Shown: positions 1-64,000 of the stretch, piece after piece
Numbering within the stretch: the first letter of the stretch is position 1
Layout of the letters: every line of letters starts with the position of its first letter
Assembly: GCA_017523725.1 (NCBI GenBank)
Contig: JAFWVY010000033.1
Coordinates: forward strand, 15,385-79,384
DNA length: 64,000 bases
Direction of reading: 5' to 3'
Source of the DNA: Bacteroidales bacterium
GTDB taxonomy: Bacteria > Bacteroidota > Bacteroidia > Bacteroidales > UBA4181
Translations under genes and position numbers: made by a program
Notes under the pieces: model-generated
Seen by the model: the letters and a program-made list of their open reading frames with translations, nothing else
The model's database searches: none
Told to the model about the DNA's origin: nothing

Positions 1-165
1 CACGCCGAGGTTGGCCCCTAAATGCCCGGGATTCGTCGTGGCGGCATCGATAATATACTGCCGCAATTCGTCACAGAGCTGCGGCAATTGATCCGTCGGC
101 AGTTTCTTTATATCATCCGGTTGATTGACCTGACTGAGTATTTCGTAGTTTTTTTCTGCAGACAT
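1..165 (-). CDS. dxs: 1-deoxy-D-xylulose-5-phosphate synthase, N-terminal fragment (gene runs off the left edge)
   Basis: Reverse translation from ATG (165-163) gives MSAEKNYEILSQVNQPDDIKKLPTDQLPQLCDELRQYIIDAATTNPGHLGANLGV, a typical Dxs N-terminus. It is absent from the ORF track because it is truncated by the window edge. Confidence 0.7.
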   Translation of the reverse strand, partial: MSAEKNYEILSQVNQPDDIKKLPTDQLPQLCDELRQYIIDAATTNPGHLGANLGV

Positions 166-248
166 TTTCCGTTCTTAACGCACCCGCAAAAATAATGCTT
201 TTACGGAATTTTCTGTATATTCGCATTTTAAACCTCTATTTAAACCGC

Positions 249-851
249 ATGTTTTCAGGAATCGTCGAAGAAACCGCCATTGTGAAAGCCCTGCGTCAAG
301 ACCAGGACAATCTGCACATTACACTTACCTGTTCCTTTGTCGGAGAATTGCAGACCGACCAGAGCATCGCCCACAACGGCGTCTGCCTCACCGTGGTGGC
401 CATCGAAGGCGACACCTATACCGTGACCGCCATCCGGGAGACGCTCCTGAAATCCAACCTGGGCCGTCTGAAAGTGGGCGACCGTGTCAACGTAGAACGC
501 AGCATGATGCTCAACGACCGGCTGGACGGCCACATCGTCCAGGGACATGTGGACCAGACCGCAGTCTGCACCAACGTAGAACAAGCCGACGGCAGTTGGT
601 ACTATACGTTTTCCTACACGCCGCAGAATGGCAACATGACGGTGGAAAAAGGATCTGTATGCGTTAACGGCGTCAGTCTGACGGTGGTCAATTCGCAGGA
701 CGCGTCATTCCAGGTGGCCATCATTCCCTACACGCACGAAGTCACTAATTTCAAGGACATTGTGAAAGGAACAGTTGTCAACCTTGAATTCGATGTCATC
801 GGCAAATATGTGACCAGGATTCTGCAGGCTATGCAACTTGGCCGCAACTAG
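249..851 (+). CDS. ribE: riboflavin synthase
   Basis: ORF 195..851 trimmed to M19 ([12 protein letters not shown]...). It has two lumazine-binding repeats (HNGVCLTV / [12 protein letters not shown]) and a typical ~200 aa length. Confidence 0.9.
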
Positions 852-1870
852 AACAACTCTGTTTCGCGGGGTTTCATCTCAATCCCCAGATTCTTGTACG
901 CCAACATGGTGGCCTCCCGCCCCCGAGGTGTGCGGCGGATATATCCCTCTTGGATAAGGAACGGTTCATACACCTCCTCGATGGTTCCGGCATCTTCACC
1001 GACCGCTGTGGCGATGGTGGTGATACCGACCGGACCTCCGTCGAACTTGTCAATGATGGTCCGCAAAATCTTGTTATCCATCATGTCCAGTCCGTGCTTG
1101 TCGATATTCAGCGCATCCAATGCATAACGCGTGATGGCCAGGTCTATGACACCGCTTCCCTTCACCTGCGCAAAATCCCTTACCCTGCGTAGCAGGGCAT
1201 TCGCGATTCGCGGGGTCCCACGGCTGCGCATGGCAATTTCGGTGGCTGCTTCCGGTCTGATTTCCACCTTGAGAATACGCCCGGCACGATTGACAATATC
1301 TGTCAGAATGTTCGCATCGTAATATTCCAACAGGCAATTAATGCCGAAGCGTGCCCGGAGCGGGCTCGTCAGCAAACCGCTCCGCGTAGTGGCACCGACA
1401 AGTGTAAAATGGTTCAACGACAATTGAATAGCTCTTGCACTCGGACCTTTGTCAATCATAATGTCGATGGTGAAATCCTCCATGGCGGAATAGAGATATT
1501 CCTCGACAACCGGCGAAAGCCTGTGAATTTCGTCAATAAACAATACATCGTTGTTTTCGAGGTTGGTCAGAATGCCGGCCAGATCGCCCGGCTTGTCCAG
1601 AACCGGTCCCGATGTGATTTTAAGTCCGACCCCTAATTCATTGGCAATAATGTGCGCCAAGGTAGTCTTTCCAAGACCGGGAGGCCCGTGCAGCAAAACA
1701 TGGTCGAGCGATTCGCCGCGCATTCGCGCCGCCTTGACAAAAACCTTCAGATTCTCAACAATTTTCTTTTGACCGTTGAATTCCGAAAATCCGTCCGGCC
1801 GCAACGATTTCATGAATTCTTTTTCATCGGCCGAAGCTTTGTTGTTTCTGAAATCGAAATTATCTGACAT
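848..1870 (-). CDS. ruvB: Holliday junction branch migration DNA helicase RuvB
   Basis: 340 aa with Walker [19 protein letters not shown], and [18 protein letters not shown], the RuvB signature. Confidence 0.97.
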
Positions 1871-2306
1871 AAAAGCAAATCACTTGATGTATTGTCTTGC
1901 AAAGATGGAAAATTTTAAAGGAAAAAAGAAGACGATCCGGCACACTGGTTTTCTATTCACATTTCATATTCATCAAATTTTTTTTAGAAAAAGAAAAGAG
2001 AAGAATATGATAGTCTGTTGGTGATGTTGAAAAAAAAAGAGTTGAAAAGTATATTAAACAACCTATGAGAGTTATTCACATTTTTTTCACAGTAAAAATA
2101 TATTTAAGTAAATGATTTTAAATAAAATATGAAATGATATAAAAACATGTTCAAAATCTTTCTGACAGTGGATTGTGCAAATTCCGACCGCCTGTCGCAT
2201 GTGGAATTTTTGTAAAGATTATCGGATAATTTTTAAAAAGTTTCGATTGGAAAAACGAAAGAAAATTATATCTGTACTTTCTCTCCAATATGCCGCTAAA
2301 AAATTT

Positions 2307-2314
2307 TACATTTG
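2307..2314 (+). promoter_or_regulatory. candidate Bacteroidetes -7 box (TACATTTG) upstream of rpiB
   Basis: Matches TAnnTTTG about 45 nt upstream of the rpiB ATG. No clear -33 TTTG partner was seen. Confidence 0.35.
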
Positions 2315-2359
2315 TTTTCAGAAAAAAATGAACAGCGTCTTAACAATAGTATGTCGAAA

Positions 2360-2800
2360 ATGAAGATAGGTATAGCCAACGATCACGCCGGCTTCGCATT
2401 GAAGCATAGTATTGTTGAATTTCTTGAAAAACAGGGATATGAGATCCTCGATTTCGGTACCAATTCGGCGGTGCCGGTAGATTATCCCGATTATGGACAT
2501 CCGCTGGCGGAAGCAGTGGAAAAGAAAAAAGTGGATCTGGGTATTGCTATCTGCGGTACCGGAAACGGTATCAATATGGTTACCAACAAGCATCAGGGTG
2601 TACGGTCGGCCATTTGCTGGAACCGCAAAATTGCCGTGCTGGTACGGCAGCACAATGATGCGAACATCTGCGCTTTGCCCGGCCGCTTTATATCGGAAAG
2701 AACGGCGGTATCGATTGTCCGTGCTTTTCTTACCACTTCGTTCGAAGGTGGCCGCCATGTGCCTCGCATAGCAAAGATTCCGGTCCGCAAGAGCAAATAG
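2360..2800 (+). CDS. rpiB: ribose-5-phosphate isomerase B
   Basis: MKIGIANDHAGFALK... with GIAICGTGNGI, the RpiB/LacAB family pattern. The start was chosen at M17 of ORF 2312..2800. Confidence 0.9.
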   Translation: MKIGIANDHAGFALKHSIVEFLEKQGYEILDFGTNSAVPVDYPDYGHPLAEAVEKKKVDLGIAICGTGNGINMVTNKHQGVRSAICWNRKIAVLVRQHNDANICALPGRFISERTAVSIVRAFLTTSFEGGRHVPRIAKIPVRKSK

Positions 2801-2805
2801 CATCG

Positions 2806-3936
2806 ATGCCCGGACTGTATGTCCATATTCCTTTTTGCCTGCAGGCCTGTTATTACTGCGATTTTCACTACAAGGCGCGGACAGACCGGAAGCCTGATAT
2901 GTTGAAAGCCATTCAGCGTGAGGCATCATTGCGCTGTGGAGAATGGTCGGCAACGGAAACAGGCGCGACTTGGTATTTTGGCGGAGGAACGCCTACGGTG
3001 CTGAGCGCAGAGGAGTGGGCTGTGTTGAAAGAATCGTTGTCACCACTTTATCCTTGTCATGGCGAGTGGACGGTCGAAGCCAATCCGGAAGACCTGACAC
3101 CGGATTATTTGTCCATGTTAAAGCAACTGGGTGTCAACCGGCTCAGCATAGGCATCCAGTCGTTCGATGACGGGATGCTCCGGTGGATGCACCGGCGGCA
3201 TACGGCGGAACGGGCCGTTGAATCGGTACGGCAGGCGCAGGCAGCTGGTTTTGAAAATCTTAGCATTGACTTGATATATGGAATTCCCGGAATGACGGTT
3301 GCTGACTGGCGTTGTCAGCTGGAACAGGCGGCGGCCCTCCATGTACCGCACTTGTCGGCCTATCACCTGACGCTGGAACCCCGGACGGTTTTCGGTGTCC
3401 GTCTGCGGCAGGGGAAAATGGCGCCGATTCAGGAAGAAGAAAGTGAACGTCAGTATACGTTACTGACTTCTTTTCTTGCCGACAACGGGTATGAACATTA
3501 CGAGATTTCAAACTTTGCGCAGCCGGGTTACCGGGCAGTACACAACAGCGGCTATTGGACGGGTGTACCCTATGTCGGTCTGGGACCGTCGGCACATTCG
3601 TACGACGGAAACTCTCGCCGCTGGAATATTGCGTCGAACGACCGCTATATCCAGGGTGTGCAGACAGGCGATGAAACGTGGTTCCAGACAGAAACTCTGT
3701 CAGACACGGAAAAATATGACGAATATGTCATGACGCGGCTCAGAACGTCCGACGGCATGGATCTGCAGACCATGGCCGGTCTTTCCGGGGAACAACGCAC
3801 GGCAGAATGCCTTCGGGACATGGAAAAATACCTCCGGTCCGGCCAGATACAACCGCTGGGCGGGACGCGGTATCGCATCGCCGAACATGCCTGGCTGACT
3901 GCCGACAGCATCATCGCCGACCTGTTTGCCAGTTAG
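2806..3936 (+). CDS. hemW: radical SAM heme chaperone HemW (HemN-like, oxygen-independent coproporphyrinogen oxidase family)
   Basis: LYVHIPFCLQACYYCDFH carries the CxxxCxxC radical SAM motif. Length is 376 aa, and NRLSIGIQSF is typical of HemN/HemW. Confidence 0.85.
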   Translation: MPGLYVHIPFCLQACYYCDFHYKARTDRKPDMLKAIQREASLRCGEWSATETGATWYFGGGTPTVLSAEEWAVLKESLSPLYPCHGEWTVEANPEDLTPDYLSMLKQLGVNRLSIGIQSFDDGMLRWMHRRHTAERAVESVRQAQAAGFENLSIDLIYGIPGMTVADWRCQLEQAAALHVPHLSAYHLTLEPRTVFGVRLRQGKMAPIQEEESERQYTLLTSFLADNGYEHYEISNFAQPGYRAVHNSGYWTGVPYVGLGPSAHSYDGNSRRWNIASNDRYIQGVQTGDETWFQTETLSDTEKYDEYVMTRLRTSDGMDLQTMAGLSGEQRTAECLRDMEKYLRSGQIQPLGGTRYRIAEHAWLTADSIIADLFAS

Positions 3937-3953
3937 AAACAGTTAAATACTTT

Positions 3954-4973
3954 TTAGAAAGCTGTCGAGAATTGCTGCAGGAAACGGACGTCGTTTTCGA
4001 AATATGTCCGGATATCCTTGATTTTGTATTTCATGAGCGCCATACGCTCCACGCCGATACCGAACGCGAATCCGGTGTATTTCTTGGAGTCGATGCCGTT
4101 GGCTTCGAGAACGGCCGGATCGACCATGCCGCAGCCGAGCACTTCCAGCCAGCCGGTATATTTGCAGAGGTTGCAACCTTTGCCGCCGCACGAGCACGAC
4201 ACATCCATTTCGGCCGACGGTTCCGTGAACGGAAAGTAGGAGGGCCGGAGGCGGATGTCCGTCTTTTCGCCGAACATTTCGCGTGCAAAGGCCAGCAGCG
4301 TCTGCTTGAGGTCGGTAAACGACACGTCTTCGGCGATGTACAGCCCTTCGACCTGATGGAAAATGCAGTGGGAACGGGCCGAGATGGCCTCGTTGCGGAA
4401 CACACGGCCCGGCATGATCATCCGGATGGGCGGCTTCATCCGCTCCATGACCCGCACTTGCACCGACGAAGTATGCGTCCGGAGCAGGATGTCGGGACAC
4501 TTCTGGATGAAGAATGTATCCTGCATGTCCCTGGCCGGATGTTCCGGCGGAAAGTTCAATGCGGAGAAAACATGCCAGTCATCTTCGATTTCGGGACCTT
4601 CGGCGACAGAGAAACCCAGTTTCGCGAAGATGTCGCAGATTTCGTTCATGGCAATCGAAATGGGATGCCGCGATCCGAGCGGGAACGACTCGCCGGGCAG
4701 TGTCAGGTCGCTGTCAGACGATGATGCCGCCGCATGTTGTTCAGCCACTTCCTTGTACTTCTCGAAGGTCTCGTTGAGCAAAACCTTGAGTTCGTTCAGT
4801 TTCTGGCCAATTTCCCGTTTCTGGTCCTTCGAAACAGTCTTGAACGCCTCGAACAGGTCGTTCATCTGTCCCTTCTTGCTCAGATATTTCAGGCGGAATG
4901 CCTCCAGATCAGCGGCCGTTTCGATCTTGAAAGCCGCAATATCCTGTTTGATTTGTTGAATCCTGTCTAACAT
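3954..4973 (-). CDS. pheS: phenylalanine--tRNA ligase alpha subunit
   Basis: 339 aa with HPARDMQDTFF, RTHTSSVQVR and FAFGIGVERMAL, class II aaRS PheS motifs. Confidence 0.95.
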   Translation of the reverse strand: MLDRIQQIKQDIAAFKIETAADLEAFRLKYLSKKGQMNDLFEAFKTVSKDQKREIGQKLNELKVLLNETFEKYKEVAEQHAAASSSDSDLTLPGESFPLGSRHPISIAMNEICDIFAKLGFSVAEGPEIEDDWHVFSALNFPPEHPARDMQDTFFIQKCPDILLRTHTSSVQVRVMERMKPPIRMIMPGRVFRNEAISARSHCIFHQVEGLYIAEDVSFTDLKQTLLAFAREMFGEKTDIRLRPSYFPFTEPSAEMDVSCSCGGKGCNLCKYTGWLEVLGCGMVDPAVLEANGIDSKKYTGFAFGIGVERMALMKYKIKDIRTYFENDVRFLQQFSTAF

Positions 4974-5018
4974 TTCGATAGCTTGGAAAGCATGTTTTGA
5001 ACGGCAAAGGTAGTTAAA

Positions 5019-5948
5019 TTAAGCCGATTGCCGCTTCAGTGCCGTATAAATCTTTTTGTAATGGGGTACATCGACGTGCAGCGCCCCGGCCTCGTGGACA
5101 ATGTAACCTACCAGAGCCTCGAGTTCGGTCTTGTGATGCGCCGCGAAATCACGCTGCATGGATGAGGTGGTGTCGGGCGGAAACAGTGCCATACGGTCGC
5201 GGGTGGCCTGCCGTGCATTTCCCTCGAAAACGAGTCCTTTGGCTTCGGCCACAGAGTAAAACTCATCGATGAGTGCCATATAGACGGCATGGTCTCCGGT
5301 ATCCGAAATAATGTCGCCGAAGTTTTTCTGCGTATACGAAGAGATGGCTGCAATCGAAGAAACGAAGGCGAACTTATCCCATACGCGAAGTTGTATATCG
5401 TTGTAACTATGCGCATTGATTCCCGCTTCGGCAAAAATCCCGTCGAGAGGTTCCGCTACATCCGTGCGGCCATCGTCAGGGCCGTACATATACGTGTAAC
5501 CCAGCGTATGTTCATAGATGCGACCGGGACCTTCGGGTTTGGCATAGATGTATACGCAACCCCACCAGACCTGTGTTCCGGGCAGCATCTTCCGCAAGGT
5601 TTCGACAGCATAGACCCCGTTCTGGAACGGAATGACGACGGTGTTGCCGCCGATGAGCGGAGCATAGTCCAGCACCGCCTGTTCCACATCGTACGATTTG
5701 GTTGCCAGCAGCAGATAGTCTACTTCGCCGATGTCCTGCGCCCGGTCGGTGGCCAGTTTCGGAAAACAGGCAAACCCTGCGTCTTCGGTCCGTACAATCA
5801 GTCCGCGGGTGCGCACCTGCCGCAGCGTTTCGCCGCGGGCGATGAAATAGACGTCCACATCGGGGCGTTTCTCATAATACCGGGCCAGCAGGCCGCCCAG
5901 GAACCCCCCGACGGCACCGATGCCCACCACTGCTATCTTGACAGCCAT
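5019..5948 (-). CDS. panE: 2-dehydropantoate 2-reductase (ketopantoate reductase family)
   Basis: N-terminal Rossmann motif KIAVVGIGAVGG, ~310 aa, SSMQRD motif of the ApbA/PanE family. Confidence 0.75.
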   Translation of the reverse strand: MAVKIAVVGIGAVGGFLGGLLARYYEKRPDVDVYFIARGETLRQVRTRGLIVRTEDAGFACFPKLATDRAQDIGEVDYLLLATKSYDVEQAVLDYAPLIGGNTVVIPFQNGVYAVETLRKMLPGTQVWWGCVYIYAKPEGPGRIYEHTLGYTYMYGPDDGRTDVAEPLDGIFAEAGINAHSYNDIQLRVWDKFAFVSSIAAISSYTQKNFGDIISDTGDHAVYMALIDEFYSVAEAKGLVFEGNARQATRDRMALFPPDTTSSMQRDFAAHHKTELEALVGYIVHEAGALHVDVPHYKKIYTALKRQSA

Positions 5949-5993
5949 TCTTTAAGAAATGAACCGCAAAGATAGGTTTTTACACTGAAAACC

Positions 5994-7136
5994 TTATTCC
6001 TCGTCGAAATCCCAGATGCGCGGATGTCCGTCGTAACGGGCTGCCGGAAGGGCGTACGCTTCGAAGGCCTCCACAATCGGCTTGGCCACCCGGGAGCGGT
6101 CGTCGAAGAAACCTCTGCCCCGTTGCATCGGTTCCCACCAGAACACGCCGCGTCCCATATGGTCCGGCGCGTTCATCACCACCTCGTTGACGGCCTGGAA
6201 CCAGGCTTTCTGCCCTTCCGGCGTTTCGGGGAAGGCCGACTTGAGCCCTTTGCGCTCGAACGTACTGCTCGGCGTGGAGTAATATCCCGTCTCGATGACC
6301 ATGATCGGTTTCTGGAACTTCTTGATGGTGTAGTACAGGTTGTCGCGCAGGTCCAGCAGATTGCCGTGCGACCACGGATAGAACGAGAATCCGATCATGT
6401 CGTAGTCTACTTTGTATATCGCCATCTGGGTGCAGTAGATGTCCGTCATCTCCAGGTCGCCGCCGAAATCGACGTGCAGCATGATCTGCACTTTGCCTTC
6501 CGTATCTGCGGCGCGCACGGCCTTCGAACCGGCGTTGATGTATTCACAGAGTTCTTTCCAGTTGCTTTGGTCTTTCTTTTCCTCGCCGTAGAAGACCCGG
6601 CCGTCAGGCCACAGCATGCCGTTGCCGATTTCATTGCCGATCTGGATGATTTCGGGCAGCACTCCGTTTTCCTTGAGGGATGAGACCACGTGATAGACGA
6701 AGTCGTACACACCCTGTACCCGCTCGCTGTGCGAAAGGTCTTTCCAGGAGGAAGGCATGGGCTGCGTCATCGGATTGGCCCAGCCGTCCGACATCATGAA
6801 GTCCAATGCAAAGTGATAACCGTATTCCTTGAGTTTCTGCGCGCCTGACAGCACGTATTCGAGGTTTTGTCCGAGCGATGAAGGTTCATTGCAGATCATC
6901 AGGCGGCCCCAGTTGTAGCCGTGGTCACGGAAAATCTGCCAGATGGGCTTGGCCGTACTGTCGATGTCGTAGTACGTGGCGCCGCGGCGCTCACTGTTCT
7001 GGACGAACGAAAGGTCGAGCCCGAAGGCATAAGTGCTTTCGAACGGCAGCTGTTTCGGGAATTCGATTTGTGGTTGCGGTTGTTTGCAGGCGCAGACGCA
7101 GAGTGCGAGGACTGCCAGATAAAAAAGTTTTCTCAT
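5994..7136 (-). CDS. arabinogalactan endo-beta-1,4-galactanase (GH53), secreted
   Basis: Signal peptide/lipobox (LALCVCAC). GNEIGNGMLWP (acid/base NE) and VIETGY (nucleophile E) are typical of GH53. Confidence 0.85.
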   Translation of the reverse strand: MRKLFYLAVLALCVCACKQPQPQIEFPKQLPFESTYAFGLDLSFVQNSERRGATYYDIDSTAKPIWQIFRDHGYNWGRLMICNEPSSLGQNLEYVLSGAQKLKEYGYHFALDFMMSDGWANPMTQPMPSSWKDLSHSERVQGVYDFVYHVVSSLKENGVLPEIIQIGNEIGNGMLWPDGRVFYGEEKKDQSNWKELCEYINAGSKAVRAADTEGKVQIMLHVDFGGDLEMTDIYCTQMAIYKVDYDMIGFSFYPWSHGNLLDLRDNLYYTIKKFQKPIMVIETGYYSTPSSTFERKGLKSAFPETPEGQKAWFQAVNEVVMNAPDHMGRGVFWWEPMQRGRGFFDDRSRVAKPIVEAFEAYALPAARYDGHPRIWDFDEE

Positions 7137-7148
7137 GGTGTATAAAAA

Positions 7149-9485
7149 TTATTCTGCAATAACAAAAATTCCGTGCAATGCGGGCAGCGACAGGCTGAAC
7201 GACGTGGTGCCGGTGCCTCGGTTCTCTCCGATGGTCGCCTCGGCCGGCCGGCGTTCGCCCGTATGCGGATCCCAGTATTCGAGATTCTTTTTGGCATCCC
7301 GGACGGCGACCGTCGTCTCCAGCGGCTGGTCCGTGGAGTTGGCGAAATAATAGATATCCTTGCCGCCGCGGACTTTATGGGTGTAAGTGATGCCACCTTC
7401 GTAGTCGTGGTCCATCTTGACATAGTAGTCGGCCGGAATCTGCAGGTCCACATCCCGGGTCGGCAGCACCTGCCGCAGTACTTCCTCGAGCGCCGACGTG
7501 TAGGCGTGCGGCAGGAAATAGCCGGTGCCACCCTGGTCGTTGCGCTTCGAGAAGATGTTCATGAACCGGTACGTGGCATGCCGGACGGTGCAGGTGAGCG
7601 GCTTGATGTCGGAGATGCCGAACACTTCGTACACCATGTCCCTGACCTCCTGGTCACGGCCTGCCTCCGCAGAATAGACCGGCAGTTTGGACGTGGCGAT
7701 GACCGTGCCCCCCGCGCGGTAGAATTCCAGCACCTTGCGGGCGGCGTCGGCCGAGAATGTGTCGCCGCCGGGCAGGATGAGAACCTTGTACTGTTCCCAG
7801 TTCACCTTGTTGTTCATCCGGAGTTCCTTGCCCTCGACGGTGCACTGCTCCACCAGCACTTCGGGATGCAGGTACGTGTAGTCCACATGCAGGCCGCGGA
7901 ACAGACTCTCACCCAAGTCCATATAATCGATTTCGGCCGGCACGATGCCGCCCATGTAGGCAAAGTAATGCCCGTTGACATTGGGGCTGGGGAAGGTGTA
8001 GGCCGCCTGAAGGGCCGCGATGGGATACACCACTGCGATATCCGACACATGCCGTCCGCCGCGCAGCATGTATCCGCCGCGGCCGAGGAAATAATCCACG
8101 CTGTCGAACTTGTTCTCGAACTCGATCTGGATGTTGACGCCCATGGCGAACTGGTCCAGCGAGACACGCATGTAGTTCTTCGGATTGAGCGCGTTGTACT
8201 GCGCCCGGCTGTAGGCCGCGAACGTTTCGGTGAACATCTCCGGCTTGTCGTAGTTGTAGGCCGAAGAAGACACGATTTTGTAACCCACGTTGGAACGGCC
8301 GGGATAATAGATGTCGTCGGTGGCCGGGATGCCCTGGTACTTGAAGGCCTTCATCAGGTCGCCGTTCGGTCCTACCGGGTTGCGGGTCTCCTCCTGGTCC
8401 AGGTGGCCGCCGCTCTTGATGCCGTGCGCCTCGCACCATGCGCCGATCTGTCCGATGTAGTTTTCCGAAAAAAGTTCCGCACGGTACTTGTGCAGCGCGT
8501 TGCGGGCCGAAGCCGTTTCCGGGCCGATGTTGTACCAGAGTGCCGGATAGAGCGTCATGGGATTGTAGCCGTAGCGCTCCTCGAACCCCTTGTTGAAGCC
8601 TGCGGTCCACATGCGGCCGTCGTTGAGCATCATGGTCGGCTCGTCGAAGAACGACCGGCGGATGACCGTGCCGAAATATTCCTTCAGATGCTGGTAATAC
8701 GGCTCGAAATTAAGTTCAATGTACTTGGCTACGGCATCCTTGTCCAAGTAGTCCACGAAACCGCCCTTGTTCGACCGGGGCTTGAACGACTTGTCCAGAT
8801 AGAATACCATCACCTTCCAGCTGCCCCTTCCCGTCTTGTATGTCAAGCTGTTATTCTTCATCTGCGCGCTGATGTCTATGCGCTCGAAAGAACCGAGGTT
8901 CATCGCAACGGCCCCGATGTAGATACCGTCTTCCGGCATCTGGAGCGTCACGGTCTCTCCGCCCGAAGCGTCTGTCTCGAGCATCTCGATGGTCTTGGAG
9001 CAGTCATCAGGATACTTGCTGTAGAAAAGACCTTCGACGATGCCGCTCGGATACGTCCACTCATCGTAAAGGGTGGAACATTCGAAGCCCAGCCGGAGGC
9101 CTTCCTCGATGGCTGCGCGGTAGAGTTTGAAATAGCCTTCGCTGAGATAGGCGACACCCTGGTCGCTCGCCCGGCGTCCGGAGAATTTCAGGTAATCCTC
9201 GGAGAGCCCCTCGGTGCTGCCGCCGTCGGCAATCAGGACGAACGTCCCCCATTTGTCGGCTTCGAAGTCGCGCCGGACCGCCGCCTTGATCTGCTCTTCC
9301 GTCGCCCGGCTTAGGTTGAGGCCGATGAACCGTACCCCTCGGAATTCCCGGTTGGGATTCTGGAATTGTTCATATTCGACTTTGGTCATGTCGATGCCTT
9401 TGATGACGTAGGGCTGCGCCGATGCGCCGGCCCAGCAGCAGGCCGCTGTCAGCAGAAGACCGAAGCATTTTTGAATCGTGTGCAT
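7149..9485 (-). CDS. secreted glycoside-hydrolase-like protein, family not assigned (about 778 aa)
   Basis: ORF 7149..9665 trimmed to M61 (MHTIQKCFGLLLTAACCWAGASAQ, a signal peptide) because the longer version overlaps tRNA-Leu. It is a large soluble protein immediately upstream of GH53. The family cannot be named from motifs alone. Confidence 0.5.
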   Translation of the reverse strand: MHTIQKCFGLLLTAACCWAGASAQPYVIKGIDMTKVEYEQFQNPNREFRGVRFIGLNLSRATEEQIKAAVRRDFEADKWGTFVLIADGGSTEGLSEDYLKFSGRRASDQGVAYLSEGYFKLYRAAIEEGLRLGFECSTLYDEWTYPSGIVEGLFYSKYPDDCSKTIEMLETDASGGETVTLQMPEDGIYIGAVAMNLGSFERIDISAQMKNNSLTYKTGRGSWKVMVFYLDKSFKPRSNKGGFVDYLDKDAVAKYIELNFEPYYQHLKEYFGTVIRRSFFDEPTMMLNDGRMWTAGFNKGFEERYGYNPMTLYPALWYNIGPETASARNALHKYRAELFSENYIGQIGAWCEAHGIKSGGHLDQEETRNPVGPNGDLMKAFKYQGIPATDDIYYPGRSNVGYKIVSSSAYNYDKPEMFTETFAAYSRAQYNALNPKNYMRVSLDQFAMGVNIQIEFENKFDSVDYFLGRGGYMLRGGRHVSDIAVVYPIAALQAAYTFPSPNVNGHYFAYMGGIVPAEIDYMDLGESLFRGLHVDYTYLHPEVLVEQCTVEGKELRMNNKVNWEQYKVLILPGGDTFSADAARKVLEFYRAGGTVIATSKLPVYSAEAGRDQEVRDMVYEVFGISDIKPLTCTVRHATYRFMNIFSKRNDQGGTGYFLPHAYTSALEEVLRQVLPTRDVDLQIPADYYVKMDHDYEGGITYTHKVRGGKDIYYFANSTDQPLETTVAVRDAKKNLEYWDPHTGERRPAEATIGENRGTGTTSFSLSLPALHGIFVIAE

Positions 9486-9575
9486 GGTGAAATGAATTTC
9501 GGATGACAATAATAGCAAAATCCGACGGTATAGCCAAATCCGAGCGGTTTTCCCACCGAGAAATCGGGGGAAATG

Positions 9576-9606
9576 TTTGGACGGAAAGAAAATATCCGTA
9601 CTTTTG
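9576..9606 (+). promoter_or_regulatory. canonical Bacteroidetes promoter for tRNA-Leu (TTTG-N19-TACTTTTG)
   Basis: TTTG at 9576-9579 and TAnnTTTG at 9599-9606, separated by 19 nt. The tRNA starts 22 nt downstream. Confidence 0.55.
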
Positions 9607-9628
9607 CACGCCTGAAGTTTCAGGTCAG

Positions 9629-9712
9629 GCCCAGATGGCGGAATCGGTAGACGCGCTGGTCTCAAACACCAGTAGGTTCACCCCTGTGTCGGTTCGACCC
9701 CGACTCTGGGTA
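9629..9712 (+). tRNA. tRNA-Leu (anticodon CAA), type II with long variable arm
   Basis: Hand fold: acceptor GCCCAGA/TCTGGGT, anticodon stem CTGGT/ACCAG with loop CTCAAAC, T arm GTCGG-TTCGACC-CCGAC. CCA is not encoded. Confidence 0.9.
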
Positions 9713-9713
9713 C

Positions 9714-9745
9714 AAAAAAATCCCTCTCAAAAGGAGGGATTTTTT
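9714..9745. terminator. bidirectional intrinsic terminator (A7 - hairpin - T5)
   Basis: ATCCCTC/GAGGGAT 7-bp stem flanked by an A-run and a T-run. It lies between tRNA-Leu (+) and the convergent TSCPD gene (-). Confidence 0.6.
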
Positions 9746-9773
9746 GTTTTCTCTAAAGTTTATTTGCGCTAAG

Positions 9774-10034
9774 CTACTCAGGTGCATTTTTCAGTTGTTC
9801 CAATGCGCGGCAAAGCTGGTCAGGGCAGGAAGTGGCTTTGCTGCCGCACCGGATACCGTCGAGTTTGCCGATGACATCGTCCACTTTCTGGCCGGTCACC
9901 AGGCGGCAGATGCCTTGCAGATTGCCGTGACAGCCGCCGTAAAAGAAGACCTGCTGTATCAGATCGTTCTCATCGACCGTCACATCGATAAACTGTGAGC
10001 AGGTACCCTGGGTTTTGTATTGCAAGTGTTTCAT
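9774..10034 (-). CDS. TSCPD-domain small protein (TIGR03905-like)
   Basis: 86 aa containing YGGCHGN and the literal TSCPD motif near the C-terminus. Confidence 0.8.
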   Translation of the reverse strand: MKHLQYKTQGTCSQFIDVTVDENDLIQQVFFYGGCHGNLQGICRLVTGQKVDDVIGKLDGIRCGSKATSCPDQLCRALEQLKNAPE

Positions 10035-10109
10035 AAGGCTTGTTTATATCTTTTTGCTTCGTTCGCCTGAAATGTTTCTGGCCGGCATGTCGAAACAGTG
10101 TCATCCCTT

Positions 10110-10703
10110 TCAGAACCTGTACCGGACGCCGCCCAGGATAGTGCCCTGCTCGCCGAAGCCCAGTTCTGCGAATCCACGGACGGCAGATCCGCCGATTTCC
10201 ACCCCGATCAAGGAAATCTGGAAGTTGAAATGCACGGCGGAGTCGCTGTCATCTTCCTCGTCTTCACTGTAGCGGTCGGACTTCTCATGGCGCAGTGTGG
10301 CGCCGGCGCCGACTTTGGAATACAGCCCGACCTTGGGCCGGTTGAGCCATCCGAATTTCGCGGCCGGCATCAGGGATACATACGTGTTCTTCATCTCGCC
10401 CGTCTTTTCTCCGTGCTGGAGCACATCTTTCGTAGACTGGCCGTACACGGCGATGGCGCCGGCCGAAACCACGTTGGTGAAATGGTGGAAGTATTCCACC
10501 GAAACCGGTCCGAAGAATTCTTCGTTTTCGTATTCCGCACCGAAAATGGCGGTGAGTGCATCCTCGAAGACGTCTCCCCAGTTGGAGGTGGACAGCACGC
10601 CGATGCTGAATGCCACTTCGTTTTTTGTTTCAGGCGCATTCTGTGCCCCGGCCTGGGTCGTCACGGCAAGGAGAACTGCCGCCATCAGCAAGATTTTTTT
10701 CAT
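10110..10703 (-). CDS. small outer-membrane beta-barrel protein
   Basis: Signal peptide MKKILLMAAVLLAVTTQAGAQ, alternating hydrophobic beta-strand pattern, C-terminal ...GVRYRF (terminal Phe). Confidence 0.75.
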   Translation of the reverse strand: MKKILLMAAVLLAVTTQAGAQNAPETKNEVAFSIGVLSTSNWGDVFEDALTAIFGAEYENEEFFGPVSVEYFHHFTNVVSAGAIAVYGQSTKDVLQHGEKTGEMKNTYVSLMPAAKFGWLNRPKVGLYSKVGAGATLRHEKSDRYSEDEEDDSDSAVHFNFQISLIGVEIGGSAVRGFAELGFGEQGTILGGVRYRF

Positions 10704-10956
10704 TGTTTATAAAGTTTTTTGCTGCCGGCCATCAGCCGGTGACGTTGATTTCAATGGTACAATGATACAAAAAAATGCAATGCGGTCACATGGCACCCAG
10801 TGATGCCGCCGGATGCCGAATCGGCGAAGTCGTGCGCAGGATAACGCATGAATGACATTCCGCCGGGTAGATTTCATCATTTTTAGGGATTGCGGGCGTA
10901 TGGCACGACATATATTTTCGTAGCGCTAAAAAAAGAAATTCATCGCATTGAAAATC

Positions 10957-12267
10957 ATGAACCATCAGATATCCAAATTGGTTTCCTGCGTGCTTGTGTG
11001 TCTTGTGGCACTGACCGCCCGGGCGCAGGTAAACGCGGGCGACAGTGTCATGACCCATGTCAAGGGCAACCGTCTGAGTCTCGGGGGCTACGGCGAAGTG
11101 GCCATGACCCGCAATTTTTTCAGCGACAATCAATACAAATACCGCAATCCGGCAAAATACAAGGACGATCCGTCCAACGGCCAGTTCGACATCCCGCATG
11201 TGGTTATCTACATAGGTTATGCGTTCGACAAAGGCTGGAGCATGGGTTCCGAAATAGAGTTTGAGCATGGTGGTACGGGGACGGCTGTCGAAATCGAAGC
11301 CGACGAAGGCGGCGAATACGAGACCGAAGTCGAGAAAGGCGGCGAAGTGGCCCTGGAGCAGTTCTGGATCAACAAACGATTCTCGAAAGCCGTCAATCTC
11401 AAAATCGGGCATATTGTGGTGCCGGTAGGTCTGACCAATGCCCATCATGAACCGCTGAATTTCTTTACGGTATATCGTCCCGAAGGTGAGAACACCATCC
11501 TGCCGTGCACCTGGCACGATACCGGTATCAGCTTCTGGGGACGCGCCGGTGACTTCAAGTACGAGGTGCAGTTCCTGGCGGGACTCGATGCCTTCAGGTT
11601 CAGCCGCGACAAATGGGCGCATAATGCGGCTGGGACGGCCTACGAGTTCAAGCCGGCCAACAAGTACGGCTTTGCCGCCCGCGTGGACAACTATTCACTG
11701 CCCGGCCTGCGCATGGCGCTCAGCGGCTATTTCGGACGGGGCATGCACAACACTTTCCCCAACGAACGGGAAGGTTCGGGAAAGACCTACGACAAGACCA
11801 GGGGCGATGTCCTCATCGGGGCATTCGACTTTACGTTCAATCGTTTCAACTGGATCGTCCGCGGTAATTTCGACTACGGTACGCTGTCGGATGCGGCCGT
11901 CATCAGCAAACTGAGAATCAATACGCCGGGCGCCTCTCCTTACAACCACACCTACGCCGGCAAGGCGGCCGAAGCCTACGGTCTGGAGGCGGGTTATGAT
12001 ATTTTCTCGCAAATCGACAGGATGCGTGGCGACGGACAGAAACTTTACGTCTTCGGGCGTTACGAATATTACAACTCCTATATCAAGGAGAAGAGCGAAC
12101 CCTCTTATGAATTCACGAAGAAAAACCGGATGGCGGTGGGCGTGAATTATTATCCGGTGCCGGAAATCGCCATAAAGGCGGAGTATTCCAAGCGATTCCT
12201 CCGGACGGGATACAACGACGAGCCGTCGCTGTCCATCGGCATCGTGTACGAGGGTTTTTTTATGTAG
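10957..12267 (+). CDS. outer-membrane porin-like beta-barrel protein, first gene of the imelysin operon
   Basis: ATG at 10957 (the track start 10948 is TTG). Signal peptide ...LVALTARAQ, Gly/aromatic-rich alternating strands. Family is not assigned. Confidence 0.6.
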   Translation: MNHQISKLVSCVLVCLVALTARAQVNAGDSVMTHVKGNRLSLGGYGEVAMTRNFFSDNQYKYRNPAKYKDDPSNGQFDIPHVVIYIGYAFDKGWSMGSEIEFEHGGTGTAVEIEADEGGEYETEVEKGGEVALEQFWINKRFSKAVNLKIGHIVVPVGLTNAHHEPLNFFTVYRPEGENTILPCTWHDTGISFWGRAGDFKYEVQFLAGLDAFRFSRDKWAHNAAGTAYEFKPANKYGFAARVDNYSLPGLRMALSGYFGRGMHNTFPNEREGSGKTYDKTRGDVLIGAFDFTFNRFNWIVRGNFDYGTLSDAAVISKLRINTPGASPYNHTYAGKAAEAYGLEAGYDIFSQIDRMRGDGQKLYVFGRYEYYNSYIKEKSEPSYEFTKKNRMAVGVNYYPVPEIAIKAEYSKRFLRTGYNDEPSLSIGIVYEGFFM

Positions 12268-12273
12268 AAACAC

Positions 12274-13635
12274 ATGAAAACAAATAAAACATTAAACCAG
12301 ACAATGAAAAAAATCAAGTTTCTTTCGATGATCGCGCTTTTCGGCGCGATGACGCTGTTCGGTTTTGCTTCGTGCAACGATGACGACAACGACGATGTAC
12401 TGCAGGAACAGGATGCGGCCATGGAGGCGCTCACGAAGCAGTATGTCAACAATGTGGTGTACAACACGTACACTGCGCTGGCCGGCGAGGCTCAGACGCT
12501 CTATCAGCAAATCAACACGCTGAAAGCCAAACTGAAAGCCGGAACTGCAGTGGCGCAGAGTGAAATCGACGCCATCTGCGTGACGTACAAATTGGCCCGC
12601 AAGCACTGGGAAGAGAGTGAGGCGTTCCTGTTCGGACCGGCAGCGGACTTTGAAATCGATCCGCACATCGACACGTGGCCGCTGGATGTGGCGACGCTGG
12701 CCAAAGACCTTTCGGATGATGCCAAGATTGCAGAGCTCGACAAGGAGGACGGTATCGACTATGCCCGTGAGAACCTGACGGCGGAGAACCTCGGTTTCCA
12801 CGGCATTGAGTTCATCTTCTTCCGCAACGGAGCCAACCGCAATGTGGCGATTTTCAACAATGACGCCGTGGAGGATTATGCCTACAAGGGCACCCAGTAT
12901 TTTGCCGGGATGACGGTTACGGGCAAGGAGGAGGTTATTTTTGCATCGGCTGTGGCCGGCGACCTGCGCGACAAATGCTATCAGCTGCTGGTTTCTTGGA
13001 AAGGCTCCGGTGCATCCACTGCAGCGCAGTCCCGGATTGCAGAGCTTTTTGCGAAAGATGCGGAGGAATGGCAGCACACGGTGAAAGCCAACGGCCTCAG
13101 TTTCGGTGCGAACATGCTGGCTGCGACGACGCAGGTCAGCACCTACGCTTCCTGGCGGAAGGTGATGGAAGAGATTTTCGACGGATGCATCGACATCTGC
13201 GGTGAGGTGGGCGACCAGAAAATGGGCCAGGCCTACAGGGCCGCCACCAGCACGGTACCGACTTACCACGAAGGCGAGGACGGCGGGCAGGAACAGGACG
13301 ACCCGAACTACATTGAGTCTCCCTACAGCCACAATTCTTTTACCGATTTCTATGGCAACATCCAGAGTATCAAGAATTCCCTCTATGGTGACCGTGACCT
13401 TTCCACGCCGTCTGCCACCTCGCTCATGGCCTATCTGCAGCAGTACAACAAAGGCATGGCCGATGAGTTGGAGAATGAAATGAAGGATGCGCTGAATGCT
13501 TTGACCGCCTGTCTGAACAGTGGCGTTGCCTTTGTGGATGCGCCCGGTGCGGCGCTCGTCGGCAAAGCCATCGAAGAAGTGGGTGAGTTGGCCGACAAAC
13601 TGGCCGAAGCCAAGCGCTGGGTGCTGATGAACTAA
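12274..13635 (+). CDS. imelysin / peptidase M75-like (EfeO/IrpA-like) lipoprotein
   Basis: Lipobox FGFASC followed by an acidic run NDDDNDD. The GFHGIEFIFF motif (GxHxxE) is characteristic of imelysin-like proteins. An alternative start is M11 at 12304. Confidence 0.8.
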   Translation: MKTNKTLNQTMKKIKFLSMIALFGAMTLFGFASCNDDDNDDVLQEQDAAMEALTKQYVNNVVYNTYTALAGEAQTLYQQINTLKAKLKAGTAVAQSEIDAICVTYKLARKHWEESEAFLFGPAADFEIDPHIDTWPLDVATLAKDLSDDAKIAELDKEDGIDYARENLTAENLGFHGIEFIFFRNGANRNVAIFNNDAVEDYAYKGTQYFAGMTVTGKEEVIFASAVAGDLRDKCYQLLVSWKGSGASTAAQSRIAELFAKDAEEWQHTVKANGLSFGANMLAATTQVSTYASWRKVMEEIFDGCIDICGEVGDQKMGQAYRAATSTVPTYHEGEDGGQEQDDPNYIESPYSHNSFTDFYGNIQSIKNSLYGDRDLSTPSATSLMAYLQQYNKGMADELENEMKDALNALTACLNSGVAFVDAPGAALVGKAIEEVGELADKLAEAKRWVLMN

Positions 13636-13687
13636 GCATCCCGGGGAGCGTCCGATGACGGGCGCTTTGCAATAACGGAAAATCATG

Positions 13688-13718
13688 GAAGTTGTGCCGC
13701 AGCAACCGGCACAACTTC
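13688..13718 (+). promoter_or_regulatory. perfect 12-bp stem-loop inside the operon (between the imelysin and DUF1111 genes)
   Basis: GAAGTTGTGCCG ... CGGCACAACTTC. No T-run follows, so this is a possible mRNA processing or stability element rather than a terminator. Confidence 0.4.
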
Positions 13719-13745
13719 GTGTGTTAAACAAATAAACGAAAAGAA

Positions 13746-15482
13746 ATGAAAACCTACGGAAAAATCTTTTTGCTGACGGTACTTCTTGGCGGGTTCCTGG
13801 CGGCCTGTTCGGACGATGACAAAGGCTCGGACATCATTAGTACGACAGGAGAGGACGATTACAAGTATATCGGCCAGGAATGTGGTATATTTGCACCTGA
13901 AGAATGGTATCCGGGCGGAGAACTCGGTACGACGGAGAATGTCGGATCGACATGCTACGAAGACGAGACGCCGGCCATCACCAATGCAGACCTCACCGCC
14001 GCCTTCAAATTCGGAGAAATGCTTTTCGAACACGACTTCACGCAGACGAGCACGTCCGCTTTCGGCGGACTCGGACCGGCCTATGTGCGGACCTCCTGCA
14101 TCCACTGCCATCCGGGCTACGGCCACGGCAAGCGGATGGAGTCGTACAAGGCCGACACCCGGGGCAACGGCTATCTGCTTGTGTTCTATCATCCGGTTGA
14201 CGGTGCCGACAGCGATGACGGCCCCTATATCTCGGAGGTGACGGGCATGCCGCAGACCAAGGCCGTGGCGCCGTTCCTGCCGCCGGTGAACGAAGACCAG
14301 CTGAACCTGGAGTGGCGGACGCTGACCGAGGCTGAGATGCAGGCCTCGAGCGGGCTGTCGCTGACTTTCCCCGACGGGGAAAAGTATTCCCTGATTTATC
14401 CCGAACTGACGTTCAAGGGCGAGTTGGCTGAGGCGTTCAACACCGACCCGGTTCCCGAGAATGTAGCCTGCCGGCTGGAGTCCACCATCGGCTTGTATGG
14501 GACGGGTCTGCTGGACGCCATCCCGCAGGATTCGCTCAAGGCGGAATACGTCCGTCAGGCGGCGGCTGCAAGGGCGCGCGGGGTGGAAGTCTCGACCGTA
14601 CTGAATCCCAATTTCTGGGATGCGACAACCGACGACTGGGCTCCCGGCGCATGGTACACGCTGGCCGACGGGCAGAAGCGGATCAAACGGTTCACCTATG
14701 CCATGACGCGTGCCTCGCTGCAGGACGGCGCAGGGGCCAACGCCATGTGGAACATCCCCAACGTGAGTCGCAGCGACCGGCCGAAGCTCTACACCACTTC
14801 GGCGTGGGCCAATGCCATGTCGAAGAATGCCGATGTCATCGCAGCCATCAAAGCCGATCCTGCCTCGCCCTATTACGGCGACGGCACGGACGAGGGCATC
14901 GCGGCGGCTGTCCGGACGCTGCTCGACCCGGCGACCGACCAGTTTGACAACCCGTACCACAACTTCTCTCCGGAGATGAGCGATGTCAACTTCTGGCAGT
15001 TCATGGTATGGCACCGCGGTCTTGCAGTCCCGAGGGCGCGCGACCTGAACGACGCCACCGTCCAGCGGGGCAAGAAGTTGTTCCTGGAGATGGGCTGTGC
15101 CTCATGTCATCGGCCCAGATGGGAGACGGGTCCGGACAACTACTGGGCACCGGCCTCCATCAAAGTTAACAACCTGCCGCTGCCGACCTATGCCAACCAG
15201 ACCATTTATCCTTACACCGATATGCTGCAGCACCGGCTGTATATGAAAAATGGCATTCACGGGTCATGGTGCCGCACCACGCCGCTCTGGGGCCGCGGTT
15301 TGTCAATGGCTAACACAGGAGCCGAGGACCGGCTGCACGACTGCCGGGCACGGAACGAAATCGAAGCCATCATGTGGCACGCCTACAGCAAGAATTCCGA
15401 TTCCTACTGGAGTGCGGTCAAGTTTTACAATCTGGGCAAGTCCGACAGGGATGCAGTCGTTAAATTCTTGAAATCCATATAA
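13746..15482 (+). CDS. DUF1111-family di-heme c-type cytochrome (peroxidase/oxidoreductase-like) lipoprotein
   Basis: Lipobox FLAACS and two CxxCH heme-binding motifs (SCIHCHPG and GCASCHRP). Size is 578 aa, and it is classically paired with imelysin. Confidence 0.85.
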   Translation: MKTYGKIFLLTVLLGGFLAACSDDDKGSDIISTTGEDDYKYIGQECGIFAPEEWYPGGELGTTENVGSTCYEDETPAITNADLTAAFKFGEMLFEHDFTQTSTSAFGGLGPAYVRTSCIHCHPGYGHGKRMESYKADTRGNGYLLVFYHPVDGADSDDGPYISEVTGMPQTKAVAPFLPPVNEDQLNLEWRTLTEAEMQASSGLSLTFPDGEKYSLIYPELTFKGELAEAFNTDPVPENVACRLESTIGLYGTGLLDAIPQDSLKAEYVRQAAAARARGVEVSTVLNPNFWDATTDDWAPGAWYTLADGQKRIKRFTYAMTRASLQDGAGANAMWNIPNVSRSDRPKLYTTSAWANAMSKNADVIAAIKADPASPYYGDGTDEGIAAAVRTLLDPATDQFDNPYHNFSPEMSDVNFWQFMVWHRGLAVPRARDLNDATVQRGKKLFLEMGCASCHRPRWETGPDNYWAPASIKVNNLPLPTYANQTIYPYTDMLQHRLYMKNGIHGSWCRTTPLWGRGLSMANTGAEDRLHDCRARNEIEAIMWHAYSKNSDSYWSAVKFYNLGKSDRDAVVKFLKSI

Positions 15483-15486
15483 TAAG

Positions 15487-16170
15487 TTGAAAAAAATACT
15501 CACCTTTTTCTATGTCGTGACAGTGGTCGTAATGGCTGCTGCCACGATCATGGAGAAATTCCGGGGGACGGGTTTTGTGGCCGACTATGTCTATGGCGCA
15601 TGGTGGTTCTCGCTGCTGTGGGCTGTGCTGTGTGCTGTCGGCATCGTGTATTTCCTGAAAAGAAAGGTGAGAAGATGGAGCGTAGTGGCGCTTCATCTGT
15701 CGTTTGTCATTATCCTGCTCGGGGCGTTGCTCACGCATGTCTCGGCACGGTCGGGCCTTGTCCATTTGCGCACGGGCGAAGAGGCGAAGTCCTATTTTAC
15801 GGAGGACATGGAGACGCATCCGCTGCCTTTTACCGTCCGGCTGGACAGTTTCGCCATACGTTATCACGAAGGGACGATGGCCCCGGCCGATTACCAGTCG
15901 TCCATCATCGTTACGGACGACGGACGGCAGTGGCAGGCCGCCATCTCCATGAACCGCATTTTCTCGCACCGTCAGATACGGCTCTATCAGAGTTCGTACG
16001 ATGAAGACGGCCAAGGCTCCATCCTGGCCTTGAACAGCGATCCGTGGGGCATCCCGGTGACCTATGCCGGCTATGCCTTGCTTTTTGTCTCACTGCTGTG
16101 GATGCTGGTCGATCCCGAATGGGCCTACCGCCGGCTGCTGCGCAGCATCAAAACAGACAATCCGGTATGA
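15487..16170 (+). CDS. ccsB: short ResB/CcsB-like cytochrome c biogenesis protein
   Basis: TTG start and three N-terminal TM helices. The periplasmic segment ...ISMNRIFSHRQIRLYQSSYD is ResB-like. The stop overlaps the next start (ATGA). Confidence 0.7.
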   Translation: MKKILTFFYVVTVVVMAAATIMEKFRGTGFVADYVYGAWWFSLLWAVLCAVGIVYFLKRKVRRWSVVALHLSFVIILLGALLTHVSARSGLVHLRTGEEAKSYFTEDMETHPLPFTVRLDSFAIRYHEGTMAPADYQSSIIVTDDGRQWQAAISMNRIFSHRQIRLYQSSYDEDGQGSILALNSDPWGIPVTYAGYALLFVSLLWMLVDPEWAYRRLLRSIKTDNPV

Positions 16171-17777
16171 AAGGCGCAGTGATAATGCTTCGGAACATGT
16201 CCGCCAGGGCAGGCATGGGGCTGTGGGGGATGTGCCTGGCCTTGACTCTTGCGTTTGGCGCCGTGTTGCCGGTGGCGGCTGCCCCGGCGTTGCCCCGCGA
16301 AACGGCGGAACGGTTCGGGCGGCTCAATATGTCGTACAACGAACGCATCTGTCCGGTGCAGACCTATGCCATGGACTTTACCAGAAAACTTTACGGGAAG
16401 TCCCGCTACGACGGCTATACAGCAGAGCAGGTGCTGACGGGGTTCCTTCTGTGGCCGGACGACTGGAGCCAGGAACCCCTCATCCGGGTGAAGGGCGCTG
16501 CGCTGAAAGAAACGTTGCACCTTCCGGATTACTGTGCAGTGTCCGATTTCTTCGACCCATCGGCCGGATATGTCCTGGGGCCCTATCTGAGTGCCTACTA
16601 CCGCGGCCGGCGCGATGCCGTCGGCAAGGATGTGCTCAAGACAGATGACCGCCTGATGCTGGTCATGGATCTGCGGCAGGGCACGCCGCTCAGGCTTTTC
16701 CCGGTCACCGCCGCCTCGCAGACAACCTGGAACCCGCCCGCCGTGCAGGTGAACGGGAGTTCTGTCCCGGCGGAGGACCGGCAGTTCGCAGCCGGTTTCC
16801 TGACATCGCTCAAGGCGGCGGCGCAGGCCGGCGATTTCGCCGAAGCCGACCGTCTCATCGGACGTATGCAGGCCTACCAGGACCGACATGCGGGCCGTTC
16901 CGTGCCGTCGGAGTCCCGCCTGAAGGCAGAGTACCTTTACAATCGATTCCCGGTTGCGACATGGATGTTCATGTTCAATCTCACCCTCGGTTTCGTGTTA
17001 TTCCTGCTTTCTGTCGGCCGCATGATGGCTGGGGTACGGCGACATGGACGGATGGTCTATGCCGTTGCGGCGACCTTGCTGCTGGCTTCGTTCATCATAC
17101 TGACGGTCCATCTGGCGTTGCGCTGGAGGGTGACGGGCCATGTACCGATGTCCAACGGCTATGAAACAATGTTGCTCATGGCATGGATTGTCATGCTGAC
17201 AGCCCTTCTGACGGCCCGCCGTTTCCCCATCGTAATCGATTTCGGATTCCTGCTTTCGGGATTCTTCCTGCTGGTGAGCCATATCAACCTCATGGATCCG
17301 CAGATAGGCCACTTGATGCCGGTGCTGGATTCGCCGCTGCTGTCGCTGCATGTTTCGGTCATCATGATGTCTTTTGCGCTGCTTGCCATGACGTTTGCCT
17401 GCGGTCTGGCCGGCTTGGCGGTCGGTTTGATGCCGCGCCGCAGCAAAGAAGCGGCGGCCCGTCAGGAGCAGCTGACGTCGCTCCAGCAGCTGAGCCGGCT
17501 GTTTCTGTATCCGGCCCTTGCCGCGCTCGGTATCGGCATTTTCGTGGGTGCCATCTGGGCCAATATTTCGTGGGGCACGTATTGGTCCTGGGACCCGAAG
17601 GAGACATGGGCGCTCATCACGTTCATGGTCTATGCCGTGGCCGTCCACGGCGAATCGTTCCCGGCGCTCCGGCGTCCCCTGGGTTATCACCTCTATATGA
17701 CGCTGGCCTTCCTTACCATTCTGATGACCTATTTCGGCGTCAACTACCTTCTGGGCGGTATGCATTCTTACGCGTAG
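16167..17777 (+). CDS. ccsA: cytochrome c biogenesis protein CcsA (System II) with a ~270-aa N-terminal periplasmic extension
   Basis: ORF 16044..17777 trimmed to M42 (ATGA overlap with ccsB). Trp-rich WWD heme-handling motif WGTYWSWDPKETWALITF and multiple TM helices. Confidence 0.85.
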   Translation: MKGAVIMLRNMSARAGMGLWGMCLALTLAFGAVLPVAAAPALPRETAERFGRLNMSYNERICPVQTYAMDFTRKLYGKSRYDGYTAEQVLTGFLLWPDDWSQEPLIRVKGAALKETLHLPDYCAVSDFFDPSAGYVLGPYLSAYYRGRRDAVGKDVLKTDDRLMLVMDLRQGTPLRLFPVTAASQTTWNPPAVQVNGSSVPAEDRQFAAGFLTSLKAAAQAGDFAEADRLIGRMQAYQDRHAGRSVPSESRLKAEYLYNRFPVATWMFMFNLTLGFVLFLLSVGRMMAGVRRHGRMVYAVAATLLLASFIILTVHLALRWRVTGHVPMSNGYETMLLMAWIVMLTALLTARRFPIVIDFGFLLSGFFLLVSHINLMDPQIGHLMPVLDSPLLSLHVSVIMMSFALLAMTFACGLAGLAVGLMPRRSKEAAARQEQLTSLQQLSRLFLYPALAALGIGIFVGAIWANISWGTYWSWDPKETWALITFMVYAVAVHGESFPALRRPLGYHLYMTLAFLTILMTYFGVNYLLGGMHSYA

Positions 17778-17907
17778 GTACGGGGTCTGTCGCTTTCTTC
17801 ATGTTTTTTGCGATATTTGTATCCCGGCAAACCGGCAAACATGCGCGTAGGTCATGCTTTTTCCCGGCCGCGCCGTCCCATTCGAAGAACCTGTAACAAA
17901 ATATACA

Positions 17908-19020
17908 ATGAAAAAGATCTTTCTGTTGCTGACACTTTTTGCCGGCTGTCTCACGGGCCGGGCCCAGGAAGCGCCCGAGTCGCCCGATTGGTTCGATGTC
18001 TCATGGGTGCATCATGTTGCGACCGGAGGATCCGATGAATCCAAAGGTTTGCTGCAGTTTATGATGTTTCCCGCCGGGACGGTGGAGGCCAACGAGGCCC
18101 TTTTCTCCGAATTTAAAACATTGATGGAAGAGATCATGCAGGTGAAAATTAACCAGACACTTCCGGCAAATCTGCAGGAGATGGAGGACAACATCAGGCA
18201 GGCCCGGGAGCAGCTGAAGGACCATCCGGAACTCCTGGCTCAGATAGACGAGGCGTTCAAACAGTTTGAGGGACAGAAACAGGATGCCCTGAAGGAGTAC
18301 ACCGACGACAGGAAATCATATTCCATCGATCCCGCCGCCCTGCTGCGCAGACTCCAGGCGCTGGCCGTGAACCACAAGGCTTATACGGGATGGTGGGAGG
18401 CCGGCAAGGGCCTTTACAGTGTTATCGAGGCGCCGCGTTATGCAAATCTCAACGAAGACCCCATGTATTCCGCCACCAAGATTACGATGGCCGACGGGGA
18501 TCGCTATAAGTGGGGGCTCATTGACGAAAACGGCCGCCAGATTCTGCCTTTCCAGTACAGCAGTTGTAACGTCCATGCGCTTTTCAGCAACGGTTTCCCC
18601 GAAGATGATGTGATGTTTCTCTATAAGCAGGATCCCGACGGCAGTGTCCACGCCGGCGCCATCGATTACAGCGGCCGTGTGCGCATTCCGTTCATCTACG
18701 ATGATAACCGCGACGAAGTTTACCACCACCAGGAGGCCGTTCCCTTCGAAAAAAACGGCAAGGTGGGCTGGGTGAGCAGACGTACGGGCGAAGTCATGGA
18801 ACCGTTCGAATACGAGACCTGCAAGGCCATCGCTTACGGCTGGCTCGTCAGCAAAGGCGGCAAGTACGGGTTCGTGAGCAGGAATTCGGGCAAGCTGGTT
18901 GTCCCGGTCAAATACAAAGGGCTGTGGGATGAGGGCCCCGAAATGCTCCGCTTCGACGGCAAGGTCGATATCTACGACGAGAACGGCCGTCTACAGGGCG
19001 AGAAGGCGGTGGAGGAGTAA
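17908..19020 (+). CDS. WG-repeat (KWG-type) containing secreted protein
   Basis: Signal peptide MKKIFLLLTLFAGCLTGRAQ. The repeats KWGLIDENGRQILPFQY, KVGWVSRRTGEVMEPFEY and KYGFVSRNSGKLVVPVKY are present. Confidence 0.75.
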   Translation: MKKIFLLLTLFAGCLTGRAQEAPESPDWFDVSWVHHVATGGSDESKGLLQFMMFPAGTVEANEALFSEFKTLMEEIMQVKINQTLPANLQEMEDNIRQAREQLKDHPELLAQIDEAFKQFEGQKQDALKEYTDDRKSYSIDPAALLRRLQALAVNHKAYTGWWEAGKGLYSVIEAPRYANLNEDPMYSATKITMADGDRYKWGLIDENGRQILPFQYSSCNVHALFSNGFPEDDVMFLYKQDPDGSVHAGAIDYSGRVRIPFIYDDNRDEVYHHQEAVPFEKNGKVGWVSRRTGEVMEPFEYETCKAIAYGWLVSKGGKYGFVSRNSGKLVVPVKYKGLWDEGPEMLRFDGKVDIYDENGRLQGEKAVEE

Positions 19021-19139
19021 CTGATCCGCCATATCATGGGAACAGGCACCTCCCGGCAGTGACACCACAACCAAGGGAGGTCACGCGTTTGACGGTGTGT
19101 TCGTGCATAATCGGGTATAAGGAACAAAGCAGCGGCTTC

Positions 19140-20111
19140 TCAGCCTTCCCTATGGGCGAAGATATTGGCCAGAATCGTACCGCTGATGCTGTGCCAGGCG
19201 CAGGAGATGGCGCAGGGCACTACAGCCATGGGGTTGGCGGCCACGAAGAAGGTCATGGCAAGGTTGGTCCCCAGGCCTGCGTTCTGCATGCCAACTTCGA
19301 TCGAGAGGGTACGCTTCTTGGCGGTACTGAACTTGAAGAACCGTCCCACGGTGTAGCCCAGCACATATCCTATGCTGTTATGGAAGAAAACCGTACAGAA
19401 AGTGAGCAGGAACAGCACGATGCCGTTCTCGACCAGCGGGTCGTGAACGGTGGAGACGACTCCGCCGACGATACAGGCGAGACATATGACCGACAGTCCC
19501 GGCATCCATGCTTGAACCTTGCGGAAGACGGCTTTGTGGCCCAGCCACAGGTTGAGCAGGAATCCGACGGAGATCGGGATAATGGTCACGATGAGGATCT
19601 GGCGGAACATTCCGATGGCGTCCACGTTGACACGCTCGCCGGCCAGCAGGAGCACCAGCAACGGCGTCAGCACTGGCGCGAGAAGAGTCGATGTGCAGGT
19701 CATTCCCACGGAATAGGCCACGTCGGCCTTGCAGAGGAATGACATGATGTTGCTGGACACACCGCCCGGACAGCAGCCGACGAGGATGAGGCCTATGGCT
19801 ATTGCGGTATTGTATGGAGCGAAAGCGGGAATCAGGCCAAAAAGCCACGAGAGAGAGAACGCCACCAGCGGCATGATGGTGAATTGGGCCACCGCTCCGA
19901 TGAGGATGTCTAGCGGCCGCTGCGCCAGTAGCTTGAAATCCTGTGGCGTGAGGGTGAGCCCCATCGTCAGCATGATGATTCCGAGGATGATGGTCTGCGA
20001 GTCTCCCTTGACCCACGTGAAAATTTGTGGGAAGAAGAACGTGACCACGGCGGTCAGGATGATGAAGATGCTTGCCTTGCCGCTTAAAAAATCGCTGATC
20101 TTTCTGAGCAT
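19140..20111 (-). CDS. bile acid:sodium symporter (BASS) family transporter
   Basis: 323 aa polytopic membrane protein. MLTMGLTL...DF and CCPGGVSSN are typical of the SBF/BASS family. Confidence 0.85.
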   Translation of the reverse strand: MLRKISDFLSGKASIFIILTAVVTFFFPQIFTWVKGDSQTIILGIIMLTMGLTLTPQDFKLLAQRPLDILIGAVAQFTIMPLVAFSLSWLFGLIPAFAPYNTAIAIGLILVGCCPGGVSSNIMSFLCKADVAYSVGMTCTSTLLAPVLTPLLVLLLAGERVNVDAIGMFRQILIVTIIPISVGFLLNLWLGHKAVFRKVQAWMPGLSVICLACIVGGVVSTVHDPLVENGIVLFLLTFCTVFFHNSIGYVLGYTVGRFFKFSTAKKRTLSIEVGMQNAGLGTNLAMTFFVAANPMAVVPCAISCAWHSISGTILANIFAHREG

Positions 20112-20229
20112 ATGGATGTTGACAGTTCAGGCCACAAAAATAGCAATTTGCCGGCAAACCGCCACTGTCCGCAGTGTCCGCACTCTCCTGCCATAGTTTT
20201 GATGTCACAAGACGAAGACATCTCTGATG

Positions 20230-20263
20230 AAAAAAAAAAGAGGATGACTTTTTAGTCACCCTC
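20230..20263 (-). terminator. strong intrinsic terminator on the minus strand
   Basis: Minus-strand read: GAGGGTGACT-AAAA-AGTCATCCTC followed by T10. Confidence 0.65.
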
Positions 20264-20428
20264 TACGTGTGTATGGTGCTCCGTGGCCCTATTTTAGGCC
20301 GAGGAGGTTGGAGGGCGGCGGTTTTGAATACGCTGCGGATTGTGGGCTAAAAAGGAGATATCTGAAAGGTTTTAGCCCGTTATACAAGGAGGTCCCCGGA
20401 TAGTTCATCCCTCGTACCTGCCTAAAAG
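20230..20428 (-). ncRNA. candidate ~200-nt structured RNA (orphan sRNA or transcription-attenuating leader of the BASS gene)
   Basis: It is bounded upstream by the tRNA-Ala terminator and a near-consensus -7 box (TATACTTTG, 20433-20441 rc). It is bounded downstream by the T10 terminator. Internal hairpins are GGGCTAAAA/TTTTAGCCC (20344-20378) and CTCGGCC/GGCCACGGAG. No ORF and no recognisable Rfam-type motif were seen. Confidence 0.3.
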
Positions 20429-20453
20429 CAATCAAAGTATAGGGGAGGATAGC

Positions 20454-20505
20454 AAAAAAAATTCCGCATAAATTTCGCGAGTTTTACGCGTAAATTTATG
20501 CGGAA
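20454..20505 (-). terminator. intrinsic terminator of tRNA-Ala
   Basis: Perfect 14-bp arms TTCCGCATAAATTT/AAATTTATGCGGAA (20462-20505) followed on the minus strand by T8 (20454-20461). Confidence 0.65.
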
Positions 20506-20538
20506 GTGTCTTAATCGACGGATTTTTAGTCTATTCCG

Positions 20539-20611
20539 TGGAGCATAGGGGAGTCGAACCCCTGACCTATAGATTGCGAACCTATCGCTCTACCAACTGA
20601 GCTAATACCCC
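20539..20611 (-). tRNA. tRNA-Ala (anticodon CGC)
   Basis: Reverse complement GGGGTATTAGCTCAGTTGGTAGAGCGATAGGTTCGCAATCTATAGGTCAGGGGTTCGACTCCCCTATGCTCCA. It has the G3:U70 Ala identity pair and anticodon loop TTCGCAA. Confidence 0.9.
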
Positions 20612-20652
20612 GTTAAAACGGCGCGAAGATAATGATTTTTCTTGCGCGCAAG

Positions 20653-20697
20653 GCCTTTCGGGCGAAATTTCGTGTGAGAATTCGTCCGAAAAGTGGA
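20653..20697. repeat. 45-bp hairpin-forming repeat, copy 1
   Basis: GCCTTTCGGGCGAAATTTCGTGTGAGAATTCGTCCGAAAAGTGGA. It matches copy 2 at 41/45 positions. Confidence 0.6.
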
Positions 20698-20860
20698 TAA
20701 CCCGGCCCCGGCCCTTGAACAATTGCTGAATCAGTACTAGAAACAGTAATCAGCTCAATATAACGCCGCCGCCGCTTTCCCGATGGGAGTGCGGCGGTTC
20801 TGAGGTGCACTATCCCGGGCGACTTATAACATTTTTTTGATGTATTTCGCCCGGTATAGT

Positions 20861-20905
20861 GCCTTTCGGGCGATTTTTCGTGTGAGAATTCGCCCGAAAA
20901 GTTGA
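20861..20905. repeat. 45-bp hairpin-forming repeat, copy 2 (abuts the GH115 stop codon)
   Basis: GCCTTTCGGGCGATTTTTCGTGTGAGAATTCGCCCGAAAAGTTGA with a perfect internal 9-bp stem TTCGGGCGA/TCGCCCGAA. Confidence 0.6.
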
Positions 20906-20906
20906 A

Positions 20907-23780
20907 TTACAGATTGTTCGGCACGATATAGAATTTCCGGTCTTTCTTGAAATCGACCATGATCTGGTCGAGCACCAGTCCCGGATCGACGGGGTAGATG
21001 CGAAGGATATGCTTGCCGGGCGCAAGGACATGCTGGGTGGTGCCTATGGCCTGGTTGCGCAGGACATTGGCTTTCCACCGGTCGTCCCGGTCGTAGGTCC
21101 GGATGGAGGCCGTCTGCAGTGCGTCGCCGTCGATCTGCACCGCGTAGCGCAGGTCGCTCTTGCCGTCGGCCGGATGCGTGGGCAGGAAATACACCCGCAG
21201 GTCGGCCACGCCGGAACTGGTGGAGTAGAAGGTATATTCCAGGTACGGATTCTGGGTCGGATCGTTTTTCAGCGTGTACTGCAGCGGGAAGATGGTCATG
21301 GCACGTCCGCTGTATCCCAGACCCGGGAGTTCCCGCCAGCGGAGCGGATTCGTGTTGCGTTGCAGGTTGTCCCAGACCGGGATCACCACGGCCTGGTCTC
21401 TTTCGAAGGCATCCTGCTGGATGGGAGGCCTGATGCCTTCAACGGCGATGCGGTAAGTCTGGTTCCCGGCTTTTACTTCCACCAGACCGCCTTCCATTGC
21501 CTCTGTCATCTTGCGTTCGTCCAGCGAGAAGCGATAGACCCTTTCGTCAGGATGTTCTTCGTTGGTTTCGTCGGGCAGCAGTTTCAGCCATTCCGGCTTG
21601 GTGATCCACGAAACAGACGGCGCATCATAGATTCTGACGAATTTGTCGGCGCGGTCGAGAATCATGAAGGAGGTCGTGCCGATTTTATTCCGGGAGGAAT
21701 ACGGGACGGAGGGGGCGCTTTCGCCTTCGAACCAGAGCTTGGGCGTGTCTGTCGCCTCGAACGATGAAGGCAGGGGGGCAGGGGCGAATACGGGCAGGTT
21801 GCGCGGCGCCATCGACATCATGTTGTTCCACTTGCCGCCGGCCGTGGCCTTGTTGTAACGTTCGGTCAGAGAGACAATTTCCTGGTAGGCTTGCGTGCTC
21901 TTTTCTGCGTATTTCTCTGCGGCTTTGATCTGGTGTGTCTGGAGCAGGCGGGCCATCTGGGCGTTCAGGTGCTTGGCGTTCATCAGCGCGGCACCACGTA
22001 CCGGATATTCCACCAGTTCGAAATAGGCGTCCTGCAACCTGGCCGGCACTTTGGAGGCAAGGGCCTGCACGGTGGAGTCGAGCTTCCGGTAGGCCTCGAG
22101 ACGAGTGGCAATCTCATCTCCCATTTCAAACGGATTGAATTCGCTGTCACGGACTTGTGTTGTCGGCTCGGTCTGGCTCCATCCCATGAATTCCGGCCGC
22201 CGGATAAAGGCGAGTTCGTAGTATTTGTTCATCGCATCGGTCAGTTGTCCGCCCGGGTTGTCGCCGAAAGTACGTTTCATCCACGCCTCCAGATGTCCTT
22301 TGGTGGCGCCCGGCTGAATCGACTTGATGTTCCATGCCATGTCCATGCACATCTCTGTGAGGTATTCCGCCGGCTTGATGTCGCCTACGTTGAGAATCCA
22401 CATCTGGCGGGCACCGTATTCGTACGCCCGCTGCAGTTCGAACCACAGGACCGCCGGTTGCGTGGAGGCAATCCACAGGTAGTCGTGCGGCCGGCCCCAG
22501 TACGAGACGTGGTAGTACACGCCGGCACCGCCGCTGCGTTTCTGTTCCTCGGCATTGCTGAGTCGGCGGATGTATCCGTAGTTGTCATCGCACCATATAA
22601 GCGTCACGTCGTCCGGAACTTCCAATCCGGCATCGTACACTTCGAGTACTTCTTTGTAGGGAATGAAAATCTGATGGACGCGGGTGATGTCGCTGTCGAT
22701 GTGCCGTGTCAGAATGTCGCGCTGGTCTGCGATGACCTGCCGCAGACCGTTGAGATATTCGGTCACGTTCGAGGCGCCTTCCATTCGGCCGTCGTGGATG
22801 CCGCGCATGCCGATGGTGTAGATGTTTTCGTTATGTCCGGCCTCGACGATGCGGTCTTCCCAGTATTTCAGCACCCGGTCTTTGTTCGTGAAATAATTGT
22901 ACGCGCCATAGGCTTCGCGATCCCATTCGCCGGTATTGGTACGCAGCATCGGTTCGCAGTGCGAGTTGCTTATCATGATGGCGAAAGTGTCGGCCACCTG
23001 CAGATTGCCGGGTACCGTGAAAAATGGCTTAGAACATTCGTGCATGGCCGGCCAGATGGTGTTGGCCCTCAGCCGAAGCAGCAGCTCGAATATCCGGGCG
23101 TAGGTGCGAGGTCCCATGTCGCCGACTTCGGGTTCGTATGTTTTACCGGCCCAGGGGTGCATGCCCCAGTCTTCGTCGTTGATGAAGATGCCCCTGTATT
23201 TGACGGACGGCGACGGCATGTCGGTGTTCGGGTCGGCGAGTGTCAGCGTCGTTTTTTTCTCCGGATGGACGTCGGCCCACCAGGTCCACGGCGACACCCC
23301 GATCATGCGCGAAATCTCCAGAAGACCATACGCCGTGCCGCGCCGGTCGCTGCCTACGACCAACAACACTTTCTCGCCGTTGAGCCGGGCGGTCTGGATG
23401 CGGAAGGCTTCCCACTTCCCTTCCAGATCGCTGAAGTCTTCTTTCATTATTTTATTGACGGTGTTGAAGAGACTTTTCTTGCCGCCAATCCCGAGCGTTG
23501 CGACGATGATTTTCGGCCCTGTTTTTTTCTTGTTGTAAGAGGTGCCGGTTTGCAAATCTTTGCCGGTAATCTCCAGAATGTCCTTCCGCAGCATTTCTGC
23601 GGCCTTATGTACAACCAGTTCTTCGTGCGGGTCGATGAGCAGAGTTGCCGCCTGGCTTGCCGACACAAGCGTGAACGAACGGTCTACGGGTGTGAGCTGG
23701 GTCAGGTTGAGACGCTGGGCCGTGAGAAGGGTTCCGCAGCAGACGAGTGCTAGAAATACGAGGACGTGAAATTTCTTCAT
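20907..23780 (-). CDS. GH115 family alpha-glucuronidase-like glycoside hydrolase, secreted
   Basis: 957 aa with a signal peptide. GSDRRGTAYGLLEISRMIGVSPWTWWADV and KYRGIFINDEDWGMHPWA are hallmark GH115 motifs. Confidence 0.85.
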   Translation of the reverse strand: MKKFHVLVFLALVCCGTLLTAQRLNLTQLTPVDRSFTLVSASQAATLLIDPHEELVVHKAAEMLRKDILEITGKDLQTGTSYNKKKTGPKIIVATLGIGGKKSLFNTVNKIMKEDFSDLEGKWEAFRIQTARLNGEKVLLVVGSDRRGTAYGLLEISRMIGVSPWTWWADVHPEKKTTLTLADPNTDMPSPSVKYRGIFINDEDWGMHPWAGKTYEPEVGDMGPRTYARIFELLLRLRANTIWPAMHECSKPFFTVPGNLQVADTFAIMISNSHCEPMLRTNTGEWDREAYGAYNYFTNKDRVLKYWEDRIVEAGHNENIYTIGMRGIHDGRMEGASNVTEYLNGLRQVIADQRDILTRHIDSDITRVHQIFIPYKEVLEVYDAGLEVPDDVTLIWCDDNYGYIRRLSNAEEQKRSGGAGVYYHVSYWGRPHDYLWIASTQPAVLWFELQRAYEYGARQMWILNVGDIKPAEYLTEMCMDMAWNIKSIQPGATKGHLEAWMKRTFGDNPGGQLTDAMNKYYELAFIRRPEFMGWSQTEPTTQVRDSEFNPFEMGDEIATRLEAYRKLDSTVQALASKVPARLQDAYFELVEYPVRGAALMNAKHLNAQMARLLQTHQIKAAEKYAEKSTQAYQEIVSLTERYNKATAGGKWNNMMSMAPRNLPVFAPAPLPSSFEATDTPKLWFEGESAPSVPYSSRNKIGTTSFMILDRADKFVRIYDAPSVSWITKPEWLKLLPDETNEEHPDERVYRFSLDERKMTEAMEGGLVEVKAGNQTYRIAVEGIRPPIQQDAFERDQAVVIPVWDNLQRNTNPLRWRELPGLGYSGRAMTIFPLQYTLKNDPTQNPYLEYTFYSTSSGVADLRVYFLPTHPADGKSDLRYAVQIDGDALQTASIRTYDRDDRWKANVLRNQAIGTTQHVLAPGKHILRIYPVDPGLVLDQIMVDFKKDRKFYIVPNNL

Positions 23781-23927
23781 ATTGATTTACAATGTATTGT
23801 ATTTTATTTCGCCGTATGAGGGAGATATCCCGGATAACAGATGAGTAAAGGTAAATTATTTTTAAAAATGAAGCCAAATATTATGTTAAATAAGATAGAT
23901 TTTAACGGAATGTTCCACGTGGAACAA

Positions 23928-25805
23928 TTACCGGCCGAACAGAACGAGCAGGATGTTGATGTCGGATGGCGAGACGCCGGGAATGCGCGAAGCCTGTCCG
24001 ATGGTCTGCGGATGAATCTTCGTAAGTTTTTGCCGTGCCTCGGTGGAAAGAGCCTGAATGGAGGCAAAGTCAAAATCATCGGCAATGCGGATGTGTTCGA
24101 GGCGTTTCAGTTTTTCGACGTTGCGCTGCTCTCGCTCGATGTAGCCGGCGTATTTGATGCGGATTTCTACACTCTCAAGGATCTCTCTCCTGCGCTCTCC
24201 TGCTTCAAGGCTTCTTTGCTGCAGCTCCGGAACGGCATCGCATAGCTGGCGGATGGAAATCTGGGGACGGAGGAGGATGTCTTTGAGCCGTACGGGATGC
24301 GGGATGGGGGCGGTTCCGGCGCTCTCCAGAAAAGGATTAATGTCATCGGGCTGGATGCTGTAAGATTCGAAGAAAACGGTCAGGGATGCTACGAGGTCCT
24401 GCTTGTGGCACAGGTGTTCCAGGCGGGCATCCGTGGCCAGTCCGATGTCGTGGCCGAGCGGCGTAAGGCGTATGTCGGCATCGTCCTGACGCAACAGCAG
24501 CCGGTACTCGGCACGGGAGGTGAACATGCGGTAGGGCTCGTCAACGCCTTTTGTAACCAGATCGTCAATCAGAATGCCGATGTAGGCTTGGTCGCGCGAC
24601 AGAACGACCGGCTCCTGATGGCGGATCCGCCGTACGGCGTTGATGCCGGCCATCAGCCCTTGGGCTGCGGCTTCTTCATAGCCGGTGGTCCCGTTGATCT
24701 GCCCGGCAAAAAACAGCCCCTCCACCCGTTTGGTTTCGAGTGAATGACGCAACTGTGTCGGCGGACAATAGTCGTACTCGATGGCGTAGCCCGGCCGCAG
24801 AATGCGGACGTGTTCCAGGCCTTCGATGCGGTGGATGGCCTCCCACTGGATATTCCACGGCAAAGACGACGAGAATCCGTTGATGTAGTATTCCATGGTG
24901 TCGGTGCCTCCTGGTTCCAGGAACAGATGATGGCTGTCTTTGTCGGCAAACGTGACGATCTTGTCTTCGATGCTGGGGCAGTACCGTGGTCCGATGCTAT
25001 GGATGGTGCCGTTGTACATGGGCGAATCGACCAGTCCGCGTTCCAGGATTTTGTGGACCTCTGGGTTGGTAAATGTGACGTAACACGGCCGTTGACGCAG
25101 TTTCGGCCGGTCCATGGGCATAAATGAGAATTGCCCCTCCCCTTCGTCGCCGTCCTGGCGCTGCAGCCGGTCGAAGTCGATGGTGCGACCGTCCAACCGG
25201 GCCGGTGTGCCGGTCTTCATGCGGCCGGTCTCGAATCCGAGCCGGACAAGCGACTCCGTCAATCCGATGGCCGCCGGTTCGGCAATGCGGTCGCCGACCG
25301 TCTGGCAGCGGCCCACGTGCATGAGGCCGTTGAGGAAAGTTCCTGTGGTGAGAATAACGGCTTCGGCTTTGAATGTAACGCCCAGCCGGGTGCGGACCCC
25401 TGTCACCTGCCCTGCTTCTGCGGTCACTTCTGTTACGATGTCCTGCCAGAAAAACAGATTCGGGATGCTTTCCAGCTCCTCGCGCCACGCCGTCGAAAAT
25501 TTCCGGCGGTCGCACTGGGCACGCGGGCTCCACATGGCCGGACCTTTCGAACGGTTGAGCATGCGGAACTGAATGGAGGTGCGGTCGGTTATAATGGCGG
25601 AAGTTCCGCCCATGGCATCGATCTCGCGCAGGATCTGCCCTTTGGCGATGCCGCCCATGGCCGGATTGCACGACATCTGCCCCATCTTTTCCATGTCAAT
25701 GGTGATGAGCAGCGTCCGCGCGCCCAAACGGGCGGCTGCGGCGGCGGCTTCGCATCCGGCATGGCCGGCGCCGACCACAATCACCTCGAATGTCCGTCCG
25801 GTCAT
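23928..25805 (-). CDS. mnmG: tRNA uridine-5-carboxymethylaminomethyl(34) synthesis enzyme MnmG (GidA)
   Basis: 625 aa. FAD motif VVGAGHAGCEAA, then GPRYCPSIEDK and QINGTTGYEEAAAQG. Confidence 0.97.
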   Translation of the reverse strand: MTGRTFEVIVVGAGHAGCEAAAAAARLGARTLLITIDMEKMGQMSCNPAMGGIAKGQILREIDAMGGTSAIITDRTSIQFRMLNRSKGPAMWSPRAQCDRRKFSTAWREELESIPNLFFWQDIVTEVTAEAGQVTGVRTRLGVTFKAEAVILTTGTFLNGLMHVGRCQTVGDRIAEPAAIGLTESLVRLGFETGRMKTGTPARLDGRTIDFDRLQRQDGDEGEGQFSFMPMDRPKLRQRPCYVTFTNPEVHKILERGLVDSPMYNGTIHSIGPRYCPSIEDKIVTFADKDSHHLFLEPGGTDTMEYYINGFSSSLPWNIQWEAIHRIEGLEHVRILRPGYAIEYDYCPPTQLRHSLETKRVEGLFFAGQINGTTGYEEAAAQGLMAGINAVRRIRHQEPVVLSRDQAYIGILIDDLVTKGVDEPYRMFTSRAEYRLLLRQDDADIRLTPLGHDIGLATDARLEHLCHKQDLVASLTVFFESYSIQPDDINPFLESAGTAPIPHPVRLKDILLRPQISIRQLCDAVPELQQRSLEAGERRREILESVEIRIKYAGYIEREQRNVEKLKRLEHIRIADDFDFASIQALSTEARQKLTKIHPQTIGQASRIPGVSPSDINILLVLFGR

Positions 25806-26254
25806 TTCTGTGATGGATTTGTGTCCTCCTCTTCGAACTGTGTCGCCCAGAGCTCGAGCGCGGCATTTTCCTGGGCGCGCATCATGCGCTGCTCGGCTTC
25901 GGTCTTGTCGTTGAATCCGGCCAGATGCAGCACGCCGTGTATCATGACGCGCAGCAACTCCATTCGAAACGTTTCCCCATAGGTCTGCGCATTGTCCCGT
26001 ACCGTGTCGATGCTGATGAAGATGTCGCCCGACAGCGTATTTTCTTCGGTGTAATCGAAGGTGATGATATCCGTGCAGTAATCGTGTTGCAGGAATTCGC
26101 GGTTTATTTTCAGAATATGGTCGTCGTCAGTGAAAATGTACTGTATTTCACCGGGCATTTTGCCGTGTCGGCGGATGACGTCTGCAATCCAGGCGGTGCG
26201 TTTCCGACGTTCTTTCAGTGCGAAGCGCGCAGCTTCTATGGCATAGCGTATCAT
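25802..26254 (-). CDS. ybeY: rRNA maturation RNase YbeY
   Basis: The 150-aa C-terminal part of ORF 25802..26761, starting MIRYAIEAARF. HGVLHLAGFND zinc motif and ATGA overlap with mnmG. Confidence 0.9.
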   Translation of the reverse strand: MIRYAIEAARFALKERRKRTAWIADVIRRHGKMPGEIQYIFTDDDHILKINREFLQHDYCTDIITFDYTEENTLSGDIFISIDTVRDNAQTYGETFRMELLRVMIHGVLHLAGFNDKTEAEQRMMRAQENAALELWATQFEEEDTNPSQK

Positions 26255-26261
26255 GGCAGAT

Positions 26262-27473
26262 TTATTTGGATCGTAACCATTGTGCGGGATTGAGTTTGGT
26301 CTGCCCTTCCCAGATTTCGAGATGCAGTGTGCCCGTCTGACTCTGCGGGTCGGTATAGATAGTACCGATGGGCTGTCCTGTGGCAACGTGGTCGCCTTTC
26401 TTGACGGGGACATCCACCAGATTCTGGTACAGCGAAATGTAATTGCCGTGTTGGATGACCACCGCCATGTTCGAACCGGGAACCAGTGCCAGATAAAGCA
26501 CCTCGCCCTCGAATATCGCCTGAGCCGATGTCCGTGCGGGCGCTGTGATGTCGATGCCCGAATTCTGCAGCGAAATGTCTTTGTAGATGGGATGCGCGTA
26601 CGTGCCGAAGCGTCCGGTGATAACGCCCTGTGCGCACGGCCAGGGCAGTTTGCCTTTGTTTTCCTTGAACGTGGCGGACAGTTTCTCCACCACTTGCTGG
26701 GTTGCGGCGGATTCTGGCTTTGTCTGGGCCTCAGCCTTGCGACGGGCCGCTTCCTTCGCAATCAAATCCTGGATGGTTTTTTCGAGTTTTTCGGCCTCCT
26801 TCTTCTGTGCAGCCAAATCCTTTTTGAGTTGACTCTCCCTGACGTTCAGCTGTTTAGCCATCTTATCCTGCTGTTGCCGCTCGGCATTCAGTTTGCTTTG
26901 CTCCTGCTGCTCCTCCTGCAACAGCGCCGTCTTCTCCGCCCGCTGAGACTGAAGTTGTGCCAGCGAGGCATCGAGCGCCTGCTGCTCGGCGGCGAGTACT
27001 TCGACCTGCTTTTTACGGTAGTCGGAGATCTCTTTGAAATATTTGGTTCTCAGATAGGCTTCATTGAGACTTGACGAACCTAGAATCAACATTAAATCAG
27101 TGTATTGGCTTCGCAGGCGATAGGCTTGCCGAACCAGTGCGGCGTATTTCTTCCGGATGGCCTCGATATTCTTCCGCGCAAACGCAATGTCCGCATTGGT
27201 TTCTGCGATGCGTCGGTCGGCCTCGGCTATATCAGACCGGATGGACGAAATCAGGTTGTTCCGTTGTTGAATCTTTGTGTTTAAAAGGCTTATAGCCTGT
27301 AGAGAAGATGATTTCTTCTGAATTGTTTGTTGAAGCAGTTTCTCGGTTTCATCAATTTCCTTCTGCGTCTGTGCCCGTTGTTTCTCCAGACTTTCGCGCG
27401 TCTGTCCGTATGCACTGGCAAACGTCAGGCAGAGGACGAAACAGCAGAAACAATATGGCAACGGATTTTTCAT
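26262..27473 (-). CDS. EnvC-like murein hydrolase activator (coiled coil + LytM/M23 domain with degenerate metal ligands)
   Basis: Signal peptide, a long Q/E/K-rich coiled coil, and a C-terminal LytM fold. NSGIDI appears instead of HxGxD, and TLHLEIW instead of HLHFEI, so the domain is probably non-catalytic. Confidence 0.8.
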   Translation of the reverse strand: MKNPLPYCFCCFVLCLTFASAYGQTRESLEKQRAQTQKEIDETEKLLQQTIQKKSSSLQAISLLNTKIQQRNNLISSIRSDIAEADRRIAETNADIAFARKNIEAIRKKYAALVRQAYRLRSQYTDLMLILGSSSLNEAYLRTKYFKEISDYRKKQVEVLAAEQQALDASLAQLQSQRAEKTALLQEEQQEQSKLNAERQQQDKMAKQLNVRESQLKKDLAAQKKEAEKLEKTIQDLIAKEAARRKAEAQTKPESAATQQVVEKLSATFKENKGKLPWPCAQGVITGRFGTYAHPIYKDISLQNSGIDITAPARTSAQAIFEGEVLYLALVPGSNMAVVIQHGNYISLYQNLVDVPVKKGDHVATGQPIGTIYTDPQSQTGTLHLEIWEGQTKLNPAQWLRSK

Positions 27474-28225
27474 TCGAAGGTCAGGCGCACCCTTTTGTAA
27501 TTGGCGGGCACGGCAAAATTAATCTCTTTTTGCGTGCCGAAGGCGAAATTGTTGCATCGGATGCCGATCTCGCGATGCTGTTCCGGCTGTGTGATGCGGA
27601 TTTGCGCCGGGACTTCGCATCCATCGACGACATGAAAATTAGAGAAGTCGGCCTGGACGACCGTCCGGCCGCGCTGGTCGGTAATGAGCATCTGCTCCAT
27701 GCAGTTCGTGCCGGAACGTCTGCTTACGGTAAGCTGATATTGCATCGGCGAGGTGTAACGCACCAGATCTGTCGTGGAGACCACCGGCTTGAGGCCTGTT
27801 TCCACGATGGCGTCGGGGCAGAAATTACCCGAGAACAGCGTGAACAGAATCTTCGGGGAAGCCTTGATGCCGAAACTCTGCTCCAGGTCGGCCAGCGAAC
27901 CCTGCATGCAGGTGCGTTCCAGCCTGTTCAGCAGGAAGAACGAATCGCGGGTCACCAGGCCGCGGGCCGCCTCGATGAACAGCACACTGGCCTGAAAATA
28001 ACAGGCCTCCTCCTTGTCCAGGAACAGCTGGTAGCTGGCAGCCAGCGATTTCTTGCTGTCGGAATAGTTCAGGTTCCCGCCTGAAACCGACAACGTCCGC
28101 TGCGGGTAGCAGGCCTCTCCGGAAGGCAGGACGGCCGTGCCGGGTATCGCGTTTTTGCGCGAGCAGCCGACGAGGACGAACGCGAGGCAGATGACCACCC
28201 AGAAGACAGGTTTGATGCTGTTCAT
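27470..28225 (-). CDS. DUF4292-like lipoprotein
   Basis: MNSIKPVFWVVICLAFVLVGCS lipobox. The conserved Bacteroidetes neighbourhood dut-flippase-DUF4292-M23 supports the call. The start was chosen at M15 of the ORF. Confidence 0.55.
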   Translation of the reverse strand: MNSIKPVFWVVICLAFVLVGCSRKNAIPGTAVLPSGEACYPQRTLSVSGGNLNYSDSKKSLAASYQLFLDKEEACYFQASVLFIEAARGLVTRDSFFLLNRLERTCMQGSLADLEQSFGIKASPKILFTLFSGNFCPDAIVETGLKPVVSTTDLVRYTSPMQYQLTVSRRSGTNCMEQMLITDQRGRTVVQADFSNFHVVDGCEVPAQIRITQPEQHREIGIRCNNFAFGTQKEINFAVPANYKRVRLTFE

Positions 28226-28244
28226 ATTATTGAGGCACAAATTA

Positions 28245-28679
28245 TTATAATTTTCCTGTATGTCCAAATCCCCCTTCGCCGCGTTCTGTTTCGTCCAGCG
28301 TGTCGCACAGGTCCCATTCCACGGTTTCGTGCCGGGCCACCACCATCTGGCAGATGCGCTCTCCGTCCTGCACCGTGAAATCCTCCTGCGAGTGGTTGAT
28401 CAGGATGATGCCGATCTCGCCGCGGTAGTCGGCATCGATGGTGCCGGGCGTATTGACGATGCTGATGCCCTTTTTGAGAGCCAGGCCGCTGCGCGGACGG
28501 ATCTGTGCCTCGAAGCCGGCCGGCAGCGAGATGTATAGGCCGGTCGGGATGAGCCGGCGTTCGCCCGGACGGAGCGTTACGGGCGCGTCAAGGTTGGCCC
28601 GGAGGTCCATGCCGGCCGAAAGCGGCGTACTGTATGCCGGCGCATCGTGATGCGACTTGTTGACGAGTTTTACTTTCAT
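28245..28679 (-). CDS. dut: dUTP diphosphatase
   Basis: 144 aa starting [33 protein letters not shown] and [10 protein letters not shown] are the dUTPase motifs. The longer ORF extension was rejected. Confidence 0.93.
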
Positions 28680-30196
28680 GCGTTGTACGAGATAAAGTTG
28701 TGATACTCCTTTTTGTAGGCAACGAAACAGAAGATGCCTATCAAAATCGTGTTTTTCAGCAAATTGAGTGCAAGATTCGGCAGCATCGTCAGCCGGGCTG
28801 CGGCGAACAGCACCGCCGCCAGCACCGCGAATTTGCCGATGGTTTTCCAGTCGTACGGTACCGGGTAGTGTTTCTGTCCCGCCCGCCAGGTCAGGAAGAC
28901 CATGACGGAGTAGCAAAACAGATGGATGCAGGCCGATCCGGTGTAGCCGATCACCGGGATGAGCAGCAGGTTGCCCGTGATGCTGATGATGGCGCCTATG
29001 CTGGCGATGATGAGCGCGAAGTGCGTTTTATTGTTCAGTTTGAACCAGATGGAAATGGTATAGTAGATGCCGAGCATCATGTTGGCCGCCGCCATGACCG
29101 GGACGATGTGCAGCCCTTCCCAGTAGCGCGGCTCGATGAAATACTTGAAAATGTCGATATATAGCGTAATGCCCAGAAAAATGAGCAACGCAAAGAGAAT
29201 GAAGTATTTGGTTGTGTCCGCGATGGTCTGCCGGGAGTTCGCCTTGCGTGCGTCGTTGAAGAAGAACGGCTCAGCGGCGTAGCGGAACATCTGGATGAAC
29301 AGTGTCATGAGCACCGCGATCTTGATGTTGGCGCCATAGACGCCGAGTTCCGCCATCGCTTCATGCTCCGGCAGCGGGAGCAGATGCTTGAGCATGGTCC
29401 GGTCGATGGCTTCGTTCACATTGCCGGCCAGCCCTGCCAGCAGCAGCGGCAGCGCATAGACGATCATCCGTTTCCAGACCTCCCAGCGGAACCTGATTTC
29501 CACCCCGATAATGTATGGCATCAGCAACAGCAGGCTGACCACCGAGGCGATGAGGTTGGCGATGAATACATAGCCGACTCCGACGTCCGGCGACCAGAAC
29601 GACTGGATGAAAGCCGTGTGGGCGTATTTCGGGCAGAACCAGAAGAAGAAGAACGTAAAGAAGATGTTTGTCAGGACATTGACAATCTTGATGCCGGCAA
29701 ACTGCAAGGGCTTGTTCTGCTGGCGCAGCCGCGCGAACGGCACGGCACAGACGGCGTCCAGCGCCAGAATCCAGGCAAACCATCGGATGTATTCGGGGTG
29801 TGCGGTATAGCCCAGCGCCTGCGTGATAGGCCCGGTGAGGAGGTAGATGCCGGCGACGAAAAGCGTCGATGTCGTGAGCAGGCTGACGAAAGCCGACCCG
29901 TATGCATACGGTTTGTCCTCGCTGTTCTGCGTAAAACGGAAGAAACCGGTCTCCATGCCGTAGGTCAGCAGAATCACCATGAAAGTCATGTAGGTGTACA
30001 GTTCGGTGATGATGCCGTACTCGGCTTTTTCGAACAAATGGGTGTGATACGGAACCAGCAGGTAGTTCAGGAAGCGGGGAACCACGCTGCCCAATCCGTA
30101 GATGACGGTCTGTCCTGCCAGTTTCTTGAGCGGATTCAAAGCGAAGCAAAATTTCAACGACAAATCTACACAAAAAAAAGAAGATAAGCCGTACAT
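28676..30196 (-). CDS. oligosaccharide/polysaccharide flippase (MOP/Wzx family)
   Basis: About 500 aa with 12-14 TM helices. The N-terminus ...[30 protein letters not shown] is typical of this conserved Bacteroidetes flippase. The true start may be TTG at 30139. Confidence 0.8.
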
Positions 30197-30266
30197 TTGT
30201 GGAACGGGCCACCGGTATGCGAATGCCCGTCACCGCCGATTCCCGGCAGATATTACTGATTTTTAC

Positions 30267-33008
30267 ATGAACCACCCGGAAAATAACTCGGAAAAACTTT
30301 TCCTTATCGATTCCTATGCGCTGATATACAGAGCGTATTATGCCATGTTCCGGCATCCGATGTTCAGCGACAGCGGCTTTAACACCTCCACCGTGTTCGG
30401 CTTTGTCAATGCCCTGGAAGATGTGTTGAACAAAGAGCATCCGACGCACATAGCCGCAGTGTTCGACCCGCCAGGACCGACCTTCCGGCACAAAGCCTAC
30501 GCCGCGTACAAGGCCAACCGGCCGGCCACGCCAGAGGAAATCCGGGAGTCGGTGCCCGTCATTCAGGAAATCCTCGCGGCCTACCGCATTCCTGTACTGC
30601 AGGTGGAGGGCTACGAGGCGGACGACGTGGTGGGCACCCTTGCACGGCAGGCATCGGCCGAAGGAATCACGGTGTACATGATGACCCCCGACAAGGATTA
30701 CGTGCAGCTCGTCGGCGACCGGGTGCTGCTCTACAAGCCCCGGCACGGCGGGTCGGACATCGAAGTGCTGGATGCGGCGGCGGCCTGTGCCGGCTATGGC
30801 ATCTCTTCGCCCCGGCAGATGATCGACCTGCTGGCCCTGATGGGCGATGCGTCCGATAATGTGCCCGGCGCCAAGGGCATCGGACAGAAAGGCGCCGTCA
30901 ATCTGCTGAAGACCTACGGCTCGGTCGAATCGCTGCTGGCGCATGTGGACGAACTCAAGGGGAGCATTAAAGAAAAGGTTATAGAAAGTCACGATAATAT
31001 TCTACTTTCTAAGGAATTAGTTACGATTAAGACGGATGTTCCGATTCAGTTCTCCGCAGATTGCTGCCGGCTCCGTACACCGGACTACGACCGGCTCGTG
31101 CCGCTGTTCCGGAAATACAGCTTCCGCTCCTTCCTGACACGTCTCAACGAACGTCGGCTGGCGGAATCGCCCGATGCGCCGCCCGTGCAGGCCGTCCCCG
31201 GGCAGCCGCGCCGTCCCCGTGCATGCCATACCGTCGATACGGAAGCCGATTGCCGGCAACTGGCGAAGCGGCTCGCAGGCAGCCGGGACGTGTGCTTCCA
31301 GGTTGTCCAGTCCTCGTCGGACGTCTTCACCGCCGACATCACCGGTCTGGTGCTGACCGACACAGGCGACGAAGTCTGGTACGTACCGGTGCCGGCCGGG
31401 CGGGATGCCTCCGCACGATGGCTCGCGCCTTTCAAATCTTTGTTCGAAAGCAGGGACATCCGCAAGACAGGCTATGACCTGAAGCCCGGCATCAAGGCCC
31501 TGGCCCTGCGCGGCATCCGGGCGGGCGGACCGTTGTTCGATGTGCTCATCGCGCACTATCTGCTGCAGCCGGAGCGGCGGCACGACCTGTTCCTGCTTGC
31601 CTCGGAATACCTGCACTACGAGCCTGCGAAAAACGATTACAATCTGGATCGCCGGACCCTCGATACGCTGTTTTCGGACGCCGATACCGCGGCGCCGGTA
31701 GACTGCCTGGCAGAGCAGACGGCCGTGGCGGCCGCACTTTGCCCGTTGCTCGAAACGGCGCTGCAGCAGGTGGACATGACCCGGCTGGCGGAGGAAGTCG
31801 AAATGCCGCTGATCGCCGTGCTGGCCGACATGGAATTGGAAGGGGTGTCGTTCTCGAAAGAAAACATGGTCGATTTCGCCGCATCGCTGCAGAAAGAAGC
31901 CGCTGAACTCGAGCGTCAAGTCTTCGACTGGGCCGGCACGGAGTTCAACCTGTCGTCGCCCAAGCAGCTGGGAGAGATCCTGGCGGACCGGCTGCAGCTG
32001 TCCGACCGGATCAAGAAGACCAAGACCCGGCAGATGTCCACCAGCGAGGAAGTCCTGCTGACACTGGCCGACAAGCATCCGGTGGTGAACACCATCCTGG
32101 CCTACCGCTCGGTGAAAAAACTGCTCTCGACCTATGTCGAAGCCCTGCCGCAGATGATATCCCCCGTCACCGGCCGTATCCATACGACCTTCAACCAGGC
32201 CGTCACCGCCACCGGGCGCCTGAGTTCCGCCGATCCGAACCTGCAGAACATCCCGGTGCGCGAAGCCCGGGGGAGGGAAATGCGCAAAGCCTTCGTGCCT
32301 TCGCATACCGACTCTGTCCTGCTGGCTGCCGACTATTCGCAGATAGAATTACGGCTCATGGCGGCCATCAGCGGCGACGAATCGATGCTGCATGCCTTTG
32401 CCCACGACGTGGACATTCATGCCATGACGGCCTCGAAAATATACAATACGCCCCTCCCCGAGGTCACGCGCGAAATGCGCAGCAAGGCCAAGACTGCCAA
32501 TTTCGGCATCATCTACGGCATTTCGGCCTTCGGGCTGGCGCAGCGCATGCACATCCCGCGGTCTGAGGCGACCACATTCATCGCCGACTATTTCCGCGTA
32601 TTTCCCGGCGTGCACCGGTACATGCAGGACGCTGTGGCCGAAGCAGCGCGTCAGGGATTTGTCACGACGCTGATGGGACGCCGGCGCTATCTGCCGGACA
32701 TCAACTCGCGCAACGCCAACGTGCGGGGCATGGCCGAACGGAACGCCATCAACGCCCCCATCCAGGGCACGGCCGCCGACATCATCAAGAAGGCCATGGT
32801 GACCATCCACCGGGAACTTCTGGCGCGCGGCCTCCGTTCCCGCATGATCCTGCAGGTGCACGACGAACTGGTGTTCGATGTGTTCCTTTCCGAGAAAGAC
32901 GAAGTGACGGCGCTCGTGAAGGACGCCATGGAAAACGCCATGCCGCTGCAGGTGCCGCTCACGGTATCGGCCGGGACGGGAACCAACTGGCTGGAAGCCC
33001 ATGCCTGA
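30267..33008 (+). CDS. polA: DNA polymerase I
   Basis: ORF 30102..33008 trimmed to MNHPENNSEKLFLIDSYALIYRAYYA (5'-nuclease). Polymerase motifs DYSQIELR, KTANFGIIYG and QVHDELVF are present. Confidence 0.97.
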   Translation: MNHPENNSEKLFLIDSYALIYRAYYAMFRHPMFSDSGFNTSTVFGFVNALEDVLNKEHPTHIAAVFDPPGPTFRHKAYAAYKANRPATPEEIRESVPVIQEILAAYRIPVLQVEGYEADDVVGTLARQASAEGITVYMMTPDKDYVQLVGDRVLLYKPRHGGSDIEVLDAAAACAGYGISSPRQMIDLLALMGDASDNVPGAKGIGQKGAVNLLKTYGSVESLLAHVDELKGSIKEKVIESHDNILLSKELVTIKTDVPIQFSADCCRLRTPDYDRLVPLFRKYSFRSFLTRLNERRLAESPDAPPVQAVPGQPRRPRACHTVDTEADCRQLAKRLAGSRDVCFQVVQSSSDVFTADITGLVLTDTGDEVWYVPVPAGRDASARWLAPFKSLFESRDIRKTGYDLKPGIKALALRGIRAGGPLFDVLIAHYLLQPERRHDLFLLASEYLHYEPAKNDYNLDRRTLDTLFSDADTAAPVDCLAEQTAVAAALCPLLETALQQVDMTRLAEEVEMPLIAVLADMELEGVSFSKENMVDFAASLQKEAAELERQVFDWAGTEFNLSSPKQLGEILADRLQLSDRIKKTKTRQMSTSEEVLLTLADKHPVVNTILAYRSVKKLLSTYVEALPQMISPVTGRIHTTFNQAVTATGRLSSADPNLQNIPVREARGREMRKAFVPSHTDSVLLAADYSQIELRLMAAISGDESMLHAFAHDVDIHAMTASKIYNTPLPEVTREMRSKAKTANFGIIYGISAFGLAQRMHIPRSEATTFIADYFRVFPGVHRYMQDAVAEAARQGFVTTLMGRRRYLPDINSRNANVRGMAERNAINAPIQGTAADIIKKAMVTIHRELLARGLRSRMILQVHDELVFDVFLSEKDEVTALVKDAMENAMPLQVPLTVSAGTGTNWLEAHA

Positions 33009-33075
33009 CATGGAATGCGTTGAGTGCGCATTCACATTATGGTTTGAAAAAAATAGCTACCTTTGCGCGCGCTCA

Positions 33076-33157
33076 GCGGACGTGTCGTAATTGGTAGCCG
33101 AGCCAGACTTAGGATCTGGTGCCGCAAGGCGTGAGGGTTCGAGTCCCTCCGTCCGTA
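33076..33157 (+). tRNA. tRNA-Leu (anticodon TAG), type II
   Basis: Acceptor GCGGACG/CGTCCGT, anticodon stem CCAGA/TCTGG with loop CTTAGGA, long variable arm, T arm GAGGG-TTCGAGT-CCCTC. A TACCTTTG -7 box lies at 33058-33065. Confidence 0.88.
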
Positions 33158-33177
33158 CGAACATAAACACAGAGGAT

Positions 33178-34551
33178 ATGAACATAACAAAAGAAACCGT
33201 CGGCAGCCAGCATGCTGTCTTGAAAGTGCAGTTGACGCCCGAAGATTATGCTTCGCAAGTGGAGCAGGGCCTGAAAGGATACAAGAAATCAGCCCGCCTG
33301 CCGGGCTTCCGTCCGGGACATGTGCCCGACGGCATCATCCGGAAAATGTACGGCAAGTATGTACTGATGGACGAAGTCGGCAAGGTGACGTCCGAAGCGA
33401 TAACGAAATATATTTCCGACGAGAAACTGCAGCTGCTGGGCGACCCGCTGCCGGTCGAAAACGAGGAACCCGTCGACTGGAAATACGACGGCGACTATGC
33501 GTTCTCCTTCGAAATCGGCATTGCGCCCCAGCCCGACATACAACTGTCGAAGGACGACAAGATCAAGGCTTACGAAATCCAGCCCGACCAGGAGATGGAG
33601 GATGCCTATATCCGCAACTACGCCCGCCGTTTCGGCCAGTTCGTCTCGCGCGACACGGTCTCCGAAGGCGACGAGATGCTCAAGGGCAAGATGGTCGAAC
33701 TGAACGAAGACAAGACCCCGAAAGAAGGCGGCGTCGTCAAGGAAGAGGCCTCGATATACCTGGAATTCCTGAAGGACGAAGAGACCAGGAAACAGTTCAT
33801 CGGCCGCAAAGCCGGTGACGAAGTCATCATAGAACTGCAGAAGGCCTTCCCGAACGAAGTCGAAATCTCCTCGATGCTGGGCATCGACAAGGCTGCCGTG
33901 AAAGACCTGCAGCCGCAGTTCTCGTTCACGCTGGCCACCGTGGCCCGTTTTGAGAACGCAGCGCTCGACACGGAGTTGTTCGACAAAGTGTACGGCGAAG
34001 GGCAGGTGAAGACCGAGGACGAGTTCCGCGGCCGCATCCGCGAGGAAATCGCGCAGCATCTCGCCGAGGATGCCGAATACAAATTCCGGGTGGATGTCCG
34101 CAGCGCGCTGCTGGACAAGTTCCCGATGGAACTGCCGGAAGAATTCCTCAAGAAATGGATGCGGAAGCAGGCCAAGGACGAGAAGGAACAGACGGCCGCC
34201 GACAGCGATTACGAAGGATTCTCCCGCGACCTCAAATGGCAGATTATTGTCAACGAAATTATCCGTGCCCAGAAAATCGAGATAGGTGAAAACGACGTCG
34301 TGGCGTTTGCCCGCGACATCGCCCGCCGCCAGTTCGCCCAGTACGGCATGCTGAACGTGCCCGATGAGAACATCGAAGGTTATGCCCGGACCATGCTCCA
34401 GAACGAGCAGGAAGCCCGCCGTATTTTCGAGCAGCTGTGCGAACAGCGTGCGCTGCAGTATGTCCGCGAGACGGTGACGCTGGATACCGCGAAAGTCTCG
34501 ATGGACGAGTACCGCAGCATGCTGGCCGCCGAACAGCCGCAAAGCAAATAA
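33178..34551 (+). CDS. tig: trigger factor
   Basis: ORF trimmed to MNITKETVGSQHAVLKVQLTPEDY so it does not overlap the tRNA. GFRPGHVP motif and position upstream of clpP-clpX. Confidence 0.93.
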   Translation: MNITKETVGSQHAVLKVQLTPEDYASQVEQGLKGYKKSARLPGFRPGHVPDGIIRKMYGKYVLMDEVGKVTSEAITKYISDEKLQLLGDPLPVENEEPVDWKYDGDYAFSFEIGIAPQPDIQLSKDDKIKAYEIQPDQEMEDAYIRNYARRFGQFVSRDTVSEGDEMLKGKMVELNEDKTPKEGGVVKEEASIYLEFLKDEETRKQFIGRKAGDEVIIELQKAFPNEVEISSMLGIDKAAVKDLQPQFSFTLATVARFENAALDTELFDKVYGEGQVKTEDEFRGRIREEIAQHLAEDAEYKFRVDVRSALLDKFPMELPEEFLKKWMRKQAKDEKEQTAADSDYEGFSRDLKWQIIVNEIIRAQKIEIGENDVVAFARDIARRQFAQYGMLNVPDENIEGYARTMLQNEQEARRIFEQLCEQRALQYVRETVTLDTAKVSMDEYRSMLAAEQPQSK

Positions 34552-34561
34552 AACCAAAGCC

Positions 34562-35242
34562 ATGAAACAGGACGAATTTCTGAAATATGCCGTCAGGCAC
34601 CAGGGTATCGGCAGCATGACCATGCACCGCTACATGTCGGCCGTGGCCGGCTATGTCTCGCCCACCATCATCGAGGAACGCCCGCTCAACGTAGCTTCGA
34701 TGGACGTCTTTTCCCGCTTGATGATGGACCGCATCATCTTCCTCGGCGCACCCATCGACGACGAAGTGGCCAACATCATCCAGGCCCAGTTGCTGTTCCT
34801 CGATTCGGCCGATCCCGACCGCGACATCCAGATTTACCTCAATACGCCCGGAGGTTCTGTCAGTGCCGGTCTGGGCATCTACGACACCATGCAGTGGATC
34901 CACGCCGATGTGGCGACCATCTGCACGGGCATGGCCGCTTCGATGGGGTCGGTGCTGCTCTGCGCCGGCGCCCCCGGCAAGCGCTCCTGCCTGCGCCACT
35001 CCCGGGTGATGATCCATCAGCCGATGGGCGGTGTCGAAGGACAGGCCTCCGACATGGAAATCACGGTGCGCGAAATCCTGAAACTGAAGAAAGAACTTTA
35101 CACCATCATCTCCGAACACAGCGGGAAACCGTATGCCCAGGTGGAGAAAGATGCCGACCGCGACTATTGGATGACCGCGGAAGAGGCAAAGGCCTATGGC
35201 ATGATAGATGAGGTGTTGTACCATCCGAAAACCAAGAAATAA
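34562..35242 (+). CDS. clpP: ATP-dependent Clp protease proteolytic subunit
   Basis: GMAASMGS (active Ser), IHQPMGG (His), and the expected size. Confidence 0.97.
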   Translation: MKQDEFLKYAVRHQGIGSMTMHRYMSAVAGYVSPTIIEERPLNVASMDVFSRLMMDRIIFLGAPIDDEVANIIQAQLLFLDSADPDRDIQIYLNTPGGSVSAGLGIYDTMQWIHADVATICTGMAASMGSVLLCAGAPGKRSCLRHSRVMIHQPMGGVEGQASDMEITVREILKLKKELYTIISEHSGKPYAQVEKDADRDYWMTAEEAKAYGMIDEVLYHPKTKK

Positions 35243-35245
35243 TCC

Positions 35246-36487
35246 ATGGCCGAAAGGGAGGACCGATGTGTGTTCTGTGGCCGCGGGCGCCGCGAGGTGC
35301 GGCTGCTTATCGGCGGCAACGGAAACTTTATCTGCGACGAATGTGTGGGCCAGGCATACCGGATTATGCAGGACGCGATGCCGCAGATGCCGGAAGAAGA
35401 AGAAGGGGAGCCATTGGTCGGCATCGATGCCGAACATCTTCCGAAACCCACTGAAATAAAGCATTTTCTCGATGACTATGTCATCGGTCAGGACACCGCC
35501 AAGAAATATCTGGCCGTGTCGGTGTACAACCATTACAAGCGCATCCTGCAGCCGGAGTCGGACGACAATGTCGAGATAGAGAAATCGAACATCATCCTCG
35601 TCGGTCCGACGGGTACCGGCAAGACGCTGCTCGCCAAGACCATCGCCCGCTGCCTTTCGGTGCCGTTCGCCATTGTCGATGCCACCGTCCTCACCGAAGC
35701 CGGTTATGTGGGCGAGGACGTCGAGAGCATCCTGACGCGGCTGCTGCAGGTGGCGAACTATCAGGTTCCGCTGGCCGAGAAAGGCATCGTGTTCATCGAC
35801 GAGATCGACAAGATTGCGCGCAAGGGCGACAACCCCTCGATTACCCGCGACGTGTCGGGCGAAGGCGTCCAGCAGGCCCTGCTCAAACTGCTCGAAGGCA
35901 CGGTGGTCAACGTACCGCCGCAGGGAGGCCGGAAGCATCCGGAACAGAAGATGATCCAGGTGAACACCGAGAACATCCTGTTCATCGCAGGCGGCGCATT
36001 CGACGGCATCGAAAAGAAGATCGCGGCCCGGCTCAACGCCCAGGTGGTCGGCTACAAGAACGTGCGGGCCGCCGAACGCATCGACCGTGACAACCTCCTG
36101 CAGTATATCGCGCCGCAGGACCTGAAGTCGTACGGCCTGATTCCGGAAATCGTAGGCCATATGCCGGTGCTGAGCTATCTGGATCCGCTCGACAGGAATA
36201 CGCTGCTGAGCATCCTGACCGAGCCGAAAAACGCATTGACCAAGCAGTATAAGAAACTCTTCGCCATGGATGGCGTACAGTTGGAATTCGCGCCTGAAGC
36301 GCTGGAATATATGGTCGATCAGGCCATTGCGTTCAAGATGGGAGCCCGTGGCCTGCGTTCACTCTGCGAAGCCGTGCTGACCGACGCCATGTACGACCTT
36401 CCTTCCTCCTCCAGAAAACGGCTGCGTATTACGCGCCGCTATGCGGGGGAGAAAATCAGCCAGATGAAAGGCATCGCGCACCAGTAG
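35246..36487 (+). CDS. clpX: ATP-dependent Clp protease ATP-binding subunit ClpX
   Basis: Zinc-finger CxxC...CxxC N-terminus, Walker [18 protein letters not shown]. Confidence 0.97.
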
Positions 36488-36499
36488 GCGCGCCTCCGG

Positions 36500-37813
36500 T
36501 CACCTTTTTTTCGCAATGAGACAGCGGTCCAGGGCCTGCCGTATGGCCGCCTTGTCGAGGTGTTGTCCGATGAACACCAGTTTCTGCATGCGGTCGCCGT
36601 AGAACGGGTCCCAGTCGCGGGCCAGCGTTGCATCGTTCCGCAAAGCCTCTTTCAATTCCTTTTCGGGCATGGTGGCGAACCACTGTCCGACGTTTCGCAG
36701 CGAAATCTGCCGGCCAGCCTGCTCAAACAGATAGCAGACATCCTCTTCGTCAGAGAAATAGCAGATGCCTTTGGCACGGATGACGCCTGCGGGCCAGTGC
36801 CGGGCGACAAACTGGTCGAAATCGTTGATATTCATCGGGTCCCGGGCGTAATAGACGTAGGTGCCGATGCCGTATTCCTCCGCTTCGCCCTCACCGTGGT
36901 GATGATGGTGGTGGTGGCCGTGCCCATGTCCATGCTCTTCGTGGGCCTCATCGTCATCATCGTCGTCATCGCCGTCGTGGCCATGCTCGTGCCCGTGCCC
37001 GTGCTCATGCTCGTCATCACCGTGCCCGAGTTCGTGTTCATGCTCATGTTCATGCTCATGCTCATGGTCGTCATCCTCATCTTTCACTTCGCCTTCCACG
37101 GCGCTGATCCATGCGGCCGAGGACGCCACCGAATTGTAGTCGAACAACCCTGTGTTGAGCAGCAGGTCCAGGTCGATGTCGCCGTAGTCGCAGGTCAGGA
37201 TGCGGGCCGAGGGCTGGAGCGTCCGGACAATCTCCCGGACCCTGCCCAGTTCTTCGGGCGTTACCTCCGAAGCCTTGTTCAGCAGCACCATGTTGCAGAA
37301 TTCAATCTGCTGGATGACCAGATTCTCGATGTCATCCTCACCGAGATCCATTTGGAACAGCCGGTTGCCGCAGGCGAATTCGTCGCGCATGCGCAGCACG
37401 TCCACCACGGTCGTGATGCAGTCGAGATGCACCGCCCCGGCGGCCGGCGCCGTCGGTTTCATGGCCGGGATAGAGCAGATGGTGCGGGCGATGGGCTCCG
37501 GCTCGCAGATGCCGCTGGCCTCGATGACGATATAGTCGAACAGCTGCAACTTGACGATGTCGTTCAGCTGTTCCACCAGGTCCATCTTCAGTGTGCAACA
37601 GATGCAGCCGTTCTGCAATGCCACCAGGCTGTCGTCGCGCCGGTTCACTACGCCGCCCGTCTCAATGAGCGACGCATCGATGTTCACCTCGCCGAGATCG
37701 TTGACGATGACGGCGAATTTCAGGCCTTTGCGGTTCGAAAGAATCTTGTTGACAAGTGTTGTCTTGCCGCTGCCCAGATATCCCGTCAGCAGCAGTACAG
37801 GTATGTTTTTCAT
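36500..37813 (-). CDS. COG0523 (CobW/YjiA/ZigA-like) metallochaperone GTPase with a His/Asp/Glu-rich insertion
   Basis: P-loop GYLGSGKTT, CxCC motif GCICCT, and a ~70-aa segment DEDDDHEHEHEHEHEHELGHG...HGHGHGHHHHHHHGEGE. Confidence 0.85.
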   Translation of the reverse strand: MKNIPVLLLTGYLGSGKTTLVNKILSNRKGLKFAVIVNDLGEVNIDASLIETGGVVNRRDDSLVALQNGCICCTLKMDLVEQLNDIVKLQLFDYIVIEASGICEPEPIARTICSIPAMKPTAPAAGAVHLDCITTVVDVLRMRDEFACGNRLFQMDLGEDDIENLVIQQIEFCNMVLLNKASEVTPEELGRVREIVRTLQPSARILTCDYGDIDLDLLLNTGLFDYNSVASSAAWISAVEGEVKDEDDDHEHEHEHEHEHELGHGDDEHEHGHGHEHGHDGDDDDDDDEAHEEHGHGHGHHHHHHHGEGEAEEYGIGTYVYYARDPMNINDFDQFVARHWPAGVIRAKGICYFSDEEDVCYLFEQAGRQISLRNVGQWFATMPEKELKEALRNDATLARDWDPFYGDRMQKLVFIGQHLDKAAIRQALDRCLIAKKR

Positions 37814-37819
37814 GGCGTA

Positions 37820-39040
37820 TCAGTTAATGTTCCATTTCTTTTTCCACGCCTCGTAGAGCGGGAACAGCCGTTCGGGCGACGAAGTGTACCAGGAATAGCC
37901 GTTGCGGCGTTCGTGCCCGATGTCTTTCATGTCGTATTTGACGATGCCGTCCCGGTCGCAGACAAAGGGGCGGTTGGTATCCAGTTCGTAGAAACGGCCC
38001 CAGATGTCGCTGCCGGTTCCGGGGGTGCGGTCGGCCAGCCGGCGGTCGGAGACACCGTCTTCGTTGATGAACGTTTCCACGCGCTTGTCGGTGATGCGCG
38101 TCTTGTCGAACCATGCCATGGCGGCATTTACGGCCTCGCGGATCCGGGCGTCCGGATCGGGCTGCTCCATCAGCAGCCGGACGATGCCGACCGATTCGGC
38201 ACCGCTCAGCGACGGCAGCTCGTACGAACGGGCCTGTGCCGGCAGCAGGGTGTTTTCGTCATGCTGGGCGCACCACACTGTCTTGACCCCGTTCTGGACA
38301 AACTGGGTGGCCAGGATGCACTGGATACCCCGGTCGAAAGCATCGGCCAGACGGGCCTTGAGAGCGTCTGTCACCAGTCCGTCGAACAGGTTCGGGTCGG
38401 CGTCGCTGCCGCCCTCCTGCATCGCCTTGATGAAATACAGCACGTTCACCATGGCGTCGTCGTTGTAGGTGATGTGGGTGTAATAGCCATAATCCCGCGA
38501 GAACTGCCGGAATCCCCCGTTGGGATACTGCAGGCTCAGCACAAAATCCACCCCTTTGAGGAAAGCCTTGCGACATACCTCGGTCAGGTCGCCGTACGTA
38601 AACGGCGCAGACGCTTTCGCAGCCGCCCGCAGTACCCCGTCGTTGGCCGTGGTCGTCACGTCGTCGGCCGCCGCATTGGCGGGCAGGCGCACCGCCGCGT
38701 CGGCCGGCTGTTTCCGGGCCGCCTGAAAGAGGTTTGCCAGGAATATCAGTTCGGAATAGGTGGCGTTGTTATCGATGGTCGATTCCGTGACAGCCGATGC
38801 CGACAGGATGGCCTCGCCGCGTTCCTGCTCGCTCATCGGCACATAATAACGGTTGTAGTTCTTGGGCCAGCCGCCGTTGGATTTCTGCAGCAACAGCACG
38901 TTTTCGGCCACCACCATGGCATCGGGCGTCAGATACCAGGCCGCGTCGTTGCGGTTCAGGTAGCCTCCCAGCTGCACCGGCCATGCGGACACTGCCGTCA
39001 GCAACAGCCCCAGGAACGTCATTAAAAAATGCTTTTTCAT
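37820..39040 (-). CDS. PL10-like pectate lyase (PelA/Pel-15E family), secreted
   Basis: Signal peptide, then NGGWPKNYN and TIDNNATYSELIFLA, which resemble PL10 conserved blocks from memory. Not verified. Confidence 0.6.
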   Translation of the reverse strand: MKKHFLMTFLGLLLTAVSAWPVQLGGYLNRNDAAWYLTPDAMVVAENVLLLQKSNGGWPKNYNRYYVPMSEQERGEAILSASAVTESTIDNNATYSELIFLANLFQAARKQPADAAVRLPANAAADDVTTTANDGVLRAAAKASAPFTYGDLTEVCRKAFLKGVDFVLSLQYPNGGFRQFSRDYGYYTHITYNDDAMVNVLYFIKAMQEGGSDADPNLFDGLVTDALKARLADAFDRGIQCILATQFVQNGVKTVWCAQHDENTLLPAQARSYELPSLSGAESVGIVRLLMEQPDPDARIREAVNAAMAWFDKTRITDKRVETFINEDGVSDRRLADRTPGTGSDIWGRFYELDTNRPFVCDRDGIVKYDMKDIGHERRNGYSWYTSSPERLFPLYEAWKKKWNIN

Positions 39041-39136
39041 ATCAATCTGTTTGGATGGACACCGCCTTCCGGCCTGCGACCAAAGTGCAAAAATACAAAA
39101 AAGTCGGCGCCGCGGTCCGGTGGGGCGGGGGAGTTC

Positions 39137-39475
39137 CTAAAGGGCAGGGATCTTTTTATGTCTTGTATTACAGGATGTTGTCGTTTGTACGACGGGTTGA
39201 GTATCTTCGGCAAGAAGAGATCCGGAGAGTTCTTTATATTCGAGAACAGGCACTTTGCCCATCGCGAGAGATAGTTTGACCAATTTACTTATCTTATGGT
39301 CAAAATTTCCATTAAGTAATTGAGAAACATATCCTTTGCTGCAACCGAGATTCCTTGCGAACTGAGCTTTGTTCATGTGGGTCTTCTCCATAAAAGAACA
39401 AAGTTCTCTATAGAGATCGGTCTGAATCTTTGCTATCCAGTATCCTTCACTTTTCAGAAGTTCTGATCGTTTCAT
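39137..39475 (-). CDS. XRE-family HTH antitoxin (HigA-like)
   Basis: MNKAQFARNLGCSKGYVSQLLNG is a helix-turn-helix. The gene overlaps the upstream toxin gene by 29 nt. Confidence 0.75.
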   Translation of the reverse strand: MKRSELLKSEGYWIAKIQTDLYRELCSFMEKTHMNKAQFARNLGCSKGYVSQLLNGNFDHKISKLVKLSLAMGKVPVLEYKELSGSLLAEDTQPVVQTTTSCNTRHKKIPAL

Positions 39476-39869
39476 AATGCTTCGTCTTTTCTGTTTCCTG
39501 TCTTAAAAACTGCTCCTTCATGGAGCGGAAGGTCCTGTAATCCTTCTTCTGTTTGTTTTTATATCCGCCCAGAATGATAATTTTTCCGCCATATTTCGAG
39601 ATGCCATACACTCGCAAATCTCCTTCCTTGAATTCATACTCCTTGACTTTCTCTTTCTTAGGAGTTATGTCCCTGAACTTGGTGTAGGGCAGAGTCCTGT
39701 TATTAGCTACTTCGTTCATATAAAAGTAGATTTTTTCAAGGCATCTTCTGTATTTGGCTTCCAGATGTTTTTCGAATATATCGAAGGGAGCGACGCCATC
39801 GACAAAAAGTTTTTCGAACGATTGCGTTCCTTTGACTGCTTCAATATTTCCGAGAGCAAACGTAGACAT
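39447..39869 (-). CDS. RelE/ParE-superfamily toxin (HigB / phage Gp49-like)
   Basis: 140 aa. EFKEGDLRVYGISKYGGKIIILGGYKNKQKKD matches the Gp49/HigB core pattern, and the toxin-first gene order is typical of HigBA. Confidence 0.7.
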   Translation of the reverse strand: MSTFALGNIEAVKGTQSFEKLFVDGVAPFDIFEKHLEAKYRRCLEKIYFYMNEVANNRTLPYTKFRDITPKKEKVKEYEFKEGDLRVYGISKYGGKIIILGGYKNKQKKDYRTFRSMKEQFLRQETEKTKHYETIRTSEK

Positions 39870-39910
39870 AAAAAAGTTAATTTCAAACTAAACCGAAAAA
39901 TATTTATGCT

Positions 39911-39918
39911 CAAATTTA
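39911..39918 (-). promoter_or_regulatory. candidate -7 box (TAAATTTG on the minus strand) for the toxin-antitoxin pair
   Basis: TAnnTTTG match 42 nt upstream of the toxin ATG. Confidence 0.35.
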
Positions 39919-39968
39919 ATACGACAAAATTAATAAAATAAATATGTATGCATAACATGATGTTTTAC

Positions 39969-39976
39969 TATCTTTG
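39969..39976 (+). promoter_or_regulatory. candidate -7 box (TATCTTTG) for the MG2/CarboxypepD_reg gene
   Basis: Perfect TAnnTTTG about 70 nt upstream of ATG 40047. Confidence 0.4.
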
Positions 39977-40046
39977 ATAACTTTTTACTAATATTGTGCG
40001 TTCTTCCGGCAAGGAAACCGTGAACACCTCGGGAATACATACATGG

Positions 40047-43000
40047 ATGGCGAAAGCCGTGCGTCGTGCGCTGGGCCTGCTTCTCGCGTGGAGCATGGCG
40101 CTTGCCGTGCAGCCGGTCGCGTCCGCTCAGACGTCTGTTTCCGCTGGCCGGACGCTCTCCGAAGCCGAGCGCACCGTCCTGTCCGACCAGATCAAAGAGG
40201 TGATGGTAAAGCAGGAGTTCTATGTGCACACCACCCCGCAGGAGAAAGCCTTCCTGCACCTCGACAAACCCTATTACACCAAAGGCGACACCATCTGGTA
40301 CAGAGCTTATACCTTGCTGGCCAACAGCATGGTGCCCGACACACTCAACGGCACGCTCTACGTCGACCTCGTGCAGCAGGACGGCAAAGTGCTCACCTCG
40401 TCGCCGCTCTACCTCGATCGCGGCATGGCCTCCGGCCATATCGCCTTCCGCGATTCGCTGGTGCCCGGTTACTATATGATACGGGCTTACACCTCCTGGA
40501 TGCGCAATTTCTCCGACGAGCCCCTGTATTCGGCCCTTGTGCCCATCTATGGCGAGACCGGCGAGGACAAGCAGACGCGCTGGATATATTCCCGTTCTGT
40601 CAAGTCGGGCGAAGGGAATGAAGATACCTTGCAGCTGCACCTGATGCTCACCGACAACAACTTCAACCCCTGGAGTTTCCAGCCGTTCAAGTTCGATTTC
40701 CGCAGCCGTTTCATCCGCGCCTTGCAGGACGAAATGACCACCGCGGCCGACGGTACGGCCGACATTTCGGTGGAGATCCCCCGCGATGTGCGGCGCGATG
40801 TGGCGGCCTTGCGGCTGCTTGTCAGGAACGATGAAGGACGCAACGAAAAGACCGACTTCTCCATTTCGCTCATCCGCAACGACAGCCTGCAGATTCAGTT
40901 CCTTCCGGAGGGCGGACATCTCGTGGACGGTGTATGCAGCCGACTGGCGTATAAGGCGTTGGATATGGGCGGCATGGGCCTCAAAGTAGCCGGCAGCGTC
41001 TATGCGTCCGACCGCGACACCGCCCTGGTACGGTTCGAGAGTTCCGACCTCGGCATGGGAGCTTTCTACATCACGCCGCAGCCGGGAGTCAGCTACCGGG
41101 CCGAAGTGCACGCGGTCCGCAACGGCGCGACGGCCTCTCCGGTATTCGATTTCGCGCTGCCCGACCCTCTGCCTCGGGGCTATGTCATGGAAGTATCTTC
41201 AGTTACACGCGGCGATATCCAGGTCTTTGTCAAGCGCAAGGGCATCGCCGACGAAGAGATGCTGGGCCTTGCCGTGCGTTCGGGCGGCCGCATCACGGCG
41301 GGCAAGGTGCTGCTCATGCGGCAGGATTCGGTGATGTTCACCCTGCCCCGGGCGCAGTTCGATTCGGGTGTGTCGCAGATTACGCTGTTCGACGCTGCCG
41401 GCATGCCATGCTGCGAGCGGATGCTCTTCATCAACAAATACCAGCCGCTGCGGATTACGGCCAAGTTCGACAAAGCCGAGTACCGTCCGCGTGAGAAAGT
41501 GACGCTCGACATACAGGTCGAAGATGCCGACGGCCAACCGGCCGAAGCCTCGCTGTCGGTATCGGTGACCGATGCGGGCCTGGTGCCCGACACCTCCCGG
41601 ATAGGTGCGACCCTCCTGACGCACATGCTGCTGACCTCCGACCTGCGGGGCAAGGTGGAACGTCCGGGCGAATATTTCGCCGATACCACCCTGGCCAGGA
41701 AGAAAGCGCTCGACCTGCTCATGCTGACGCAGGGCTGGCGGCGCTATGACCTCGCCCGGGCGCTCGAAGACCGGCCCGACTATCCGTGGCGGTTTGAGTT
41801 CGCCCTGCGCATCCCCGGGTCATCCGCAACATCACGACGGGACGTCCCATGGCAGACCTGCGCGTCATCCGCGCCACCGGCACGCTGGCTAAGAACGCCC
41901 TCAAGGAGAACCGCTGGCTGCACGAGGTGAAGGGATGGGAGTATAAACTGGCCACGCAGAAAAACCTGACCGAAGTGACCGGCGCCACCGAATATCACGA
42001 CGGCTGGAAACTGCGCGAAATCGATGAAACCTCGACCGACGAGAATGGGGAGTTCTTGTTTTACAGCGCCCTGCAAGGCGAGTTCATGACCATGTTCTCA
42101 ACGCAGAAAATCGTCGGCCGCAAAAAACGCGAGACCGTCGTCGACCGCCGGGTAGATATGCTGGCCACCTACGACACCCTGCCCGGCGTACCGTTTATGC
42201 GTCATCTCGACCTGCATCCCGACGACATGAAATCCTTCCTGGCGCAGCAGCGTGCGCAGCTTGCCCTGCATGCCTCCGTCGCCTCGGAAGAACAGGATTT
42301 GAAGATCCTGCGCGACAGCATCACCACCTATCTGCTGCCGGCCGTCGAAGTCACCGCGCCGCGCGAGGCGGCCGAGAACTTCGCCCGCAGCCTGTCACGC
42401 TACCAGTTTGACGCCCAGATGGTCACCATGATGATGGCCAACACCGACAATTCCGTCATGATTCCGAGCATCGGCGAGATGCTCTACTATCTCTATCCCA
42501 ACAAGGTGACCTATTCAGAGGAGGAAGGCTACAAATGGGAGGGAAGGACCATCCTGACGTTCGACCTCACCCCTCAGAACATCCTGCCCAATAACCACGA
42601 CTACGCCTCCATTGACATGATCTACGTGGCCGAAGACCCGGCGGCCCGGCAGAAAACCTACGATGAACTCAAGCAGTACACCGAATATTGGGAATCGCTG
42701 TTCGACCTGAACCAGACCACTGGCGAAGGCGTTTTCAACACCGTGCTGGTGTTCTACACGCGCAAGCAGACCGTCTATCCGCAGCCCGGCATCCGACGCG
42801 TCTGGTGGAAAGGCTACCTCCAGCCGGCCGAGTTCTATTCACCCGACTATGCCCATTACGACCGCAACAACATCTACGACGTGGCCGAAACCGAATATGA
42901 TGCGCGGAGCACCATCTACTGGAATCCGTCCGTCATCACCGACCAGACGGGCCATGCACAGGTTACATTCTACAAATCAGACCGGTACAGCCCCATGCAA

Positions 43001-43054
43001 CTCAACATCCAGGGCATGACCGCCGCAGGGGAACTGGGGGCGCTGAAGCAGTAA
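40047..43054 (+). pseudogene. large secreted MG2 (alpha-2-macroglobulin-like) / carboxypeptidase-regulatory-like domain protein, interrupted by a -1 nt frameshift
   Basis: ORFs 39996..41930 and 41849..43054 overlap in different frames. Restoring one G in the run at 41816-41818 gives the continuous reading ...FEFALRIPG-VIRNITTGRPMADLRVIRATG..., a CarboxypepD_reg-type start. N-terminal LDKPYYTKGDTIWYRAY (MG2-like) and C-terminal TIYWNPSVITDQTGHAQVTFY are typical of this Bacteroidetes family. Confidence 0.7.
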
Positions 43055-45172
43055 TTACATGTTGTCGACCTCGGTGTCCATCTGGTTGATGCGGCGCCGG
43101 AGGTTCGATTTGAGCGATGAAACCGCTTCGTCGAAGGTCTTGTTGATATCCCCGTTGATGTTGTTCGTCGTCGGCCACATGGCCCAGTCGCGTTCCACCG
43201 AAGCCTTTACTTCGGCAGCCACATCGTCGACATAATCGACCACGCCTCTGAATGCGGACCTGATTACCGGCCACCTCTCCTTGACGCGTGCCTTGAATGT
43301 GGCGTTCTTCAGCATGTGAGGATACCAGATGGCATAATGGTAGATAGGCGTCGAAGTCCAGTCGGCGCGGAAGGTGCCGTAGTCGAAGTCCCAGAGCGGC
43401 CCCATCATCAGTTTGCCGCCCCGGTCCTTGTGCATATAGCTGCTCTTGGGATGGAAAGGCTCGTAATTGCCTACGACCTCCTGCACCAGCATCCAGTCGA
43501 TGAAACTGTCCATATCCACATCGTTGAGCCAGGAGGCATTGTTGTTCACAATCCGGCTTTGGACGCTGTTCATGAAATTCTTGATCCACGTCAGCTGGTC
43601 GGCAACCATGACATCTTCGTCCGGGCTCTTGATCATCACGGGAAGCCGGAACTGGCCGTTGCTGTGAAGCCCCGAATTGTACGGATATACGTCTGCGAAA
43701 TAATTGGTATAGAACTTATTAACCTCGTCCATCTCGGTACTGCATTCGATGAGGTAGCCTCCGGTGATGGCCGGTTCGGTGATGTCTTCGGCAGTCATCT
43801 CCGTAATGTTCACCCGGTTCTTCGCCACCTTGATATGTTCCACCAAGTAGTAATTACCCATGTGGGTGCCGTTGAGCACCAGTTCGACGAATTTGCCTTT
43901 CGGCGTCCAGTCGAGTCCCGTTGCGCGCCTGCCGAGTTCCAGTGCAATCTCGTTGCGGATGCGCGTCCTGTCCACGAAGTTGGCCAGCAGATTCCACCGC
44001 TTGTCCTTCGGCATGCCGAGAAGTCCGGCCTTGGTATCCAGCTTGATGGCGTAGGGTTTCTTGTCGAAATTCCACGTTGTATTGCCACGTCCCTTGATGC
44101 CGCCCGTGCCGAGGTCTTCGGCCGTGCCGTCGGCGTACTTCAGGTAGAAATGAGACTCCGTAATCCAGGTTTCCTTGTCCGTTATCGCCACGTTGCCGGG
44201 CGTATAGACATAGAGTACCGGGAGTGTTCCGGTCACCGTCGGAAGCTCAGGGATAACGGGTGTCAGGGGATCTTCGGGATTGCCGGGATTATTGGGGTCG
44301 CCTGAGCCACCCGTGCTTTCCAGCTGGAACGCTTCCATGGGTTGGATGACGTTGCGGACTATCGCAACAGATTTGTCCGTGGATTTGACGGTGGTTTTGC
44401 CATCGATATCTGTTACGGTTACGGTGAATCCCTTGGAGAAATCCATCGGCGGAATGGCGAGATAGAAGGACGTGGCGGCAGAAGCCTCCGTGCCAATCGG
44501 CACATTGCCACAGACAAGCGTAATAGATTCCCCGCCGTCGGACGGCAGCGTGATAACAGGATCCTCCCCGTAGGAGGCCGTGATCGTGGCCGTGCCCGTC
44601 AGGGACTCGGCGTTGTTTCCTGCAAAGACAATGCGCTGAACGGCTTTACTGCCATAGACCCGCAGTTCGAGGAATCCCATGACATGCTTGAATGGCAGCG
44701 CATGGTCGGTCAGCGAAGAAGTCACCGCCGTCATGACCCCCGCCCCTATGCCGAAAGACCCTTCGGCATAGGTCTGCATGGCGGGTACAATGTAGGTTAA
44801 AGTTCCGTCGGACGGCATCCCTGTGCTTGCTGCATAGGGATATACTGCGTAAAAACGGTTGGGGCGGAATGCCAGTCCGGTGCTCGCTATGCCTGCACTG
44901 GCAAAATCTCCGCCCGTGTCTCCCGTGTTGCCCAGGAAAATGTATTTTTCGTTGTTCCCTGCTCCGAACAGTGAGATGCTGTCACCTCCTGTCCAATACA
45001 TCGAGACGCTTTCTCCCGTTCGCTCGATGTAGGTTTTGGTCGCGTATTCCGTCTTCTCGACCGAAGCCTTGAAGACAATCTCACTTGCCGGATCTGCCGG
45101 CATGTCTGACATATCCTTCGAACACCCCGCCAGGACAGCCAGCATCGGAAACACGAAAAACAATTTTCTCAT
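43055..45172 (-). CDS. lipoprotein with a fimbrillin (Mfa-like) N-terminal domain fused to a CotH kinase-like domain
   Basis: Lipobox LAGCS. The N-terminal ~280 aa carry the FKHVMGFLELRV-type fimbrillin pattern. The C-terminal part has GIKGRGNTTWNFDKKPYAIKLD, KRWNLLANFVDRTRIRNEIALEL, LVLNGTHMGNYYLVEHI and GPLWDFDYGTF, the CotH family blocks. Confidence 0.8.
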   Translation of the reverse strand: MRKLFFVFPMLAVLAGCSKDMSDMPADPASEIVFKASVEKTEYATKTYIERTGESVSMYWTGGDSISLFGAGNNEKYIFLGNTGDTGGDFASAGIASTGLAFRPNRFYAVYPYAASTGMPSDGTLTYIVPAMQTYAEGSFGIGAGVMTAVTSSLTDHALPFKHVMGFLELRVYGSKAVQRIVFAGNNAESLTGTATITASYGEDPVITLPSDGGESITLVCGNVPIGTEASAATSFYLAIPPMDFSKGFTVTVTDIDGKTTVKSTDKSVAIVRNVIQPMEAFQLESTGGSGDPNNPGNPEDPLTPVIPELPTVTGTLPVLYVYTPGNVAITDKETWITESHFYLKYADGTAEDLGTGGIKGRGNTTWNFDKKPYAIKLDTKAGLLGMPKDKRWNLLANFVDRTRIRNEIALELGRRATGLDWTPKGKFVELVLNGTHMGNYYLVEHIKVAKNRVNITEMTAEDITEPAITGGYLIECSTEMDEVNKFYTNYFADVYPYNSGLHSNGQFRLPVMIKSPDEDVMVADQLTWIKNFMNSVQSRIVNNNASWLNDVDMDSFIDWMLVQEVVGNYEPFHPKSSYMHKDRGGKLMMGPLWDFDYGTFRADWTSTPIYHYAIWYPHMLKNATFKARVKERWPVIRSAFRGVVDYVDDVAAEVKASVERDWAMWPTTNNINGDINKTFDEAVSSLKSNLRRRINQMDTEVDNM

Positions 45173-45227
45173 AGGCCAGTCAGATTAATTTGTAAAATTG
45201 AGTTTCTGTAATAGAGCCATGTACTCT

Positions 45228-48164
45228 CTACCAGGAGAGCACATGGCTTACCGTCGGGACTCCCGAAAAGGAGGCACTGGCGGCTGACGACTGGGACGGC
45301 GTGGCCTCCCTGTCCCGAATCGGACGGATGGAGTAGGCGGCAGCCTTCATCTGTTCGTGGGTGGCCCGTATGAGACCATTTTGCTCTGCCGTGCTGATGG
45401 CAATATACAGGAACACTGCTTTCCGGTCATTGTCACCGGAGGTGGATGTTCTCGGGTCACAGACGCTGGTCCAATAGTAACCCAACGACGTCACATCGTA
45501 GATGCCCGTCTGTCCGTCACCGCCGCGCGCTCCGCAGAACGGGAAGAAGATTTTCCCATCGCCGTTCCTGGTGTTGAAACGGTAACCCTTTTCAGCGGTC
45601 AGAAGCGTACCGTTTACCTGGTTGCTTGCGTAATAGTTCCATCCGGTTGCGCTTGAAAGAGCGAATCCGGTGTAGGAATATCCAGCCGTTACAGCGAACC
45701 CTCTCGGACACGGGTCATAGACCGATTTAATCTTGGTGGCATAGTTGTCCCGGACATTATTGTCGTTCGGAATGAAAGCCGCATCCCACAGGTTGCCGTA
45801 ACTGGCCCGGGCATTGTTTCCGGTATAGTCCCAACTGGTCGCATTGTAGTAATGCTTCCACGGATTCTGGATAGAATGTCCGATGATGGAGCCGCTGGGC
45901 GGATTGCCGAAGGCCGTATGTGTCGCATCGCTGACAAAGTTGTTCACGTTGTATGCGGTGGAGTACATTGTCTTGTTGTTGTCATTGCCATTTGCACCGA
46001 TGAACGGATCCTTGCGGCCCCACTGGTAGAACGGGTTGGAACCGACGTTTTCCATGACCTCGATGCTCTCGCCGATCTGACGGACGCGGAATATCTGGGC
46101 AAACCCGGACTCATCCTGTGTCACCTTGACGTAAAGATCCCAGCTGTCCCATTTGTCAGAGCTGGCGCCGTTCGCATCGGTCCAGCCCAGATTGTAGTTC
46201 ATCATCTGGTACGAGTGGCCGTTCCAGTCGGTGACCGGCTGGGGTGTCAGATCCTTCTCCGTCACCCAGAGATGCCAGCTCCAGAGGATGGTCCCGCTGG
46301 CGTTGCGCACGGCAAGGACGGCGTTACCGGGCCGTATATGCTCTTCCGGGATGTAGAATTGGACATAATCTCCCGAAATGGAGATGTTGCTGTCTTCGAG
46401 CAAATAGGGCGCATCCTGCCAGAGAACGACCGCATCAGAGACCGTCGCTCCGTTGTTCTTGAGCCAGGGGTCCGTGATATATTGGTCGTTATGCTGGAGG
46501 AACCGGCGTAGATAATAGGCAATATTATTGCCGGTCGTTTCGTCCGCAGTACCGTGTTGGGGCCAGAATGACTGATAGTTTGTTGCACCGTTCTTGATGG
46601 CATTGCCGTAAACGAGCGGGAACTTGTAGTATCCCGGCGCCGTGATGACATAGCAGTTGGCCGTTTCCTGTGCCTCCTCGGCACTTGTTGCCACGCTGGC
46701 GGGCGGGTAGAACGGGTGCTTGGAGAGGTCGAAGTAATTCGTCGAGGAACCGATTGCAGTACGGCTCCGCAGGGTGGCCACGGCGGATTCTTCGACACCT
46801 CCTGAGGATACCTGGTGCTCAGATTCGGTATGGGCGCGGGCCACGGAGGCCGTGATGGTGTTGCTGTTGCCGTCCTGGGCGGAAATGGCCAGCCCGAACT
46901 TGTCGCCCGTGGTTTCTGCGAGGGAGTTTTTCCATGTGGTGCCGTTGGCGGAATACTGGATGGTCCATGCCACCGGAACCGGGGTTGAACTGGTGTTGCT
47001 CGTCTTGTAGCTGTTGACGGTTACGGAACCGAAATCCGGCGCCGCAAGGTGCCCGTAGGTGACGAGGTTCGAGAGGCTTTCCAAAGTGTACTCCCACACC
47101 GTCATGGTGGCGGTGACATTGTAGGTGTACATGTTGGATGCGGCCACTGTCTTGCCTGCGAGGCTGGCAGTGACATCCACCGTGTTTATGCCGTCGCTCA
47201 GGGTCAGCGTGGCGGTTGCTCCTGTGCCGAAAGTCTGCGGCGGAATGAAGAACACCTTGCCGCCGTTTTCCTTGAGGACCGCGGTACGGTTGCTTCCGCC
47301 GACCGTCGCGGTGCCGAAATCAGACGCGGACAGCGTCTGGACATAAGTGCCGGTGGTCGAACCCAGCGTCCAGGCGAAGGTGGGAGCTGCGCCCGTGGTG
47401 GACGGCGGTGTAACCGTACATGAGCCGCCCGCATTGACGCCGGAAAGGGTCACTTTCGTCACCGTATAGCCGGAAGTCAGGTTGGAGATGTCGAACCGGA
47501 TGGCAGCGAGCGCATGGCCGAACGTGAAGTTCACCATACCCGGCGTACCGGCGGCTTCGGTGTCGTTATAGCTGGCATTGGCATAGGCCGCCACAATGTC
47601 CTGCTGCCGCGTGGCATCGGCGTTGTCGGTCTGGTGCTCCGGCAGCGTGTAATTAAAGCTCATGGTGCCATAGCCGCTCGCTACGGTAACGGCTTGCGTG
47701 TAAGGAGCCCGCGCCCAGAAGGCGATGGAAGTTCCGTTCACCCAGTTGTAGGGCGTCGTACCGGTCTGGTAGAGCGTCCATGCACTGCCGGATTTGTTCA
47801 CCTGGCCGTTGTCGATGTAGTGTGTCGGCTTTCCTGTGATCGCCGTTGTCAGGTAGCCGTCCAGACCGAATTGGGCGATATTGGCGGTCGTGAGGGTCGA
47901 GCCCTTGGTGGCCAGTTCCTCCGGGAAGCCGGTCATCTGCGAGACATGCTCATAGAGCGTCAGCGCCTCACTGCCGTCCTCGCCGAGGAACACCAGCGAA
48001 TCACCCTGTTCGCCGGCGATGCCGGCACGGGTGGCAGGATCTTCTGCATTGACCGATATCAGGATTTCTTTTTCGGGAGCAGCCGATTCGTCATCGTTGC
48101 AACCGGGAAGACTGCAGGCTGCGACCAGTACCGTCGCGCAGAATAGATACGTTTTCTTTTTCAT
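45228..48164 (-). CDS. 978-aa fimbrillin-family lipoprotein with a lectin-like (FISUMP/DUF1566-like) C-terminal domain
   Basis: Lipobox LPGC + NDDES. The N-terminal ~330 aa are paralogous to the 495/500-aa proteins (FTFGHALAAIRFD). The C-terminus has DPCPRGF ... FFPFCGARGG ... LGYYWTS. Confidence 0.75.
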   Translation of the reverse strand: MKKKTYLFCATVLVAACSLPGCNDDESAAPEKEILISVNAEDPATRAGIAGEQGDSLVFLGEDGSEALTLYEHVSQMTGFPEELATKGSTLTTANIAQFGLDGYLTTAITGKPTHYIDNGQVNKSGSAWTLYQTGTTPYNWVNGTSIAFWARAPYTQAVTVASGYGTMSFNYTLPEHQTDNADATRQQDIVAAYANASYNDTEAAGTPGMVNFTFGHALAAIRFDISNLTSGYTVTKVTLSGVNAGGSCTVTPPSTTGAAPTFAWTLGSTTGTYVQTLSASDFGTATVGGSNRTAVLKENGGKVFFIPPQTFGTGATATLTLSDGINTVDVTASLAGKTVAASNMYTYNVTATMTVWEYTLESLSNLVTYGHLAAPDFGSVTVNSYKTSNTSSTPVPVAWTIQYSANGTTWKNSLAETTGDKFGLAISAQDGNSNTITASVARAHTESEHQVSSGGVEESAVATLRSRTAIGSSTNYFDLSKHPFYPPASVATSAEEAQETANCYVITAPGYYKFPLVYGNAIKNGATNYQSFWPQHGTADETTGNNIAYYLRRFLQHNDQYITDPWLKNNGATVSDAVVLWQDAPYLLEDSNISISGDYVQFYIPEEHIRPGNAVLAVRNASGTILWSWHLWVTEKDLTPQPVTDWNGHSYQMMNYNLGWTDANGASSDKWDSWDLYVKVTQDESGFAQIFRVRQIGESIEVMENVGSNPFYQWGRKDPFIGANGNDNNKTMYSTAYNVNNFVSDATHTAFGNPPSGSIIGHSIQNPWKHYYNATSWDYTGNNARASYGNLWDAAFIPNDNNVRDNYATKIKSVYDPCPRGFAVTAGYSYTGFALSSATGWNYYASNQVNGTLLTAEKGYRFNTRNGDGKIFFPFCGARGGDGQTGIYDVTSLGYYWTSVCDPRTSTSGDNDRKAVFLYIAISTAEQNGLIRATHEQMKAAAYSIRPIRDREATPSQSSAASASFSGVPTVSHVLSW

Positions 48165-48188
48165 GTTTTTTTTTATTAATGATTGAAC

Positions 48189-48211
48189 CGGTCAGCGTCA
48201 GATGCTGACCG
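48189..48211 (-). promoter_or_regulatory. intercistronic stem-loop between the first and second genes of the left pilin operon
   Basis: CGGTCAGC-N7-GCTGACCG 8-bp stem in the 108-nt spacer. No T-run follows. It is a possible attenuator or mRNA stabiliser. Confidence 0.4.
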
Positions 48212-48272
48212 ATTGCAACCGAAGCCATTATATGATAGGATACCGCATTCGTTTTACGGAGATATGTCGTTT

Positions 48273-49382
48273 TTATTCGGAGAATTCCAGATCTATGCTC
48301 GTTTCCGTCCAAGGCGTCACGATGACGTTGCCGGCCACGATCCAGGTGGCGTGCTCCGGCACGAGGATGCCTTGTACAAAATGTTTCTGACGTGCGCCGA
48401 ATTCAATCGGTACGTTGGCGCTGGTGCTCAGCTTGGTGTAGCGCGTACCGCCCGTGGTGGTCGTGATACCGAAGGTCAGGTCGGTCGCTGCGAACGGCGG
48501 CAGCAGGAAGGTGAACGTCACCGTCTTGCCATAGTTGACCACCAGCGGCTCGGACAGGGAGCCCAAGGGTATGCCGACCGTCGCGCCGCCGTTGGTCGGG
48601 ACGGGGAAAGAAGGAACTGTACCCGACCATGCTGTGGCAAGATTGGCCGAGGTAGTTCCGTGCAGTTTCGCTCCAGATGCAGAAGTCTGCAGGGACACGT
48701 CCGTGATTTTCATGTCGGCGTGATTGCTGTAGTTGTTCGTGATAGTGAACTCTATGGCCGTCACCATCGGGAGGAATTCAAGAAACACCTCGTTGCCGGA
48801 GGTGCCCGGTTCGGTGACGTCCAAGGTCTTGGCAACCATATAGAGGTAACGCGTGTCGGGAGCTGCTACATAGCCTGCTGACGCGGAGCCTGTGATGCCG
48901 GTCGGCGTCTGTATCCCGGGGAAGGCGAGGGTAACCGTAGATTCGTTCATGCCGAATCCGGATGCGATACCGGTCGTCGCGGGGGAAGGATAGACAGCGA
49001 AGAAGTCGTGCGGTGTCCCTTCGGTATCGTTCCACTGCAGGGGCTCGGCGGTAACGTCGGCCATCGCAATCTTGCCCCGGCTGTTGCCGTTGGACGCGGT
49101 TGAGTAGCTCGTTACCTTATAGTCCTGATAATGCGTTTCGGCCGGTTCTGACGATTCGGGACAGTAGATGCGGATTAAGTCGTTGACAGTCCAGTCGATA
49201 CGCTCAAATCTGGATTCTCCTTGATTCGAAATAGCTCCGCTGTAACTGGTTCTTGTCCCCTCCGTACCAGACAACACGCTGAAGCGGATGCCGTTGCCGG
49301 TATACTCGTCATCTTTCTGGCAACCGACCAGTCCGAGAACCGCGATTGCAATCAAAACAAAAAACTTTCTGTTCATATTCAT
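48273..49382 (-). CDS. fimbrillin-family (Mfa-like type V pilin-like) lipoprotein, 369 aa, first gene of the left operon
   Basis: Signal peptide + lipobox LVGC followed by QKDDE, then T-R at residue 44. FLPMVTAIEFTITN is the fimbrillin pattern. It is paralogous to 51404..52420. Confidence 0.8.
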   Translation of the reverse strand: MNMNRKFFVLIAIAVLGLVGCQKDDEYTGNGIRFSVLSGTEGTRTSYSGAISNQGESRFERIDWTVNDLIRIYCPESSEPAETHYQDYKVTSYSTASNGNSRGKIAMADVTAEPLQWNDTEGTPHDFFAVYPSPATTGIASGFGMNESTVTLAFPGIQTPTGITGSASAGYVAAPDTRYLYMVAKTLDVTEPGTSGNEVFLEFLPMVTAIEFTITNNYSNHADMKITDVSLQTSASGAKLHGTTSANLATAWSGTVPSFPVPTNGGATVGIPLGSLSEPLVVNYGKTVTFTFLLPPFAATDLTFGITTTTGGTRYTKLSTSANVPIEFGARQKHFVQGILVPEHATWIVAGNVIVTPWTETSIDLEFSE

Positions 49383-49462
49383 TTATTTATTTGCGTACTT
49401 ATCTGTTTCTCAAGTGCAACACGCACATCAATACATAGATAAAACGCGTATTGTACAGCCCG

Positions 49463-49495
49463 CAAAGATAAATAGTTTCATATACGATTGTCAAA
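49463..49495 (-). promoter_or_regulatory. canonical Bacteroidetes promoter (TTTG-N21-TATCTTTG) for the left pilin operon
   Basis: Minus-strand read: TTTGacaatcgtatatgaaactattTATCTTTG. It lies about 80 nt upstream of ATG 49382. Confidence 0.55.
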
Positions 49496-49502
49496 AAAAT
49501 TT

Positions 49503-49522
49503 CTTTTTTTTCGAAAAAAAAG
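49503..49522. repeat. perfect 20-bp A/T palindrome CTTTTTTTTCGAAAAAAAAG
   Basis: Read directly. It sits between the left-operon promoter and a plus-strand -7-like box. Confidence 0.8.
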
Positions 49523-49575
49523 TGCAAGACAGTTCCGCCGCCTCCTTGTCGTAATACATAAAATGCTGATTCATT

Positions 49576-49583
49576 TACATTTG
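49576..49583 (+). promoter_or_regulatory. candidate -7 box (TACATTTG) possibly driving the recombinase gene
   Basis: Perfect TAnnTTTG about 300 nt upstream of ATG 49882. No clear -33 was seen. Confidence 0.3.
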
Positions 49584-49710
49584 GCACTTGTTGGTATCAT
49601 CCCGGCCAGATTCGGGAGAGAGTTTTTCTCCGAACGTTTCCAAACATTTACCGTCGCCAAAGGGAATCTGGGAGACAGGAACCGTCTACTTCCGGAACGG
49701 AGAATCGACC

Positions 49711-49834
49711 CGGATTGTCGTATATATAAATATGTATCGTTTTCCCCTGTAGAGACTCTTGGCCTTGGTCTGGCAGCAGCCCATCGGGGACAAATCAGGG
49801 ACGGTTTTTCTCTTTTGCGTAGCAATTGCGTAGC
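49711..49834 (+). repeat. motif cluster upstream of the recombinase: CGGATTGTCGTA plus tandem GCGTAGC-N4-GCGTAGC
   Basis: CGGATTGTCGTA at 49711-49722. TTTGCGTAGCAATTGCGTAGC at 49814-49834, with the two GCGTAGC units 11 bp apart. The same ordered motifs recur downstream of the gene. Confidence 0.7.
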
Positions 49835-49881
49835 GAGGTGGAAATATTCGCATATTTGTAACATGGATAAAAATATTGGAT

Positions 49882-51231
49882 ATGGGGGTATTCTTTTCTA
49901 TCCGGACACGCAAGTCCAGAGGTCTGGCTGCGCTTCAAGTCCGGGTGCAAATGACTAGTCCGAAAGTCAATATCATTCAGACCACGCCAATAAGAGTGGA
50001 TATCGAAACCTACCAACTTGACCGAAACTCTCTGAAATGGGGCCGGTTCATCAAGTCGCCGGAAGGGAAAGATCTTCTGCAGAAGGAGCATGCCATCGAA
50101 AACGGCATTAATTACGTATTGCAGAAGGGCGGCGGCATAAGTCCGGAGCAGGTGCGGAAAGTCGTAGACGATGTCTGCTTTGCGGAGCTGCGCCGTAAGG
50201 AAAACGAAGCACAGGCACGGATGCATGCGGCGAAAGAAAAAGAGCAAAGAGTATCCTTCTTGAAATACAGACATATGTATCTTCAGCAGATTCAGAGTGG
50301 CGGGCGTGCCACCTATACGGGAAGGAATTTTGCGCCGTCAACGGTGGTCTCGGTCGGCATGGTATTCAATCGGCTGGCAGAATTCGAGAAACACCGGCAG
50401 CATATCTACGATTTCGATGAAATCGACATGAATTTCTACCGCGATTTCATAGCGTTCCTGAAACAGAACTCGTACAATCTCAATACTATCGGAAAGACCA
50501 TCAAGATACTCAAGACCGTGCTGCGCTGTGCCAAGGAAGACGGCTGCCACGCCAACTGCAACTATCTGGCACAGTCGTTCAAGGCCCCGAAATCCGATTG
50601 CGATGCCATTTATCTCACCCGCGAAGAGCTAGACCGCATCAATTCGCTCGACCTGTCGAAGGAGTCGCCGGGGAGACAACTGGCGCGCGATCTTTTCATG
50701 ATTGGTGTCTGGACGGCGCAGCGGGTCTCCGACTATAATCGCCTCACACGGGATTCCATCCGGACGGAGACCATCAGGAGCTGGGACGAGAACGGCAAGC
50801 TGTCGGAACGGCAGGTGATGACCATCCATGTGGTGCAGCAGAAGACAGGCAAAAAAGTGGTGATTCCGTGCAACAAAGAACTCCGTGCGCTGCTCGGGAA
50901 GTATCCGGAACGCCTGCCGCACCTCTCGGAGCAGAAACTGAACCAGTACCTCAAGGATTTGGGAAAGATGGCCGGACTCACCGAGGAGGTGGAGATCCGT
51001 TCGACGAAGGGCGGGGTTCTGACCACGGAGCGTCTGCCGAAATACCGGCTCATCCATTCGCATACAGCCCGGCGGACCGGTGCCACGCTCATGTACCTGT
51101 CGGGCATGAATGTTTACGACATCTGTAAAATCACAGGCCACTCGAACATCAAGACACTTGAGCGCTACATCAAGGCCGACGAGCTTGAAACCGTAAAACG
51201 GATTACCGAGACATACGACTATTTTAAGTAG
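49882..51231 (+). CDS. tyrosine-type site-specific recombinase/integrase
   Basis: About 449 aa. Catalytic pattern: TAQRVSD (Arg), HSHTARRTGAT (HxxR), GHSNIKTLERYIK (His...Tyr). The N-terminus MGVFFSIRTRK... is typical of Bacteroidetes arm-binding integrases. The track start 49876 is TTG and the ATG is at 49882. Confidence 0.9.
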   Translation: MGVFFSIRTRKSRGLAALQVRVQMTSPKVNIIQTTPIRVDIETYQLDRNSLKWGRFIKSPEGKDLLQKEHAIENGINYVLQKGGGISPEQVRKVVDDVCFAELRRKENEAQARMHAAKEKEQRVSFLKYRHMYLQQIQSGGRATYTGRNFAPSTVVSVGMVFNRLAEFEKHRQHIYDFDEIDMNFYRDFIAFLKQNSYNLNTIGKTIKILKTVLRCAKEDGCHANCNYLAQSFKAPKSDCDAIYLTREELDRINSLDLSKESPGRQLARDLFMIGVWTAQRVSDYNRLTRDSIRTETIRSWDENGKLSERQVMTIHVVQQKTGKKVVIPCNKELRALLGKYPERLPHLSEQKLNQYLKDLGKMAGLTEEVEIRSTKGGVLTTERLPKYRLIHSHTARRTGATLMYLSGMNVYDICKITGHSNIKTLERYIKADELETVKRITETYDYFK

Positions 51232-51243
51232 GCGGAATACCGG

Positions 51244-51320
51244 CGGATTGTCGTAAAAACTAAGGGTTCAACAGATAAAGTACGATGCCGCAAATCTTAT
51301 TTGCGTAGCATTTACGTAGC
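51244..51320 (+). repeat. motif cluster downstream of the recombinase: CGGATTGTCGTA, palindrome CGCAAAT-CTT-ATTTGCG, GCGTAGC-N4-ACGTAGC
   Basis: CGGATTGTCGTA at 51244-51255. AACAGATAAAGTACG at 51270-51284 is an inverted match to 49394-49407. The 7-3-7 palindrome is at 51289-51305. TTTGCGTAGCATTTACGTAGC is at 51300-51320. Confidence 0.7.
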
Positions 51321-51352
51321 AATTTTATAGACATGTTAAACTAAATAACTGA

Positions 51353-52420
51353 CAATCCGAGTACATTTTTTGTCCGGAGGGCACAAAAACCAGCTATGGC
51401 GACGTGACCGGAACGGGCACTGCAAAGAAACAGCGTATCGACTGGACGATCGGTGATCAGATCCGGATTCTCTGCCCTGAGGTGTCCGCACCGTCCACAC
51501 TTTACCAGGATTATCAGGTAACGAGTGTCGCAACTGCGGCCAACGGCAACAGCCAGGGAAAGATTGCATTGGTCAACGCTAACGATGAACCGCTGCAGTG
51601 GAACGCCACGGCCAACACGCCGCACAACTTTTACGCGGTGTATCCGTCGCCGGCAAACCGAGTCGAGGGATACGAAGTGTATATAGGCGACGGCAACATA
51701 GCCAGGACCGCCATCGTCTTCCCCGAAGAGGAAACCCTGATCGACAACGTCACCGAGACGCCGGCCAGCAGCGGCAACTATATTGTGACACCCGATACGA
51801 AGTACCTTTACATGATGGCCCAGACGCTCGGCCTTACCGAAGAAGCGGCCGGCACGCGGCAAGAAGTGTTCCTCACGTTCCTTCCGGTATCGACGGCCAT
51901 CGAGTTCACCATCACCAACAATTTCAGCAGCGGAGGGTCTATGAATGTCCAGGAAGTTTTCCTGAATTCGTCCGCCCCGCTGTGGGGAGTCACCAAGGCG
52001 GATTTCGGCTGGACAGGAAGCAAGCCCGTGTTCTCTACTCCAGTATCGTCGGAAACGCTTTCCAACGCGGATGACATTAAAAAGACTGGTATTGTCCTGG
52101 GTTCCGATACCAAACCTCTGACATTAGCATACGGAAAGACACTGACCTTTACCTTTTTCCTGCCGGCGAATGCTGACATCACGAACCTGACCTTCGGTAT
52201 TACAGGTACTAAAGTCAACGCGGACAACACCCCCGGTGAAGGTTTCACGCGCTCTACGGCGATAAGCAAGAGCGACGGTACGCCGATTGCCTTCGGAGCT
52301 TTCCAGAAGCACTTCGTCAAAGGTATTCTCGTCCCCGAAGGAGCCACCTGGATCGTGGCCGGCGACGTCAGCGTGACGCCCTGGAACGAAACGAGCGTGG
52401 ACTTGAATTTCGACGAATAG
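51353..52420 (+). pseudogene. 5'-truncated fimbrillin paralog (no ATG, no signal peptide or lipobox); possible silent cassette
   Basis: The frame opens after TGA 51350-51352. Homology to the 369-aa protein begins at PEGTKTSYG (versus TEGTRTSYS, residue ~40) and runs to the stop (...VTPWNETSVDLNFDE). The only in-frame start is GTG 51404. Confidence 0.7.
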
Positions 52421-52585
52421 GATTTTCAGCGTAATACATGCGGAATCGTATTTTAATTGCATAGCATTCCTTATTCTCATAGGGATTATAGGTCTCATTT
52501 TTTCTGGACAGATTTTTAAATTGTGATTTAGATATAAGTCGCGGTATCATCCGCATTTCCGGTTTCTCCGAAAATAACAAAACAC

Positions 52586-54073
52586 ATGAAAAAGAAAACG
52601 ATTCTATTCTGCACAGCGGCCATGTTTGCCGCTTGCAGTTTTTCAGGATGCAACGATGACGAATCCATTGCTCCCGAAAATGCAATCGGCGTATCGGTTT
52701 CTGCCGAGGACCTGGCCACCAAGGGCTCGGCTGTCACGACCGCCAGCCTCGCGCAGTTCGACGTGGACGGTTTTCTGCTGAAGGAAATCGCAGGCAAGGA
52801 GACGCACTACATCAACAACGGTGTGGTAACCAAAACCACCAACGGTTGGTCGCCGATTTACAAAACCGGTACGACAGACGCCTATGCCTGGGCAAGTCCG
52901 GCCATCGCCTTCTGGGCACATTCACCGTACCCGGAGGGGACCGTGCCGAGTACGAGTGTGACGTATGCGACCGACTACGGCACCATGAGTTTTGGTTACA
53001 CGCTGCCGGCCCACACGTCCGACAATGCCGATGCTGAACTGCAGCAGGACATCGTAGTGGCCTACACCAAAGCCAGCTACGCCGACACCGAGGCAGCAGG
53101 CTATGTTCCCGGCGTCGGCAAGGTGAACTTCACGTTCGGCCATGCGCTTGCGGGCATCCGGCTCGACGTGACCAACCTGGCCGCAGGTTGGACCGTGGAG
53201 AAGGTGACACTCTCCGGCATCTACTCGGGCGGATCCTGCACCGTCACGCCTGTCGCGAGCGGGGCGCCGACCTTTGCGTGGACGCTTGCTGCAGGTACTG
53301 CCACCTTTGTCCAGACACTGGCTCCGGCCGACTTCGAAGAAGTGACAGTCGGCGAGGGTGAGGATGCTGTTACTTCGACTCTTCTCAAGGAAAGTACCGG
53401 CAAGGTGTTCTTTATTCCGCCGCAGACCTTCCCCGAGGGGGCGAAGATGATTCTGACCTTGAACGATGGTGAGAATTCGTTCGATGTCACCGCCAGCCTC
53501 GCAGGCCTGACGGCCGTGGCGTCCAAGATGAACACTTACGCGGTTACCAAGGGTTTCCTGACCGTAACTCTTACGGGAGAAGTCAGAAACTGGGACACAA
53601 CAGAAGTTCCTTACACCACCTCCGACGAGCTCCCCCAGGCGACCCAGTTCGCCGTTTCCGGGGAAGGTGTTAAAAACGTATATGAACTGCACAATACAGA
53701 TGCGGGCAAACCTTTCCGCCAGACCTGGGTGCTCGGGACCAATACCGCCACGGTGTCGTTCCGGATTTTCTCCCCTGCGGGAGGTACCTATGAGATCGTA
53801 CCTCAGGGTGCCACCGAAAAGTTCACCGTCAGCGGTACCCTTACGGGCTCCATCAGCGCACGCAACAGCAACGACGGTATCACCAAGGCCGTCTTCACCA
53901 TCACGCCCAACGGCGCTGCGGCTGGCGACCAGATCTGGTTCAAGACCTATGTCACAGACACCAAAGGAACAGAAGACACGTCCGATGACGTCACTTACAG
54001 TCTGGATTCAGAGACGCAGCTGTACGACATCCGCGGATACCACTACTTCCAGATCAACGATCCTCTTCAGTAG
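52586..54073 (+). CDS. fimbrillin-family lipoprotein, 495 aa (module A, gene 1)
   Basis: Lipobox FSGC + NDDES, T-K at residue 46, FTFGHALAGIRLD. It is a close paralog of 58828..60330 and of the N-terminus of the 978-aa protein. Confidence 0.8.
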   Translation: MKKKTILFCTAAMFAACSFSGCNDDESIAPENAIGVSVSAEDLATKGSAVTTASLAQFDVDGFLLKEIAGKETHYINNGVVTKTTNGWSPIYKTGTTDAYAWASPAIAFWAHSPYPEGTVPSTSVTYATDYGTMSFGYTLPAHTSDNADAELQQDIVVAYTKASYADTEAAGYVPGVGKVNFTFGHALAGIRLDVTNLAAGWTVEKVTLSGIYSGGSCTVTPVASGAPTFAWTLAAGTATFVQTLAPADFEEVTVGEGEDAVTSTLLKESTGKVFFIPPQTFPEGAKMILTLNDGENSFDVTASLAGLTAVASKMNTYAVTKGFLTVTLTGEVRNWDTTEVPYTTSDELPQATQFAVSGEGVKNVYELHNTDAGKPFRQTWVLGTNTATVSFRIFSPAGGTYEIVPQGATEKFTVSGTLTGSISARNSNDGITKAVFTITPNGAAAGDQIWFKTYVTDTKGTEDTSDDVTYSLDSETQLYDIRGYHYFQINDPLQ

Positions 54074-54097
54074 TAATTCTCAATCAGTCAAAAGAAT

Positions 54098-56683
54098 ATG
54101 AAAAGATTTATATATAGCATCATGGCGTTGGCGGTAATCGTATGGACCGTCACATCTTGCAATGTCACGGAAGAGGAACCGGCAACGCCGGCAGGTCAGC
54201 TGACCATCAACCTCGACAGCGGATTCCTCCAGACGCGTACGGCGGATGTGTCGTTCGAAGGCGTTATTGACCATTTTGACTTTTTCTTCTTTACAGATGC
54301 CGAAGGAACTACGCCTGTGGCAGGGATGCACGGCCGGGTAACGGGCAGTACGACGACCCTTGATGCCACTAAAAGCGGGGATTATTACGCCCTCCGTCAC
54401 ATCACATCCTATGTGTACATCCTGGCTAATTATCCCGGCGAACTGAGCCATACCGCAGACTGGACCCTTGCGCAGCTGCTGGCCCTGGAACTCGACCATC
54501 CTCTTGCCAAGAGAGTGACGGTGGTGAATCCGGAAACCGAGCTGCCAGAGGAGACCGATGAAATCGAGTTCTGCGATTATCTGGTGATGGACTCTTACGA
54601 TGCTGCCAATAATACCTATACCACGGAAATCGCTCCGCAGACGTTCAACGAGACGCGCACGGTGACCATCGGCCTCAGCCGCATCGCCGCCAAGCTCACG
54701 ATGGAAATCACGGTCCCGGAGAGTGTCACCAGTGCGGGAGGTGAGGTCTGGACCCCGGTGGTGAAAGACATCCAGGCGTATTTCGTGAACGCCCTTAACA
54801 ACAAGCCTACGGTGAGCGGTACTCCCGTAAAGCGCAGCGGTCTCACCAGTGAGACGGGCTATGAATACATGACCTATCCCACCTCGTATCCGCTTACGCG
54901 GAAGGAAGGGACAGACATAGTCTTCGATACGGATCCGGTCTATACCTATCCCCAGGAATGGACGATGGGAGAGAACGGCGAGGCCTACTTCAAGATTGCG
55001 ATGCCCTGGAACGGCAGTGTCCACGGTACGTCCAACTTCTATTACAAAGTAACGGCACCGAAGCCGGTGGATGGAAAGATCACCCTCAACCGCAACAGCT
55101 GGTACAAGATCAGCGTGACCCTTTCGGTTCTCGAATCCGAAGAAGAATACATAGAGGTACAGTACGATTTTACCGTGGCTCCCTGGGCCGGCGGCATCGA
55201 TGGCGGCAGCCCCCTGAGCTCGGCTCAGTTCTTCAATGTGCCCGTAAAGAGTTATACCCTCTATAGTCAGGACAGCATCATGGTTCCGTTCTCTTCGAGT
55301 TCGGCGGTAAGTGCGTACTTCACGGAGATCAGCTACAAGCACTACAGTGAAGGTGAGAGTGCAACCTACACGTTCAACTATACTGAGAGTGACAATAAGA
55401 CTTCCTTTACCCTTCCTACAACGTACGAAGGAGCAACGATTTCTCCTGCTATCGCTCAGGACAAGAATGCATACACCCTGACGGTAGAAGGTAAGAACGT
55501 CAAGTTCAAACACCCGTTGGCCAATATTTATACGGTACGTAATGTCACGTTTGTCATCAAGAATGAGGAGGGTTTAACAGCGACTATTACGATAGCGCAG
55601 CATCCGGCCATTGAGGTTAAAAACCGCTTAGGCGGAACCGTTTTTGTCAACGGCCATTTTGCCAGGGCACTGCCGACTGTACATGTGAATGGTGTTTCGA
55701 GCCAGGGTGTAGAAAACCAATTGATGGGTGCCCCTATAGTACTTCGCTATATCCCCGGACAAGGGGAGACCAGATATCACAGTGATGATAAAGATTTTCC
55801 TGTGGAGTCAACTTCGTTTACTAATACAAATGCATATTGGTACTATCCGGCAAATTATGGCTCTACCGAGTCAACCACGCCTGTAATTATCAGAGATCCT
55901 GATTATGGACGCTACGGGTTTGTCGAGGCCGATGTCGATCGTGGCAGAGAACTGTATATGACAGAAGTAATTGTGTCTGCTTTTAATTCAGGCAACAATA
56001 AGTATGTCATCAAAGAGAACGGCGTGATGAAGGACTCTACGTATTTCAGGCTTGGAGACCCGCGCGTTAAAGCAGGTTCTTCGCGGTTTTCGGAGTTTAC
56101 GATTGTCCCGTCAAAACGAAATAATAGGACGGGTGGAGGCTATCTGTACCAGGCTTCGACTCTGAGAGATTCCAACGGAACTCCACTTGCCGAACAAGTA
56201 GATGCCGTATATAAGGCATGGGAACAACCCGAAAAGATAATGATCTCCTCCACAAATAAGTTGGATGCCAATTTTATCGCACCCCACTTCATTGTATCCT
56301 CCTTCTTTAATGCACAGCCAGGCTCTCTTACGCATGCAAATTGTATAAAGCGTGCAGCTACTTATCAGGAAGCTGGTTTCCCTGCCGGCCGCTGGCGTCT
56401 GCCTACCGAGGCTGAAATCATGTTCATGGTTCAGCAGCAGCAGCGGGGTGTGATTCCGATTATCTGGGCCGCGGGTTCCACTTATTGGTGTGCCGATGGA
56501 CGGTATGTGACTGTGGGTAATTCTGGTGATGTCGTGAGTTTCACCACGACCACTGCCAGTGACACACGCGTCAACCGTTTCGTCTATGACCTCTGGTACT
56601 GGGGTGATGAACCGATGTCCGACACAGAAACCTACTGGCCCAACATGCACCTTGTGGCACCTAATGCAAACGCTGGTAATTAA
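54098..56683 (+). CDS. 861-aa FimA/Mfa-like pilin-family lipoprotein with a DUF1566-like C-terminal motif (module A, gene 2)
   Basis: Lipobox VTSC, T-R at 47, IDHFDFFFF motif, C-terminal YQEAGFPAGRWRLPTEAEIMFM. It is a paralog of 60352..62997. Confidence 0.75.
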   Translation: MKRFIYSIMALAVIVWTVTSCNVTEEEPATPAGQLTINLDSGFLQTRTADVSFEGVIDHFDFFFFTDAEGTTPVAGMHGRVTGSTTTLDATKSGDYYALRHITSYVYILANYPGELSHTADWTLAQLLALELDHPLAKRVTVVNPETELPEETDEIEFCDYLVMDSYDAANNTYTTEIAPQTFNETRTVTIGLSRIAAKLTMEITVPESVTSAGGEVWTPVVKDIQAYFVNALNNKPTVSGTPVKRSGLTSETGYEYMTYPTSYPLTRKEGTDIVFDTDPVYTYPQEWTMGENGEAYFKIAMPWNGSVHGTSNFYYKVTAPKPVDGKITLNRNSWYKISVTLSVLESEEEYIEVQYDFTVAPWAGGIDGGSPLSSAQFFNVPVKSYTLYSQDSIMVPFSSSSAVSAYFTEISYKHYSEGESATYTFNYTESDNKTSFTLPTTYEGATISPAIAQDKNAYTLTVEGKNVKFKHPLANIYTVRNVTFVIKNEEGLTATITIAQHPAIEVKNRLGGTVFVNGHFARALPTVHVNGVSSQGVENQLMGAPIVLRYIPGQGETRYHSDDKDFPVESTSFTNTNAYWYYPANYGSTESTTPVIIRDPDYGRYGFVEADVDRGRELYMTEVIVSAFNSGNNKYVIKENGVMKDSTYFRLGDPRVKAGSSRFSEFTIVPSKRNNRTGGGYLYQASTLRDSNGTPLAEQVDAVYKAWEQPEKIMISSTNKLDANFIAPHFIVSSFFNAQPGSLTHANCIKRAATYQEAGFPAGRWRLPTEAEIMFMVQQQQRGVIPIIWAAGSTYWCADGRYVTVGNSGDVVSFTTTTASDTRVNRFVYDLWYWGDEPMSDTETYWPNMHLVAPNANAGN

Positions 56684-56700
56684 CGAGTCAATCCAAGAAA

Positions 56701-58746
56701 ATGAAAGCAATAAAATATTTAGCAATAATTGTACTCGCCGCAGGTCTTTTCGCCTGCCAGAAAGAAACAGACGAACCCGTGCCGGTTGCCGGTGACAAGG
56801 TCGAGGTGACCTTTGACGTGCAGTTCCCGGAAGCTATTCCGGTGGAAACCAAAGCGACAATGGGAGAGAATCCGCTGGGCACCGAGGATTTCAATCTTTA
56901 TCTGTGCATTTACGGTGCTGGAGACGGTTATGTGCAGAACTGGATTCCGGCGACAGTGACAAACAAGACAGTGGTAGACGGTTACCTCACGGGCGGAAAG
57001 TATAAGGCGTTGCTGCCGCTTTCGGACGAGCCGCGTACCATCCACTTCATTGCCAATCCGCCGGAGGCACTGATCGCCACACCGCCCACCTCGCTCTATA
57101 TGGACGAGGTGATGCACCTGATGGTAGATACCGGTAACGAATGCTCGTACTGGCAGGAAGTGACCCTTCCGCATATCAAGATGGCGAATGGCGTGGTAGA
57201 TCCTACCAGCGTGTCTAAGATTTCTTCGGGCATTCGCCTGGTGCGCAATTATGCCAAGATTATTGTGGATTCCACGCCGCGCCCCGCAGGTCCTGCAGCT
57301 GATTGGGAACATCATGACAACTTCACTATATTGCAGTGGACGCTGATCAACGTGCCCGACCGTGGGTACGTGGCGCCTTATACTGGAAATTCGCAGAACC
57401 GGTTCCCGGATGGTTATGTAAATATCAGTAATTATTCCACTGCGGGGGCTCTTTATGCCCAGCTGACTGGGACAGAAACAAATAACGACAATTATCCCGG
57501 CAACATTCCGGATGGTGCTGTTATCATCGAGACCTATCCCGGCAATCCTGACGATGTCCCGCAGGCTTACGTCGCTGGCGGAGCGGCCAGGTACATGTAC
57601 GAGCGTCCGCTTCCGACTGTCGAACAGCGGCAGACGGCGATTCTTGCGCAGATTCAGTTTAATCCCCCTCACGAGCTGACCCATCCTCAGCCTGGAGAAC
57701 ACGGTGATCAGGAACGTATTTATTGGTACAAGATTGAGCTCCTCGGCGGGAGTGGGCAGTACATTCCTTTCCTGCGCAATATTGCTTACACCATACGGTT
57801 GAAGGGCATTACCGAGAGAGGATATGCCACGGCGCAGGAGGCCTATAAGGGCCGTTATTTCGGGAACATCTCCTCCTCGCTCGAAACGGCCGGGCTCAAT
57901 GATTTGTCGAACGGTAAAGCGGAAATATATGTCGAGGTGATGGACTACACCTTCCTGACAGGAGGAGGAGATCCTTTTTATCTCGACAACGGCTCCGATC
58001 CTCGGACTCCGGCGAAGTTCTGGTTCTCCCCCGATATAGATGCTCCTCAACCGCACTATTTTCCTAACAGTGGACCAGGACGCACTATCACGGTCACCCT
58101 GCAGCCTGTGGCCGGATATGCTCCAGCTGTCAGCGAGGTGACGGCAGATGAAGACGGTCAGATACAGGTGACCCTGAATGATACGGGCGATGCAATCAAG
58201 CGAAGCATCATCCGCGTAGCCGGCAAAAAAGGCCCTGCCAACAGTCCCGAACCGGAACTGTACCGCGACATCACCATCACCCTGATGGAGACGCAGGATT
58301 TTGCCCATGGCACTACCGCTACCGCGATAGAGACCAGCCCGGATGAGATGGATGCTGTTAACGAACCCGTCGGGATAACGCTCCGCCTGCCGGAAGGTCT
58401 TGGCGCATCGGTGTTCCCCGTCCAGCTCCGCATCGAGGCTGAGAACAATACGCTCTCTGCCACAAGTCCGGACCTGCCGGTCCAGACCGGAGCTTCGGTA
58501 TTCGACCCGACCCGCAATACCTTCTACTTTATTTACACCATTTCGTACGATATGTACCGCCATCTTGATCAGGCCACATGGACGTACAACTATTCCTACG
58601 AATTCCCGATCACCCTGTATACCAACAGCCGCACCAACAATGCCACGCTGATTGACATCAGGGACCTTGGGGGAAAATTCAATCCGATGAAACTCGGGCT
58701 GGGTGTTGAGGTTCCTTCTGAAACTGAAACAGACCCCGAGCCCTAA
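56701..58746 (+). CDS. 681-aa FimA/Mfa-like pilin-family lipoprotein (module A, gene 3)
   Basis: Lipobox LFAC + QKETDE, T-K at 51, FNLYLCIYGAGDG, RYMYERPLP (FimA-type YxYE motif). It is a paralog of 63017..>64000. Confidence 0.75.
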   Translation: MKAIKYLAIIVLAAGLFACQKETDEPVPVAGDKVEVTFDVQFPEAIPVETKATMGENPLGTEDFNLYLCIYGAGDGYVQNWIPATVTNKTVVDGYLTGGKYKALLPLSDEPRTIHFIANPPEALIATPPTSLYMDEVMHLMVDTGNECSYWQEVTLPHIKMANGVVDPTSVSKISSGIRLVRNYAKIIVDSTPRPAGPAADWEHHDNFTILQWTLINVPDRGYVAPYTGNSQNRFPDGYVNISNYSTAGALYAQLTGTETNNDNYPGNIPDGAVIIETYPGNPDDVPQAYVAGGAARYMYERPLPTVEQRQTAILAQIQFNPPHELTHPQPGEHGDQERIYWYKIELLGGSGQYIPFLRNIAYTIRLKGITERGYATAQEAYKGRYFGNISSSLETAGLNDLSNGKAEIYVEVMDYTFLTGGGDPFYLDNGSDPRTPAKFWFSPDIDAPQPHYFPNSGPGRTITVTLQPVAGYAPAVSEVTADEDGQIQVTLNDTGDAIKRSIIRVAGKKGPANSPEPELYRDITITLMETQDFAHGTTATAIETSPDEMDAVNEPVGITLRLPEGLGASVFPVQLRIEAENNTLSATSPDLPVQTGASVFDPTRNTFYFIYTISYDMYRHLDQATWTYNYSYEFPITLYTNSRTNNATLIDIRDLGGKFNPMKLGLGVEVPSETETDPEP

Positions 58747-58786
58747 AGAATGAAAGTGTTGCATTATCGATAATAAAGGAAAATAT

Positions 58787-58823
58787 GGGACGGACGCCGC
58801 AGGGCGTTCTTCCCTTTTCTTGT
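58787..58823 (+). terminator. probable intrinsic terminator between module A and module B
   Basis: GGGACGGACGCC-GCAG-GGCGTTCTTCCC, an imperfect 12-bp stem, followed by TTTTCTTGTT. Confidence 0.45.
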
Positions 58824-58827
58824 TAAA

Positions 58828-60330
58828 ATGAGAATGATGAAAAATAAAACGAATCTATTCTGCATGGCGGCGTTGCTCGCTGCCTGCAGTTTCTGCGGGT
58901 GCAACGATGACGAATCCATTGCTCCCGAGAATCAAATCGGGGTTTCGGTCACTGCCGAGGACCTGGCCACCAAGGGCTCGGCCATCACAACGACCAGCCT
59001 TGCGCAGTTCGGCGTGGACGGATTTTTGACGACGGCCGTCGCCGGCAAGGAGACCCACTACATCAACAACGGCGTGGTGAACAAATCCGACACTGACTGG
59101 ACGCCGATTTACCAGGCCGGGTCGACGACGGCCTATGCCTGGGCCAGTTCGCCCATCGCTTTCTGGGCGCGGGCGCCGTACGCGCAGGCCGTGACCTTTG
59201 CTGAAGATTTCAGTACCATGAGTTTTAATTACACGCTGCCGGCACACACGTCCGACAATGCCGACGCCACGCTGCAGCAGGATATCGTGGCGGCCTACAC
59301 CAAGGTCAGCTATGCCGACACCGAGGCGAGCACCTATACCGCCGGCAAAGGCAAGGTGAACTTTACGTTCGGCCATGCGCTTGCAGGCATCCGCTTCGAC
59401 ATCACCGATCTGGAAGAAGGCTGGACGCTGACGAAGGTGACGCTTTCCGGCATCTACGCAGGCGGCTCTTGTACCGTCACGCCCGCTACGAGTGGGGCAC
59501 CCACTTTCGCCTGGACGCTCGGTACGGCCACCGGGACCTATGTCCAGACGGTCACGTCGTCCGATTTCGAAGAAGTGACAGTCGGCGAGGGCGTGGAAGC
59601 TGTGACTTCGACTCTTCTCAAGGAGAGCACCGGCAAGGTGTTCTTCATCCCGCCGCAGACCTTCCCCACGGGCGCGACAGTGACGCTGACGCTAAAAAAA
59701 GGCACGCGCACGGTCGACGTCTCGGCCAGCATCGCGGGCCAGGAAGTCGTGATGGCCAATATGTACACCTTCCAGGTTGCTGTCGCCGACAGGTTCGAGA
59801 GCATCACCCTGAACGGCGTGGCGCTGGCCTGGACTGCCAAAGATGTGGCGGTGGCAACCAACAATACCCCTCAGGCGTCTCAGTTCGTGGTTACGGGAGA
59901 AGAAAACCATGGCATCCAGAACGTCTATGAAATACACCATACAGAAGAGGGCAAACCTTACCGTCAGACCTGGATTTTACACAATGGAAATCATCCGGCC
60001 ACTATAACCTTCAAGGTGTTCTCCCCGGTAGATGGAACATACGAGATTGTGCCATACGTTAAGAAAGCAAATGGCACAATCACAACAGACATTGCCGGAT
60101 TCCAAGTGGACGGAACCCTCAGCGGCCCCATCGGAGGCACTGGCCACACGCACGAAGCAACCAAGGTTGAGTTTACCGTCAGACACAACAATGCTCCAAA
60201 TGGAGATCAGCTCTTCTTCAAGACTTATGTGACAGACGCCGACGGCGTGCGTCACAGCCTGGACTCCGAAACCCAGCTTTATGACATGCGTGGTTATCAC
60301 TACTTCAGGATTGACGATCCTCTGCAATAA
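58828..60330 (+). CDS. fimbrillin-family lipoprotein, 500 aa (module B, gene 1)
   Basis: Lipobox FCGC + NDDES. It shares a 29-nt identical stretch with the 495-aa gene at the lipobox. The likely true start is MKNKT at 58837. Confidence 0.8.
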   Translation: MRMMKNKTNLFCMAALLAACSFCGCNDDESIAPENQIGVSVTAEDLATKGSAITTTSLAQFGVDGFLTTAVAGKETHYINNGVVNKSDTDWTPIYQAGSTTAYAWASSPIAFWARAPYAQAVTFAEDFSTMSFNYTLPAHTSDNADATLQQDIVAAYTKVSYADTEASTYTAGKGKVNFTFGHALAGIRFDITDLEEGWTLTKVTLSGIYAGGSCTVTPATSGAPTFAWTLGTATGTYVQTVTSSDFEEVTVGEGVEAVTSTLLKESTGKVFFIPPQTFPTGATVTLTLKKGTRTVDVSASIAGQEVVMANMYTFQVAVADRFESITLNGVALAWTAKDVAVATNNTPQASQFVVTGEENHGIQNVYEIHHTEEGKPYRQTWILHNGNHPATITFKVFSPVDGTYEIVPYVKKANGTITTDIAGFQVDGTLSGPIGGTGHTHEATKVEFTVRHNNAPNGDQLFFKTYVTDADGVRHSLDSETQLYDMRGYHYFRIDDPLQ

Positions 60331-60351
60331 TTCTAATCAAGGCAAACAGTT

Positions 60352-62997
60352 ATGAAAAGATATTTCACCATATTGACGATAGCAATCACCGCCGCCTGGG
60401 GTCTGGCATCCTGCAATGATGATGCGATGACAGAGCCGGAGACCGGCAGCGACAGCATCATTCTGTCGCTTACCAGCGGTGATATGGCCACAAAGGCAGA
60501 CGATGATACACCGGTCAGTTTCGAGAATGCGATAGACCATTTCGATTTTTTCTTCTTTGATGATGCAGCGGGGACAATTCCCACCGCAGGCATGCATGGC
60601 CGTGCAAGCGGTTCCAGCAAAGTGCTGGCAACCGGCGTCGGCGAGACGTTCGAGGCCCTCAGGGAAGGCACACATTATGTCTATATCCTGGCTAACTATC
60701 CGAGTGACATCGACCATTCCCACGATTGGGAACTCGAAGATATCCTTGCACTTCCAATCAACAGCCCTATCGCCGAGGAGAAAATAATGGCGGAGAACCC
60801 CGAGACCCACAAGATGGAGGAGACGGGAGCGGTAAGGTTCTGCAGCAATCTGGTCATGGACTCCTACGCCGTTTCGGGCGGAACGGCCACCTATACCACG
60901 GAACTGACCCCCGCCAAGATACGCGAACAGCGTGAGGTGACCATCCGTCTGAGCCGTGTGGCCGTCAAACTCAACCTTGCGCTCAATATCGAGTCTAGCG
61001 TTGCGGGCACCATCGGCGACACCTGGATCCCGATTCTCAAGGACCTTCAGGCATACTACGTCAATGCGCTTAACAACAAGTCAACCGTAAGCGGAGCCCC
61101 TGTCAACCGTGCGGAAATCCCGGCTGCCAATGCTGGCGATTATGAGTATTTCACTTACCCTACGGCTTACGCCGTTGACAGCGTTTCGGCCACCGAGAGC
61201 GTGTTCAAATATGCAGCTGCCCCTGTCTATACCTATCCTCAGGAGTGGACCTCAGGAGACGAAGGCGAGCCGTATTTCAAGGTTTTCATGCCTTGGTACA
61301 GCAACAAGAGGGGAACGTCCAACTTCTATTACAAGATTGCCGTTCCCAAGCCGGCAAGCGGCACCACGTGGACCCTGGAACGCAACACCTGCTACAACGT
61401 AACGGTTGACCTTGCCGTGGTGGATGCCGGTAACGACTATATTGAGGTGGACGGTAGCTTCACCATCCAGGACTGGGGCACCGGCGGAGCTCCCGGCGGA
61501 AGCGGACTCGCCGCAGCCAAGTTCTTCGATGTTCCGGTCAGGGAGTACACCTTGTACAGTAAAGAGAGCTTAGCCATCCCTTATTCTTCGAGTTCTGCAG
61601 TTACTGCTTATTTCACAGAGATTGACTATTGGTACTACGGCTCCACCAACGGGACACACTATCATTTCCGTTTCGACCCGGCCGATGCGGTCTCTACAGT
61701 AACTCTGCCTACGGACAAGGACTCCGACAATCAGACGCTGAACGTTACGAATTATGCCGGTACTTCGGTGAATGCCGCAAAGGATTTGAATCAATACAGT
61801 CTTTCGGCTAACGGAAAGACCGTCACTTTTACTCATAACTTGAACGACGTTTTCTCCGTACGCACCATCAAACTGGTTATCAAGAACCAGGAAGGCAGGA
61901 CGGCGGAAGTAACCCTTGTCCAGCATCCGGCCATAGAGGTAAAGGCGCATAATTCCAAGAATATGTTTCTGGATGGTTGGTATTATTTGGGAACAAAAGA
62001 TGTCTGTGACGCCGATGGCAACCTGACCGGTTATAAATTCACGTCGTCCGGGAACTCGTATATGCCTAATACAGATTATTGGCGTACTCGTACTGCATGG
62101 ACGCCCACCTCAGGTAATTCCGGTAATGGAACTCTTTATGCAGGTGGAAGCACGAGCGTAAGAGCGGATCACTTTTTCCTGACGGAGGTTTCTGTGTCTG
62201 CGTTCTCCGAGACGAACAACAAGTATAAAGTACGTGCGGGAAGCAACACTGGTGACATCACGGAAAAGGCCTATCGTCTGGGAGATCCCCGTGTTCGGGC
62301 CGGTGTGCATTACAACTCTACCACGTCCGACGGCACTACGCCTAGATTTGTTCTCAAACCTTATCTTTACAGCGATAAAGCAAGGCGCCAGGACAATGGA
62401 GACGGTACCTATACGCAATTGACCGATGCCTCTGCTGATGTCACAAAGGCCTGGGAAGAACCGCTCAAGATTTTGATTGCATCCCAAAAGGCTGCCGACC
62501 AGAATGTAATCGCGCCCCGCCTGCTTGTCTCCTCGCATATGAACATCACCGGCGGTGTTCCTTGGAACAATAATGACGGTACCGGAGTTGTACAGCGTTG
62601 CGCCATGTATCAGGAAGCCGGCTATCCGGCCGGTCGCTGGCGCCTGCCTACCGAAGCCGAGTTCGCCTTCATGATGAAACTCCAGGCGGATGGTACGCTG
62701 CCGGGATTGTTTGCGGCAGATTGTTACTATCGAGTGTCGGATGGACGTAGAATTCATGTTGGTACGGGTAACAATGTGGTTCCTTATGTCGCGAATGAAG
62801 ATTCTTCCCAAAATACTTACATCCGCATGGTCTATGACCTCTGGTATTGGGGCGACGATCCCACGGAAGGCGTCGAAAAGATCCGCACGCCGGAAATGAT
62901 GACCGACTGGGAAAAGGCGATCGATCTTGCAACGGGTCTGCCCAACTGGAAAGCCCACTGGGCCGACTACTATCACGCCAATATGCACGAACGCTAA
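60352..62997 (+). CDS. 881-aa FimA/Mfa-like pilin-family lipoprotein with a DUF1566-like C-terminal motif (module B, gene 2)
   Basis: Lipobox LASC + NDDAMTEPE, T-K at 48, IDHFDFFFF, YQEAGYPAGRWRLPTEAEFAFM. Confidence 0.75.
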   Translation: MKRYFTILTIAITAAWGLASCNDDAMTEPETGSDSIILSLTSGDMATKADDDTPVSFENAIDHFDFFFFDDAAGTIPTAGMHGRASGSSKVLATGVGETFEALREGTHYVYILANYPSDIDHSHDWELEDILALPINSPIAEEKIMAENPETHKMEETGAVRFCSNLVMDSYAVSGGTATYTTELTPAKIREQREVTIRLSRVAVKLNLALNIESSVAGTIGDTWIPILKDLQAYYVNALNNKSTVSGAPVNRAEIPAANAGDYEYFTYPTAYAVDSVSATESVFKYAAAPVYTYPQEWTSGDEGEPYFKVFMPWYSNKRGTSNFYYKIAVPKPASGTTWTLERNTCYNVTVDLAVVDAGNDYIEVDGSFTIQDWGTGGAPGGSGLAAAKFFDVPVREYTLYSKESLAIPYSSSSAVTAYFTEIDYWYYGSTNGTHYHFRFDPADAVSTVTLPTDKDSDNQTLNVTNYAGTSVNAAKDLNQYSLSANGKTVTFTHNLNDVFSVRTIKLVIKNQEGRTAEVTLVQHPAIEVKAHNSKNMFLDGWYYLGTKDVCDADGNLTGYKFTSSGNSYMPNTDYWRTRTAWTPTSGNSGNGTLYAGGSTSVRADHFFLTEVSVSAFSETNNKYKVRAGSNTGDITEKAYRLGDPRVRAGVHYNSTTSDGTTPRFVLKPYLYSDKARRQDNGDGTYTQLTDASADVTKAWEEPLKILIASQKAADQNVIAPRLLVSSHMNITGGVPWNNNDGTGVVQRCAMYQEAGYPAGRWRLPTEAEFAFMMKLQADGTLPGLFAADCYYRVSDGRRIHVGTGNNVVPYVANEDSSQNTYIRMVYDLWYWGDDPTEGVEKIRTPEMMTDWEKAIDLATGLPNWKAHWADYYHANMHER

Positions 62998-63016
62998 TCA
63001 GAAAAGGAGAAAAACA

Positions 63017-64000
63017 ATGAAAGTAGCAAAATATATAGCAGCGATTGTCCTGTTGGCCGGCCTTGTTTCCTGCCAGAAAGAATACGAGGCGGAGGTTCAG
63101 ACCGCCCAGGATGCTCATCCCGGAATGGTAGAGGTTCCGTTCACCGTCCATTTTCCCGAACCGTTGCCGCTTGGCACCAAATCGGTTATGGGAGAGGGCC
63201 CTGCCGAGACGGGCTTCAGCCTTGGATTCTGTCTCTATGGTGCCGGCGACGGTTTTGTCCAGAACTGGCAGACGGCAGAATCGGTTACACCGGCCACCAA
63301 TTCTCAAGGATTAATTACGGGAGGCACCTTTAAAGTGTGGCTTCCTCTCACCGACGAGAAACGCATCGTCCATGTCATTGCCGATATCCCTGCCGATGCA
63401 AATCCTGGCAACCCGAATGCCGCAAACCCTATCACCAACACCTACATCGACAAAACGATGGAGTTGCTCGTGACCGGCAACAAGGAGGGTGCCTATTGGC
63501 AGGAAATTGTGCTTGAGAACGGCATCAGGCAGCATCTGAACGGTTCAACCTATAAGCCCGACAATGATGTAGTGGAAGCGCTCAGCGACATTCACCTGGT
63601 GCGCATTTTCGCCAAAATAACGGTAACCAGCGAGAATCCGTCTTCGGAGAACTACGACGGATTCCAGGTAAAGCGCTGGGCTCTCATCAATGTCCCTACC
63701 ATGGGTTATGTGGCGCCTTATACCGGCGATGCTTCTAACCGTTTCCCCAAGGGTTATACCAACATCAAGGCCTATACGGGGGTTGATGCCCTGCTGAACC
63801 AGCTCAGCGGAACAGAGGAAGGTCAGGATAATTACGCGGGGGCCATTCCTCCGGATGCGGAGATCGACGAAATTTTCCCCGGCAATCCTGACGGAGAAGG
63901 TGCTGTCAACTATACCGTGGGCGGAGGCTCCCAGTATATGTACGAACGTCCTCTTCCGACCAGCACCCAGAAGCAGACAGCTGTGCTGGTGGAGGTGGAG
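63017..64000 (+). CDS. FimA/Mfa-like pilin-family lipoprotein, N-terminal 328 codons (module B, gene 3; runs off the right edge)
   Basis: Hand translation gives MKVAKYIAAIVLLAGLVSCQKEYEAE...GFCLYGAGDGFVQNW...QYMYERPLPT, open to the window end. It is a paralog of 56701..58746 and is not in the ORF track. Confidence 0.75.
   Translation, partial: MKVAKYIAAIVLLAGLVSCQKEYEAEVQTAQDAHPGMVEVPFTVHFPEPLPLGTKSVMGEGPAETGFSLGFCLYGAGDGFVQNWQTAESVTPATNSQGLITGGTFKVWLPLTDEKRIVHVIADIPADANPGNPNAANPITNTYIDKTMELLVTGNKEGAYWQEIVLENGIRQHLNGSTYKPDNDVVEALSDIHLVRIFAKITVTSENPSSENYDGFQVKRWALINVPTMGYVAPYTGDASNRFPKGYTNIKAYTGVDALLNQLSGTEEGQDNYAGAIPPDAEIDEIFPGNPDGEGAVNYTVGGGSQYMYERPLPTSTQKQTAVLVEVE

Follow-up and report, generated by a model that had tools for sequence, protein, structure and literature searches.

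A tyrosine recombinase locus in a UBA4181 Bacteroidales genome as a probable inversion switch between two type V fimbrial operons

Two gene clusters around a tyrosine recombinase

The window, the whole stretch of 64,000 nucleotides that was analysed, derives from a gut Bacteroidales bacterium of UBA4181 and carries a tyrosine recombinase gene between a left gene cluster on the minus strand and a right cluster on the plus strand, which runs from 51404 onward and extends beyond 64000. The gene coordinates and the outward-facing arrangement of the two clusters, as described in the initial annotation, were all confirmed by open reading frame calls and Pfam matches. The genes of the locus are as follows:

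43055..48164, minus strand: left operon downstream of its first gene, encoding a 978-aa and a 705-aa lipoprotein
43055-45172, minus strand: gene for the 705-aa lipoprotein, fimbrillin-like with a CotH domain
45228-48164, minus strand: gene for the 978-aa lipoprotein, its N-terminal third paralogous to the 495-aa and 500-aa proteins
48273-49382, minus strand: left first fimbrillin gene, 369-aa precursor, Mfa_like_1 (Pfam)
48273..49257, minus strand: body of the left first fimbrillin, presumably ON in the window orientation
49882..51231, plus strand: tyrosine recombinase gene, 449 aa, within the invertible segment
51382..52420, plus strand: body of the right first fimbrillin, 5'-truncated, presumably silent in the window orientation
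52586..64000, plus strand: right operon downstream of its first gene, encoding proteins of 495, 861 (FimD tip adhesin), 681, 500 and 881 (FimD) aa

A further gene of the right operon begins near 63014 and leaves the window at its end, and the remainder of this operon looks like a duplicated set. The fimbrial identity of the loci is supported by the Mfa_like_1 domain, by equivalog matches of the 861-aa and 881-aa proteins to NCBIfam NF052322 FimD_tip_adhes (241 and 278 bits, with a cut-off of 170) and by the fold of the left fimbrillin, the AlphaFold model of which matches crystal structures of the Bacteroidales type V pilin superfamily with E-values down to 1.6e-9. The inverted paralogs give rise to long imperfect inverted repeats of 134-173 nt with 72-78% identity.

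The left first gene is complete. The right first gene possesses neither start codon nor signal peptide nor lipobox, and is preceded by an in-frame stop at 51350-51352. This feature, absent from the initial annotation, is the strongest clue within the window. A full-length, leader-bearing right first fimbrillin is found in the public sequences P0001/L001 and L040.

The recombinase matches Phage_int_SAM_5 (PF13102) and Phage_integrase (PF00589) with scores above the Pfam cut-offs, and the residues R281, H394, R397, H420 and Y429 are invariant in an alignment of three recombinase sequences. As its closest relatives outside the locus (63-69% amino acid identity) are located in unrelated, mobile-element-like contexts, the enzyme looks no less like an integrase than like a dedicated invertase, which counts against the switch reading.

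The invertible segment and its recombination sites

The intact recombinase gene shares a segment with a promoter motif and with the leader exon of the first fimbrillin. The recombination sites constitute an imperfect inverted repeat of 22 bp, with 19 of 22 positions in agreement.

49265..51374, no strand assigned: invertible segment, 2110 bp; the window represents orientation A, with the left operon presumably ON
49265..49382, minus strand: leader exon with start codon, signal peptide, lipobox Cys21 and an N-terminal strand (residues 34-38)
49463..49495, minus strand: candidate Bacteroidetes-type promoter by motif match, TTTG-N21-TATCTTTG, facing the leader exon
49815..49837, plus strand: tandem pair of the motif TTGCGTAGCR with a distance of 11 bp, some 45 nt 5' of the recombinase ATG
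51301..51323, plus strand: second tandem pair of this motif, TTGCGTAGCA / TTACGTAGCA, some 50 bp inwards from the right core
49246..49267, minus strand: left recombination site, GTA CGGAGGG GACAAGAACCAG, core 49258-49264
51372..51393, plus strand: right recombination site, GTC CGGAGGG CACAAAAACCAG, core 51375-51381

In the left fimbrillin gene, the left site falls into codons G39-S46 (G-T-E-G-T-R-T-S), where the 7-bp core CGGAGGG corresponds to the codons T-E-G of the precursor, and the right site contains the internal dyad TTTTTGT-N9-ACAAAAA. The site pattern occurs exactly twice in the 64-kb window, with 0.07 occurrences expected. Core and arms are short and imperfect, which counts against a reading as an inversion switch.

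The leader exon ends immediately before the conserved motif T-[KR]-T-x-Y, the position at which type V pilins are cleaved during maturation; the structure model displays a strand at residues 34-38 and a low-confidence loop at 40-50. Cleavage of the precursors is predicted at R44/K44 and, because the exon ends just before the cleavage region, the mature products of the first genes probably share almost no exon-encoded residues. Fused in silico to the right body, the leader exon is in frame and yields a protein of 387 aa.

Upstream of the exon, the motif TTTG-N-TAnnTTTG at 49463-49495 (minus strand), previously proposed as the only canonical promoter, is indeed the sole full-motif match between 43 and 64 kb, the entire window containing three; it is also the top sigma-70-like match on its strand, and may well be an active promoter. 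The motif TTGCGTAGCR is present in four copies in the segment versus 0.76 expected, and is kept in position and sequence in a second allele of the locus (allele 2, see below), though the surrounding non-coding DNA has diverged. Its pair at 49815..49837 may represent an accessory (arm-type) site or an operator. The recombinase gene is always directed towards the OFF operon, and no terminator-like site was found from its stop codon up to the right core.

Both orientations of the segment in public assemblies

Comparison of the locus orientation across related assemblies, as suggested in the initial annotation, included nine public contigs and revealed both orientations. While L042 shows the segment in the same orientation as the window, the segment is inverted with respect to its flanks in L034 and L035, which carry the allele of the window (allele 1), and in L001, L040, L043 and L045, which carry allele 2 with a recombinase of 83% amino acid identity. 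The contigs L001 (7.3 kb) and L040 (12 kb) each contain a whole orientation-B locus, with further evidence from L043 and L045. The recombinases of L034 and L035 are 99-100% identical to that of the window on the amino acid level, and their left bodies 98.9-99.2%. All four junction combinations are represented among the public sequences, and allele 1 displays all four junction types: exon-left plus dead-end-right (window), exon-left (L042), dead-end-left (L034, L035) and exon-right (L037).

The junctions are precise and conservative. Identity breakpoints are located at 49267/49268 in L001, L034, L035, L040 and L043, and the right-flank homology of L001 and L040 begins at 51372. As discriminating bases abut the core on both sides (A/C at -1, G/C at +1), each crossover can be placed inside CGGAGGG, with zero bases gained or lost in any of them. 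In allele 2, the core reads CGGAAGG at the left and the right site alike, the two co-varying by a synonymous change. Orientation B is found in each of the four allele-2 contigs, and the allele-2 leader exon is joined to a right-type body in P0001 and to a left-type body in P0007. The latter protein, with a body that is a 75%-identical variant, is the sole hint of state A for allele 2.

Contig L037, 95% identical to the window across 8.9 kb, has retained only the first 170 recombinase codons, is devoid of the left cluster and joins the window's own exon (60/60 nt) to a right-type body. This structure can be derived by one contiguous deletion from orientation B only, and L037 is, as judged from its sequence, a deletion derivative locked in 'right ON'. 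Clustering at 90% identity places the left fimbrillin in a group of four full-length proteins of the invertible type, four of a fixed MYMNRT type and six truncated ones (263-264 aa), which originate from different assemblies.

We consider it very likely that the locus constitutes a two-state, recombinase-driven site-specific inversion switch between two type V fimbrial operons. As the 2.1-kb segment is seen both ways in public assemblies, it most likely alternates the expression of two surface-fimbria gene sets. The recombinase, as the presumed catalyst of the inversion, would recombine the inverted sites 49246-49267 and 51372-51393 by strand exchange inside the core CGGAGGG. In orientation A, that of the window, promoter and leader would be in frame with the left gene and the operon 369 / 978 / CotH-705 would be ON, with the right first gene a leaderless stump; in orientation B, the identical promoter and leader would be fused to the right gene to encode the 387-aa precursor, and the operon 495 / FimD-861 / 681 / 500 / FimD-881 would be ON. 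Inversion is expected to be reversible within one population and to change expression. The initial annotation is partly supported: its core idea is right, a recombinase-associated inversion which moves promoter and leader exon to the other cluster with the frame kept and would alternate the 978-aa/CotH set with the 495/861/681 set, but the site is the core and none of the three exact repeat pairs (a), (b) and (c).

It is improbable that the two orientations represent fixed strain differences caused by rare historical inversions, or chimeras of metagenome assembly, instead of active phase variation. Although each orientation derives from a different assembly and one orientation is common to all allele-2 contigs, sequences with 99% identity in recombinase and flank include both orientations, these recur in eight or more assemblies of various projects and contig-naming schemes (k141-type, scaffolds, Logan), their junctions are base-perfect reciprocal recombinants, and the leaderless second copy makes sense only as a switch partner. 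Chimeric joins are not expected, since a repeat of 7 bp or 19 bp is far shorter than the assembly k-mer, for which the k141 contig names suggest 141 nt.

General homologous recombination between the inverted paralogs, with the recombinase as a bystander such as a remnant integrase, is most improbable. The paralogs offer hundreds of inverted bases at 72-78% identity, and the element integrase-like appearance of the closest outside relatives would agree with such a role; such recombination, however, is expected to prefer the longest stretches of identity (21, 16 and 16 nt), whereas every independent junction falls into one 7-bp core at the outer edge of homology, in a 22-bp stretch with three mismatches. 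Co-variation of the allele-2 core at both sites, retention of an intact recombinase gene within the segment in both alleles and the loss of the catalytic half of the recombinase in the locked L037 also argue against this reading.

The exact pairs initially proposed as inversion sites, including the third copy of pair (c), are present exactly as described, with the 22-bp site about 60 bp upstream of pair (a):

49189..49204 (minus strand) / 51432-51447: pair (a), 16 bp, R-I-D-W-T, invariant W64 region
48330..48350 (minus strand) / 52343-52363: pair (b), 21 bp, A-T-W-I-V-A-G, conserved C-terminal strand region
48085..48101 (minus strand) / 52649-52665, 58900-58916: pair (c), 17 bp, lipobox Cys of the second genes plus acidic N-D-D-E-S

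Measured against the paralog background, these runs exceed an independent-sites model (runs of at least 16 nt in the gene-1 pair of 61% identity: 0.16 expected, three observed), and codon-phase shuffles of this pair reached a run of 21 in 1.6% of trials, but they are not distinctive, as equal or longer runs exist elsewhere. Runs of at least 14 nt number four in the gene-1 pair and 8-13, with lengths up to 27-31 nt, in the gene-2 pairs, among them the pair of the 495-aa and 500-aa genes, which share a strand so that inversion plays no part. Inversion at these repeats, with several fusion points as in a multi-site shufflon, is hardly credible, even if they are exact, in frame and longer than independent sites predict, as none of the nine contigs has its crossover there and all junctions fall into CGGAGGG, the DNA from the core to pair (a) goes with the gene body and never with the leader in every contig, contigs spanning (a), (b) or (c) are all collinear with the window there, the runs overlap invariant protein motifs, and a search of the 64-kb window for the mapped core-site pattern found nothing similar at any of the three.

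Relation to known inversion systems

In the R64 shufflon (Rci, PilV), seven sfx sites swap C-terminal segments of one gene with promoter and N-terminus fixed, and in the G segment of phage Mu, C-terminal parts are swapped by Gin, which is a serine recombinase and works with an enhancer. The likeness to both, noted initially, is loose: programmed inversion would likewise pick an adhesin or tip variant, but the window locus has only two sites and a tyrosine recombinase unlike Mu, and would swap promoter and N-terminal leader and exchange whole operons. The Mycoplasma pulmonis vsa locus with HvsR has one expression site, composed of a promoter and a lipoprotein-leader 5' end, and silent genes devoid of a 5' end. 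Inversions at the Ureaplasma mba/UU172 locus are comparable (PMC3047005). As in these loci, a tyrosine recombinase would exchange the body partner of a leader, though organisms and proteins are unrelated and many silent copies are found there versus one in the window.

Fimbrillin family genes are enriched near invertons (PMC11892184), and promoter invertons are located upstream of type V (Mfa1-type) fimbrial loci, for instance Phocaeicola vulgatus BVU2677/BVU2684 (PMC12940148). There, as in the window, a tyrosine recombinase adjoins a type V fimbrial operon the expression of which is controlled, or in the window would be controlled, by inversion. While those promoter invertons are ON/OFF flips with both repeats intergenic, one segment would serve two operons in an either/or manner in the window, where the sites are in coding sequence and a coding leader exon moves with the promoter.

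In Bacteroides fragilis, Tsr tyrosine recombinases invert DNA at loci for SusC/SusD-family and further outer-membrane proteins (Weinacht et al., 2004, as cited in PMC10028968; Nakayama-Imaohji et al., 2009, as cited in PMC9881135, and 2016, PMC4747536). As is proposed for the window locus, they exemplify Bacteroidales tyrosine recombinases that vary surface proteins by inversion, some of them shufflon-type with 5' gene parts, with a different cargo. Some Tsr enzymes act on distant promoters.

In the B. thetaiotaomicron BT1032-BT1053 PUL shufflon with the recombinase BT1041, the crossover has been narrowed to 7 bp by SNP tracking (Porter et al., 2020, bioRxiv 10.1101/521070), the same core length as was obtained via SNPs in the window. 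Both loci possess their own tyrosine recombinase mid-locus and a single copy with a full 5' end besides 5'-truncated copies, and the complete 5' end, together with expression as presumed for the window, is transferred to an alternative operon. They differ in their targets, susC-like transporter genes versus type V fimbrillin operons, in the swapped part, an anti-sigma contact domain versus signal peptide and propeptide, in the number of sites, three with several states versus two with two states, and in the repeats, described as direct or imperfect for BT1041 and inverted in the window. In its logic, the window locus is closest to these Bacteroides loci with exchanged 5' ends (BT1041, Tsr), and not to a multi-site R64-type shufflon; a switch of such kind is already known, and the fimbrial target would be a new example.

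Gene layout and the recombination site

The anatomy of the region agrees in genes and coordinates with the initial annotation, a tyrosine recombinase gene being placed between two outward-facing clusters of paralogous fimbrial genes.

Features around the recombinase (coordinates, strand, description)
49882-51231, +: tyrosine recombinase, 449 aa, with Pfam domains Phage_int_SAM_5 and Phage_integrase
48273-49382, -: fimbrillin lipoprotein, Mfa_like_1, 369 aa
left of the recombinase, -: 978-aa lipoprotein and 705-aa CotH-domain lipoprotein
from 51404 to beyond the window end, +: right cluster
49815-49837, +: tandem TTGCGTAGCR pair, 11 bp apart, just upstream of the recombinase start
51301-51323, +: tandem TTGCGTAGCR pair, 11 bp apart, within the segment at about 50 bp from the right core

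The paralogy of the left and right clusters gives rise to imperfect inverted repeats of 134-173 nt with 72-78% identity. The left first gene is complete, begins with MNMNRKFFVLIAIAVLGLVGC and carries the lipobox Cys at position 21 of its translation. It is faced by a Bacteroidetes-type promoter motif, TTTG-N21-TATCTTTG, at 49463-49495 (-), which is indeed the sole match between 43 and 64 kb, as had been claimed (three matches in the whole 64-kb window). The right first-gene paralog is without start codon, signal peptide and lipobox, and its upstream in-frame reading, ...EYIFCPEGTKTSYGDV..., meets a stop at 51350-51352. One complete 5′ end with a predicted promoter and a 5′-truncated partner, the configuration of a 5′-end swap, are present at the locus.

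A switch operating by inversion at one of three exact inverted-repeat pairs had been proposed, namely (a) of 16 bp encoding RIDWT, (b) of 21 bp encoding ATWIVAG and (c) of 17 bp at the lipobox. All three pairs, and a third copy of (c), exist as described. The exact runs are longer than expected from independent sites, with three runs of at least 16 nt in the gene-1 pair (61% identity; exact runs of 21, 16, 16 and 15) versus 0.16 expected under this model, but they are not distinctive among these paralogs: 8-13 runs of at least 14 nt, up to 27-31 nt long, are found between gene-2 paralogs, the same-strand 495-aa and 500-aa genes included. All three coincide with constrained protein motifs, (a) with the invariant W64 region, (b) with the region of the C-terminal strand, which is strongly conserved (the monomer model is of low confidence at residues 343-369), and (c) with the lipobox Cys and the acidic residues after it. 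A crossover at (a) is contradicted by the stretch between the core described below and (a), which stays with the gene body in every contig. That homology starts at (a) was also rejected; a one-codon indel masks the homology upstream of (a), which continues 60 bp further upstream, up to the core. The inversion itself is borne out and the probable switch follows the proposed logic in most respects, but the site it uses is another one, and far less conspicuous.

This site consists of a 7-bp core, CGGAGGG in the window-type module (allele 1), which bounds an invertible segment of 2110 bp (49265-51374).

Junctions of allele 1, half-sites and recombinant junctions read from inside the segment outwards
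window right junction: ..CATTTTTTGTC CGGAGGG CACAAAAACCAG CTATGG..
window left junction: ..TGTCTGGTA CGGAGGG GACAAGAACCAG TTACAG..
junction in related contigs L034 and L035: ..CATTTTTTGTC CGGAGGG GACAAGAACCAG CTACAG..
junction in related contig L037: ..TGTCTGGTA CGGAGGG CACAAAAACCAG CTATGG..

All four junction types are present for allele 1, precise and reciprocal, with no indel at the crossover. The bases flanking the core differ between the sites (-1, C or A; +1, C or G), and since they segregate as expected, the exchange is placed inside the 7-bp core with zero bases gained or lost. The site pattern CGGAGGGNACAARAACCAG has exactly two matches in the 64-kb window, versus 0.07 expected, and still two when as many as three mismatches are tolerated; within the window, beyond which the right cluster extends, the switch thus has two sites. 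Core sites of tyrosine recombinases typically have a 7-bp overlap between arms of partial symmetry, and the right site carries the dyad TTTTTGT-N9-ACAAAAA. Inverton finders that rely on long perfect repeats would choose the wrong repeats at this locus, where the actual site is only a 7-bp core within a 22-bp imperfect repeat.

Orientations and natural variants in related assemblies

Comparison of locus orientation across related assemblies, which had been suggested as a check, recovered both orientations of the segment, with one state per assembly. Orientation A, with the left operon predicted to be ON, is found in the window and in contig L042; orientation B, in which the segment is flipped and the right operon would be ON, is found in L001, L034, L035, L040, L043 and L045. 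A query built as an in-silico fusion of the left leader with the right body returned P0001, a full-length right-type fimbrillin carrying a leader, whose contig, L001, is collinear with the window up to 49267 on the left flank (97.7% identity) and from 51372 on the right flank (95.7% identity), with the middle inverted. A metagenome scan using the recombinase found L034 and L035, in which a recombinase with 99-100% protein identity to that of the window is joined at its 3′ end to the reverse complement of 49267 downwards (98.9-99.2% identity), and L040 holds the complete locus in orientation B on a 12-kb contig. The orientations come from different assemblies, and reversible phase variation within one population is a prediction from them. 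Contig ends at the core, seen in L041 and L043, were considered as a sign of mixed orientations and rejected, the segment being broken on one side only.

The left-fimbrillin cluster at 90% identity contains four full-length members of the invertible type, four of a fixed type with the leader MYMNRT and six of 263-264 aa from different assemblies, the short forms being the gene-caller product of the leaderless state. Exact look-ups gave no match for either the recombinase (ATG start) or the 369-aa fimbrillin; the fimbrillin is present as a 367-aa form starting two codons downstream.

A further variant is provided by L037 (GCA_024699385.1, JAILPQ010000015.1; variant region 8903-10394), from a near-conspecific genome, which is 95% identical to window positions 34123-43052 (8.9 kb) and is without the left cluster. 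Past this homology it carries, in this order, the first 170 recombinase codons (inverted), the promoter, the leader exon, the core and the right-type operon, the leader exon being identical to that of the window over the 60 nt before the core. Since orientation B is the only state from which a single contiguous deletion could produce this structure, L037 reads as the descendant of an ON-right state that lost the enzyme, a natural deletion predicted to lock the right-type operon ON. The body of its first fimbrillin has 52% amino acid identity to that of the window and its downstream operon about 79% nucleotide identity, far below the 95% of the flank, so the fimbrial genes diverge much faster than the flanks. 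In the same flank, an MG2 (alpha-2-macroglobulin-like) gene at window positions 39996-43054 (+) is divided between two ORFs that overlap (one of 644 aa, with its end at 41930, and one of 401 aa from 41849), and is a single 996-aa gene in L037; the split in the window is probably a frameshift, reflecting either a pseudogene or a sequence error. In L034 (JAEEGK010309257.1), a 62-nt tandem duplication at about 400-465 shifts the frame of the recombinase gene; it may have arisen in assembly or may be a second natural way in which the switch becomes locked.

Natural ON-left, ON-right and locked variants have thereby been identified in public ruminant-gut assemblies, and with these variants and the base-level sites known the locus is ready for direct testing.

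Recombinase, module alleles and fimbrial products

The recombinase matches PF00589 with 45.3 bits (cut-off 27.1) and PF13102 with 42.9 bits (cut-off 22.3). The recombinase had no match in a sequence search of the PDB, and its catalytic positions were therefore assigned from motif reading and not from alignment to a solved structure; R281 (in TAQRVSD), H394-T-A-R397, H420 and Y429 (in GHSNIKTLERY) are invariant in the proteins of the window, L001 and L002. Pfam found no match in the N-terminal 141 residues, so that an arm-binding domain is not demonstrated. The motif TTGCGTAGCR occurs in four copies in the segment versus 0.76 expected, at positions conserved in the diverged allele, and its two tandem pairs may be accessory, arm-type or operator sites. 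That the encoded enzyme catalyses the inversion is suggested by its intact catalytic residues (R281, H394-x-x-R397, H420 and Y429) and, indirectly, by the co-variation of core and recombinase allele and by the locked L037.

In both orientations the recombinase gene points into the OFF operon. Neither the sigma-70 nor the terminator scan yielded more matches than chance, and no terminator-like structure was found in the scan of 51232-51374, between the recombinase stop and the OFF operon. The downstream genes of the silent cluster have their own signal peptides, and low-level read-through from the recombinase gene into them is possible.

In the genome-contig scan, the best relatives of the recombinase share 64-69% amino acid identity; its wider relatives (63-69%) lie in unrelated contexts, the two inspected, L002 and L021, adjoining HTH/IrrE, PIN, DUF4417 or hybrid two-component genes. 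In tblastn of L002-L033 no fimbrillin, 495-type or FimD homologues were found; with such unrelated neighbourhoods, the architecture is not conserved among the wider relatives of the recombinase. Distant fimbrillin homologues, P0016 and P0017, lie in fixed operons with no recombinase present. Given both of these contexts, the arrangement appears to occur in one narrow lineage of Bacteroidales only, a lineage of the ruminant gut as judged from XIEF21-1 and RGIG-type sample names.

A diverged module, allele 2 (L001, L040, L043 and L045), encodes a recombinase with 83% protein identity and carries CGGAAGG at both sites; core and recombinase allele co-vary. The change from CGGAGGG is synonymous (GAG to GAA) and the identity of the partner sites is preserved. 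When window 49265-51374 is compared with L001 3962-6050, L040 7705-9800 and L043, the two alleles share about 78% nucleotide identity, falling to about 45% in the non-coding stretch beside the dead-end core, and the fimbrillin bodies flanking them keep 93-98% identity as far as the cores. The divergence boundary coincides with the two recombination sites. A third recombinase allele, P0063, has 92% amino acid identity. This pattern would fit replacement of the whole cassette through its core sites, as a naturally occurring recombinase-mediated cassette exchange; long-maintained, mutually incompatible switch types would fit it as well. It is a doubtful proposition that promoter, leader exon and recombinase together constitute a self-contained exchangeable switch cassette. 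If true, and with the exon boundary at the putative propeptide cleavage motif, the switch would alter the entire mature fimbrillin and reuse only the discarded leader.

The 369-aa protein belongs to PF13149 Mfa_like_1 (30.9 bits, cut-off 27), and its AlphaFold model (pLDDT 74.5, pTM 0.73) matches BF1858, BACUNI_00621, BF1861, BACOVA_04980, Mfa3, Mfa4 and Mfa2, crystal structures of the Bacteroidales type V pilin superfamily, with E-values down to 1.6e-9. In the left operon, fimbrillin-like lipoproteins stand together with a CotH domain; in the right operon, the 861-aa and 881-aa proteins exceed the NCBIfam FimD tip adhesin equivalog cut-off. Pfam and NCBIfam assigned no family to the 978-aa, 495-aa and 500-aa proteins, and gave the 681-aa protein a sub-threshold Mfa1-family match only.

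Signal peptide, lipobox and strand 34-38 are all encoded in the leader exon, and the core sits in a low-confidence loop after this strand, just before a T-[KR]-x-x-Y motif present in 19/19 homologues, with T and Y invariant and the middle position always K or R. In type V pilins, maturation involves an Arg/Lys-specific cut behind an N-terminal strand of this kind, at Arg46 in FimA and at Arg49 in Mfa1. Given this known cleavage, the shared exon would encode little more than the part that is discarded.

The right operon has the appearance of a tandem-duplicated three-gene set, 52586-58746 (495, 861 and 681 aa) and 58828 to beyond 64000 (500 and 881 aa, and a 681-like gene from about 63014); L040 appears to be without the first set. 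The 681-aa gene at 56701-58746 (+) is almost fully overlapped by an antisense ORF at 56719-58764 (-), also of exactly 681 aa, presumably a by-product of composition, though the equal length is odd. In contig L041 (1-5633; ENA ERZ28653423 scaffold_45969), which represents another strain, a left-type fimbrillin with its own, different leader, MYMNRTIF..., lies internally after a 1097-aa gene, and the contig opens with one more paralog, whose beginning is near the core position. The fimbrial clusters appear modular and variable between strains.

Significance and relation to known switches

Gut and oral Bacteroidales have type V fimbriae among their major adhesins, and to our knowledge the choice among the many fimbrial loci of a cell has mostly been described as the flipping of promoters between ON and OFF. 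At the present locus, inversion would move a single promoter and leader between two operons, so that one fimbrial set would be expressed at a time. By moving a coding leader exon, one invertible module would make two complete fimbrial/adhesin sets mutually exclusive, a set with a CotH-domain protein and a set with FimD-type tip adhesins.

The R64 shufflon, with which the locus had been compared, is defined by many sfx sites and alternative C-termini of one pilin gene; two sites are found here, and it is the N-terminal leader, together with the promoter, that changes place. The comparison with the Mu G segment and Gin/Hin likewise falls, the enzyme being a tyrosine and not a serine recombinase. 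Inversions overlapping a gene in part are listed in inverton catalogues under the terms 'partial intergenic' or shufflon-type (PMC9881135, PMC10028968), fimbrillin genes are enriched near invertons (PMC11892184) and promoter invertons control type V fimbrial loci (PMC12940148). A literature search of limited extent turned up no account of two fimbrial operons exchanging a leader exon. The closest match is the BT1041 locus of B. thetaiotaomicron, in which a tyrosine recombinase moves the sole complete 5′ end among truncated susC-like genes, with a crossover narrowed to 7 bp (bioRxiv 10.1101/521070); the Tsr systems of B. fragilis are also close. Whereas BT1041-type loci have at least three sites and multiple arrangements, two sites are present in the 64-kb window. 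The type of switch is thus already known, and its fimbrial leader-exon example is, within the limited literature search, new.
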